From Haliotis rubra (lineage: Eukaryota), in assembly GCF_003918875.1 (NCBI RefSeq), contig NW_025767546.1, positions 930,001-994,000 on the forward strand: a stretch of 64,000 nucleotides of DNA, read 5' to 3'. This document shows positions 1 through 64,000 of the stretch, piece by piece; position 1 is the stretch's first letter, and each line of letters starts with the position of its first letter. The notes below the pieces were generated by a model. That model was not told where the DNA came from. It searched no databases and was given only the letters and a program-made list of their open reading frames with translations. Made by a program: the position numbers and the translations under genes.

Positions 1-100
1 TATGCTTAACACTAGGTCAATGTTACTCAGATCACTTCAAGGTGAACCAAACTATTCCAATTCAAAGTTCAACAATGTGAGCGGATACGTTTTGGTAGTT

Positions 101-3100
101 TCACAATTTATAAGAAAAGATGGCAATGTACTACTTGAGAAAGCAGGTAATAGCGATTTGGATGACCCTATCCGATATATAAGTTAGTTCTTAGATTCCC
201 ATGTTCTCCTGTTTGTGTAGATGTAATTTGACTAATTTTGCATCACTATTAACGCAGTACTAGCCATATCTTCAAATGTAATGAAATTACTGATAATAAT
301 ACAACATTTTAGTTGACGTCATGGCTTATTTTATGCATTTTGCGACTTCGGAAAAAGACGACATTGGTTTGCTGATTAGTATATATCTCACCTAATTTCT
401 ATTTATTGTATAAAAGGTCTCGGCTTCTATGTCAGAATTTAACACTCTTTAGAGAAAACATAAAATGAATGATTTTACCAATTAAATAGTGTCCCGAATA
501 TATCAACAATTAGACGGTTTGACGGTTTGACTGAATACTTATTTTGCAGTTATGGCTACGTGTGATCTTCTAATACTTGTGTAAAGGTTTAAAATATGGT
601 GTACTACACTAAATGTGTCAATTTCTTATTTTTTTTTCATTATTATTATTATAGGATATTTATATAGCGCACATATCCACGCAACTAGTGCTTGCTCAAG
701 GCGCTGGTATTTTTTTCCCTCGATCATTGGATGTCAATCTCAACGGCACATCTTATTATCAATCTCAACTCCCTGTGGAGTATACAACTCTTGCAGCCAC
801 TAGGCGCACCAAGTTATTGTGGCTTACTCATGCTAACGAGGTACATATTTCTTATGTAAATATTATTCAAACAATCAAAAACTTTCAAAGAATAAAAAAC
901 GCCTACCCTATATCCACGTATAATATGGTATTGAACATGGCTAAATGTATTTTCTGAAATTAGTTTGATGAAAAATTATCTGAACGATACGCAAAATATA
1001 CATCATAATACTGACAGTGTAATCGGAAGGATAGGGCGATTGTGTTTACTCTTGTTCAATCGGACTTCACCTCAAAGAAATGGCATAATATGTACAACAA
1101 TGTTGACGTATGACATCAGTACTGCCGACCGATTTCTTACAAAATGGCGGCCTTGCTGACAAGGATACACAGGATTTTGCGAGGACCCTTCCCTTGATTC
1201 TGGGATCGTTTGTACATAAATATGAGATGTAAGTAATCAGAATGATTTTGACTATCTGTGTATTGTTGTATGTTTTATCGTTTTCATTGTAAGTAAGAGA
1301 AGAAACCAGAAATGCTGATAATTACCTTTGTCGTTCTGCGTGAATTTGCGTCAGTCATGACGTCACGCTGCACGGAAACTTTGACACTCTCTTATGAAAT
1401 ATCAAATCATTGCATTGTATCTGTTTCCCATTTCTTGCTACGTACGATACTCTTTCTAGGCATATTCTAAAGATATTGAGCCATTGCAAGCAATGAATAG
1501 ACGGCTGGATGTCGGAAAATTTCAGAAAATGCTAGTACGTAGTGTAAAATCGGATTTTTTTTGTTTACATTTCAAACAGTTCATGGAAAGAGTATCGTAG
1601 CAAGAAATAGGAAATTATAAATAGATACAATGCAATGATTTGATAATTCATAAGAAATTGTCAAAGTTTCCGTGCAGCGTGACGTCATGACTGACGCAAA
1701 ATCACGCAGAACGACAACGGTAATTATCTGCATTTCCTGTGTACGCTTGTCAGCAAAGCCGCCATTTTGTGAGAAATCGGTCAGCGGTAGTGATGTCATA
1801 CGTCAACATTGTTCAACATATTATGCAATTTATTTGAGGTGAAGGTCGGTTGAACAAGGGTAAACACAATCGCCCAATCCTTCCGATTACACTGTCAGTA
1901 TTACAGTGTATATTTTGCGTATAGTTCAGATACTTTTTCATGAAACTGACTTCAGTATCTACATTTAGCCTTGTTCAATATCATATCATACGTGCATATA
2001 GGGTTTACGGTGTTTTATTCTTTGAAAGTTTTTGATTGTTTGAATCATATTTACATAAGAAATTGACACAGTTAGTGCAATACACCATATTCTAAACCTT
2101 TACACAAGTGTTAGAAGATCAAACGTAGCCATAACTGCAACTACTTTAGTTCCTATGATGTACAATATTCAATTTATTTGGACTAATATTGCAATTTCAT
2201 ATGAACAGGTAAATGAACGGTGATTTAATTCAACCTTATATGTAAAACTGATAATATTAATGAAAATGATTTATATATGGTATGAAATGTATATGCACAC
2301 ATATTTAAAGGAATTGTCTTGTTCACTGCATAATTTGTGTCGTTTTATAGACAAAAGAATGATGCATACTGATCGGTCAGGTGCGCGTTTGTTGGAAACG
2401 TTTTATGATTCTCTATCATTGTTTTCGATAATATAATCAATTCATATTCGACTAAATAATATTGTGATGACAGGATATCAAACTCTAACTACATTCATAG
2501 GAAAATTGTTGAAAAATATATATACCATCTCATGTGTTAATTCGGACAAATCTTACATCCATATTCTAATATATAGTTCCACATATAAAAAGCTATCTTT
2601 TTGCATCTTTCATTGCATACGTATGAAGAGAAATAGCTACATAATCATAAACAAACAAAATTCTTATCCCAAATAAAATATTCGGGTGTTGTGAAATATT
2701 ATTTTTATTTACGTTAAAGTGATGCCAAACAGGTGCGCGTGTTGTTCAAAATAAGATACGCTGTCAAACTGTCTAATTGTTGATATATTCAGGACACTAT
2801 TTAAATGGAAAAATCAGTCATTTTATGTTTTGTCTAAAGAGTGTTAAATTCTGACGTAGAAGCCGAGACCTTTTAAACAATTAATGGAAATTAGGTGAGA
2901 TATATACTAATCAGCATACCAATGTCGTCTTTTTCCGACGTCGCAAAATGCATAAAACAAGCAATGACGTCAACTAAAATGTTGTATTATTTTCAGCAAT
3001 TTCATTACATTTGAAGATATGGCTTGTAGTAATTCTGGTAGTCAAATTACAATAACTTATATATCGGATAGGGCCATCCAAATCGCTATTACGTGCTTTC

Positions 3101-3137
3101 ACATGTAATACGTTGTCATTTTTCTTGTAAATTATGA
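101..3137. mobile_element. Large foldback (long inverted repeat) element
   Basis: The left arm (~101-1456) is a diverged reverse complement of the right arm (~1585-3137). Matching blocks: 1305-1456 vs 1585-1737, 847-1174 vs 1735-2062, 545-629 vs 2055-2140, 260-525 vs 2762-3025 and 101-186 vs 3055-3137. The central spacer is ~130 bp. There is no coding capacity. Confidence 0.85.
630..846 (-). mobile_element. Short retroposon fragment inserted in the left foldback arm
   Basis: Absent from the right arm. Flanked by a 9-bp duplication ATTTCTTAT (621-629, 847-855), with a T/TAT-rich tail at the left end. A related copy lies at ~38490-38680. Confidence 0.7.
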
Positions 3138-3162
3138 TGCAAGTTTGGTTTGAGTCAAATTA

Positions 3163-3707
3163 CATAACGGAGTTATGCCCCTTATCATTATACGTGTATG
3201 ATCGGATAAATTGACAGTTTTTAACGCATAACAAACTTTGGACAACATTTAGCTGTGTCTATTTCTCAAACCGCCGAGGTAGTTGCACTTTATACCAACA
3301 GATAGGAAATTTAATATTCTACATTTCTGTGTAATTTTATAGCCGTACGTAGATCCAGGACCACGCGAGCGCAATTCTCGCACAACGTTCACTTTTCAAA
3401 CCTTTTGAAAATGTGCGCCAGAAAAAAAACTCGACATCAAGGGGGTTAGTCTGTGTGTTACGCCTGACGTTAGCTACGCCCAACATGTGCATACGGCCAC
3501 AGAAAAGTCCTCAAAAAGAACAACTGCACCAGTAATGACTTCGTCAAGCATGGGTGAATACAGATATTCCCCAGTTCATTCGACCACTCACATACACAAA
3601 CAGGAGAATATGGGCATATGAGTTACATTGACTCTACATGATTTTTCAGTGTTAGCCGTAGCAAAACGCATAACGGAGTTATGCCCCTTATCATTATACG
3701 TGTATGA
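3163..3707 (+). repeat. 39-bp direct repeat pair
   Basis: CATAACGGAGTTATGCCCCTTATCATTATACGTGTATGA occurs at 3163-3201 and 3669-3707. Confidence 0.85.
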
Positions 3708-4074
3708 CCTCTTTGTCGTCGTTTGACGTCATAGAAGAAAATCCATTTTGACATTTATTGCGAGTCATTGTTAATGTTGAGCGTATAACGTTATGCACAA
3801 GCACATAAACCCAATTCAGATACACTTATGTCGTTCAGCATCAAGATAATTTTTATTTTTATGAGGTCCCTTCAGCGCTTCCATTACTCACATATAGTAT
3901 TTATTTTCCTTTTATTTCATTTCCAATTCGCGGGGGCGGGATCGTCAGGTCATCAGGTGAATATTTGATCAATACAGTCCAAAGACCAATCCCACGTAGC
4001 CTACTGTTTACAACTTCTGTTACAACCCTGTGCAAAGTTCAGGGGCGGATAACTCGCATTGCTGAACATCCAAC

Positions 4075-7000
4075 ATGGCCACTGTCAACACTTGGGTAGC
4101 GAGGGTGGCTGATTTTTTGTTGGGGAAAGTCCCCTTCATTAATGCTCTTTCATTTCTTATGCTTCTTGCTGAAAGAGCAAAAAGTGAAAGGTATTACCAA
4201 TGTTAACTATTGTGTCACATGCATAATGCAACTGTGATTATTGTTCTGTACTACGTCAACACAGACATACCGGTACTCTGTAGTAATGTACTGCATTAGG
4301 GAAATTACACGCCATTTATCATAGGATCAAATCATTCATCACTCTAGATCAAAAACACTCCGTTGAGGTTTTAATATTGGATTCCCCTTTAGATAAAATC
4401 TCTTATCCCAGAAAGAATGAAAATAAACATGTATATTTTTTTAATTTTATCAGTACCGTATTGGTCATACGTGAGTCATCATTAGTGAAATTTCCATAGA
4501 CTTACATGTTAATCAACTGTTGCAAGCATAATTTTCATAAAATGAGTCGAAGTCATTTTGTTATAATATTTTGCAAACATCTTGGAAATCATCTTCAGCT
4601 ACGTATACATAATTTTCTGTCATCTTTCTGTTGATTAGTTATCGAATGACATCTGGTTAAGGACCAAGTATTTTAACTTTTAATCTATCCCATAGACAGT
4701 CATGTTAAACCTGATTGGTATGTCTGATATGTCTTGTTTAAATAGTTGCAGTTTTCTTAATAAAATTTTCATCAGAAAATTGAATGGAAATTATGTGTAT
4801 GTAGCAGAGATGATTTCCCAGCTGGTAGATAAGTATTGAAACCAATTTGACCGAAACTAAATTTATGAAAACTATTCTTGCAAGAGTTAATTAACAAATT
4901 AATTGCAAGTCTATGGGAATTTCACTAATGATGACTCACTTATGGCAAACTACTGTATATCAATATCAGTGTATGAAATACGCCAAAACCGCAGCCAGAC
5001 CTCAGGGCTGGTAACTTCAAAATATTACCAGCCCAAAATGGATTTAACCAGACCAAATATGGTGATTTACTCATATGTATGGAACATCTAAAACTTTTAC
5101 CAGACCATCGGGCTGGTTAGCTGTAAATTTAGACCATCCGTCAGAAATCTAGACTGTCTCGGGCGGTCGGACGGGCCTTATTTCATACACTGTCAATATA
5201 GTCTGATTCAATGGAGGCCGAAAATGCCACAGTATTCACCAACAGGGGTGTTAAAATTGCATCATGTGGGTGTGTAGGATGGATGAGGGTTTTTTAATAT
5301 TACGTTTTGACACATTTGGTAAATATAAAGCTTACACAGTGTCCAGAAAGAATATGCACAGTGTTTACAATCTTGGGAGTGCAAATAGTGACATGAAATC
5401 ATGTCATTTATATATTTGCTACCTAATCTGCATATGTGTAAATATTTCTTTAATATAATGATCTGACACTTTGTTATGAAACTTTTCCACAATATTATTT
5501 ATGAATTCTTAAAATTATTGTGATAATTATATCTCATTGAGCATTGTGGGAGAAACTAAATATGTTTCTAACTCAACTTAAATAAAGCATTTCATCACTC
5601 AGTACTCCATAAATATGTCTATGTGAGCTTTCTGCATTTGATGACAGTGAAATGTTTGGCAAGGGGTATTATTTGAAATATTTCTTAGAAAGATATGTGA
5701 AGCTGAGACCATATATGATCCAATCTAGAGCACCTGTTGTGAATTGTGAGAGAAAATGCAAACTTGTATATTTCATCAATCAAATAATCACCTCTCTCAT
5801 CCTGATGCCATCCATGTTTGGTTACACAAACTCACCTGAACTTTATCTTGTCTTTTAGTATTTCCATGCTGACTGCCGTATCAAATAAGTCTATAATATT
5901 GTTAGTTTCCTACCTGTTCTAAACATCCATGATTACAGAGTGTATTGTACCAATTGTGTATCAGGATGTGTACTCTCAGTGCTTCCCCACTTAATTGTCT
6001 GGCCCAAGACTGCCACCATATAGCTGGAATATTGCTGAGTGTTGCGTTAAACAATAAACCAACCCACCAACCAACCAAACAACATTTTGTGAAAAGTTAG
6101 TGATGGAGGAGATGAGACAAATCTATGGTGGTGAATAGCTAAGGATGTTTATAGTTAGAAAAAGAGATCAGATAAAATTAAATTTTGAAAAACTTTCTCC
6201 TCTTGTTTCAGTGTGCCCCCGTTACCCCCTCAGCTGATCTACGCTCATATGGGAGTGTTCCTCATCTGTGGTTTCCTCATGTCCGCCCACATGGCGAAGA
6301 AGGAGGCATCATTGGTGTATGCAGGCCAGCTCATATTCTTTTCCTACAACTTCTACACCAACAAGAAGCTCAACTACGGCCAGTGGCAGAGAGTAAGACT
6401 TCTTGGTTCCTTGTTGCAGACATTGTTAAGAGTTATTTTCCATAAAAATCTATATCGCTCTAACCAGAACATCATCGACTTGGCAATCAGTACTGAAGTT
6501 TATATAAAACAATACTAGTGCAGAACTCTAGCTCTGTCAATGTAAACACACAGGGACAACACCAGTAGCTTAACTCTTGCTCTGTCAACACCAGTAGCTT
6601 AACCCTTGCTCTGTCAACACCAGTAGCTTAACCCTTGATCTGTCAACACCAGTAGCTTCCCTTGATCTGTCAACACCACTAGCCTAACCCTTGCTCTGTC
6701 AACACCAGTAGCTTAACCCTTGCTCTGTCAACAGCAGTAGCTAAACTCTTGCTCTGTCAACACCAGTAGCTTAACCCTTGCTCTGTCAACACCAGTAGCT
6801 AAACTCTTGCCCTGTCAACAGCAGTACCTTAACTCTTGCTCTGTCAACACCAGTAGCTTAACTCTTGCTCTGTCAACACCAGTAGCTTAACTCTTGCTCT
6901 GTCAACAGCAGTAGCTAAACTCTTGCTCTGTCAACACCAGTAGCTTAACCCTTGCTCTGTCAACACCAGTAGCTAAACTCTTGCCCTGTCAACAGCAGTA

Positions 7001-10000
7001 GCTTAACCCTTGCTCTGTCAACAGCAGTAGCTAAACTCTTGCTCTGTCAACACCAGTAGCTTAACCCTTGCTCTGTCAACAGCAGTAGCTTAACCCTTGC
7101 TCTGTCAACACCAGTAGCTTAACCCTTGCTCTGTCAACAGCAGTGGCTAAACCCTTGCTCTGTCAACACCAGTAGCTTAACTCTTGCTCTGTCAGCACCA
7201 GTAACTAAACTCTTGCTCTGTCAACACCAGTAGCTTAACTCTTGCTCTGTCAACACCAGTAGCTAAACTCTTGCTCTGTCAACACCAGTAGCTTAACTCT
7301 TGCTCTGTCAACACCAGTAGCTTAACTCTTGCTCTGTCAACACCAGTAGCTAAACTCTTGCTCTGTCAACAGCAGTAGCTTAACTCTTGCTCTGTCAACA
7401 CCAGTAGCTAAACTCTTGTTCTGTCAACACCAGTAGCTAAACTCTTGCTCTGTCAACACCAGTAGCTTAACTCTTGCTCTGTCAACACCAGTAGCTAAAC
7501 TCTTGCTCTGACAACACCAGTAGCTTTACCCTTGCTATGTCAACACCAGTAGCTTAACTCTTGCTCTGTCAACACCAGTAGCTAAACTTTTGCTCTGTCA
7601 ACACCAGTAGCTTAACCCTTGCTCTGTCAACACCAGTAGCTTAACATCTTGTTCTGTCAACACCAGTAGCTAAACTCTTGCTCTGTCAACACCAGTAGCT
7701 TAACTCTTGCTCTGTCAACACCAGTAGCTTAACCCTTGCTCTGTCAACACCAGTAGCTTTACCCTTGCTTTGTCAACACCAGTAGCTAAACTCTTGCTCT
7801 GTCAACACCAGTAGCTAAACTCTTGCTCTGTCAACACCAGTAGCTTAACCCTTGCTCTGTCAACACCAGTAGCTTAACTCTTGCTCTGTCAACACCAGTT
7901 GCTAAACTCTTGCTCTGTCAACACCAGTAGCTAAACACCTTGCTCTGTCAACACCAGTAGCTAAACATCTTGCTCTGTCAACACCAGTAGCTTAACCCTT
8001 GCTCTGTCAACACCAGTTGCTAAACTCTTGCTCTGTCAACACCAGTAGCTAAACATCTTGCTCTGTCAACACCAGTAGCTTAACCCTTGCTCTGTCAACA
8101 CCAGTAGCTAAACATCTTGCTCTGTCAACACCAGTAGCTAAACATCTTGCTCTGTCAACACCAGTAGCTAAACTCTTGCCCTGTCAACAGCAGTACCTTA
8201 ACTCTTGCTCTGTCAACACCAGTAGCTTAACTCTTGCTCTGTCAACACCAGTAGCTTAACCCTTGCTCTGTCAACAGCAGTAGCTAAACTCTTGCTCTGT
8301 CAACACCAGTAGCTTAACCCTTGCTCTGTCAACACCAGTAGCTAAACTCTTGCCCTGTCAACAGCAGTAGCTTAACTCTTGCTCTGTCAACAGCAGTAGC
8401 TAAACTCTTGCTCTGTCAACACCAGTAGCTTAACCCTTGCTCTGTCAACACCAGTAGCTTAACCCTTGCTCTGTCAACACCAGTAGCTTAACCCTTGCTC
8501 TGTCAACAGCAGTGGCTAAACTCTTGCTCTGTCAACACCAGTAGCTTAACTCTTGCTCTGTCAACAGCAGTAGCTAAACTCTTGCTCTGTCAACACCAGT
8601 AGCTTAACCCTTGCTCTGTCAACACCAGTAGCTTAACTCTTGCTCTGTCAACACCAGTAGCTTAACATCTTGCTCTGTCAACACCAGTAGCTAAACATCT
8701 TGCTCTGTCAACACCAGTAGCTAAACTCTTGCTCTGTCAACAGCAGTAGCTTAACTCTTGCTCTGTCAACAGCAGTAGCTAAACATCTTGCTCTGTCAAC
8801 AGCAGTAGCTCAACTCTTGCTCTGTCAACACCATTAGCTAAACATCTTGCTCTGTCAACACCAGTAGCTAAACATCTTGCTCTGTCAACACCAGTAGCTT
8901 AACTCTTGCTCTGTCAACACCAGTAGCTTAACTCTTGCTCTGTCAACAGCAGTAGCTAAACATCTTGCTCTGTCAACAGCAGTAGCTCAACTCTTGCTCT
9001 GTCAACACCATTAGCTAAACATCTTGCTCTGTCAACACCAGTAGCTCAACTCTTGCTCTGTCAACACCAGTAGCTAAACATCTTGCTCTGTCAACACCAG
9101 TAGCTTAACCCTTGCTCTGTCAACAGCAGTAGCTTAACTCTTGCTCTGTCAACACCAGTAGCTAAACTCTTGCTCTGTCAACAGCAGTAGCTTAACTCTT
9201 GCTCTGTCAACACCAGTAGCTAAACATCTTGCTCTGTCAACACAAGTAGCTTAACTCTTGCTCTGTCAACACCAGTAGCTTAACTCTTGCTCTGTCAACA
9301 GCAGTAGCTAAACATCTTGCTCTGTCAACACCAGTAGCTTAACTCTTGCTCTGTCAACACCATTAGCTAAACATCTTGCTCTGTCAACACCAGTAGCTAA
9401 ACTCTTGCTCTGTCAACAGCAGTAGCTTAACTCTTGCTCTGTCAACAGCAGTAGCTAAACTCTTGCTCTGTCAACACCAGTAGCTTAACCCTTGCTCTGT
9501 CAACACCAGTAGCTAAACTCTTGCTCTGTCAACACCAGTAGCTTAACTCTTGCTCTGTCAACACCAGTAGCTTAAACTCTTGCTCTGTCAACACCAGTAG
9601 CTAAACTCTTGCTCTGTCAACACCAGTAGCTAAACTATTGCTCTGTCAACACCAGTAGCTGAAACAACCAACACTAATAACCATAATAGTTTGAATTATA
9701 TAAAGCAAACTTTATTTCTTTGATATATGGACAATCAGTGTATTAACTTTTCAAATTGCATACATATTGTGTGACTGCAAACCGTGTATATAATATACAG
9801 TGTGTCAGATTTGGTCTCCAGCTACCCATGCTTGTCATACGAAGCAACTAAGAGGATCGGGTGGTCAGCATATCCTAACTGTGTAGATCAGTGCTCACAG
9901 CAGCAGTTTCTTCATGTGGGTGACAAGTGTTGGTGAAGACCACTGTCGAAATCTGAATAAGGATAAATATTTTTTTTTATTTATTTTTTTTAAAATCTTT

Positions 10001-13000
10001 TTATTTGTTCCCATAATTGAGTACAAGCATATAAAGTAAAGCAATAAATGCATAAATACATGATCAAAGTTCATTGGGTTCAACACAAATGTCTGGTCAA
10101 CTGATAGCATAGAGAGAATATACTCCAGTAACAATTATTCCCCTTTCATTAAAGATTACGTCAGAAATTAAATATTGAGAATAAAGGAAATTATTTGTCT
10201 GAAAATTGATCTAATTTATTGTTCCTTCTGGATATGAAATTTTCAACTGTATAAATGTCTTTCAAAAATTTTAAACAATTATTAACTTTTGGAATTATTT
10301 TCTTCAAAGTGCAAGTATATATATATTTTTTAGCAGATAAGATTATATGATTTAGTAATGGCTTATTACCCAAAATTCCAAACCAAACCAAGGTCTTTGT
10401 TATTTCAAATTTCTGTATATTTTGGATTATCCAGTTTTTAAGGTTCCTTCCAGAAGGTTTGGGTTACAACACATTCCCAATATACATGACATAAGGTTTC
10501 ACTATCAACATTACAAAGGCTACATACTGCATTGTCAACCAGTTTCATTTTCATAAGTTCTTTTTGTATAAATAATTCTGTGCAAAATTCAAATTGAAAG
10601 TCTAAAAGTTTACATCTTTCACATTCCTTCTGCAAATATTAAAAATCATCGCCAATCAAAATCAATATCAGTAAAATAAGTTTTCCCATTTTAGGCAAAT
10701 ATGAGGTTTAATATTGTCAGATAAGAGTTTATCATAAAATAATCTTGAACCTTTTTTCAAATCCATAAAATTTTTATAAAGAAAGTTATCATCCAGATCA
10801 TTGTAATGTATATTTCTGTATTGTTTTATGGTCAATTTCCATGATTCAGGTATGATATAGAAAACATATCGAAGATCCATATATGTACCTCTAATATCAA
10901 ATTTGAACTTCAGATCTTCAAGAGGCATAAAACCATCTTCATTACAAAGGTCCTTAATTGTTAAAATTCCATTTTTAGCCCAATGCCTGATAAAGTGATT
11001 TGGGTTTTTGAAATTATTATTCAGCCATAAAGGTTGTGCTAAAATTCCTTTAATGTTGTCTGCTTCTATGGTATTCTTATTACAGTATAATTTCCATGCC
11101 AATAAAACATCTTTCCAAAAAGGATTATCAATTTCAACAATATTCTGAAAATTTGCTCCATATTTTAGTATATCATTTAATGGAAACTTGCATGGATTAC
11201 TCATATTTGTTTTTCTCAAATAGAGTCTGAGTGTGGATAATTTCATGGCATTAACAAAGGTTTTAATATCTATCATGTGTAAACCCCCTTCTGTATAATC
11301 CTTTTTCAAAGTGCTCCGTTTAATTTTATCATTTTTGTCGTTCCAAATGAATCTGAAAAATAGTCTCTCAAGGAAGTGATAAATTCATCAGGTGGATTAG
11401 GTAAAGAATTGAAAATGTGAACCAGTTTTGAAAGAGCCAATGTTTTAATTAGTGATTTTGCCAATCAGTGTGAGATGTCTTTTTCTCCATGTTGCCAATA
11501 ATCTATTAATTTCTTCAAGTCTTTTTTTTGTGTTGATTACCCATAAGTCATTCAAATCAGGTGTGAATTCAATACCCAAAACTTCAAATTCCTTTCTTTG
11601 CCATTCTATATTCAAATCTTCACAAATCATATCTCTGCTACCTGCATTTGAGCCTATCCAGATTGCTTTAGTCTTATCGATATTTATTCTTAACCCTGAC
11701 ATATTGTAAAAAGTATTAATGATATCAATAGCAGCATACAAACTTTCATCTGAACCGTCCAAAAATAATTCAGTATCATCAGCATATTGTCCTAATTTAT
11801 ATTCCTGAACATATAAGGATAAATATTGGTGAGGCCAACTATCACCTGACTCTTGACTGGGTAAAGAGCTAATGGTTCATGATTTGGGGGTAAATTTTGG
11901 GGGTAAATTTACAAAATTGTAAGACACAGTGGGTTAGCTTATAGGGATTTGGGTGAGCAGCTGACAGAGTTACCCACCTTTATTGTTGTTTATTGCAGAA
12001 ATTTATGATGGTGTGGGCATAGTGGCTGGGAAGATGTCACACTTATTGTAAGTTCGGCTATGTGGGAGCAGATTTTATTTTTACAATTTATTTTTATTTT
12101 ATGTAAAAAAAACCTTGATTTCTGTGGTAATGTACACCTTTTTTTCGATAGAAAATTAAAACTTAGAAGTGTGAAAAATTCATGCATATTTTGAGAGTCA
12201 AAGATCTCTTTTCTTTAGTGTAAAACATAAAATAAATCTTTGGGTCCGGGCAGTAACGAGAAACAAGAATATTTTTATACATGGCCTTAGATTAATGATA
12301 TGCTCCAAATTTATCATGAGTAAACATTTCTAGTGCAGCTGTCACAATGTTGATAATACTCAGGGATATCCTTTATCATTTCCTACATTCACTACCATAG
12401 TATAATTGTGAGCCAAATTCAAAATGATCTAAGACAGCTATCTAATAACTCCTGGGGTATGGTGAGGTACCGTATATTACTGTAGATAAGCCAAATTTTG
12501 AGGTAGTAGTGTAGTGTAGTACTACTGCAGTAGTGAGGGGGTATTTCTCATGGTAGACACCTGGTAGCTGGGATGTCCATGATGACTAGTAGTTACTAGT
12601 ACACCTACCAGTACAGTCTGATTGTGAGTCAGTGTGTCTGGGTTTTAGCTTCAGATGGCAGTGCGGCAAGTTGGCTGTGTGGGCATTTACGTCCTTGTGG
12701 CCTTCATCCACACCAAGAAGGAGAATCGATCAGAGCCACTTCGACGTGTTGGTGAGATCATCCTTGGCATCTATCTGTTCGCGTACGCCTACATACTGAA
12801 CAGCAGCAGCGAGTACAAGCGTGGCTTCCTGCACCACTTCCTGGACAGCGATTGGCTGAGATACTTCATCACCCTGGCAATTGTTGCATGTGCATTGTGC
12901 TTCCTCTCCGGTTACTTCATCCGTGACATGAGCGTCTGTGCAGTGGTCATGTTGATCCTTGTTACCGTAGTGATGGACCTTGACTTTGACTACTGGACAC

Positions 13001-13122
13001 GTCGCGGTGTCCACTTCTGGAACCAAGCTCGACTGCTTCTGGACAGTCTCACTGCTGTAACAGGATTTGCTTTATTTTCTCGGGTTTTTGAAAACAGAAT
13101 TAAGACTGAGCATTATGAATAA
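4075..13122 (+). CDS. TMEM101: Transmembrane protein 101 (3 coding exons)
   Basis: Exons 4075-4190, 6212-6392 and 12649 (or 12655)-13122, with GT-AG introns in consistent phase. Motifs LMLLAERA, YGQW, GEIILGIYL, ALCFLSGY and YWTRRGVHFWNQ match remembered TMEM101 (LMLYAERA, YGDW, GQVFLGIYL, AFLSGYY, FWNQ). Confidence 0.9.
4455..4957. mobile_element. MITE with long imperfect TIRs
   Basis: GTGAGTCATCATTAGTGAAATTTCCATAGACTT (4471-) is mirrored by AAGTCTATGGGAATTTCACTAATGATGACTCAC (~4907-4939). Confidence 0.65.
4967..5192. mobile_element. hAT-like MITE
   Basis: TIR CAGTGTATGAAATA...TATTTCATACACTG, flanked by the 7-bp duplication TCAATAT. Confidence 0.7.
6557..9660. repeat. 29-bp minisatellite (~105 copies) in TMEM101 intron 2
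   Basis: Unit TTGCTCTGTCAACACCAGTAGCTTAACTC, with 30-bp AAACATC variants. There are no spacers. Confidence 0.97.
9972..11812 (-). mobile_element. 5'-truncated L1/Tx1-like LINE (RT C-terminus plus zf-RVT), frameshifted
   Basis: The minus strand reads LGQYADDTELF at ~11770-11800, then SGLRINIDKTK, WRKRHLTLIGKI, EGGLHMID and CSLCNVDSETLCHVYWEC. There is an A-rich tail at ~9972-9991 and a 15-bp TSD ATAAGGATAAATATT at 9957-9971 and 11813-11827. Confidence 0.9.
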
Positions 13123-13711
13123 TGGACCATGTTGAAAAATTTTTCACACAAGTGCAATTTCCATGTACTCTGTTGATGTTTTGGTGAATGGATGGTTGTG
13201 TTCTGCTCAAATCTTGGCGACAGCAAAACAGTGTGTGTTTTGAGTGATGTCCTCATGTGCCATCATGCCCTTGACCTTGACCTTTTTCATGCAGATAGGC
13301 AGAAAAATTATTATTCAATTTATATTCAGATTATGTACATAGGTCCAAACCATGTGAATGTATCAATCCAAGTATTCAGCCATTCCATGACAAAACATGA
13401 ATTACCTTCATATGTGTTGCATGACTCACCAGTGTACCTGGTGACAGAAAGTTAAAAAATAATATCCTCAAAAGCCACAAGGCATAGACAGCTGCAACAG
13501 TCTTTTAGTAATACTGGCTATAATTAGATGGGAAGTTTGTTCAAGACACCATCATGGGTATTTCATTTTAGTGCCACAGATATTGTTTTTATGTAATTTT
13601 TTCTCCTTTTCTTTCAGTCTATATTACCCCAAATGTTCTAACACTCACCCTTGGTCATTATTGTTAAACACTGATACATAGAGATAACCACCCTTGGGCT
13701 CCCATGTCATC

Positions 13712-13961
13712 ACCCATGAAGATCCGGGTTAAAATTGATCTTCAGTAACCCATGCTTGTCGTAAGAGGCGACTAACGGGATCGGGTGGTCAGGCTCGCTG
13801 ACCTGGTTGACACATGTCATCGTACCCCAGTTGCCTAGATCGATGCTCATTCTGTTGATCACTGGATTGTCTGGTCCAGACTCAATTATTTACAGACCGC
13901 CGCCATATAGCTGTAATATTACTGACTGTGGCATCGAACTAAACTCACTCACTCACTCACT
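13712..13961 (+). mobile_element. SINE-like element, family A (CATGCTTGTCGTAAGAGGCGACTAA core, (CACT)n tail)
   Basis: TSD CCATGTCATCA on both sides. Near-identical copies lie at 38752-38987, 40696-40944 and 45611-45801. Fragments at ~6010-6080, ~9815-9870 and ~56885-56935. Confidence 0.85.
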
Positions 13962-14544
13962 TCCATGTCATCATCCCTTTCTTACTTTCTCACGTTATCA
14001 ATTATAATGTCTCTACAATTCACATGAATTTTTTACGTTTTACATCATCAGATTTTATGCTTCACTGTTTTAAAAGATGACTAAGATAGCTTGAACTGGT
14101 GTGGAACAAGGAATCAGAAGTATTATGTTCCTGAAATTGTTTTATCATGTATGCAAAAACCCACAAGCTGTTGCCGATGAAAGGGTTCTGGGATCTATTG
14201 TTGCATGTCCTAACAAATATAATGAGGTTAATGAAAACTATTAAAATTTATTCTTTGTTAGTCCATTATCAATTTCTGTGTTTAATGTTCTGTAAGTTGT
14301 ATGGGTAGTGTATGTTTGATCTGGCCTGTGTTTGTCCTGCTATGGTAACACCAGGAGCTGATGAGGCCATGACATGAAGCCCTGTCTGGTATGTGGCTTG
14401 GAAATGAACCTCTACCTTGATCATGAACACATATACCTTTAACTTAATTATTTCATTATGGATGTAAATATTTTAAATCATTCACGAAGTAAGTTATAGT
14501 CTGATGTATTTTGTGAAACAATGTAAGTGTTGCAGTAATGTTAG

Positions 14545-16690
14545 AGTGTGGTTATGGACTAAGCCTACACTATCTAACCAGACAGTGTGCTTATGGACTG
14601 TGCCTACACTATCTAACCAGACAGTATGGTTATGGACTGTGCCTACACTATCTAACCAGACAGTATGGTTATGGACTGTGCCTACACTATCTAACCAGAG
14701 AGTGTGGTTACGGACTATGCCTACACTATCTAACCAGACAGTGTGGTTACGGACTATGCCTACACTATCTAACCAGACAGTATGGTTACGGACTGTGCCT
14801 ACACTATCTAACCAGACAGTGTGGTTATGGACTGTGCCTACACTATCTAACCAGACAGTGTGGTATGGACTGTGCCTACACTATCTAACCAGACAGTGTG
14901 GTTATGGACTGTGCCTACACTATCTAACCAGACAGTGTGGTTATGGACTATGCCTACACTATCTAACCAGACAGTGTGGTATGGACTGTGCCTACACTAT
15001 CTAACCAGACAGTGTGGTTATATGGAATCCAGACAGAGTGGTGACTGTGCCTACACTATCTAACCAGAGAGTGGTGGTATGGACTGTGCCTACACTATCT
15101 AACCAGACAGTGTGGTATGGACTGTGCCTACACTATCTAACCAGACAGTGTGGTTATGGACTGTGCCTACACTATCTAACCAGACAGTGTGGTTATGGAC
15201 TGTGCCTACACTATCTAACCAGAGAGTGTGGTTATGGACTGTGCCTACACTATCTAACCAGAGAGTACTGTGCTATGCCACTATCTAACCACCAGAGGTG
15301 TGGTTATGGACTGTGCCTACACTATCTAACCAGACAGTATGGTTCATGGACTGTGCCTACACTATCTAACCAGACAGTGTGGTTATAGACTGTGCCTACA
15401 CTATCTAACCAGAGAGTGTGGTATGGACTGTGCCTACACTATCTAACCAGACAGTGTGGTTATGGACTGTGCCTACACTATCTAACCAGACAGTGTGGTT
15501 ATGGACTGTGCCTACACTATCTAACCAGACAGTGTGGTTATGGACTGTGCCTACACTATCTAACCAGACAGTGTGGTATGGACTGTGCCTACACTATCTA
15601 ACCAGAGAGAGTGGTATGGACTGTGCCTACACTATCTAACCAGACAGTGTGGTTATAGACTGTGCCTACACTATCTAACCAGACAGTGTGGTTATGGACT
15701 ATGCCTACACTATCTAACCAGACAGTGTGGTTATGGACTGTGCCTACACTATCTAACCAGAGAGTGTGGTATGGACTGTGCCTACACTATCTAACCAGAC
15801 AGTGTGGTTATGGACTGTGCCTACACTATCTAACCAGAGAGAGTGGTATGGACTGTGCCTACACTATCTAACCAGACAGTGTGGTATGGGCTGTGCCTAC
15901 ACTATCTAACCAGACAGTATGGTCATGGACTGTGCCTACACTATCTAACCAGACAGTGTGGTTATGGACTGTGCCTACACTATCTAACCAGACAGTGTGG
16001 TTATGGACTGTGCCTACACTATCTAACCAGACAGTGTGGTTATGGACTGTGCCTACACTATCTAACCAGACAGTATGGTTATGGACTGTGCCTACACTAT
16101 CTAACCAGACAGGGTGTGGTATGGACTGTGCCTACACAACCAGACGGTTAGTGGTTATGGACTATGCCTACACTATCTAACCAGTGTGTGGTTATACACT
16201 GTGCCTACACTATGATTATGGACTGTGCCTACACTATCTAACCAGAGTGGTTATGGACTGTGCCTACACTATCTAACCAGAGAGTGTGGTATGGACTGTG
16301 CCTACACTATCTAACCAGACAGTGTGGTATGGACTGTGCCTACACTATCTAACCAGACAGTGTGGTATGGACTGTGCCTACACTATCTAACCAGACAGTA
16401 TGGTTATGGACTGTGCCTACACTATCTAACCAGACAGTGTGGTTATGGACTGTGCCTACACTATCTAACCAGACAGTGTGGTTATAGACTGTGCCTACAC
16501 TATCTAACCAGAGAGTGTGGTATGGATCTGTGTCTTCACTATCTAACCAGAGAGTGTGGTTATGGACTGTGCCTACACTATCTAACCAGACAGTGTGGTT
16601 ATGGACTGTGCCTACACTATCTAACCAGACAGTGTGGTTATGGACTGTGCCTACACTATCTAACCAGAGAGTGTGATATGGACTGTACCT
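14545..16690. repeat. 39-bp minisatellite (~55 copies)
   Basis: Unit TATGGACTGTGCCTACACTATCTAACCAGACAGTGTGGT, with 38-bp variants. It accounts for the spurious repetitive ORFs here. Confidence 0.97.
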
Positions 16691-17433
16691 ATCGGCAATA
16701 CTGTTGGTGAGCTCATATGCCTATGTTTTGTACCAAATCATCACCACTTTGAAGAAATCCATCTGAACCTAGCAGATGCTTACTTTCTCTTTGTCCTGTT
16801 TGTCTAAAGGAGTGATCATTTTTTGTTTTGAGAAATAAACCATGTTATCTTATACATGTAGACGTTTGTCAGTGTTTAATGAAGGACATGTGTGATCATG
16901 TATAGATCTTACTCTCCAGGCTTAGTGATTCATGGTTTCAAAGAAATTAGCAGAGTTCTAAGTGTACAAACACCAACAGATAATACAGCCTTGGCCAGGC
17001 ACACCAGTGGATGACGGCACAAGTATCGGTCAAGTCATGATGTCATACTGAACAAGGACACAAAACCACCAGATCTCCACTACCCCATTAGTGCCCTGCA
17101 GCCACACCGACCAATGGTTGATAGTGTGACAACCATTAAATATCACCACTACAGTGACACACAACAATTTAATCTCCTCTATTGCTAACCAAGGTCCCCA
17201 CAAGGGGAGCACCTAAACATGTACATCCTTAAGAAGGTGAACTGCAGCAAGCACCTGTCTACAACCCTGATGACTTGGATTTGCCTGGTAACATGACAAA
17301 GGACTCAACTCGTAACGCTGTCTTGACTATTACATTTATTCACATTTGAACTGTTGAATCTGAGCAGTACTGAGAACAAACCCATCCATGATTGTTTTGA
17401 TGCAGAATTAAGTTGTTTAAACTTGGCCCTTCA

Positions 17434-20077
17434 TCACTCTGTTTGTAGTTTATCATGTCGTTGCAGTCTAAGCTGTGAGTCCAGTTTAATTAGCTGTTGT
17501 TGGAAACCTGTATTCGGGCACACCTCTCGATGGCTCCTGACCAATCGGAGAGCATCTTTGACTGTCATGTGACGTTTGAGCATCAGGAATGCCACAGCTA
17601 AAGTGGCAGATCGACTTACTCCCTGTATACAGTGGACCAGAACTTTTCCTGCAAGTCAATTGTATGTCTTTGAACAAAATTCTGATGATAGCCTGAACTT
17701 CATTCTTACATATATTTCATGAGTAACAGTAATTTGACCCAATTTAGGTAAGGTGACCTCCATTATAAAGGGGAATTCAGTACAAGGGATGTACAGGACA
17801 CATGCAGACACAATGTCTCCCTTACAACGGATGTGTCCATAACCAGATTTGCAGGCAAACATTATCCGCAAGGTGTACAGGGCCATCCATTGTGAAAAAA
17901 ATTATGAAATCAAAAGAGAGCAAAATCTTTTGTTGATATTAGGGACCGTTCATAATTTATGGCTAGGGGGGTGATGGTGATATTAAGGGAGGGCCATCAA
18001 TTATGTTCTGGGGAGAGGTGGGTGGTGGTGGTGGTGGGGTTAATAAATTTTCTACACATTTACTAGGGGGGTCATTGATTTTGTACATGACATGCCCACC
18101 TGCACTTACTTTGTACATACATTTTAGGGGGGTCATTCACATTGTACATGCTTCTCCATAAAACTCATCATCACTTTCCCCCTAGCCATAAATTATGAAC
18201 AGTCCCTTAATATATTGTTAAAATGTCTGCTAGGTATTTAAAAGAAGCACAACATTTCCCAACTACATGTCATCAACTCATCACATCACTTGTCTGTTGT
18301 AATAGACTCATGGCTCAAGAGGATAAAATTATGGCGGATATATGAGATGGGAAAAGAGTTAAAGGAATTTTACCAAAGAGAATGATATATGATCACACAG
18401 GCAAATGGACAGATACTGAACAAAAGCTTGGAGGTCGGTGTGGTCAGTAATTTAGGACAAAGATGAGAAACAAAAACTTGAGATGCAACCTGTTAACAAT
18501 GGATCCAGGGCTATAGGCAAACCAGTGGGCGATAGCATGAGTAAAGGAAGCAATCAGTGACAAACTTCCATTCCTCTGCAGTCACCTGTCACAAGTCCTT
18601 CAGAACTGCTAGACACCAAACTTACTGTGTTATTGTAGAATGGTACGGTGTACTTCATGCACTTCTCCATGGGGTGCACAACTTACCCCCATTGTCCAAT
18701 GCTTTCTCAATGAAGTCAGCTGACTCTTGGAAGAAAGGGTAAAGGTTAAAACTCATGTGATCAATGGCTTCAATGCCCTTGAAAGTGACCTTGAGCTTCC
18801 TATACATGTCCTCATTGGTGTTTACATGATGGATATCGACACCGTGGGCAGCATTGAGGATGTGAGTGACCCAAGCCGTCGGAGCTGCATCAGATCACGA
18901 GCAATCGACCTTCAACAAAGGGTAAATGTTCATTCACATGGAGGTCAATAAGACTTGGTTTAATGTTGGTTTAAGTGACACATAAAGTGTCCTGCTAGCT
19001 ATACTGGTATGGTAATATCCTATCTGAACATTTGATCTATTCTTGACTGTGACTCTTGTTGAGATGGCTGACTTTACCCATCAAAACATCATATGATAAA
19101 AAAAATTGCAACAATGGATCCTGTAAGTAAAATTGTGATTAAAAATATTTCTTTTAATATTTCATTTTTGCAAATAGTGAACCTCACTGTTTAAGATGGA
19201 TATGTAAATCTGACCTTTGACAAAACAATTTTACAGGACACTGTGGAAGAAATCCATTTGGACATCCTCTGATTCTAGTAATTTCTGGAATGTATACGTG
19301 GTATACAACCACTAAGGACACATTGGAGACTCGAAATTAACTGACCCGGTACAGCAGTTAATGCCACAAGAGTGGCCTGAATATCTTTGTTAAATATATT
19401 AAGAATTTCAAACAAATGATTGAAATTGAAAAAGAAGTAGATGATTTTGGTGACTATAACACATTTTGGAGAGGTTTTTTTGTAAGTAGGCATTTCACCT
19501 GTCGGCCAATCCATTTTCAAGAAAATAAAATACTGCATAAATTATTAAACAGCAATAAGAGTTACACATATGGTTTCATATTGTATCCATGTGGGGAATC
19601 AAACACGGGTCTTCAATGTGATGAGCGAACACTTTAACCATTAGTCTACCCCACCGCCTCCAACATACCACAAAAGTGAAATAGAAGTATCACAGAACAC
19701 AAGTATTTTTTATACAATGTATATATTTACATGATATATTGCTTTCCTCTGGACAAGAGCCAAGTGACATGGCAGCAAAATGTAGGTTTCCCAACCAAAT
19801 CAATGAACATTTCAGTCTTCATACATTTTTCACAAAACTATGGCATTCTTGAAATGACGAACATTGAGAGGCTACTTCAATGTTTCAGTTGTATTTGAAT
19901 AAAAGAATGTCTTGAAGAGTGTACTTACTCATCCCCAACAAGGAGATTGTCATACACCTCGTCATACGCTGTGTTGGGCAGCATGGTCATTCCACCAGCA
20001 GGTTGAGTGATGATGTCATCAAGCTCCTCCAGACCGCACTCAGCAGCATCTTCACTCTCTGGTGTGGCAGAGGCCAT
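17434..20077 (-). CDS. Atypical dual-specificity phosphatase (DUSP3/VHR-DUSP13/26-like)
   Basis: Exons 20077-19929, 18909-18687 and 17648-17434. Motifs DEVYDNLLVGD, THILNAAHG, FFQESADFIEKAL, catalytic VLVHCIQGVSRSATL and VCPNTGFQQQL. One base is apparently missing in the C-run at 18870-18872. Confidence 0.88.
17942..18206. mobile_element. PIF/Harbinger-like MITE
   Basis: TIR GGGACCGTTCATAATTTATGGCTAGGGG...CCCCTAGCCATAAATTATGAACAGTCCC with a TTA TSD. A second copy is at 55098-55324. Confidence 0.8.
19575..19660 (-). mobile_element. tRNA-headed SINE fragment (family B)
   Basis: The reverse complement gives GGCGGTGGGGTAGACTAATGGTTAAAGTGTTCGCTC...GTTTGATTCCCCAC (A/B-box-like). Relatives lie at ~36540-36660, ~37120-37205, 60642-61842 and ~62575-62657. 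Confidence 0.65.
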
Positions 20078-20327
20078 GTCTGCCTGCAGGCAGAGAACAG
20101 GTAACACAGATAAGGAAACTGGTGTGTGTGTGTGTGAGTGCGTGCGTGAGAGTGGGTGGAAGGGTGAGTGAATTGGGGTGAGACAGTGGGTGAGTGAGTA
20201 ACACGCATTGTTTTTCTATATTCTGGCAGTATCATGCCTGGTCAAGTTATTTATAAGAGGTTATACTTATTTATTGGATCATGGTATCAAGTTATTATAT
20301 CAACCATTATGTGGTAAACTTAGTTTT

Positions 20328-21015
20328 CATGATGGTCTCTGTATATAGAGCCTCCACCATGTACAACATCCCTTCATATAGCCTGACAGTCTATGACTGA
20401 GTAGACGTCTGCTACAACAGTTACGTGGTGATGGCCTCTGTATATAGAGCCTCCACCATGTACAACATCCCTTCATGCAGCCTGACAGTCTATAACTGAG
20501 TAGACGTCTGCTACAACAGTTACTTGGTGATGGTCTCTGTATATAGAGCCTCCACCATGTACAACATCCCTTCATATAGCCTGACAGTCTATGACTGAGT
20601 AGACGTCTGCTACAACAGTTACGTGGTGATGGCCTCTGTATATAGAGCCTCCACCATGTACAACATCCCTTCATATAGCCTGACAGTCTATGGCTAAGTA
20701 GACGTCTGCTACAACAGTTACGTGGTGATGGTCTCTGTAGATAGAGCCTCCACCATGTACAACATCCCTTCATTTAGCCTGACAGTCTATGACTGAGTAG
20801 ACGTCTGCTACAACAGTTATGTGGTGATGGCCTCTGTATATAGAGCCTCCACCATGTACAACATCCCTTCATGCAGCCTGACAGTCTATGGCTGAGTAGA
20901 CGTCTTCTGCAACAGTTACATGGTGATGGCCTCTGTATATAGAGCCTCCACTAAGTGCAACATCCCTTCATGCAGCCTGACAGTCTATGGCTGAGTAGAC
21001 GTCTGCTACAACAGG
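20328..21015. repeat. 99-bp tandem repeat (~7 copies)
   Basis: Unit begins GATGG(T/C)CTCTGTATATAGAGCCTCCACCATGTACAACATCC. The period is 99 bp (20331, 20430, ...). Confidence 0.95.
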
Positions 21016-21729
21016 TACAAGACTCCTCTCTGTACAATGTCATTCTAATTCAAAATGAGCGTGCTGACGTCATCACGAACACAAACAAACACAGTATTCT
21101 GTGAATATTCCATGTGGATACTGTGATGAGAATAGACACTGATCTGTTGACCATGATAGAGAGATTGTTAGATAAATACACCATAATAATCTTTAATGTT
21201 AAAAGTAGAACCATCTGCAAAACACAACACAGATATTTCCAAAATCACTTTATAACAGGAGAAGCAACTTCAAACAAAGATAATTTACCAAACTGCTGAT
21301 TGTAGATTTCATACATTTTTTCCAGACCAAAAGCAAACAAATATATATTCATAACACAATAACATAATATACAGAGATAACAAACAAGAAAAGTAACATT
21401 TGGTTGGGAACATAAAACCCACTGCAGTAGTTATTCAAACAGAATCATATACTTCTTTGATGGGCATTTTAGAAGTTGAGTTGATGAAGAATAATTGTCA
21501 TTATTCTTCAGAATAATATACATGACAAAATCACACATCACAGCCATGACCTTGCATCTGATGTAAATCTTCACCAGACAAGCTGCTGACAGATTGTATG
21601 AAGCACTCAGTTGTCATGCTAATCTAGTTAGCGGTCCTGTGATGACAACACTTGGCATATCCAACACACTGATACAAAAACAAATGTACGATAAATATGG
21701 GTTATATATAAGTGTTCAACAAAATAATA

Positions 21730-22080
21730 CAAATAATAATTCATTTATATGGCACCTAGTATCTATCTGACTAGTTGCTAACTGGACACTGTAATCACTA
21801 ACTGATTATTATTAACCATTAAGCTGCCAGTGAGGTTACTGTTCACATGACTTATCTCACCGGGTACCCATTTTCTGCTGGGTGAACAGAGGCAAGTTTG
21901 GACAAACTCACGTGCCTAAGGTGAGACCACATGTATCACATGTGCTTCGTTGAGGGGCAGGACTGGAGTCACGAGTCAAGCTGCCCAAAACGGTCATCCA
22001 TTCAAGGACTCTCCACACTCAACGATACTTAACTTCAACTGATTTGTGACCTGAGCTCTATGCACAGGACTACACACCAT
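21730..22080 (-). mobile_element. SINE with a 5S rRNA-like segment and a conserved central domain
   Basis: The reverse complement of 21991-22043 (GAAGTTAAGTATCGTTGAGTGTGGAGAGTCCTTGAATGGATGACCG) resembles the 5S internal control region. The central GGTACCCATTTTCTGCTGGGTGAACAG resembles widespread SINE core domains. An AAT-repeat tail lies at the left end. Confidence 0.55.
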
Positions 22081-22888
22081 CAACATGAATGCCCCAGACA
22101 GATGCAGCCTCTTATTCCCACACATTGTACTATACCTCCTGTTCTACTCCCTTCACTTCCAGTCCTGAACCATTACTTCCAGATCATCCCTGCAATCATC
22201 ACAGACTGATATGATGCAAGCATAAGTCTGTAGAACTGCATAAGTAAAGGTGCAACAGTAAAGACTAATGAATGGTTAAATTACTGGCTAAATCAACTGC
22301 AAAAATCACCTTTGACACTCATGCCTATCAGCCCTTGACGTTGAAGAATTTGTTAAGATCTAAGCAAATTTATACAAAGTTTCATGTTCGGACATTTAAT
22401 ACTTACTTTGACCAAAGCCTTCTGTGTACCAGAACATTTTAGATGCAGGGACCAATCCAAGAGAAGCAATATACACTCAGTTTTGATAAAGCATATTCAC
22501 ATACATTAAACCTTTATTTTGTGACCTTGACCTTTCCGTGCCAAGTGCAAAAACGAATAATGCCATCAACAAATAAGTCACTTTAAATGCTCTCATGACA
22601 AACACCAGTCATGTAAATACCAATTGCAATGAAAACATCTGTTTCTGACTTAAGCAGAGACCCCAGAGACCTGACTCTAACAAAATGCCTCTGTTAGAAG
22701 GATCAGTATATCTATCCCAGGGGGACAGATACTCGTCCATTATTCCAAGAATATAAGCCAGTTACTTAATGTTACTCATATGTGCAAGATGAGCCATGAG
22801 CTACTAGTATGTGGATATAAACATTAGTGTCAACCCATTCCATGAATGTTATGTTAAATAGCACATCAGCTCAAAATTTAATCCTGCA

Positions 22889-25800
22889 TCACAACTCCAC
22901 ACAACGCTGAGCAGCTTCCATCATGAACCGTTCCCGCCGAAGAATATTCTGGATCCTGTTTTCCTCATCACTGCTCTTACACAGGATAACAAAGTGGCTG
23001 TCTTTCTTCCTGGCCCGACCCCTCATCTGTACCAGGGTGGTGACTGTATTTGGTGGGTTCATGCAGATGACCAGCTCACATTCAGGGATATCCACGCCTT
23101 CCTCTGCTACAGATGTGGCTACAATGATGTGATACTTTTTGCTCTTCACTCCATCAAGCACACGTTTCTGATGTTTCACCTTCATCCCACCATCAGTTGG
23201 ACCAGACCCATGGCCAACCACTGATGTGATCTTCAGACTGTTTGCTGATGCAAATGTTGTCTGCTTCAGGAAGTTGCTCAGTCTGTGTGCATGTGCTCTC
23301 TCCCGGACAAGAATCAAGGCCATTGCATTTCTCCCAGTTTTCCAGTTGATATATTCATCATTGGTGAGAGTACTGAGTAACTGTGTGTAAAGTGAGATGT
23401 GAAGTGGGTTGTCATCAAACTCCTGCTGAACATGAGCTGAGTGAGCAGCTCTTTTCATAGCATCTTGCAGCTCTTTACACTCAATACCGATCCCCTGAGC
23501 ATGATGGAAGCCACTTCGTGCCTGATTCTGGTTGAGAGTCTGCAGGTCAGCTACAGCTGTTGGTATCCCAGAACCATCCAAATCAGACAATGCAATCAAA
23601 ACTACCGAGGAATGATTGACAACAAACTCCATATTCATTTTGACTTGTGGCTCCTCTGAATTTGCTTGGCAGTTCCCAAGAGCTTGGACAAACTTTCCAG
23701 TAGCAACATTGTCCAGGTGCTCTACATACTCAGCCAAGTCTCTCTGCATCCTCTGCACTCCCCACTGACAGACATCATCAATATTGCACAACTCTGACAG
23801 CTTCAAGTAACACTGGCAAATGTACATCAAAAGTGTCTTCCGGAAAGCTTTTTCTTCATCAGAAAATGGCTCATAGTTGATCTTCAGTTTGGCATGGGAT
23901 TGATAGCGTTTGAGTTCTCTCACACAATCTCCTTGGACGATGGCAATGCTGGCTCCGCCTAGATTGTGGAATAACTCCTGCAGCATGCTGACTGTGTTCT
24001 CAACACTATCCCGCCCCGCAGGAGAGGCAGTCAGACCGAGCACTTTGGGTCTGAGTTCAGGCGGGCATGGACGGTGATACCCCTCTAGGAGACGATTGAA
24101 GGGGTGATTCTTGACACAGTGATGAGCTTCATCAAACACAACCAGCGAAAAGTGTTCCCAGCGGAGCTGCTGCTTCTGCAGTAGATTGTCAGCATAGGCT
24201 ACAATGCAAATAAATCACAGTTAGGTTACAACACAGATATGTCACAGTTAGGCTACAACACAGATATGTCACAGTTAGGCTACAACACAGATATGTCACA
24301 GTTAGGCTACAACACAGATATGTCACAGGCTACAACACAGATATGTCACAGTTAGGCTACAACACAGATATGTCACAGGCTACAACACAGATATGTCACA
24401 GTTAGGCTACAATACAGATATATCACAGGCTGCAATGCAGATATGTCACAGTTAGGCTACTACACAGATATGTCACAGTTAGGCTACAACACAGATATGT
24501 CACAGTTAGGCTACAACACAGATATGTCACAGTTAGGCTACAACACAGATATGTCACAGTTAGGCTACAACACAGATATGTCACAGGCTACAATGCAGAT
24601 ATGTCACAGTTAGGCTACAACACAGATATGTCACAGGCTACAACACAGATATGTCACAGACTACAACACAGATATGTCACAGGCTACAACACAGATATGT
24701 CATAGTTAGGCTACAACACAGATATGTCACAGTTAGGCTACAACACATATATGTCACATTTAGGCTACAACACAGATATGTCACATTTAGGCTACAACAC
24801 AGATATGTCACAGTTAGGCTACAACACAGATATGTCATAGTTAGGCTACAACACAGATATGTCACAGTTAGGCTACAACACACAGCTACAACACAGATAT
24901 GTCACAGGCTACAACACAGATATGTCACAGGCTACAACACAGATATGTCACAGTTAGGCTACAACACAGATATGTCACAGTTAGGCTACAACACAGATAT
25001 GTCACAGGCTACAACACTGATATGTCACAGTTAGGCTACAACACAGATATGTCACAGGCTACAACACTGATATGTCACAGGCTACAACACAGATATGTCA
25101 CAGGCTACAACACAGATATGTCACAGGTCACAGAACTACAACACAGATATGTCAGAGGCTACAACACTGATATGTCACAGTTAGGCTACAATATAGATAT
25201 ATCACAGGCTACAATGCAGATATGTCACAGTTAGGCTATAACACAGATATGCCACAGTTAGGCTATAACACAGATATGTCACAGTTAGGCTATAACACAG
25301 ATATAATACTGTCATGCTAGAACATAGACATTTTTCAGAGTTAAGCTACAACAATGACATAGTTAGTTATATCACAATTAGCATAGGTTGATATGTATGA
25401 AGGAATAGGATTTTTTTAATAAACAAAAAGTAGATTCCTAAACTTCAGGAATGACCAGTGGGTTGTATTTCCTTCCACTACTACTATACTATTTGGTATT
25501 TTGCAACTGGGAAACAGTTTATTTTGGAAAAATTGATTTCTAACACTCCACACATTAAAGATTTATAACTAAAGTACTGTCGGAAATGCTAGAAAAATGC
25601 TTTTTAGCCTTAATATCTTTAGAAAGGTGATAAATGTACTATGTTGTCAATATATCAACTCACCTATAGTGTACCTAATTTTTATTTCAATTGATTTAAC
25701 ATTCCCATGCATTTAAAGGGCAGTTTACTGGAGAGAATTTGGTACCAAAACAACAACTCAAGATATTTTCAGAGTTCAACAACAGAAATCTGAAATAGTC

Positions 25801-28800
25801 TTTACATTTATGCTAATAATACAGGTGGTGTAAAAATATGGATTAACAAATAAATGTTGAATGTTGGTGTTACTTTACTTAATTATCGTTTCTTTATTGA
25901 AGAAATGTTAATATAAAGCATAACCGGGACGTAAAACCATCCTTGACAACTTTGACAAGGGAGTACTTAGACGGGCGGTCTACAAACTTTATGAGAAGAA
26001 GAATATATATATTCTAAAGAAGCTACACCAGTGACTTCGTTAAATCTTTGGCCAATGTTCACAACTAGATTAAACTGACCGAATTACATCCATATTTTTG
26101 CAATGAAATATACTGTTGACATGCAAAACATTTATTAAAACATTGCACATTTCTACAATCAATCGATAAGATAACACAAGTGATAGGATTCTTTCCAATG
26201 TACAGTAATTCGTATGTTTATTTCAAAACAAACACACATACACAAATGATCCCTTACATAACCAATACTTATACTATAATGCATTACATATTCAACATTT
26301 TGAACAAAACATCTATTGAGATGACCCCTCGCCCGAGCGTGTGCTCAGCTGTCAATTTCACCTGTCGATACCGTGCATGCTGATGATGTAACACAGGCAG
26401 TTAATGTTTGTATCAAATAACGTCCCACTACCCCTTATTTTTCTAAGTTTTTGATATTTTCATCAGTAAAAACACATTTTAGGGCATGTCTCAAAATTTA
26501 TTCCCTCGGTCTACATTAGGTAGATGTTTCTTAAAGTGATATTTGTTATTTAAGTAACTGTAATATCTCTGAATTTTAAATATAAGTCAAAAAGCATTTT
26601 TCTTGCATTTCCGTAAGTACTTTAAGTGTCTCCACTTCTGCAAGTACCTGCTGTGCTGACGATGATGTCATGCTTGTAGAGAGGTGTGTTGTCTGTAGGC
26701 AGTATGTTCCCACACAGCGTGGCTATCTTCAGCTGGCGTTCCTGCACCTCTCCATCAACTGTCAGGCTGGAAGTAACATAGTATTCTACAATGAATTATG
26801 GACATACTCCATTCTGATTGGTCAGTCAGAGGTTTCAAATGACAACAACCGCCTCTGATTGACATAACTGATGTGCTGACCACTAGTAGAAAAGTACATC
26901 ATTTCTCAGTGATTGTCAGGGGGGCAGTTCTAAACCACTATATGGACAACTGTAGATAACATACATGGTATATGGCAATACATTTTGTGAAGAGAACATG
27001 GCAGAGATCAATTAAGAGTTTGTAGTTCAAGTTTGAGGGACATCAGACTGTGAGAGCTTTGGACCTTTTCTCAAGCTATCATTCTTTCTGTATCACGATG
27101 AGAGGTGTGACTTTATAATGGTGATACGCAGCAGAGAAACAACCTTGCATCGCTTGATTACTGTTCTCTATGGTTGCTCACTTCATGACGGCTTACAAAG
27201 TAGGTGTGCTACACACTTTCTATGTCTTCTATTTACGGATGTGTTTTGTAAAATGATACAATATGTGTAAAATAATCATGTTTAGGCACATAAAGCACCA
27301 TTATTTGTTTAAAGGCTTTTATAATTATCCAAGTTTCCTCAAAAATCAAATTCATTCTGTAGATACTTTTAACGTAATTTTAATGAATATTTAAAGTTTT
27401 AATAACATTTTCTGATCTAATTTTATGTCGAGAAGAACAAGACTGTATTTTTAAGCAGCCATAGTTACTAGCAAACTAACAGGCATCAATAATTATGTAT
27501 TTAGTTTAGTATTCTGTAATATTGATTACTGCCTTCTTTTGCAACATCATTTTCTGTAGATTTTAAAGTTCAAATACAGACAATGAGCAGCTGAGATAAC
27601 AGGGCCTAAAGATGTTTCACAGAGCTGTGGCTTTGGACTAGTGGTACATAACAAACACTGATATATGCTAACAAAGTCTCTGGCATTGAATTGCTGGTAG
27701 ACTACCACAGTTTGGGTTTATTTAACGTTTCAGGGTACTTTCTGACCCTTATCATGACTTTAGCACTTATAGGCATATATCACCTCTGTTTCTGTTTCTG
27801 GGGAAGTAATCAGTAACAGATGTGCTTACATGGCAATTCTCATGATCATATGACCATGGACAAGCTAAAGGACAAACTGGCTACTGTAAACACTCATGTC
27901 AAATAAATGGTGATGGAACTGAATTGAACTATATTTACACTCAGGTCGTGATCAGCAGTTACAACAGTTACATACATCCTAAACTTCAGGTCTACAATAT
28001 GTATCAACAACTTGACCAAGCAGTGAGTACACATACTAATGTACAACATTCCACTGAGAAACATGGTATTCAAGGTAGACAGTAACATAAAACATTTACA
28101 CATCGTAGCTAAATTTTACTATTAGAAAGTAAATTCATATTAGGCCAGACCAATTTTATTTCTTGTTTTACGAATCTGCCTGTCGTAATTTTTCAAAAAT
28201 AAGAAAAAAAAATTAAAAATGAATTTTGCCTGCTCAAAAAATATAATTCAAATGTTTTTATTGATCAAAAATGTAAACTCACATAAAAAAAATTGTTTTG
28301 TTTTTTGGCCCATATGCACTTCATAAATTGCCAAAAGTAAAATATTTCTGGTACTTCAAAGGAATATTACTTTGACTGGTGATTTTTTTCATTTTTTTAA
28401 AATTTCCTCCTGCCTTTATGTTTTCTGACGACAAAAATCCGTAAAAGAAGAAATAAAAAATGGTCTTGCCTTAAAGACAAATTTATTGTCAAGTGTATCA
28501 TGGTGCCAGTTCAATAAGTATGCAAAGTCAACATTCCCCAACTATCATGTGGTTACTGACACAACAGCCAAGTGCAGACAGGTTGCGGCCTCTCTAGCTG
28601 AACCTCCTTGTGTCTACTACATAATGGAGGCCATTTTGTATGGGTAGTGTGTCTTGTCTCACACCACAGTGATAGGTAAACCAGCAATCTTGCAGACCTG
28701 AAAGTTGACAGTAAATACTGAGGCTGTAATGAAAAACTGGCTTATCTGAAGCGGAGCTAAGTGTCAGGACACAGGTGACTTTTGTGACAATACACAGTCA

Positions 28801-31800
28801 TGGACAGAAAACTACCTACCGCTTGTACATCCGATCCCCAAGCTCATTGAAGATGTACTTTGACTGCTGCAGCACCAACAACACCTTGTCCACCAGGAAC
28901 AAGACTGGGCGCAGAGGGTTCTGATTCAGCATACAACTTAGCGTCATCACCGACACCAGCGTCTTCCCAGTACCTGCAGCAGCAGCAAACATGTCACATT
29001 GCTGCATCACATCCATCAGTATCCAGTCACACAGATCTGAGTTACCATAAATATCCTGGACCAAGTTGCCACCAACCTTTAGTTTGAAGCTATTTCACTA
29101 GGCATTACACTAAAAATGACACAGTTATCACCAAACTGAAACAAGTTGCAATATCACCAATACAATCAAATCACGATGAGCCGAATCACTGGGGACCAAG
29201 TAATATATTCGACTTATCGATGTATTCGAGACATAGGTATGTCTATGAGGGTAGAAAAAAAAGATGATCCAGTCCTAATTCCTCCGCCTAAGCATTTGTT
29301 TATCTAATGATTTTACCCAATCCACAAATAAATCAGACGTCATCCAGGCTGACTTGTTGTGACAGTATGAAGTCAGCAGAGATTTGACGTTCTTAAAACA
29401 ACGTGGCTTAGCAGATTTCCCTATCACTAATAGGGGCACCTTATCAGTTCCAGTCTGATTAGCACAGACATTGATTTCCGTAAAATCACTAATCTGCCTT
29501 TTGAACTCACCCGTCAATGGTGGAAAGGTGTGAGCCGCGCTGGTTTGTTAATTGGATCAGTTAGCTACACCAATTAACTTCTCATTGACTGACTTCGGCT
29601 TATGTATACAAGATTGCTGTTGTTTGAATCTCATGGGACCAAATTTCCTTCTCGAGTCATCGTGTGTATTTATGAGACGACTTCATGTAACCGGAAATAA
29701 AATGATGACAGCTATAACAGGGAATGGTCGGGACCGACCGGTACTTCGAGTTATGCATAATATTCGAGACACCGGCATTCGACTCATCAGGATTTGACTG
29801 TACTTGAATTGCCCAATACACTTGGAAAATTTCTCCCCTATGTCTGTTAATGTTCAGATAAACATCTTTCTAAGCCAGAATTCTCTTTTGATAAGTAAAC
29901 TAATTTTATCTCAAATATAGTGAGAGCTCATTAAAACAAATTGACCATGTTGAATGAAAGAAAATCACTGCTAGTATATGGGAAAGTTACAAATACTGTA
30001 CTATTAAAGATAAAGGGATATAGATGGCATAGTCCCTCACTTAAGAATCTATGGTGGATATCAAGCTGCACGGTTGTGTATGTCGTAGCTTTAACTCTAC
30101 AGAAATGAGTACAATTTTTCTGACAAGAAACTGGATAACTGAAATTGAACATGCTTTTTCAGAACTAACAAAGAAAGAAAAGAGTTGATTGAGAAACACG
30201 TAGACTCACCTGTTGGCAAGAAGATGACCCTGTCACTGTCCATAGTTTTGCAAAACAGATCCACCTGGTAGCTTCGAGGTATGGTCTTAGTCAATTGATA
30301 GGCCTCTGCCTCCGCATCGTCTATACCGAGTACCCGCTTTATCTGTCCCAGGTTGAGCTGGGGAGCAGTCACCTCTGCTGCCCTCTGCCTATGAGCTCTA
30401 CTCTCTAGGTGAGCTTGGTAGTCTTTTTCTGTGTTCATCGGCCGATTACATGTGTCACAGTAATATTTGAAATAGCCACTGAAAGGGTTCTTCGGTGGCA
30501 CCTTTGGTATTGCACCTATACCAAGATGGCCACTCAGCAGTTCAAAATTAGAGGATGGAAAGATACTTGACTCTGCATCTGTTTGTAGAGACATGTTTCT
30601 TTCTTGTTTAGGAGCAGCTGAATGATTGTGATCAGTCGTAGTGGAGCCCACAGAAGCATGTGGTCCATCATTGAGAACACTGCTAGCATGTGAGTTGTAA
30701 CTGATGAAACTTTCAGCCTCACCACCAGGAATGTCAACATCTAATGTCTTGCTTCGATCAGATTCATCTTCTTCTGAATCCAGGTTCTCAAATGCCTCCA
30801 GGGTAACTTTATTTCCCCTGTGTCGAACAGTGGTCTGGTTTTTTAGAGGGTTGTAGGTATTGGTCCGCCTACTTCCAACTGATCCCTTGACGTTATCTTG
30901 GAAGTCATCAGTGTCTCCAGCAGCAGTATGTTTTGGCTGAGTGATCGCTGCTGTTTTCATCCTCAAAGGCATCACATCTGTTGTGGTAATGGCAGGGTTG
31001 ACAAGTGGGGAACCTCTGCCCATGCCAAGTTTAGCCAATGTAGTGCTTTTGGAAACAACATATGTTGAAGGAATTATTTCTGTGTTACTTCTGTAATCCT
31101 TGGAAACCTCTTCCTTTGCTGCAGCAGACATTCCTGGACTTTGTTCTCGTCCCATGCTAAGCATATTGCTGGCACTGTTTGTAGTTGATGACATCCTCAC
31201 CCTGTGTCAGTTCCACTCTTTCTGCCGGACTGTAAACCATCAGATTCAAGATGGTCCCTGTTTCCTAAAGTATCTGAACACATATTTGATGCTGGAGTGA
31301 TAGGAACAGGCTTGAAACTTGAAGTGGCTGTTTCCTTCACTTCAGTATTTGGAGTTACGCATTTGACTTTAGTGACTTCTCCTGTACGAAGAGCTTCCCA
31401 TACATCCTTGTAACCACCATGCTTGGGTTCTGTCATGTCCCTTGGACTATCTTCAACCTTACAATCTTGGCTACTGTTGTCAGTATTAGCAGATTCAGCC
31501 ACATCGACATAACGCTGCATCTTTTCCACAGTCTTAAGATGCTTGGGACTTTTCTTATGGATTGACAACTGTTCGAAAGAGTTCAGTTGGCACTGGCATA
31601 CCTCACACACATACATGTTTAGTGGGGACAGGCCTGCCAAGTTCTGATTGCCTGGTGAATCTCGCCCCAGAACTTCTGTCCTGACCTGGTCCAAGGAACT
31701 GCTGGCCAACCCTGCCTTGTTTTTATGTTTGGCAGAAGCATAATGCTGCGCAGCACTTTCTTGTCCACTGAATGACTTGAGACACACCTTACACTCTAGT

Positions 31801-34136
31801 GCCAACATTCCATTCTGGTTGACCATCTTCCTCTTTTCCTCAGCCCTTGCGTGATTCCGACCCTGAAGGTGCTGGGAAGCATGCTGTGAAGATGTGAGTT
31901 CTATGTTACAAACAAAGCATCGCCCCCTTCCACCTGTAAACACATATGCTGGCTCCACCTCCCCATCTCCAGGCTGGGCTGATGCTCCAGAATGTGCATC
32001 AACTGCATCAACCAAGTTCAATCTCTGTACAGCCTTTTCATGTGGTTTCCCTGCCAAGTGTTGACTGGCATGTGCCTGAGAGGTAAGTTCTATCTTGCAT
32101 ACATTACAGAAGCCTCTCATTCCATTGAACTCATATATCCTCTGTTCTGCTGACTCTTTTGATTCCTCCTTGATGTTTGACACTTGCCATCGTCCTAAAG
32201 CTTTAGTGTGGTTCTTGCCACTGAGATGCTGCCGTGCATGCTGGGAGGATGTTAGCTCAATGCTGCAGACATTACACCATCCTCTGTTCCCATCAAACCG
32301 ATATGGCTGACTAGGACAGGTGGACAGTTTGGCACCAGCTGTTCTCTCACTGACATCTGGGCCATTGTTGACAAAAACATTACCAGTATCTGCTGAATGT
32401 AATCCTTTTGCTTTTGCATGCTTCTTACCACTGAGGTGTTGGTTCGCATGTTCACGAGATGTTAATTCAATTTGGCAGATGTTACATCGTCCAGTGCTTC
32501 CATGAAAAGTATATTCCTGTTCTTCTGTTCTGTCTTCTTGAATTAAAGGAGTTCTTTGCATTTGTGCATTCTGTGAGACACTTGAGGAATACTGACTGTC
32601 ATTAGTGTTGAGGACATGCTGGCTGGGAATGTTAAGGTTGTGTAGATGTGTATAGCTACCGAGAATTGGAACATCTGACAAAGTTCCTCCATGAACGGAT
32701 AAGCACAGATTATGTTCAGTTTGATAACCTGCAGTCTGCGGCAAATTGCTTGTTGGTCCAGCTGAATCTGTGAGTTTGTTTGCATTTGGAAGCATAATTT
32801 GTGCTAAACTTTGAGCTTTTTGAAACTGACTCCCTTTCGGTTCTGACAGGATATTCATTGGCAGGGAAGTCTGAGTGGTAACACCTGGAGTTGCAGGGGG
32901 GCTATTTACCAAGGTCATTTTCTGGGAAAGCTGTGGTTTCTCCTGCTCTTGAAGAGTGAAATTCGTTGTGGGCAGCTGTGACCTCTTCTTGTGTCGATCA
33001 CTCTCAAAGTGCTGATGGGCACTCTCAGGGCCAGAGAATACAACATTACACAAGTCACATTTCAGCACCTCAGTGGAAGGTTGTCCTGATTTCCATAGGT
33101 TCTCTGCTTTCTTATGTCGCGATCCATCAAGATGTTGCTGGGCATTTTGTGGAGATGTAAAATCCACATTACAGACATTGCAGTAACCCTGCTTTCCATC
33201 AAAAGTATAAGGGACTTTGTCTCCATTAAGCTGGTCATTACCATCACCAGTAGTATTGTTCTTTGTATCAGATACAGAAATGTTTCCAACTGGAGTAGAA
33301 CTAGGTGTCAATAATGGTGGCATGTTTTGACGTGGTCTAGTTTCAGGCATGGAACTACTGTTCCTGTAGACTGGAACATCAGCAAACAGTCCAGTAACTT
33401 GGTCTGAAGAGGGCACGTCTAATCTTGTAGTGCCACTATTAGGCTGTGACATGTTTGTCAAGCCATACTGGGGAGAACTATTGTTGGAGACATTTCCCTG
33501 TCCCTCTAATTCTCTCTTCTTCTTTAAGTGCTTGGCACTTGCAAGATGTTCCTGAGCATTGCCAATACTAGAAAATGGTACATTGCAAATCTGACACTTC
33601 AATACATCGCTGGTATCCTCTCCCGCTTCCATCTGTTTCAGTTTCTTCTGATGTTTGGATCCACTGAGATGTTGCCGAGCATGTTGTAGAGATGTCAAGT
33701 CAATGTCACAGAGATGGCAGTAGCCTTTAGAACCATTAAAGTCATATTCCTTTCTCCCTGTTTCATTGGACAGGTTGAAAGGCAATGTCTGGTTGAGCCC
33801 TTGTGGGAGATCGTTACCTGCTTGTTGTATGTTCCCAGGAAGGAGAGGGCTTTGAACTGCTGTTGCAGCTTGGTATGTGAAACCTAAACTTCTCCTTACA
33901 GTCTCAACGTGTCTTGGGCTGACAATGTGTTGTTGAAACTGTTCAGCTGCATTACACTGGACACTGCATGGGTCACACCAGTATGTCCTTGTGTTTCCAT
34001 TAAACACAGAATTTTTAATCTGGTCTTCCTTTCTCAAGTGAGCTTCACTGATAAAATGTTGTTGAGCTGGTAAAGCACCAGTAAATTGCTTCTTACAGAT
34101 GTCACAGTAAAGTGGAACACGCTGTTGGCTGTTCAT
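22889..34136 (-). CDS. Multi-zinc-finger (13x matrin/JAZ-type C2H2) RIG-I/Dicer-family DExD/H helicase, ~1836 aa
   Basis: Exons 34136-30210 (one G apparently missing at 31200-31202), 28973-28820, 26766-26648 and 24198-22889; intron phases 1, 2 and 1 are all consistent. Thirteen C-x2-C-x12-H-x5-H fingers. Helicase motifs: Q (PRSYQ), I (LPTGTGKT, across a splice junction), Ia (FLVDKVLLVLQQ), Ib (IIVSTA), II (FDEAHH), III (GLTASP), V (ATSVAEEGVDIPEC) and VI (QMRGRAR). A minus-strand AATAAA lies at ~22513. Confidence 0.85.
24215..25305. repeat. 27/23-bp minisatellite abutting the acceptor of the last helicase exon
   Basis: Units ACAGTTAGGCTACAACACAGATATGTC (27 bp) and ACAGGCTACAACACAGATATGTC (23 bp). 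Confidence 0.95.
25573..26621. mobile_element. Non-autonomous DNA transposon (Kolobok/piggyBac-like target)
   Basis: TIR AGTACTGTCGGAAATGCTAGAAAAATGCTTTTT vs AAAAAGCATTTTTCTTGCATTTCCGTAAGTACT, flanked by CTAA/TTAA. Confidence 0.65.
28140..28473. mobile_element. AT-rich MITE
   Basis: TAGGCCAGACCAATTTTATTTCTTGTTTTACG is mirrored by CGTAAAAGAAGAAATAAAAAATGGTCTTGCCTTA. Confidence 0.65.
29163..29800 (-). mobile_element. Internally deleted pogo/Tigger (Tc1-mariner superfamily) transposon
   Basis: TA-flanked TIRs CAATCAAATCACGATGAGCCGAAT / ATTCGACTCATCAGGATTTGACTG. DDE fragment CANQTGTDKVPLLVIGKSAKPRCFKNV...NKSAWMTSDLF at 29275-29470. Confidence 0.88.
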
Positions 34137-34291
34137 ATCTCCTAGGTACAGACAGCTGAATTATTATTCCAGTTGAGTACTGTCTCAAGTGTAAATCCTG
34201 ATAGATAGTATTATCCCTTGGGTATACAGTCCTTTGGTAGAATGAATATATCCCACACAAAATATATTCGCTTTGTGAAGCACACGGCAAT

Positions 34292-34524
34292 TTCCAGGAA
34301 ATTACATTTCTAATTTTAGCATCACTGGGAATACCAACTTTCTTTCTCTCGTCGTACGTGTCAAGCAATATTATATGCTTGGTGTTTGTTCAGGTGATAA
34401 TAGTCACTACGCGACTTGTGTGCAAGTTATGTTATTTCTGACAACACGAAAAACACAATCGGAAACTTGAAAAGGGGATTCCCCTCGGAAGACAGCGTCG
34501 CGATAAAATCAACTGATCACGTGA
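34292..34524. promoter_or_regulatory. Cluster of immune-type motifs upstream of the ZF-helicase
   Basis: GAS TTCCAGGAA at 34292-34300; kB-like GGGAATACC at 34327-34335; IRF-like GAAACTTGAAA at 34462-34472; canonical kB GGGGATTCCCC at 34474-34484; E-box TCACGTGA at 34517-34524. These are motif matches only. Confidence 0.5.
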
Positions 34525-35117
34525 CCGTGTCAGGCCCACCCATACGAACTCTCCATGGGTTAAAGTCTTATAAATCTTTGATGTTACTTCGTCATGACAT
34601 AAGGACCAACATGCACGGCATAAGCATTATTTATATCATTATACTGTATAATTTATTGCATAAAACGTATGACTATTTTAGCTGTTGCGGAGTGCCTCGA
34701 TACTGTCTGCAAAGGCCCGCGAAGGACGAATCTGACTTAGTGTATTTAGCTGTGTACACTTCGAACGATGAAACACAGTCGATTAAAATTATTAGGTGCA
34801 TTTGTCATGACTGTAGGTTATCTACAAGATACTTCTTTAGTATCACACTATGTTTGATTCCAAAAACGTTTAAAAATACTTACACAAATGGTTACCTCCC
34901 TTGAAAAATACTGACATTAGAGCTATATTTTCGAATAATCGGACTGTTTCTAACACGAGAACAGTTTGTAAAGTTATGGATGAAAAGATCCGAGTTTTCA
35001 TTATAATAACTTTTTACGAGTGTCACTAGATTGTTTGTTTCATAAAAAGGTCAAACAATTTACAGTTTTCGATAACTTTGTATGAATGCGAAAAGATTTC
35101 AAAATAGCTTTACCTCT

Positions 35118-35131
35118 GTTATTTTAGCAAC
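35118..35131 (+). promoter_or_regulatory. RFX X-box-like motif
   Basis: GTTATTTTAGCAAC ends 7 bp before the LRRC72 ATG. X-boxes are typical of ciliary genes. Confidence 0.45.
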
Positions 35132-35138
35132 CAAAAAC

Positions 35139-38100
35139 ATGGCCGACAGTGAGAAGGTGAGAGTTGTGCATAACGTGTTAAATACCGATATTTAGCTGGA
35201 AACAATTACATTTTGACATTTCACTTATGGGCGATTTATTGCAAGTTTTTTGTATCATACCCAAATATGTCAGCAATAAGTGAGTCTATTATTATCATCC
35301 ATAAATAATAAATACTAAAATAGATAGAAACGAATGAAATAGTTATGAAACAAAATCACACCTAAGTGGGTTTTGTAAAGAGTCAAATGTGCCAGCATAT
35401 TTTACCTGGCTTATACAAATGTGTGCGTTTCTTCTGTCCTACTGTAGTTATCAAATATGTCAGCAATAAGTGAGTCTATTATTATCATCCATAAATAATA
35501 AATACTAAAATAGATAGAAACGAATGAAATAGTTATGAAACAAAGTCACACCTAAGTGGGTTTTGTAAAGAGTCAAATGTGCCAGCATATTTTACCTGGC
35601 TTATACAAATGTGTGCGTTTCATCTGTCCTACTGTAGTTATCCTACTAGTCTAGATAATTGAAACAATGTGATCTCATTATCCCTGCATTCAATAAATGT
35701 TTGTTTATTGATTGTTGCAAAATATATGTTGCCAACTAGATAATATACATTTTTCAAAATTTTTGCAGGTTTTGAAACAGCTCTTAAGCAATAGAAGAAT
35801 AAGGAAAGATAAAGATGTAGAAGAGCTTTACCTTTCTGACAAGTGAGATTATGTTTGTTTGTTTGTTTGTTTTACAAAATGGTACATGCACAAAGCATGT
35901 ATTTTCTCGCGGACCCCAGTTTTTTTCATTGTTTGGTATAAAGACATAAAGAGGCTCGAAAACTCTAAGACACAATACACATCTTTGCTTGACAAGTATA
36001 CTGCTGACACCATGGTCTAGCTGCACCCTTTAGGAGTTTTATGCAGGACTGATATTGATAAATAACAACAGCAAAATATATCATTAAAAATGTGATGTAA
36101 TTGATTTTGTTTTTTATTAATGTATATGAAAGTAATGTTGATCTGAAATATTATATATTTTGTTGTTGTAAATCTCTGTTAAGTCATCCTTAAGCCAGTG
36201 CAATTGGCTAAAGAAACTGATGTACATGTATATAACAAAATAGATAGGGATTATTTCTCATATTTAGTCCAGATATGTACTGTTTATGCAGTAACCATGT
36301 TAACTGGAAATGTGTTTCATAAAGATACTGTCCATGGAAATGTGTTTCATAAATATGGTGTACATGGAAATGTTTCATAAAGGAGATTCTGAGATAAAAC
36401 TTTTTATGATGTTTGTTTCAGAAGTCTAACAGAAGTATGTGATCTGCAGCGTTTTCATTATTTAAGATGTTTATGGCTCAATGGTAATAAGGTAAGCCCT
36501 TGACCACCATGACAGATATGTTCTGTAAAGACTGCGAGTTTTGGATTGCCTAGTGGTTAAAGTGTTCACTTGTCACACAAAAAATGCAGATTTAATTCTT
36601 CTCTTGGGTACTATGTGTGAAGCCTATTTCTGGTGTGCCCCTCTATGATACTACAGCAATAGGAACAGGGTGGTGTGATGTGGTAGCCCAGTGATGAAAA
36701 GTGGTGTAAATACATACACCATCTCTCCCTCATTCTGGGTTAGAAGTCCCCAGCATAACTATGCGTGTTATCAACCGGGATGAGAATTTTCCACAGGTAT
36801 GTGGAATTCCACAGATTTGATCGTGCTGGGGTCATTCTTGTATATCGTCCCCCAAGATCCCCGGAGCATTGTCCTCGTTTTTCACTCATACCCATTCTCA
36901 TCCCTGTTGTAAAAGTACTCAGACTTGATGACATGGTTCATTTCCTGTCTTTATTCCCCGAAAGTGTCAGACCTAGATTTGAATGTTGTCATACAGTGTG
37001 TCAAAGCTTAAATCATGTAAATGGCAATGGATTTGCTGGCATATCTAGTCTACAAGTATTCAGGTTTCATAGTAAAAAAAAAAATCCCCATTTTTAGTAT
37101 TTATTTTTAGAAATGGGCCTCTCAAATTGTACCTATGTGGAGAATTAAATCCGGGTCTTCGACATGACGATCGAACGCTTTAACCACTAGGCTACCCCAC
37201 CGCTCAATGCCTGTATGAAACAGTACAATCAAGTATCAGAGACTTGAAGTAAAGTCATCATTTTCAAGTCTTGATGGAAATTTAAAGGTAAAGTGATTAT
37301 AGTCTAATGACAAGCTGCTTACTTCTTACGTAAATGTAAATGGCACATTGTGTGGAATTGTTTCTAAAATTGTAAGGTTTCATATCTTGTAGAAAACACA
37401 TTTAACGGTAATTTAGATACTTGTCCACAGAAATGCTGAGAGTGATTTCCTTATTTAACTCCAGTCTACATGAAGTGTATATTTGTATGCATGGTACATA
37501 AGATTTTGATAGATGAATTAAATAATGTTTCAATGTTTTTATTTATATGTACATATATTACGTCACCAATCATTTTCTGAAGATTCCTTTGACAGCTACG
37601 GCAACTCAATTGTCTGAGTGAGAACTACCAGCTGTCCGAGCTATACCTTCACAACAATGAGCTGGTTGATATCACCGGGGCTCTCCGCCACTTGACATGT
37701 CTGCAGGTCCTCATGCTGCATAACAACCAGCTCACAAAGCTTGATCGGATCCTCACTGAGATTAACAAGATGCAGAGCTTGAAGACACTTAGTGAGTGCT
37801 AAAGTTATAAGGGCAGTTATCATCTGTGTCACAGTACAGTAACATTCCAATACTGTACTCCCAGCAGTTTAAACAATAGTGCTGCATGAGTCTCATTTAT
37901 AGTCCATTTGACTTCATTTTAGACCGATGAATTGCTCACTAGCACAAACTCTAATAACTGCAATAAAACCAACTTTTGCACAGTCACATGAAATCGACAG
38001 GCCAACTCTGATGATTTGTCTCATAATTTTGGACACCAGAATATAAAGGTTGGTTAACAAACAATCATTATTTTGTTGTCACTTTTCACTATTTCTTACG

Positions 38101-41100
38101 AAGGGGCACCACTTGCTGGTAGAACAGCCAGGTGTACGAGTTGTACATGTGAAATTGAAATTTTACTGTACATGCTTGTTGATTACCTGGCTGCTTTACC
38201 AGCAAGTGCTCCCACCTCGTAAGAAATAGTGAAAAGTGACAACAAAATAATGATTGTTTGTTAAACAACTTTGTTATTCGGTTGTCCAAAATTATGAGAC
38301 AAATCATCAGAGTTGGCCTGTCGATTTCATGTGACTGTGCAAAAGTTGGTTTTATTGCAGTTATTAGAGTTTGTGTTAGTGAGCAATTCATCGGTCTAAA
38401 ATGAAGTCAAACGGACTATATCTCTTGATGTGGCTTTGTGGGCCTCGAGGGGAAGCACAGTTTTCATTAATTTTTCACCATTATTATGCTATTATTTTTG
38501 TTATTATTATGCTCATATTTGTATAGCGCCAATATCCATATCAGCTGCACAAAGGTTCTTTGATTTTACCTCGATCACAAATGGCACATTGTATTATAAA
38601 GCTCAACTCCCTGGGGATCATACAACTGTTACGGCCACTAGGCACACCAAGCTAATGTGGCTTTCCCATTCTTGGAGGTACTATAGGACACTCTAAGAAC
38701 CATCAAGGACTTGTAACATTACTTCATTAGAATTAAAAGGAACTGTTGTAATGAGTGAGTGACTTTTGTTTTATGCCGCACTCAGCAATATTCCAGCTAT
38801 ATGGCGGCAGTCTGGAAATAATCGAGTCTGGACCAGACAATCCAGTGATCAACTGCATCAGCATCGATCTACACAATTGGGATATGATGATATGTGTCAA
38901 CCAAGTCAGCGAACCTGACCACCCGATCCTGTTAGTCGCTTCCTACAACAAGCATCGCTTACTGAAGACCAATTCTAACCCCGGATCGGAACTGTTGTAA
39001 GAATAGCAGGTCCTGGCTTCACCTCACCATTTGTGGTCTATATAGTGCATTATCTTTACTCAGTAAACACTCAATGTTTGTATTGTTGATATGTTACAAT
39101 GTTCTTTCACCTTCTGGTCATGTGTTACTCAGATTTATTCAACAATCCAGTGGCTCAAGAGAGTGGATACCGGCTGTTTGTGGTTTACTCTGTTCCATCT
39201 GTGGAGCTCTTGGATAGAAAAGGTAATAAGTGTCTCTTTGTCCCTGCTGTAAACAAGTATCATGAATCTTGTTAATATGCTGCATTTGTCAGCATTAAAA
39301 TTCAGTTCTGGTTGTTCTAGCACTCATTGTGAGTCAACAGGGTTTAAAATGGTCAATGCATTTTTAAAAAAATCTATATCTCCTTTCTGATTTTTGTAGG
39401 TCTGGTAATTTTGATTATCCTGACATAAATTTATGAATTCAAGCTGTTCTTTATGTTCTGTGATGAATGTGCCAGATGAATGTAGCAGAGTTTGAGTTTC
39501 GTTGGTATGAACCAAGCTAAGTTATTATGTTAGAAACTAATTTTCACAGAGGTCTTAAAGTTGGAACGTGATAAGGCTAGGAAGATATATAATCAAGAAC
39601 AAGAGAAGATCCGCGCGACACCATTGCCTTTGGTCGTAGATCAGATGGTCCTCCATTGCCGATCTATAATCCTCTTGACATCCACATCCCAGTCAGAGCA
39701 GGTGAGTCTTAGCACTATCACAAGATTTTTACAGGCACCTGGCACAAAAGAGCTGGTCTCCTGAATACTCAGAACTTTTTCATCTACTAACAGGCTTTTC
39801 ATTTTAACATAAGATTTTGATGGACAGTATGTATCATTTTTATCATGTTCATACATTATGAGATTGGTAACATGATCACTGGGCTGTCACATCGACCAGT
39901 TACAACAGTTTTATGTTGGAAGATAGTGTGTGGAATCAAGGTTAAACTAGAGTCATCTGTCAAAAAACGTATCCCCCAGTCGGATACAAATTGCAAGTGG
40001 AGTTTGGCGACTTATAGCCCAGTTTTGGTTCATTGCCATTGGATACAAATAGTCTAGTGAAGAAAAATATAATGCTGTTTGGATCTTTCAATATCCCATA
40101 TCATCAAAAGGCACCACTTCGCCACTAGACTGATATGTACTGCAGCTTCCATCAAGAAATATTTTGGTAAGGTTTGAGAGTCCTGCTCTGGAAAACATAC
40201 AACGACAGATAGAGAGTATTATTCAGCATCTGATCACACACCCACACCCATTTTCAACTAAGATGTAATTAAATGAATAAGAAACACCATAATCACTGGA
40301 TGCGTTGATGTGCCTAGAAAATAGTAGTACTTGTTAAATAATCTAGCTATCAGAATGGACACAGGTACTGTCTTAGAGATCATATGCTTGACCCACACAT
40401 TGACCAGCGCATTGAGAGACTGCTGGCAATCACAAGATAGCTGAGTGTGACAATAAAAAAATAAGCCCATGTACGTTCTGTTTTTGAAGGAATGAAACAC
40501 TGACATCATGATGACTTTGTTTCTACCTTGCAGATCCTGGAGATATTGGTAACAGCTACTTGAGAGATTGGTAAGTCTTGTTGATAGGTCCCCGTAAGTA
40601 GGTCAAGGCACTTCGCTAGACCTTATTACTCCTGTGACAAACAACGTACACTTGGTCCGGTCTAGTAAAGTCATATTTGGTGGTCGTGCAATTTGGAGTG
40701 AGTGAGTGAGTTCAGTTTTACGCCGCACTCAGCAATATTCCAGCTATATGACGGCGGTCTGTAAATAATCGAATCTGGGCCAGACAATCCAGTGATCAAC
40801 AGCATGAGCATCGATTTGCTCAATTGGGAACCAATGACATGTGTCGACCAAGTCAGCAAGCCTGAACACCCGATCCCGTTAGTCGCCTCTTACGACAAGC
40901 ATGCATTACTGAAGATCAATATTCTAACCCGGACCTTCTCGGGTACGCGCAATTTAGAACCAGAACTGGTTCTTGAATATACGCTTTTCACCAGAAATAT
41001 GGTACCAGAAGTATGCTGGGTTCCGTCTTGCATATCACAAGCTGGCGCACACAAAGGGAGTAGCACCTCACGAGACTTACAGGCCCTTTAGGACATGTAA

Positions 41101-41432
41101 ATAAGATTCTCACAAACCTACATTCTAACTGATATCTGACACATGGGACTTAAGTTTGCAGAGTTTAATTACCTAAGTTAGCGTTTTTCCTTTAGAAAGA
41201 AATAATAAGAATATATACAGATTTCTTGCTGAATTAACAAAAATATGTTTTATCTTATATTGGCAGCGTTCCTAATGAAGACCCAGAAGAGGCAGTAAAT
41301 GCACGCCGCCTAAACAAGTCCATTGCAGTTTACACAAGCTTTGACTGGTCAAAGGTTCCCCGCATTAAAGCTCGAAGGACAGCTGAAGAGATGTTTGACT
41401 CTCCAGAGATCATCACACATGTGTATCGATGA
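35139..41432 (+). CDS. LRRC72: Leucine-rich repeat-containing protein 72 (8 coding exons)
   Basis: Exons 35139-35156, 35769-35842, 36422-36491, 37596-37791, 39133-39222, 39550-39701, 40534-40570 and 41267-41432. Motifs DVEELYLS, LTEVCDL, LWLNGNK, LSELYLHNN, NPVAQESGYRL, VELLDR, IAFG, EDPEEAV and DWSKVP match remembered LRRC72. There is an apparent extra GC at ~39612-39617. Confidence 0.88.
35262..35641. repeat. 190-bp tandem duplication in LRRC72 intron 1
   Basis: 35262-35451 and 35452-35641 are nearly identical (about 2 differences). Confidence 0.93.
37898..38420. mobile_element. Palindromic MITE (~235-bp arms)
   Basis: TATAGTCCATTTGACTTCATTTTAGACCGATG... is mirrored by ...CATCGGTCTAAAATGAAGTCAAACGGACTATA, with a short central loop. 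Confidence 0.9.
38752..38987 (-). mobile_element. SINE-like family A copy
   Basis: Reverse complement of the 13712 element, with a 13-bp TSD GGAACTGTTGTAA. Confidence 0.85.
40696..40944 (-). mobile_element. SINE-like family A copy
   Basis: Has a (GAGT)n tail, the TTAGTCGCCTCTTACGACAAGCATG core and an imperfect TSD around GCAATTT. Confidence 0.85.
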
Positions 41433-43127
41433 AATAAGGTCATGATGTGAGATACAGAATAGCAATACTGCTACATTGCTGCAGTGTATACCTTCACTCA
41501 CTTGCAATACTACCAGCAGTTTTCTGTCACACAGTTTTGGTGTCTCTTCCAAAAGTCCAACTGAATGTAACATTCAACAGTTGCAATTTCAATTTACAAT
41601 GATTGAATCGAGACAACTCAGCTATAATATTCAAGATCTTGGTACTCTTCAATTTAGTTAATATAACTGTCAGATCTTACTATGATTTGTGCATTTTTAC
41701 TGACAGCCAGTTGGGGGATTTCTCTTTACAAAATCAAAAGAGTCTTAAAAATCAACAAAAATATTTTTCAGAATCACTGAAAACAATGTCCAGTATTATC
41801 TTCCGTGGTTGTGCATTTAATGCAGTGATTAATTGGGTTATTTCCTTTTATGATTCAGTGTTGATCATGGTTATCGTCTCCTGTTAGTTATCATGACTAG
41901 GTGATTTCAGTATGTTTTGAAGTGTTACTATTTTGAGTTTGTTACAAGTGAACTTTAACGTTCATCTCCATTAAACATTACATAACATGGGCTACTTCAC
42001 CAAATTAAATGCTAGCCAGTATTACAGTTTTCCAGTATCTGTTTCACAGTATTATTAAAAGAAAGCCAGTATTGGATTACTCTAGCCATTGCATGTGATA
42101 TATTTTTCATAAATGTATGTTTGATATTTGCATGATTATTCTTATTTAGACTGAAGTCTACATAATCAGTATTAACATTGATGTGATTTGATGCTGTAAC
42201 AAATCAGTTCCTACTAACAGTATTTAACAGTATTGTTTTCAGTAGTCATTGATAATTCTGACCATTTATATGCTCTATATTCTTTCAAGAGCATTTCTTA
42301 TAACATATGAATTTTATATATACTGAATTTGCAATACAATTAACATATAAATATCTATATATTTAGAATCACCGCTTCTAAAAATGCATTTTGTTCCTAC
42401 CATTTCTACATGGATCTTGTTTATATATTTTACACATAGCATTTCTGTAATAAAATATGGCTTGCAACATGCCTTCTGAATCTTTTTGCAGTGATGTTTC
42501 AACACATTTCAGGACAAAAGAAAGAAGAGATACTGACTGTGATCACTCGAGTTTCTGCCCCCCACAAAACCACAGCTTGTGACTTTCTTTCAAATAATGT
42601 TGAGGAAACACAACATGTGTATGATACACCATTTATGTACATATTCCAGTCATACAATCATACAAACACAAATAATCCCATATAAACATCCACCCCTTGT
42701 GGTAGAACCTAGCATGATTAATACAAGACATTGTACACACACAAACATGTTCATGAGCCAAGATAGACTGGTAAGTAATGAAAATGACTAATCCACCAAC
42801 CACATCACAAGCTGTACCTGGACGTACTGCTGTAAAGTATGTTACCGACACATTAATACACATCAACACTAACATAGGATTGTTTCCTGTTCTCAGCTTT
42901 CACTGTGACTCAATACATGTCCTCTGAGAGTAATTTACCCCCAGAATACTTCCTTGTCGAACAACTTGGCACCGACTCAATCAAGTCCTGATGCAGCCCA
43001 TTCATGCCTCATGTAAAATTCATTCATGGCAGTCAAACGAATCAGTGATGATGAAATCAGAAATCAGCAGAATCATTCTTCATACTTCCTGCAAAATTGA
43101 ATAACAGGAGTCAAATTGTGTCCATGT

Positions 43128-46100
43128 TCACACTTCAAGGGCTTTCAGTATTGCATCCCTCTCCTTCAAAGCTTTCTGTGCTCCATCTTTTTTCCTTCTT
43201 TGTTGGTGTTTTCTTCTTCTGTTTAGCTGCCTGAATCTTTCGATAGGCTTCCATCACCTAGATAAACAGAATCGAAGATCAGATCAGTTCTACTAGCATG
43301 GTTTTAGGTACACACAAACACAGGCAGTGGGACAGTGAATGTAGTTATATGCTCAAGTATGCAATATTCCACCTACATAAAAGCGGCCTTTAAAAAATAG
43401 GTTTGGACAGAGTCTGAAGATACATTCGTGTCATACATGGCCTGAGCCATCTGATACCCAGGCATGTAAAAAATAAACATGGCCAGGTATAATATACCAT
43501 AATATACTAATCTTAAATTGTTATTTCTTTGACTGAATGAAATTTGATGATTGTCCATGCATGCTTTTCTTTCATTCATACTTAACCCTGACAATACAGA
43601 TATCGTATATAAAGATTTAAAGTGCTACATCCTAAGAGACTCAAATTCCATAATATTCTCAGGTTTTGCACATAGGAAACTTTTATTTTGAAATAACAGC
43701 TGAGAGATAGTCACTCTTCATCTGTAGTGGCCAGCTTGACTCTTTTAAGATGTCTCTGCACTCGACATGTAGTACTTGGGACCTAAGGTGGAGAAAGACC
43801 CCATGTACTGACCTCTGCATCAGCTGCTGCCAACTTCTTCCTCATCTCCTGTCTCGCCATCTCCTCCTTGGCAAGCTTGTACAGTGTTTTAGTGATTGTT
43901 ACATTTCGCTGGCTCAGTGCCTTCAGTTCTTGCTGCTTGCGTCGCAGCTCTGCAAGTATCTCATCGTCTGGGTTGTCTTCCACCTTATCATCTATCTCTA
44001 TCAAACCTAGAATGAAACATCACTACTGGTCACCATACCGTTATCTGATTCATTGTCATCATACTGACAGGTGTGGTATGATACTCTAGCTGTCTAACAC
44101 AAAGATGAGTGAGTGAATATTATTTCACCAAATGATCAACAATGTTCCTGTTCCAGCAGTTGACTGACCTTGTTCTTCAAGCTCTCGTTTAATCCTTCTC
44201 TCTAAGTGGGCTGGGTTAACAATGTTCAGCTGTTTGGCCAGCATGCGTGGGGAGATGGCAGGTGCTTCCTCAGCAGATTCTAAAGAGACAAGTCGCAAAC
44301 AATCCATGTTTAATTTCTGACACAACAGTTGATTCACATAAAAGAGTAACCAAATTCAACTGACAAAAACATAGAAAAAGGGCGGTACTGACCTTTGCCC
44401 CCAGCAATGTCCGCTAGGGAGTCATCTATAGGGGTCATGATGTTCTCCTCGATCAGCGCAGCCACCAGGCGCTGGGTCAGGTGTCCGAATGGGGACTCAT
44501 CAAGGTTACTGGTCAACAATTACAAGCACACATTACAACTTATCAAATCAGTTTTGAATGCAATGGCAATCATTCATTTCTCAAACATAAAGCTGATGGT
44601 TCCCCAAAGATTTATTTGCTCACAAGTGTCTTACTTTGCTTCAGCCTTCTTGAGCAATGTAGCTGTTTCAGTGGGACTCATGACAGAGTTGTTGTGATTG
44701 GAGTTGGAATTTCGCTTCTTGTCATTGATCTTGGCACCTGGAACATACAAACATGTAGATGATGATAGTGTGAATATCCAATGACTGTCAAAAGTATAGA
44801 TATCAACACACTTTAGCATTATATTGTCAGTTATTTTACATCTGTAATTATTGTAAAATTTCTATGTTAAACAAATAAATACCCATTAACACAGAGTACC
44901 CTATATGTATCACCTCCCACCCCCCTCTCCCACTCTGCTCACCATCTCTCTGCTCCTCCTTGAAGGCCTCCTCCGCCCACCTCTCAGTGTAGTGTTTCCC
45001 CAGGGCGGGGATCTTGTATCCCCTCCCACCCCATCCCCAGGCCCCCACTCTGCTCACCATCTCTCTGCTCCTCTTTGAGGTCCTCCTCCGCCCACTTCTC
45101 AGTGTAGTGTTTCCCCAGGGTGGTGATCTTGTATCCCCTCCCACCCCATCCCCAGCCCCCACTGCTCACCATCTCTCTGCTCCTCCTTGAAGGCCTCCTC
45201 AGCCCACCTCTCAGTGTAGTGTTTCCCCAGGGTGGTGATCTTGTATCCCCTCCCACCCCATCCCCAGCCCCCCCACTGCTCACCATCTCTCTGCTCCTCT
45301 TTGAGGTCCTCCTCCGCCCACTTCTCAGTGTAGTGTTTCCCCAGGGTGGTGATCTTGTATCCCTGCCCAGGCCCCCACTCTGCTCACCATCTCTCTGCTC
45401 CTCTTTGAGGTCCTCCTCCGCCCACTTCTCAGTGTAGTGTTTCCCCAGGGTGGTGATCTTGTATCCCTCCCACCCCATCCCCAGCCCCCACTGCTCACCA
45501 TCTCTCTGCTCCTCCTTGAAGGCCTCCTCCGCCCACTACTCAGTGTAGTTTTTCCCCAGAGTGGGGATCTTGTATCCCCTCCCCAGGCCCCCACTCTGCT
45601 CACCATCTCTACCCATGAAGGTCTGGGTTAGAATATTGATCTTCAGTAACCCATGCTTATCGTAAGAGGCGACTAACAGGATCGGGTGGTCAGGCTCGCT
45701 GACTTGGTTGACACATGTCATCGGTTCCAATTGCGCAGATCGATGCTCATGCTGGAATATTGCTGAGTGCGACGTAAAACTAAACTCACTCACTCATTCG
45801 GCATCTCTCTGATCCTCCTTGAGGTCCTCCTCCGCCCACTTCTCAGTGTAGTGTTTCCCCAGGGTGGGGATCTTGTATCCCCTAGCACCCAATCCCCAGG
45901 CCCCCACTCAGCTCACCATCTCTCTGCTCCTCCTTGAGGTCCTCCTCTGCCCACTTCTCAGTGTAGTGTTTCCCCAGGGCAGGGATCTTGTAGTACTCAG
46001 ACTCGTCCTCATGTGACTTTAGTATTTCCTCCAGTAATTTCAAATCCTCATTTGAGATCTCCCCACAATAAGGCTCAACTGACACCCAGAAGCGGTTCAC

Positions 46101-48096
46101 AGCATCGTTCTTTGGCAATTTGGGCAAATCCACTGGAGAGTCCACAAAATCAAATTCCTGATTCTTGGACTGAAACAGCATCAAAGGTACATTGAATCAC
46201 ACTGACATTATATTCTTGCAATAATACAATGACAGCACATTTAATAGGAGTTCATGCTTAACCACATCTAAAAACACACAATCTTTTCATCAACAGATTT
46301 CTTGAATTTTGAAATTTGTTGTTTTGAGAAGTATAACTGCTATTGTCTGAAACAAACCTACGCAATATTTCAAATAAACCAATGCCATAACCATAATGAT
46401 CTCCATTAAAGATTTAAATAATGCTTATACTTTGATATAAGTGCAGTACACCACAATACACTGGTGTCTTTTAGCATAACTCTTTACACTGCTAGTCAGT
46501 ACAACCATGTATCGAGGCATACAATATCACATGTATAACAAAATGAGAGTTAAAAAAGCACAAACTTTATCACTCGAATTAAATGACAGCACTGAGTGGT
46601 GATATCGCATGCAAAATACATACAAAAAAATTATTACTATCAGTATGCCTAACTACAATCATAATGAAACACTTCTAACCAGTTTGCTGCCTCCCACCTG
46701 TGTGACTTTACTCTTAGGTCTGCTCGGTGGGGGTGGGGTAACACTAGAACTCTTCCCATTACTGTCTTTGAACTTCTTGCTGGGCTTGTCCTCGCCTCCT
46801 CCCTTCCCTCTCTTGCCCGGATGTGGGGGTCTCTGGTTGCTGGAGGGAGAGGATATACATCTACTTTGGAACCAGTCACCATTGTCAGTCATTGTTATCA
46901 TTTTAAAGCATGTGCTATTATATATACAAATATGATTGCAACACTTGTAGAAAGACATCTTTATGTGCTTTTACTTGAAGAAAGGGATCTTTATATGTTA
47001 TGGTTGGGAGTAATCAATTGAGATGAAATTCCCTTATAGCACACAACACCGGTTTTGAAACATCTACACTGCATTGAATGTAACTTGAATATGAACCCAC
47101 ATATGTTGCGATTTATTACACAAAGGCTACAGCCAAAGAGATCATACTGAACCAGTTCATGACTAGAGCGATAATCTAAGCCTCATTTGGGGATACAGCA
47201 AAGTTTGGTACGAGCTGTACTGAGAGAATAATGTGCCCACAAAACAAATCGCATCTTCCAAAGGTAACAAACATTTTGAAAATTGTAACAAGTGCCACAT
47301 ATTTGTCATTCTTATAAGCACCAGTCTCTTGAGAACAATATCAAAGTTGCTTGGTCCCAACACATTTACAATCTATAAACATTTGATTCAGGTTACAGCG
47401 ATTTACTGTACAGGTCTGTGAATTTTATGGAGAAACATCATCTGAATTACAAAAACGGTACGACAGTGTTGGTGTTATAATGACATAAATCCCAAGATTT
47501 TGCCTGTGACAGAAACTTTCACCATTACCTGTTTGCCTGGCGTTGGCTTCTTGTCTTTCTTATCCTGCCAATTGACCAGGATCTGAATCTCACTCTCCAA
47601 CAACTTCAGCCTCTTGCCTGCAGCTGCCAGCAGCGTTTCCAGGTCAGTCTGGATACTGCTTATCTCATCAATATTCACCCCATCCTCCTCACTCCTTTCT
47701 AGAACTGTAAAGGGATATAAACAGTGCTTTGTGAGGTGTTCCCATACCTCCTAAAAATTGAGGGGGATTAATAGAATATTTGATGAGTATGTGCTAATAC
47801 TATTGCAGGTGAGAGTTCAGTTTGGAATGTTTTCTCATGAATGTGACACTGACACACATACTCTCATCTTCCAGAAGTTGTAAAGTCCTTTGAATGACTA
47901 CAGTCAATGCTTTAATGGTCCTGGTTGATTGACCACCCCTTAACACTGTTTTAATCATGCAGTTTCTCACAATCAATACTGTACCATTAGTAAGCTTTGG
48001 ACAGTCTTTAGTATGGTCAACAGGCTGAAGGTCTGGGAATTGAAGAGGACAGCAATCTCCCTTTGATTCCTGCATGCCTTTTCCTTTACCTTTCAT
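43128..48096 (-). CDS. TADA3: Transcriptional adapter 3 (SAGA/ATAC HAT module)
   Basis: Exons 48096-47985, 47704-47529, ~46839-46698 (acceptor ambiguous), 46169-45917, 44737-44635, 44508-44393, 44279-44169, 44006-43813 and 43257-43128. Motifs CPLQF, VDH, LETLL, WQDKK, NRFWVSVEPYC, LGKHY..WAEEDL, PFGHLTQRLVAALIEENIM, DEILAELRRKQ and TPTKKE. One extra base is apparent in the T-run at 43188-43193. Confidence 0.93.
44930..45995 (-). repeat. Tandem amplification (7 extra copies, ~104-115 bp) of the TADA3 exon 4 3' end plus donor site
   Basis: Each unit encodes YKI(P/T)(A/T)LGK(H/N)YTE(K/R/*)WAEE..KEEQRD followed by GTGAG. Confidence 0.92.
45611..45801 (+). mobile_element. Internally deleted family A element splitting one TADA3 repeat unit
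   Basis: Begins ACCCATGAAGGTCTGGGTTAG. TSD CATCTCT. Confidence 0.85.
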
Positions 48097-48789
48097 TATA
48101 TGCTATTGAAACACTGAAATGTGAACACATTATCAATCAGAGCATAGCCCCTCTTTTAATAGAACACCAATTACACTACCAGTATGCAAATTATTACAAA
48201 TGCTACAGAATGCATTGTTATGGTAAGATCCCCCAGTACTACAGTTGATTGTGCACAACAAACAAACCGTTCCTTTGTTTTATAATTTATTTACATGAAT
48301 CATTTACTAATAGCACTGCATATATGTATGCTCATATCATCCTTATATTATGGACTTGTTGTTTTCTCTCAGAACACATGAACAGCATTTCGTTAACTTA
48401 TCCTTGATAAAATATGTATATCTTCAAAAACAAACCATCATCCAAGTATTTACAATATTTGTGTAACGCAATATACCTCAATACAGATCGGGCAACAACT
48501 GCTGTCCAAACACAAATAGTTTGATGATATATAGTTTATTGTCTTCACATGTATTTTCTCCTTATCATGGCTTATGTCGAGTTTAGTCACTGTCACTATA
48601 ATATTGTGCTTGCAAGCCACAACATTAACAAACTTGTCGTGTTAATAACTAACTCTGTGAGTATCATATGCCTACTGTATAAGGGTTTAATGAAATCAAA
48701 GGTGTAATTCCGTGTTAAAAGCGATAGGCAGCTGTCCACTTCTTATCACTGTATTAGTGCTCATCATTTGGCTCAGCGACATCACTTAC

Positions 48790-49077
48790 CGGAGTGTCAC
48801 TGTTGACTTTACAGTTTCTCCATTGCGTATAGGATGTATGTACCATGCAAATATACTGATTTGTTTATGAATAGGAGTATATCTATAGCGTCGGTTTCTG
48901 CTTAAGGAGCAGCATCATTAGGTATAATAGCTGCAGACATTCTCATGTACAGTTGCATATCACGAACAAAGCTGCAGGTGGACTGGCGGCCATTTTGAGC
49001 ACACAACAACCAATGACAGTAAAGCTTCTATAGTTATTCCACCAATCAGCGTTGTGGACGCAAAGAAAACACCAACA
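48790..49077. promoter_or_regulatory. Probable bidirectional TADA3/PIGV promoter
   Basis: The genes are head-to-head with ATGs <1 kb apart. There is a YY1-type GCGGCCATTTTG at ~48986-48997 and a minus-strand donor-like ACTTAC at ~48784-48789. Confidence 0.5.
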
Positions 49078-52000
49078 ATGGGTTATTTTGTGAAGTTGGA
49101 GCAAAAAGTAGAAACTTTTGCATTTCAAACACGCCTGATCACCTTATTTTTTCAGGTAAGTAAATTTTTATCATCCGTATACGCTTGTCAAAAAGATTTG
49201 ATCCATATTTGCTTGCGTTATGATGGAGAACAGGTGCTTGTTTTGACCGGCGACAGAGCCCAAATCCGAATCGGCCTTGCCATGCTTGCACAACGCAGGC
49301 CGTTATCATTTGAAAGAATGGTTAAACCACCACTTGTTGCACTTCCACACTTCTTAAATGTCAAAACAGTACTACAACAACTATAGTTACTATAACGCGG
49401 GTGTCTAATAACACGGGGGGTCATCCATGGACCCAAGACCCGCGTTATGGATGACTGTACTACGGTATATCAATTACAAACATGTATGTCATAGGCGCCC
49501 GGCTCTGATATATTTATAAGTATGACCTATATATATAAGATCTTATATCTTATATATATAGGTCATAATTATTATATATATATATAGGTCATACTTATAA
49601 ATATATCAGAGCCGGGCGCCTATGATGTATGTGTCAATTAATCAGTAAGTGTATTAATCAAAGTGTATGATGATGATTTTATAATCCATGTTTGGGGTTC
49701 AATCACAAGAAAGATGACAAAAAAAATTTATGGACATACAACTTCTTTTATTCTGTAAAGAGCGACTGTGAAGTTAGTATCCATAAAAAATTGTCATCAT
49801 TCTTCATCAACTCAACTTCTAATATGCCCATCAAAGAAGATACAATCACAAAATTGCAGCCTATACTTTGCAGGAATGTATTCTATCTTCCAGGTGATCT
49901 TCAATGCTGTTATTCCCGACCATGATGCTGACGTTTTCAACCCTCCAGCATCCCCAACCCACAACCAGACAGCAGTGGACAGCATCATGGACATCGGGGT
50001 GGGTGGATTGAGAAGATGGGATGCAGTGTACTTCATCCATGTTGCAGAACATGGTTACATCTATGAGAACGCTGTAGCTTTCTTCCCCCTGTACCCAGTC
50101 ATTGTGGGGAAAATTGCCGATGTTTGTTACTGCTTCTCATTTGCAGGTCAAATCATGTCCAAATTAAACCTCTGCTTAATCATCGGAGTGGCACTGAATG
50201 TCTACCTCTTCACCAAGGCAGCCTCTACACTGTTCCACTTGGGAGTCCAGGTTCTCAAAGATGAGAAATTAGCATACAAGGCAGCCCTGTTGTTCTGCAT
50301 CACCCCAGCCAGCATCTTCATGACAGCTCCCTACTCAGAATGTGTTTTTAGCTACCTCTTCTTCTCCGGGCTGCTGGCTTTTGCCAGTGGTGACACAATG
50401 AAGGCAGCATTTTGGTTTGGACTAAGTACATGTACAAGATCAAATGGCCTATTAGCAATTGGGTTCATCTTGTTCAGGAGAGTTAAGGGATTTATGTCCA
50501 GTATGCAACAAGTGACAAAAGCTAGATTTGAGACTGTGACTGAAAAGGGGATGATGATGGTGTCAATGACAAATCTATACCTGGCTCCAGTCATTGTTGC
50601 GATTGTGCTGTGTGCTGGCCCATTCTGTTTGTATCAATATTACATTTACAGAATATTCTGTTTGTCAAATGATGCAGATTTACCACAGCACCTAATTCGC
50701 TATGGTCGCTCCCAGAAGTACCATTTAGTTGGTGATGCTCCATCACCATGGTGTTCACAGTTACTTCCCTTGTCCTACAACTACATCCAGAAGCAGCACT
50801 GGGGTGTGGGTTTTCTCCAGTACTACGAGCTGAAGCAGGCCCCCAACTTCTTGCTGGCCACCCCCATGCTGGTGCTGAGTGTGTGTGCCTGCATATACTA
50901 CTACAGACTCAACACATCCTGCTGCCACAGACTCGGCATGGTGCAGGAGGGGCAGACAGACAAGAAGACGGATCTACAGAAAGGAAACTTTGGCTTCAAG
51001 AACACCAGACTTTTCATCTATGTAGGGCACCTGCTATTCACCACTGTCTTTGGGATTTTCTTTGTGCACATTCAGGTAAGAATCTGTTAGTTAATGATTC
51101 TGGTATAGTATAGATAGACAGTTCTTTGCATCAAGAAATATTATCATCCTCATCGAAATACAGCATGAAACAGTGTCCATGGATTATTATCTATGTGAAA
51201 CTATTGATATATGTTCGTTACCATGGTTACATCTACAAGTTGCTGTTAGCATGAAGCATAAACATATCACCACTTCAAGGAATGATATAGGATTTCAAAG
51301 TAGCAGCCAAAAACAGCAAATTGGGAAAATGTTTGTTTTTAACCCAACTGGGAATTTTTTATCAGCTTCATGTTCTGTTATTGGAATTTTCTGACATTAC
51401 ATAAATTGCAATAATACAGGGTGAGTAGTAACAGTTCTGACTGATGAGGACCTTTCACAACACCAGGAGAGAACCTTAAATCAGTGGGATGCATGCACTC
51501 CATCATTGCCGGCAGAAGTGTGTGGACCATGGAGGGGCTCATGTTGAAAAACAGTTAGAAACCATCTCTGTCATAGCAGCTAGGGCTCTAATGATGCATT
51601 GAACTATCGATGGATTGCAATTATTGAGTCTCTGATACCAATTAATCAATGGTAGAAACGAAAAACTATCGATGCATCGATAGTAGGTGTGATTTATTAC
51701 TGTCACAACAATTCGTCATGTTCTCTCATGAACACTTCCGTTGATAAATGTGCAGCGCAAAAGTACCAGATTCGCTCACTTTGATTTAGAGTTATCTGCC
51801 CCTGCTTAATTGAGTTATGTTTTAAGTGTTTACTCGAATTTGGTTTCAAGTTTCTTGTCAGTTTTTTAAAGAGACTGAAACTACTTCAACTGTTTTTTTA
51901 TTTCATGTAAACTATACATTCATTTGAGAAATGACTTCAAATGAGACGATTCAAGGAGAAGAAAAAAACCTATTGCAATAGTATTAGTTGGTATTATAGT

Positions 52001-54873
52001 TGGTCGCAATAGACTATCGCTATTGCAGTATTATGTTGCAATAGACTATCGCTATTGCAGTATTATGTTGCAATAGACTATCGCTATTGCAGTATTATGT
52101 TGCAATAGACTATATTGCAGTATTATGTTGCAATAAACTATTATATTGCAGTATTATGTTGCAATAGACTATCGCTATTGCAGTATTATGTTGCAATAGA
52201 CTATCGCTATTGCAGTATTATGTTGCAATAGACTATCGCTATTGCAGTATTATGTTGCAATAGACTATCGCTATTGCAGTATTATGTCGCAATAGACTAT
52301 CGCTATTGCAGTATTATGTTGCAATAGACTATCGCTATTGCAGTATTATGTTGCAATAGACTATCGCTATTGCAGTATTATGTTGCAATAGACTATCGCT
52401 ATTGCAGTATTATGTTGCAATAGACTATCGCTATTGCAGTATTATGTTGCAATAGACTATCGCTATTGCAGTATTATGTTGCAATAGACTATCGCTATTG
52501 CAGTATTATGTTGCAATAGACTATCGCTATTGCAGTATTATGTTGCAATAGACTCACTATTGCAGTATTATGTTGCAATAGACTATCGCTATTGCAGTAT
52601 TATGTTGCAATAAACTATCGCTATTGCAGTATTATGTTGCAATAGACTATCGCTATTGCAGTATTATGTTGCAATAGACTATCGCTATTGCAGTATTATG
52701 TTGCAATAGACTATCGCTATTGCAGTATTATGTTGCAATAGACTATCGCTATTGCAGTATTATGTTGCAATAGACTATCGCTATTGCAGTATTATGTTGC
52801 AATAGACTATCGCTATTGCAGTATTATGTTGCAATAGACTATAAGCTATTGCAGTATTATGTTGCAATAGACTATCGCTATTGCAGTATTATGTTGCAAT
52901 AGACTATCGCTATTGCAGTATTATGTTGCAATAGACTATCGCTATTGCAGTATTATGTTGCAATAGAGACTATTCGTATTTATTATGTTGCAATAGACTA
53001 TCGCTATTGCAGTATTATGTTGCAATAGACTATCGCTATTGCAGTATTATGTTGCAATAGACTATCGCTATTGCAGTATTATGTTGCAATAGACTATCGC
53101 TATTGCAGTATTATGTTGCAATAGACTATCGCTATTGCAGTATTATGTTGCAATAGACTATCGCTATTGCAGTATTATGTGCAATAGACTATCGCTATTG
53201 CAGTATTATGTTGCAATAGACTATCGCTATTGCAGTATTATGTTGCAATAGACTATCGCTATTGCAGTATTATGTTGCAATAGACTATCGCTATTGCAGT
53301 ATTATGTTGCAATAGACTATCGCTATTGCAGTATTATGTTGCAATAGACTATATTGCAGTATTATTGCAGTATTATGTTGCAATAGCATTATTGCAGTAT
53401 TATGTTGCAATAGACTATCGCTATTGCAGTATTATGTTGCAATAGACTATCGCTATTGCAGTATTATATGCGCAATAGACTATAAGCTATTGCAGTATTA
53501 TGTATTGCAATAGACTAATAGACTATTGTGTAGTATTATATGGCAATAGACTATCGCTATTGCAGTATTATGTTGCAATAGACTATATCGCTATTGCGGT
53601 ATTATGTTTTGCAATAGACTATCGCTATTGCGGTAGTATGTTGCAATAGACTCGCTATTGCAGTATTATGTTGCAATAGACTATCGCTGTTATTGCAGTA
53701 TTATGTTGCAATAGACTATCGCTATTGCAGTATTATGTTGCAATAGACTATCGCTATTGCAGTATTATGTTGCAATAGACTATCGCTATTGCAGTATTAT
53801 GTTGCAATAGACTATCGCTATTGCAGTATTATGTTGCAATAGACTATCGCTATTGCAGTATTATGTTGCAATAGACTATCGCTATTGCAGTATTATGTCG
53901 CAATAGACTATCGCTATTGCAGTATTATGTTGCAATAGACTATCGCTATTGCAGTATTATGTTGCAATAGACTATCGCTATTGCAGTATTATGTTGCAAA
54001 AAACTATCGATATTGCAGTATTATGTTACAATAGACTATCGCTATTGCAGTATTATGTTGCAATAGACTATCGCTATTGCAGTATTATGTGCGCAATAGA
54101 CTATTGCTATTGCAGTATTATGTCGCAATAGACTATCGCTATTGCAGTATTATGTTGCAATAGACTATCGCTATTGCAGTATTATGTTGCGATAGACTAT
54201 CACTATTGCAGTATTATGTTGCAATAAACTATCGCTATTGCAATAGTTGTTTCCCCTCAGTAGTCACCCCTAATGGCAGTCAATCATAGACTCAGAACTT
54301 GTATCAAACTTGATGTGCAAATTTATGTATCATACATATTAAATCTATATTTATTTATTATAAAATATATCTGACTGTCCGCATGGCAGACTAAGGCTGA
54401 ATATAAGCCTCAGTGTACCACTGAGAATGCCTAGATACATCCCTGACATTGCCCATCACTGCAAGGATATTAACAGTGGGGTCTAAGAATTTATTATTAA
54501 CCTACTTTCATTTATTTGTTATTATTTTTCAGTCAATCTTTGGACATATATTTTGAGAATATTTCTATCCCAGGTAATGACCCGACTCCTTGCGTCCACC
54601 TCCCCTGTGATCTACTGGTTTGCTGCTCAGCTCATCACGGACAAGACCTACTATCAGAACTCCTCCAACAAGTACAACATTTTCTCACCACAAAGAGTCC
54701 AGCGCATTGAGACGGGGGCCAACCTGCAGCAGGCCCAGAAGGGGAACCTGCTCATTGACCAGATCTCAGACTTCTGGAAACAGAGCACCAACACCAAACT
54801 CGTGCTGGTCTACTTCATGTGTTACTTTGTAGTAGGGACAGCAGCTTTTGCCAACTTCCTCCCATGGACATAA
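49078..54873 (+). CDS. PIGV: GPI mannosyltransferase 2
   Basis: Exons 49078-49155, 49894-51075 and 54574-54873. Motifs TRLITLFFQ|VIFNAVIPDH, RWDAVYF, AFFPLYP, PASIF..YSE, RSNG, YIQ..W.VGFL.YY..KQ.PNF, HIQ|VMTR and NFLPWT. Confidence 0.95.
49490..49624. mobile_element. Small palindromic MITE with 8-bp TSD (hAT/P-type)
   Basis: CATAGGCGCCCGGCTCTGATATATTTATAAGTATGACCTAT...ATAGGTCATACTTATAAATATATCAGAGCCGGGCGCCTATG. TSD ATGTATGT. Confidence 0.85.
51581..54272. mobile_element. hAT-like element containing the 32-bp satellite
   Basis: Termini TAGGG...CCCTA. The flanks ATAGCAGC/ATGGCAGT match at 6 of 8 positions. The subterminal motifs are ACTATCGAT-rich. Confidence 0.55.
52000..54246. repeat. 32-bp hairpin-forming minisatellite (~70 copies) in PIGV intron 2
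   Basis: Unit GCAATAGACTATCGCTATTGCAGTATTATGTT. Confidence 0.97.
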
Positions 54874-55097
54874 TTACACAGTTAATGTATTATAGAATAA
54901 TACTATTACTTCACTGCCATGATAACCTGACATCACTAACAATAATCTCTACTGCTGCTACAGAGTGTTATATGTTGTCTTAGTTTGCTCTAGCTTTGGT
55001 TGTGATTTTGAGATATTGACCATATATTGGTCAAATGTACAAGTATGCTGCAGCCCCAGGTACTAGATATAACATCTCCATACAAAAACCTCCCTAA

Positions 55098-55324
55098 GGG
55101 ACCATTCATAATTTATGGCTTGGGGTGTGTGTGAGTGTTTGTGTGATAATGGGTCACCCATTTTGTTCTGGGGAGGTCGGGGCAGCAATTTTGTGTACAC
55201 GTGCAGTGTGTGCAATTTTGCACATAAAAATATTAAATGTATGCTTAAAAATAGGGGGTGTCATTGTACATGATATGCATAACAATCATCCCCCCAACCC
55301 TTGCCATAAATTATCAACAGTCCC
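55098..55324. mobile_element. PIF/Harbinger-like MITE (second copy)
   Basis: Same TIR family as 17942-18206, with a TAA TSD. Confidence 0.78.
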
Positions 55325-58300
55325 TAACGGAAATACTGGTAGTTTTCACAATTCTGATTCAGTATCATCATAGGTTATTTAAGGACCTGTTCCAAGTTGT
55401 AAGGATGAAATGGTCAGATGGGGACAGAAGCCAGATGAGTAATTTCTCCAGTTGTAATGTGAAAGTCAAAGAATCCGATGTTAAGAATTTTGAAATGGTG
55501 CTTTTTAATATCAAGAGTATATTTTGTACTGTGAGGCACCACTTGCTGAAACTCTGCACATAAATTGGGTGTTCATTGCAGGTATGGATGTAATGCCTAC
55601 ATTTTACCAGTAATACCTGGTGATATTCAGTGTTCTGGCATTTTGACATTTGTTTATGACTTACATGACCATTATTCTAAAGGCAGCTAATATCATGATT
55701 GTTTCATTTATAGATGTTCATTGTGTCATGTTCCTCATGTGTCCATGTGTTAAGTATGTCTTGCTGATGTGATCAGGGAATCAGTTTGCTGTTTTGACAA
55801 GGCAACATCTTGGAATGTTTGGCCAAAGTTCAGAATTTTAAAAAATATTAATGTTTTTTCATGTCTTATGTTGGCAAGCAGGTAATAATACTTCAAGGTA
55901 GTCATTGTCCAAAGAATATGTAAGGGATAAGTGATACACATATCCTCTCACATTGAGGGTCAAGATATTAGAAAGACTATGTGTAATATTCATGCATAAA
56001 TAATATTTTTAGGACTATGTTTTCAATGAACAGGGGTATTATATTTATTCAGCTGTGAACATGACATTTTCTCACTGGTGAATATACATGCATGACAAGC
56101 TGTGTAACAATGAATAAAAGCACTGTTCTGTAAGTGTGTGATCACGGTATTTGAGACAGAGTATCACCCACACACTACCTCACTATGTCTCACGCTGGCA
56201 ATTGTGATTGTCAGACAAGTTGTACTGTGGAGAGATTTCCTGAAGAAATAAGATTTCAGACAAAATGTTGGCTGAAAGAAATTAAAATACTAGAATGTTT
56301 CATGTATTTTAATTTTGAGATTTATTTTTCTTAATTTTGTGTATTTTTCATGTTTGTGTATCTGCTACACTTTTAGCTGTTAATGGTCACATTAGTAATC
56401 AGTTACTAGATGGGTAGTTGTGTAATACTGCTTATGTTTGTTATCAGGTCATGTAGCCATTTTATATCACTATCTTAAACATCAGTTAGGGCTGATATGC
56501 AGTCTTTTTAAAATGCTATGAATCATTAGCTGGTACCATCAATATTATTTATACAATACAAATAAATAGTTCCATGAATATATAGTTGATGGGTTTGTTC
56601 TCATTAAAGCAGAGATTTCATAAGTTGACGCTGTGTTGACAGAAGTCTTTACTGGCAAACAAGGATAAGTTGAGCACCGACCTGACAATTAGCATGTATG
56701 AGTGCAGCCCTCTGGCGCTTGCCATTGCGAGCAAAGGGGCCCTAGGTTGTCCACGATCAAGTGTAGTGGTACACTGACCACGTGAGAGTCGTATGAGCAA
56801 GGCGTGTGCAGCTACACGGGGAATCAATTTCATCGTCATGCACTGCATTTGCACTAGCCTACATCTGCTCTACCTTTCACAAACCCCGCCATATAGCTGG
56901 AATATTGCTGAGTGCGGCGTAAAACTCACTCACTTTCACAAACCAAATGGGTTTGCTCATTCCCGTGCATCGCCTACTTCTCATAAACACGTTCTCTGCA
57001 CCGGTCCAACTTATCCTTGTTTGCCAGTAGGTTATGTCAGTTGTGATTCGATATGGGGAATTGGACTCTTCTGTCTTCCACACAAGCGAACAGTTTAGCC
57101 CTTAGACTGCCTACACCAGCACTCATATCACAAGTTTGATACAGAAGGATTATACTAAGCTGGCTTTGGTAATAGACGTTTACTAGTTAGTGAAATCCCC
57201 AAGCATGGATATGGTCTTGACAAATCAAGGATCCTGCTCGTTTCAGCTAACAGACATCTCTCTGCTCAACACATTGCCCACTATTCAATTTTGCAGTTCA
57301 GATCTCACACCCCTTGCCTCTCAAAAGCTTCTAAACATGTTTGGAGACCTTCATGGTCTCAATTTTCTAGCTGATTGGACGTTGCCCATCTTGAGTTGAG
57401 GTGAAATGGGGTTGCACACCGTGCCCCCTATAGCCTTGTGCATGTATGTGGCTGTATGTACTTGTCCAGACTTATGGTTTCATAGTGCCAGCTGACTGTT
57501 ATACTATTCAGAAGTTTAACCAGATTTTTCTTCTTAGACACAATTCAGGAAGCTCCAAATGAATGGCTGCATTTGTCAGTGTTATTGGGAGACTGTGGCA
57601 GAGGTACCAAACAACTTTAAAGGCCGGGGCGCAAACCTCTAAAACTCGGATAAGTGTACAACCCTAGCCCTGCACAGTATGGTGTCAGGGGAGTGGGTGA
57701 GGGGGACATTTTCCCAGCCTGCCTGAAATATGAAACCCTGAATGAAACATTTCCCCACTCCAAGGCTTGTTTCTATGGAAACGCACCTGACTGACACAGT
57801 GGGAAATTCAAATCTGGATTTAGAAATGAGAAATATATTTTCAAAATGTATGTTTTGTAGACTCTCTGCATCCATACTTTTTGTCTTAACAACATACTTC
57901 TTTATACTATGACATAATGTCAGCCTGAACCGATGAGTCAGTTTTGTGATATTTCATGGAATGTACTTGAATACTATACTACATTGCTTTGCATCAAAGG
58001 ACAGCTTTGACAAGGCAAGGAGGCCACACCCCATCTGTGTATTGGTTTGAACCCCAACCTTTAATGGTTGCATATTGCTCTACAACAAGAAGGAGAGGTA
58101 TCAAACATGTTTCTCATCTTAATGGATCTGTACAACAGAAAGAGGTCGAAGACTGCTAGTGTCGGCTTGACGTCCAGCAGTTTGTCCACCATGACACGCT
58201 CTTCCGCTGTACAGCGGAGTTTGAATCAGTGCCAGTGATTTGTCCTCAGACAACAGCAGATATCCAATTTCTCCCAGCTTGATTGGTGCCACAATTGCTT

Positions 58301-60295
58301 GGGCCAAAAAAGAAAAAATGTGGTTCCGATTACCCAACTGGCCTTATCTTTTTGAAGCGGTATGATTAAAATAAGCTTTCAGATACCATTGGTTTCCATT
58401 GTAAATATATCCCTCTCTCCGACTTGTTAAGTTATAATACACTTTTAAGTCACGCAAGATTATGGCCTGATTAAGAGGTTCATCATATTAGCAGTTTAAT
58501 GATGAAACCCATGTCATGCTGACACTATCTTATTCTCATATATTTTATAATCTTTTGCTTAGTTTCTACATTGAAATTTCGGTCTAATGAATTATCTTGT
58601 TGGCTAATAACTTTCAGGCATAGCTAGCCCGACTGGGTAGAAACATTTGTAAACTATTTCACACAGTGGAAACAATCCCAATACACAAGGTCTTTTGGGG
58701 CTCTAGAACTGGGATCTCACACCTCAATAGTACTATAATGTCCATATCACTGAAAGTGAGGCTCGAAATAATCTCCATACCAGAGTTGCAGACCATGAAC
58801 AGAAGCCCAGCTTTCATGACAATTACATCTTTTTAACTGGATGGGTTAAACACTACCATTCATTTATAGTCAATTGTAGAGTCACCTGGGAAAACAGAAT
58901 TCCAATATTCACATGCTTTTGGGTGAGGTGTTGGTCTGATGTTTTCAAAACCAAATTGCCCTCCCCATTCTTAATCTTCCCAGAAACCAGATTGAATTTC
59001 ATCTGCTTTTTTGCCAATACCAGCCCTTCTGAAAACTATGACAAGTATTATTACACCATGAGCAGAAGCAAACAACAGTTCAAAATTGATAGTTGAGAAC
59101 CAATAAATTGATCACAATATTAACATGTTTGAAACAACAACAAAAGTTGAACATTATAACAGATTTATTCTGGACATGGGGTCATGTGCAATGATTTAGT
59201 TTCTTCAGGAATAGCACAACCACACACTGTAACACCACAGTGATGAAAATCTGAACTATGTTACAATCCAATACAAGTTTTCCTGACATGAAGTGAAAAT
59301 TCATTTTACAATTAACATGTTCTCAAAGACCATCCCCATGGCTACCACAGGCGCTGGCTGAATCCTGAGAACACATGACAGTCAAAGAACACAAAACACT
59401 TCACCAATGAGGCAATTTACTTGATAAGTTATCATGATGATAAATGGTTTGTACAGACTGGTGACACAAGGCAGCTAGATATCACTCGCACAGGTGTCTG
59501 GAAGATTATTTACAAAAGATTACCAAAAGTGGCATGTTGAGAAGTGGTTGATTGATTGAGTAGGGCATCACAAATCCTATTGGCTTATCACAGTCCCATG
59601 CAATAAAGAAGACAAAAAGACATGTTAGAGATGCCTCTGCACTTACATGGCTAAAAGGTCTACCCAGATGTGTTCTATAAACCTGGACTGCAAGGGGCCA
59701 ATGTATGTCATGTTTGTATGCAATTGAATGGATGCATGGCACAGAATATGTAATATTTGGACACAAATATTGACTGGGTCATACTAAGAAAAAATACCCT
59801 TTGTTCATGGAAGACAATGTGCAAATGTATAGACCAGTTACTCTCTTACATACAAATCTGTGAAAGAAACAGGTTCCTATTAGAAAGTACAAAGTATAAC
59901 ACAAAACCTATGTAAAAGAACACATACCAAAACAAAAAACCTCAAAAATATTTTTTCTCTTTTCTCACATGTTGATTAAGAATCTGTAAGCTGTTGTGTA
60001 CAAATCACCCAATATCCCAGCACTTTCTGCATGCTCTGTTCTGCACGTGACTAAAGCACTTAAACTGACAAATGACATTACTCTGCAATAATAGCAACCC
60101 AGATCCACATTGAGACTCCTATGTGATAAGCAAGCATGGTTGATCTCCTGGTGTAGTGCAGTGTCTCCAGGTACCCAGGCAGAGCAACCAGATCAATGTG
60201 CCGACTGCTGCAGGAATGCTGCTTGGCGGGGCTGGAGAGCTTGGTCATGATAATAGCGAGTCACTCAGTCAAGGACTGAACACAGAAACTCATGT

Positions 60296-63200
60296 CTATG
60301 AAGCTGCTGATCTGCCTCGAACTGAGCCTGATTTGGTTGTGAGTAGCCTTTCCACCATAGATCGAGCATAACGCAGACGCCCACTTAGTTCTTTTGAACA
60401 TCCAAATTTCTCAATAAGATTTAGTCTGTATGTGGTGGTGTCTCTCTTTTCATCAATATATGTCACAGCTGCCATCAGTGGGCACAGAATTATCTTGGTG
60501 TGGTCCGAGAAAAAGTTGATCTACAAAAGAACAAAAAGAATATTAATTTTATGAAGCTATACCTAAAATCTGACAATACATGTGTGTTGTATTTGAACTA
60601 TCTGAACAAAGTAACCCATTAAGGTGAATTCACTATTTAAATGAGTGAGTTTAGTTCTACGCTGCTTTTACAGGCCTACCAAAGAAAACTTTCCCACTGC
60701 AGAAAAACGCAGAAAAGCCTACATATTAATCGTGGAAATAACAACATAAACATATTACCTCGCTACTGAAACAGTAAAAACGGCAACGAAAAACTATGAA
60801 ACAGCAAAAATTTTATATCAGCGAACTTTGACCTCTACTGTGCATGCGCATTACTATCCTCACTTCTTTAAAATATTTGAGCAACTGTGAATCGCCTCGC
60901 GTAGAAAACGTACTGAATATGTCGAAATAATTGCTGTCCTCATTTCATACGAATTGAAAGTAAACTAAAGAAGTGTGGACACAAGTATCATGATGACAAG
61001 AGCCAAATAACAAATACCAGAGCTCCAGATAAGATTTAGCTCATGTGGGTACTGTACCCACTGTCACTTTTTGGAGTGGGTATTTTGAATGTTGAGTGGG
61101 TATTTCATTTTCCGTTACCCACTGCTTTCAAATATGTGCGTATTTCAGTCATTTTACTCACCTATGTATATGTCATTGAGAAAGTTTACTAAGCAGGTAT
61201 GTTCTGCCTTATGTCATACCTAATCAAAACCAACTTAAATACAATGGAAATGATTTCATATAAAAATCACTCATCCTATACTGACAGTACAATAGCAATC
61301 GATGTTTTTTTTATAAATATATTTTGTACGCATTTGTTTTAAACTTTTTGCGTATCTAACATTTTAAATGCGTAATTGGTACGTAACAATTATTTTTCAA
61401 TGCGTAATTTGAGATTTTCTATGCATATTTTACCCGGATACGCAGCTTATCTGGACCTCTGAAATATTTAAAAAAGGGAATGTAGCTTTTGTCCAAGCTG
61501 GAAAATGTCAACGTGCGGTCGCGACTTCCTCTTCCCTGTGCGCATGCGCAAAATCGAAGTTGCAGGCTCTGCGTTTCTTTATCCAGTTTTAGCAATTTAA
61601 AGCTGCCGTTTTTACTGTTTCAGTAGCGAGATATGTTTGTTGCTATTTCTACGATTAATGTGAACTTTTCAGTTTTTTTCTGCATGTTGGGAAAGTTTTC
61701 TTTGGTAGGCCTGTTTTAGCAACATTCCAGCAATATCACAGCGGGCAACTCCTGAAATGGGCTTCACACATTGTACCCATGTGTTGAATCGAATCCGGCG
61801 TGACGAACGATTGCCTTAACCACTAGACTACCCAACCACCCCTAGTGCAATTTGATGACGACATTGGCTTTTGGGTTGTTTTTAAGTTGCATACACCTTG
61901 TTTCTTGCAATATTCTCATGCATGAATACAACATGGATTCATCAAGTGAAGAAGAGAAGCTAGTGTTAATGTATCTATAACTTCAACTTGTTGTATGCAA
62001 TGAAAAATTGTTTCAATAAGGGTGTTCTGCTACAAGTTGTAATATGAGAACGCACCTTTACCTGGCAGCATGAGCTATGATGCATGACATCGAGGTATGA
62101 ACACAAAGATCAATGTCATCAAGGTATGAACACACACAAGGATCAATGGCTTCAGGGCATGAACGTGTACAATCAGCCATTTCTTGTTTAGTAACCACCC
62201 AGCCCACATGCGACTTGTATAACAAGAAACAGGTACTAGTGATATAATACAAGAAAACCCACAGCCATACCTGTACAGTTCCATTGCTCAGCTGCAAAAC
62301 CATGGCACTCCTCGTCCTGAACCATGTTCTTAAGAATGGAAGGCGAGCAATCTGGTCTGACTCTCGTGGGGTCATGTTGGCTCCAGCTTTGAGTAGATGT
62401 TCATTCATGTAGTTCCTGAAGTACTTGAGCAATGTCACCTTCTTGGTGAGATTCTCTGGGAATGCCCTCAGCGTGTGGTAGTGTTCTGTGCCATCTCTCT
62501 CAATGTACTGTGTATTCCTTCAAATGCAAATACAGAGACATGTTAATTAGCTTCTTTCAAAAGGTTCTTTCTAGTGAGAGTGAGTGAGTGAGTGTAGATT
62601 TAGGTCGCTTTTAGCAATATTCCAGCAACATCATGGCAGGGGACACCAGAAATGGGCAGGTTCTTTCTGAATCAATTACGTATCAAATCATTTTTTGTGT
62701 ACAGAAACATCAATCTTTCAAGAAGTGTACTCATTTAATTTATAGTAGCTTGACAGAAAGCATGTAGTACTCACTCTCCATTAGCCAGTAGTATCAGTCG
62801 TGTTGAGTCATTGAAGAGAACTCCAACACTGTTATCACATAGCTGGTAGCCGAGGCCGTACTTGTCCGAGTAGTCCACCCACTTGCTGACCCAGTAGATA
62901 GGGACACATGCAGGATCAATGGCATCATCTAAAGGGAAATCAAACCATCATTTCAAACATACTCTTGTACAAATTTCAGTGATATTAAGATGATTAACTT
63001 TACACAGTACACATTTTACTTCACAAATGTTTCGATGAATAAGAAATATATCACAGAATCAGAAATGATCCAGTGACTTATGATGCACTACAACTGCAAT
63101 ACATCCTGAACTAGAAAAGTTGCATCAACATATTAACCGACATGATTTGTTTAAATCTAAACACAAGCTGATGTTGGCTTACCATCCTGTATACAGATCT

Positions 63201-63925
63201 TCTCGCCTGGCTTAGCTGCCACAACAGCAGACAATTGTCCACACAAGTCAGTCAACCAGTTGTCCTGAGACTCGCTACCTGTAACACAGTAAATACGTCA
63301 ACACGAAGAAGAGACTAGTGGTGATTGGGAATCACTTGTATGGCAGTATTGTAGTAAATAAATAGGAATGGGTAGTACTTCATGTGACATCAAGACCAGC
63401 TGTGCGTACCTTTCATTTGTGCCCTCTCACTCTCTTTCTTCTCCATTTCTCTCTTGGTTGGGTCTGCAGTCTGAGGACGCATATCTGGAAACACAAATGG
63501 ACCAAAATAACAAAGGGGTTTTGTCTGTTGAATGTCATGGTGAACATCCATAAACACTGTCTAATAGTGAACACACTGTATAATCCATGAACAGCATTCC
63601 AGTGGAGTGTTTGATGTCCACCTAAAGCAATGAACAAAACTTTTAATCCTGTCAATACCTACTCCGTTTTCAATATCCCTTTATCCACAATGTCCTTGGA
63701 TCACTAGGGCTATACCCTATAGGTGCAGATGTCACATTCATCATAGTCAACATTGAACATAGCATTAGATGGCAAATTCACATCATATTGGCAAATAATT
63801 AAGGAAAACCATCTTACCATTAATCTCCAAGAGAGGTTTGCGATGAAGACCTTCTGACTTGTACAGCGTGTCAAACCGAGGAGCCATAGTGAGGCAGCTG
63901 GTGGGCAGATTGCTGGGGAGGTAGC
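60296..63925 (-). CDS. PLK1: Polo-like kinase 1, 3' part (linker and polo-box domain); the gene continues beyond the window
   Basis: Exons 63925-63818, 63484-63410, 63278-63183, 62928-62775, 62517-62271 and 60520-60296. Motifs [16 protein letters not shown] (D-box), [42 protein letters not shown] and [13 protein letters not shown]. Confidence 0.96.
60671..61713. mobile_element. Non-autonomous DNA transposon inserted in a family B SINE
   Basis: TIR CAGGCCTACCAAAGAAAACTTTCCCA / TGGGAAAGTTTTCTTTGGTAGGCCTG, extending imperfectly for more than 100 bp. The duplicated target is TTTTA. The SINE halves are 60642-60670 and 61714-61842. Confidence 0.88.
61018..61461. mobile_element. Nested hAT-like MITE
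   Basis: TIR CAGAGCTCCAGATAAG / CTTATCTGGACCTCTG. Flanks AAATAC/AAATAT. Confidence 0.75.
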
Positions 63926-64000
63926 CTGGAAAACAGCAGCATTCATAGCTTGTACAGCCTTTAGGATTTTTTGGTGATTTCTTTACCAAGAGCAACCACT

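What the first reader, a model, noticed from the sequence alone, without database searches (positions are those of the whole stretch)
22889..34136. Candidate new dsRNA sensor/effector: 13 dsRNA-type zinc fingers fused to a RIG-I/Dicer-family helicase
Seen: four exons splice in phase into one ~1836-aa frame once one G is restored at ~31201. It has 13 C-x2-C-x12-H-x5-H fingers, the last immediately before the Q motif, then a complete SF2 helicase (LPTGTGKT, DEAHH, GLTASP, ATSVAEEGVDIPEC, QMRGRAR). The fusion of finger 13 to the helicase does not depend on the frameshift correction. Known: this finger spacing defines the matrin/U1-like JAZ/ZNF346, ZNF385, ZMAT3 and ZFR fingers, several of which bind dsRNA. 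The helicase signatures are those of RIG-I/MDA5/LGP2/Dicer. I do not know of a characterised protein with this architecture; ZNFX1 has an SF1 helicase with NF-X1 fingers. Inference: an invertebrate antiviral or RNAi factor in which a long flexible finger array captures or measures long dsRNA for an ATP-driven translocase.
Basis: partly seen in the sequence, partly recalled or inferred. Interest (0 to 1): 0.92.

Follow-up and report, generated by a model that had tools for sequence, protein, structure and literature searches.

The report
Zinc-finger array fused to Dicer-like helicase
An abalone gene joins 13 zinc fingers of the double-stranded-RNA-binding type to a Dicer/RIG-I-type helicase; the gene is real, is conserved from sponges and corals to molluscs and acorn worms, and I found no study of what it does.

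Summary
On the minus strand, four coding exons (34136-30210, 28973-28820, 26766-26648, 24198-22889) give 979 + X + 857 residues. There are 13 C-x2-C-x12-H-x5-H fingers (Pfam zf-met 3e-60, zf-C2H2_jaz 9e-36) and a complete SF2 helicase. The protein ends 39 residues after motif VI.

The window lacks one base at about 31200 relative to two other Haliotis species. Nothing else is broken, and dN/dS downstream of the break is 0.26. I therefore read it as an assembly slip or a very recent allele.

The architecture is a conserved family: molluscs, a nemertean, hemichordates, corals (some with an added Z-alpha domain) and a sponge. In most members counted (37 of 41; all 3 named species), the last finger sits 73-88 residues before motif I. 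All named members are "uncharacterized" or auto-named.

The predicted helicase fold (pLDDT 87) matches RIG-I/MDA5/LGP2/Dicer/DRH-1 over its whole length (Z 27-30). In trees the family is its own clade (support 100), outside both RLRs and Dicers. It sits loosely with Dictyostelium HelF (dsRBD plus helicase, an RNAi suppressor) and with RdRP-fused helicases.

A role in dsRNA handling, RNAi or antiviral defence is plausible but untested. I found no paper describing the family. I rate it a new variant of a known kind, with moderately high interest.

The parts
31201..34136 (-). Coding exon 1, part upstream of the frame break: start codon at 34136 and fingers 1-12. Finger positions are 34038-34106, 33909-33977, 33651-33719, 33528-33596, 33114-33182, 32991-33059, 32418-32486, 32208-32276, 32040-32108, 31851-31919, 31725-31793 and 31539-31607. 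The fingers are separated by long low-complexity linkers.
   Evidence: ORF list; regex scan; Pfam zf-met 3.4e-60 and zf-C2H2_jaz 9e-36; tblastn of the H. asinina orthologue, residues 1-981.
31197..31202 (-). Frame break. Codon GGG (31202-31200) is followed by TGA (31199-31197), and the downstream frame begins at 31200. The window is one base short here relative to H. asinina and H. cracherodii.
   Evidence: Sequence; translations; three-species DNA alignment.
30210..31200 (-). Coding exon 1, part downstream of the frame break: disordered linker, finger 13 (30391-30459), Q motif PRSYQ (30265-30279) and the first half of motif I (LPTG). The donator site is G|GTGAGT at 30210/30209.
   Evidence: the orthologue exon is continuous over residues 1-1314.
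29275..29517 (-). Fragment of a pogo/Tigger-type DDE transposase inside intron 1. It is not part of the gene product.
   Evidence: Pfam DDE_1 E=1.8e-14.
28820..28973 (-). Coding exon 2: the rest of motif I (TGKT) and motif Ia (FLVDKV).
   Evidence: Sequence with AG|GT boundaries; Pfam ResIII; tblastn 94% identity to H. asinina.
26648..26766 (-). Coding exon 3: motifs Ib/Ic (LKIATLCGN ... DIIVSTA).
24195..25304 (.). 27-bp minisatellite (about 43 copies) filling the 3' end of intron 3. A similar repeat is present at the same place in H. cracherodii.
   Evidence: TRF; blastn against L001.
22889..24198 (-). Coding exon 4: DEAHH (24119-24133), GLTASP (24020-24037), a helical insertion of about 170 aa (Hel2i-like), Hel2 with ATSVAEEGVDIPEC (23078-23119) and QMRGRAR (23009-23029), one long C-terminal helix, then the stop codon at 22889-22891.
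   Evidence: AF2 model of the orthologue; fold matches.

Best explanation
This is the abalone member of an old, unstudied animal protein family. An array of JAZ/ZFa-type C2H2 fingers, 13 here, is fused to a helicase of the duplex-RNA-activated (RIG-I/Dicer) type. The helicase has no C-terminal RNA-end-recognition domain, no signalling domain and no nuclease.

Shown:
- The gene structure, the fingers and intact ATPase motifs.
- A predicted Hel1-Hel2i-Hel2 fold plus one pincer-like helix.
- Purifying selection on the coding sequence.
- Conservation of the design from sponge to hemichordate.
- A terminal finger held at a near-fixed distance from motif I.

Inferred:
- The terminal finger and helicase form one RNA-clamping unit, with the finger taking the place that the CTD or dsRBD has in relatives.
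- The remaining fingers, on long flexible linkers, raise avidity for long A-form duplexes.
- ATP hydrolysis drives translocation or remodelling along dsRNA.
- The protein acts as a non-catalytic partner in a small-RNA or antiviral dsRNA pathway, as HelF, DRH-1/3 and LGP2 do, rather than signalling or cutting itself.

The one-base frame break in this window is most likely an assembly slip or a very recent allele.
For: Architecture and motifs.

Orthologues: they have the same four exons and an uninterrupted frame.

Selection: dN/dS against H. asinina is 0.30 overall, 0.26 downstream of the break and 0.21 over finger 13 plus helicase. There is no other lesion in 1836 codons.

Family range and design. 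Finger number is 2 in corals, 3-5 in sponge and hemichordates, and 5-13 in gastropods and bivalves (2 in the one cephalopod). The spacing from the last finger to motif I is 73-88 aa in most members: 37 of the 41 counted (the others 110-142) and the 3 named species. The tail after motif VI is 39-60 aa where the motif was found, except in two proteins.

Structure: AF2 models have pLDDT 87 and pTM 0.80-0.81. The terminal finger and its linker are also at pLDDT 86-96, which suggests a docked finger. Full-length fold matches to RIG-I, MDA5, LGP2, ancestral Dicer helicase and DRH-1 give Foldseek E about 1e-26 and VIA Z 27-30.

Sequence: the best solved relative is the ancestral Dicer helicase at 5.6e-35, then RIG-I at 1e-28.

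Tree: the zinc-finger helicases form one clade (SH-aLRT 100). They join HelF (65-82) and RdRP-fused helicases (89-99), outside the RLR clade (100) and the Dicers (one clade of 13 at 100).

Context for RNA: relatives carry dsRBDs (HelF-like), an RdRP or Z-alpha (P0184 and P0054, 45.9 and 38.6 bits). helF knock-out cells are hypersensitive to RNAi (PMC2175303); HelF is Q86L44, 837 aa, dsRBD plus helicase (PMC4894637). Molluscs lack Dicer-2 and siAGO, and their Dicer-1 DECH box has diverged (PMC11114477).

Transcript-like evidence in a relative: a 5953-bp contig holds a single ORF encoding fingers plus helicase of the Argopecten protein.
Against: - There is no biochemical or expression evidence for any family member.
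- Binding of dsRNA by these particular fingers is assumed from Pfam family membership. The best solved sequence match, ZFa 1zu1, is weak (E=0.006).
- The deep position of the helicase is not robust. An AU test does not reject a zinc-finger plus RLR grouping (p=0.0995), and no FANCM/Hef outgroup could be obtained.
- FANCM's translocase domain also matches the model well (Z 27.0), and archaeal Hef scores 2e-27 by sequence.
- zf-met fingers also occur in spliceosomal and nuclear proteins, and HelF is reported as nuclear (per the title of Popova et al. 2006, cited in PMC2175303; that paper was not held and not read).
- In this very window the frame is broken, so this copy may not make the full protein.
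Confidence: 0.55

Rival explanations
1. It is a pattern-recognition receptor in the RLR sense. The fingers replace the CTD for ligand recognition, and binding triggers a transcriptional antiviral response through a partner adaptor.
For: The whole helicase superposes best on RIG-I/MDA5/LGP2 (Z 28-30; Foldseek). The AU test cannot reject a sister relationship with RLRs. Coral members carry Z-alpha, a domain otherwise known in ADAR1, ZBP1 and PKZ (PMC11298590). dN/dS of about 0.3 is fairly high.
Against: No CARD, Death or other signalling domain is found in any member scanned. There is no RD/CTD and no RIG-I_C Pfam match. The ML tree puts the family outside the RLR clade. Abalone have separate canonical RLRs (P0255, P0256).
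Confidence: 0.15
2. It is a nuclear translocase for RNA:DNA hybrids or branched DNA (FANCM/Hef-like, or an R-loop remodeller), with fingers that bind A-form hybrids rather than viral dsRNA.
For: The FANCM translocase domain matches the model at Z 27.0 over 501 residues. Hef 1wp9 scores 2e-27. Atlas feature neighbours are mostly archaeal Hef-like helicases, though scores are 0.88 or lower and count only as leads. ZFa-type fingers are known to bind RNA-DNA hybrids as well as dsRNA (established knowledge of dsRBP-ZFa).
Against: None of the 34 proteins scanned with Pfam, out of the 150 best representatives, carried FANCM/Mph1 hallmarks. Those scanned were zinc-finger helicases, dsRBD helicases, RdRP helicases, Dicers or RLRs. 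FANCM scores 5.6e-16 by sequence, and only over Hel2, against 5.6e-35 for Dicer. No ERCC4, HhH or MHF-binding domains are present. The fusion partners in relatives are all RNA-directed.
Confidence: 0.1
3. In this genome the gene is genuinely broken, either as a fresh pseudogene or split into a 979-aa finger protein and a separate product. The full fusion protein would then not be made in this animal.
For: A stop codon lies at 31199-31197. The window is one base short of both orthologues at a site that is not a homopolymer in them. An ATG lies 3 nt after the stop in the downstream frame.
Against: The 857 codons downstream have no stop or indel and show dN/dS 0.26 and helicase dN/dS 0.21, so any inactivation must be very recent. 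The missing base abuts a GGG run, a typical place for a long-read miscall. Both sister species have the intact frame.
Confidence: 0.25
4. The frame is restored by a 44-nt micro-intron. The deletion created a strong donor (AGG|GTGAGG at 31201/31200), and the CTTAG|C acceptor at 31157/31156 would rejoin the frame while dropping 15 residues of linker.
For: The donor and acceptor are present and the arithmetic restores the frame (and my reading). The acceptor motif is conserved in all three species.
Against: The 15 skipped codons are conserved as coding sequence in both orthologues (VRMSSTTNSASNMLS against VRMSSTTTSATNRLS). 44 nt is below the usual minimum intron size in animals, and there is no polypyrimidine tract.
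Confidence: 0.04

Closest known systems
Dictyostelium HelF (Q86L44, DDB_G0294407)
   Same: A stand-alone Dicer-like helicase with an N-terminal dsRNA-binding module and no nuclease or signalling domain. Its helicase is the nearest characterised neighbour in the ML trees. It is involved in RNAi: the knock-out is hypersensitive to RNAi (PMC2175303).
   Different: HelF uses a classical dsRBD, not zinc fingers. It is about 837 aa and amoebozoan. The sister relationship is only weakly supported (SH-aLRT 65-82).
Dicer helicase domain (Dicer-2, ancestral AncD1D2) and RdRP-fused helicases (Dictyostelium Rrp proteins, sponge and plant RdRP-helicases)
   Same: The best sequence match among solved structures is AncD1D2 at 5.6e-35. 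It shares the Hel1-Hel2i-Hel2 fold. RdRP-fused helicases group with the family in the tree (89-99).
   Different: There is no PAZ, Dicer-dimer, RNase III or RdRP domain. The family lies outside the Dicer clade.
RIG-I-like receptors, especially CARD-less LGP2, and C. elegans DRH-1/DRH-3
   Same: These give the best structural superposition (Z 27-30 over about 500 residues). They share the DExH ATPase motifs and the helical insertion. LGP2 and the DRH proteins also act without a signalling domain of their own.
   Different: The family has no C-terminal RD/CTD, no RIG-I_C Pfam match and no CARD or Death domain. It is outside the RLR clade (support 100). The protein ends 39 aa after motif VI.
dsRBP-ZFa (Xenopus), JAZ/ZNF346, ZFR, ZNF385 and ZMAT3/Wig-1 zinc-finger dsRNA-binding proteins
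   Same: The same C-x2-C-x12-H-x5-H finger with long linkers, strong Pfam zf-C2H2_jaz and zf-met matches, and ZFa as the top solved sequence hit.
   Different: Those proteins have 3-7 fingers and no enzymatic domain. Here up to 13 fingers are fused to a helicase.
ZNFX1
   Same: A zinc-finger plus helicase protein implicated in dsRNA and antiviral or small-RNA biology.
   Different: ZNFX1 has an SF1 (Upf1-like) helicase and NF-X1-type fingers, so the two are unrelated in both modules (established knowledge; not tested here).

Membership tests
RIG-I-like / duplex-RNA-activated ATPase (DRA) helicase superfamily (RLR, Dicer, DRH; broader SF2 'RIG-I-like' family with FANCM/Hef) | SF2 motifs Q, I, Ia, II (DExH), III, V and VI intact | tested here: met
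   PRSYQ, LPTGTGKT, FLVDKV, DEAHH, GLTASP, ATSVAEEGVDIPEC and QMRGRAR are present. Pfam finds ResIII and Helicase_C. The motifs are nearly invariant across 48 family members.
RIG-I-like / duplex-RNA-activated ATPase (DRA) helicase superfamily (RLR, Dicer, DRH; broader SF2 'RIG-I-like' family with FANCM/Hef) | Alpha-helical insertion domain (Hel2i) between the two RecA lobes | tested here: met
   The AF2 model of the orthologue has pLDDT 87, with helices spanning residues 249-415. About 500 of its 572 residues, spanning model residues 19-572, align to RIG-I 240-771, MDA5, LGP2 and DRH-1.
RIG-I-like / duplex-RNA-activated ATPase (DRA) helicase superfamily (RLR, Dicer, DRH; broader SF2 'RIG-I-like' family with FANCM/Hef) | Pincer (V-shaped helical pair) after Hel2 | tested here: inconclusive
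   A single long helix (model residues 546-571) follows Hel2 and then the protein ends. Only the first pincer arm can be present.
RIG-I-like / duplex-RNA-activated ATPase (DRA) helicase superfamily (RLR, Dicer, DRH; broader SF2 'RIG-I-like' family with FANCM/Hef) | ATPase activity stimulated by duplex RNA | not testable with these tools
   This needs a biochemical assay.
RLR proper (RIG-I/MDA5/LGP2) | C-terminal regulatory/RNA-end-binding domain (Pfam RIG-I_C-RD) and RIG-I_C | tested here: not met
   No such Pfam match at E<=0.01. The tail after motif VI is 39 aa.
RLR proper (RIG-I/MDA5/LGP2) | Membership of the RLR clade in a helicase tree | tested here: not met
   The RLR clade (SH-aLRT 100) excludes it. 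A sister position to RLRs is not rejected by the AU test (p=0.0995).
Dicer | RNase III domains, PAZ and Dicer dimerisation domain | tested here: not met
   Absent from the window protein and from all family members scanned.
JAZ/ZFa-type dsRNA-binding zinc-finger proteins | C-x2-C-x12-H-x5-H fingers matching zf-C2H2_jaz/zf-met, separated by long linkers | tested here: met
   13 fingers are present. Scores are zf-met 199 bits and zf-C2H2_jaz 122 bits, against cut-offs of 21 and 23. Linkers between successive fingers are 18-168 aa (359 aa before finger 13, across the frame break).
JAZ/ZFa-type dsRNA-binding zinc-finger proteins | Binding of A-form dsRNA | not testable with these tools
   Inferred from family membership only.
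HelF-like dsRBD-helicases | N-terminal or C-terminal dsRBD (Pfam dsrm) plus Dicer-like helicase | tested here: not met
   No dsrm match. Zinc fingers take its place. Helicase kinship is supported only weakly (65-82).
FANCM/Mph1/Hef | Closest sequence kinship to FANCM/Hef helicases, with ERCC4/HhH or MHF-binding modules | tested here: not met
   No such domains are present. FANCM scores 5.6e-16 against 5.6e-35 for Dicer. None was found among the 34 of the top 150 representatives that were scanned with Pfam. The fold match of Z 27.0 is only slightly below that of the RLRs, and no outgroup-rooted tree was possible.

The most novel reading that the evidence does not exclude
The zinc-finger helicases are a fourth, pan-metazoan lineage of duplex-RNA-activated helicases. 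A docked JAZ-type finger replaces the CTD or dsRBD, and an expandable finger array (plus Z-alpha in corals) measures or coats long dsRNA. In molluscs, which lack Dicer-2 and siAGO and have a divergent Dicer-1 DECH box, this protein would supply in trans the processive, ATP-driven dsRNA handling needed for antiviral or transposon-directed small-RNA production.
Probability: 0.2. Interest if true: 0.85.

Novelty: new variant of a known kind. Interest (0 to 1): 0.66.

Why it matters
Animal dsRNA defence is currently described with two helicase lineages, Dicer and the RLR/DRH group. This family would add a third, with a different RNA-recognition solution: zinc fingers, and Z-alpha in corals.

It is present in sponges, cnidarians, lophotrochozoans and hemichordates. 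No vertebrate or ecdysozoan member appeared among the named hits of the searches made here, which were not exhaustive.

How molluscs deal with long dsRNA is an open question. They include farmed abalone and oysters that suffer herpesvirus mortalities, and they lack Dicer-2 and siAGO. This gene is a concrete candidate that can be tested directly.

The conserved unit of one finger plus helicase is also an attractive target for structural work on how SF2 helicases acquire duplex specificity.

Tried and rejected
2. A 44-nt micro-intron as the cure for the frameshift is rejected as unlikely, because the skipped codons are conserved as coding sequence in both orthologues.
3. I looked for further 3' exons that might encode a CTD. 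The next minus-strand gene downstream is a DUSP phosphatase, and the orthologues end at the same residue.
4. I tried to obtain a FANCM/Hef outgroup. A scan of genome contigs with the family alignment found nothing, and none was found among the 34 of the top 150 representatives that were scanned with Pfam. The trees therefore stay unrooted.
5. The AU test of a zinc-finger plus RLR grouping gave p=0.0995, so deep placement is not settled.
6. The protein atlas feature search gave only generic archaeal and eukaryotic helicase clusters at 0.88 or lower, which is uninformative.
7. Literature searches by domain names, accession numbers, Z-alpha plus helicase and Hel2i plus zinc fingers returned no description of the family. 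The abalone immunity survey PMC11103948 and the lophotrochozoan RNAi survey PMC11114477 do not mention it; the latter required an RNase III domain for inclusion.
8. The original HelF paper (PMC1360742) is not held. HelF facts are taken from PMC2175303 and PMC4894637.

Full report
**What is in the window**

The minus strand between 34136 and 22889 holds one gene. Its largest ORF (34136..31197, 979 aa) contains exactly twelve C-x2-C-x12-H-x5-H fingers. The next ORF (31200..30097) contains a thirteenth finger (30391-30459), followed by PRSYQ (Q motif) and LPTG. Pfam scores the first ORF at zf-met E=3.4e-60 (11 separate stretches) and zf-C2H2_jaz E=9e-36. Finger 13 matches both families. The later pieces match ResIII and Helicase_C, and nothing else of note appears.

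Reading the splice sites base by base gives GT-AG introns and exons 34136-30210, 28973-28820, 26766-26648 and 24198-22889. Joined, they give 979 codons, the frame break, then 857 codons with no stop until RCVEL*. Motif I is split by intron 1 (LPTG|TGKT). DEAHH, GLTASP, ATSVAEEGVDIPEC and QMRGRAR are all present. The protein ends 39 residues after motif VI. The next minus-strand gene downstream is a dual-specificity phosphatase, so no C-terminal exon is hidden there.

**The frame break**

Frame 1 ends GGG TGA at 31202-31197, and frame 2 opens at 31200. The H. asinina orthologue (P0001, XP_067654681.1, 1841 aa) and the H. cracherodii orthologue (P0157, 1843 aa) read straight through this point. 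A DNA alignment shows the window exactly one base short of both.

A 44-nt micro-intron (31200-31157) would also restore the frame. It would remove 15 codons that are conserved as coding sequence in both orthologues, so I consider it unlikely.

dN/dS against H. asinina is 0.30 overall (dS 0.21), 0.26 downstream of the break and 0.21 over finger 13 plus helicase. There is no other stop or indel. A long-standing pseudogene would not look like this. The break is an assembly or read error next to a GGG run, or a very recent or heterozygous allele. I cannot tell which.

**The family**

An exhaustive HMMER search with the last exon found 60 representatives at E<=1e-30. The full-length ones have the same design, as Pfam scans confirm.

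Named sources:

- Gastropods: Haliotis, Gigantopelta, Lottia, Babylonia, Nucella, Batillaria, Aplysia, Plakobranchus, Elysia, Physella, Biomphalaria, Bulinus, Candidula, Bradybaena.
- Bivalves: Mytilus, Saccostrea, Pinctada, Argopecten, Ylistrum, Sinanodonta, Potamilus, Dreissena, Mercenaria, Ruditapes, Mactra, Mya, Solemya.
- A cephalopod: Argonauta.
- A nemertean: Lineus.
- Two hemichordates: Ptychodera, Glandiceps.
- A coral: Oculina.
- A calcareous sponge: Sycon.

All are 'uncharacterized' or 'hypothetical', or carry automatic names such as 'dicer-like protein 1', 'RIG-I-like' or 'ERCC4-related helicase'.

Finger number varies: 2 in corals and in the cephalopod Argonauta, 3-5 in sponge and hemichordates, and 5-13 in gastropods and bivalves. 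Two features are nearly constant. The first cysteine of the last finger lies 73-88 residues before motif I in most members: 37 of the 41 counted (the others are 110-142) and the three named species. The protein usually stops 39-60 residues after motif VI; two proteins have much longer tails.

Coral-like members P0184 and P0054 add a Z-alpha domain upstream of the fingers (45.9 and 38.6 bits, against a cut-off of 21).

A 5953-bp Logan contig carries one uninterrupted ORF that encodes the whole Argopecten protein, fingers and helicase together. This is what a spliced mRNA would look like, although I could not verify the library type.

**What kind of helicase**

Against solved structures by sequence:

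| Match | E-value |
|---|---|
| Ancestral Dicer helicase AncD1D2 | 5.6e-35 |
| RIG-I | about 1e-28 |
| Plant DCL1 | about 1e-28 |
| Archaeal Hef | 2e-27 |
| MDA5/LGP2 | about 1e-27 |
| DRH-1 | 4e-17 |
| FANCM (Hel2 only) | 5.6e-16 |

An AlphaFold model of the orthologue's helicase, built from 48 sequences, has pLDDT 87 and pTM 0.81. It shows two RecA lobes, a helical insertion at residues 249-415 and one long C-terminal helix. Foldseek's top 50 hits are all MDA5, RIG-I, LGP2, ancestral Dicer helicase or DRH-1, aligned over about 580 columns. VIA-align gives RIG-I Z 29.8, MDA5 29.5, LGP2 28.3 and DRH-1 27.4. It also gives the FANCM translocase domain Z 27.0. The fold therefore places the protein in the broad RIG-I-like SF2 family but does not by itself exclude a FANCM-like enzyme.

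A second model that includes the last finger keeps pLDDT 86-96 through the finger and its linker, with pTM 0.80. This suggests the finger is docked on the helicase rather than floating. I could not inspect coordinates, so the docking site is unknown.

**Phylogeny**

I built trees of 79 and 83 helicase cores with IQ-TREE (LG+C20+F+G4 PMSF, SH-aLRT support). Two long branches were dropped in the second run. References were labelled by Pfam or by source name.

- All zinc-finger helicases form one clade (100), and the RLRs form one clade (100). 13 of the 14 Dicers form one clade (100) in the first tree; the Dicer label is split in both trees.
- The zinc-finger clade joins the dictyostelid dsRBD-helicases (HelF family) at 65-82.
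- It then joins the RdRP-fused helicases at 89-99.
- An AU test does not reject forcing the zinc-finger helicases together with RLRs (delta lnL 22.7, p=0.0995).

No FANCM/Hef sequence could be fetched as an outgroup. None was found among the 34 of the 150 best representatives that I scanned with Pfam.

The safe statement is this: the family is a distinct lineage of the Dicer/RLR helicase superfamily. It is not an RLR and not a Dicer, and its nearest relatives are probably HelF and the RdRP-associated helicases.

**Function**

Nothing is known experimentally for any member. Literature searches by domains, accession numbers and architectures found nothing. The abalone immune-gene survey PMC11103948 does not describe it. 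The lophotrochozoan RNAi survey PMC11114477 required an RNase III domain and so could not have seen it.

The context points to RNA:

- The fingers belong to the JAZ/ZFa class. ZFa 1zu1 is the top, though weak, solved hit.
- The helicase's relatives are fused to dsRBDs, RdRPs, RNase III or Z-alpha.
- HelF (Q86L44, 837 aa, dsRBD plus helicase; PMC4894637) modulates RNAi in Dictyostelium: the knock-out is hypersensitive (PMC2175303, citing Popova et al. 2006).
- PMC11114477 reports that molluscs lack Dicer-2 and siAGO and have a divergent Dicer-1 DECH box. That would leave room for a trans-acting dsRNA helicase.

My best reading (confidence about 0.55) is an ATP-driven dsRNA-binding translocase or remodeller. 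The docked last finger would substitute for the CTD or dsRBD of its relatives, and the extra fingers would add avidity for long duplexes. It would act as a non-catalytic partner in a small-RNA or antiviral pathway.

Rivals are an RLR-style sensor with an unknown adaptor (0.15) and a nuclear hybrid/DNA translocase (0.10). Independently of function, the gene may be genuinely broken in this genome (0.25).

**Verdict**

The novelty is that of a new variant of a known kind, an undescribed and anciently conserved architecture within the Dicer/RLR helicase superfamily. Its sequences are already public but unnamed. Interest is 0.66.

Noticed in passing
window 6557-9660: A 29-bp minisatellite of about 106 copies (92% matches) with strong GC skew. 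It explains the composition anomaly at 6-10 kb.
   Followed up: partly
window 14545-16691: A 39-bp minisatellite of about 55 copies in two blocks. It produces many spurious repeat ORFs on the plus strand.
   Followed up: partly
window 20330-21018: A 99-bp tandem repeat of 7 copies (94% matches), lying between the helicase gene's 3' end and the DUSP gene.
   Followed up: no
window 24195-25304; L001 10860-12030: A 27-bp minisatellite fills the 3' part of intron 3 of the helicase gene. A similar array lies at the same intronic position in H. cracherodii, so the repeat is old.
   Followed up: partly
window 29275-29517 (-): A fragment of a pogo/Tigger DDE_1 transposase inside intron 1 (Pfam 1.8e-14).
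   Followed up: partly
window 17434-20107 (-): Exons of a dual-specificity phosphatase (Pfam DSPc match, 29.6 bits, below the family's gathering cut-off of 33.5, on 17434-17595). This is the next gene downstream on the same strand.
   Followed up: partly
window 12655-13122 (+): An ORF matching the TMEM101 family (Pfam 4.9e-25).
   Followed up: partly
window 49768-51090 (+): A single 440-aa ORF matching GPI mannosyltransferase PIG-V (Pfam Mannosyl_trans2, 1.7e-81).
   Followed up: partly
window 44906-45610: A GC-rich tandem repeat of about 104-112 bp (about 6 copies) that yields a repetitive minus-strand ORF (44984-45478). Its nature is unknown.
   Followed up: no
window 62058-62438 (-): The ORF contains [16 protein letters not shown]...[21 protein letters not shown], which I recall as polo-box-like (a PLK1 C-terminal exon?). 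There was no Pfam hit at E<=0.01, so this is unconfirmed.
   Followed up: partly
L001 1-1984 and L002 1-1982: In both other Haliotis species an LRR_9-family gene (266 aa) lies head-to-head upstream of the zinc-finger helicase gene. Upstream non-coding sequence (window about 34900-35300) aligns to both loci, so synteny probably extends into the window.
   Followed up: no
L004 198-3296 (P0184), Logan SRR12053378: A coral-like transcript encodes Z-alpha plus 2 JAZ-type fingers plus the same helicase. I did not find this Z-alpha architecture described in the Z-alpha survey PMC11298590.
   Followed up: partly
P0149 (1908 aa), from the representative search: A protein carrying two Death domains and two complete RLR units (helicase plus RIG-I_C plus RD) in one chain. 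This is either a tandem RLR fusion or a merged gene model; its closest named relatives are scallop RLRs.
   Followed up: no
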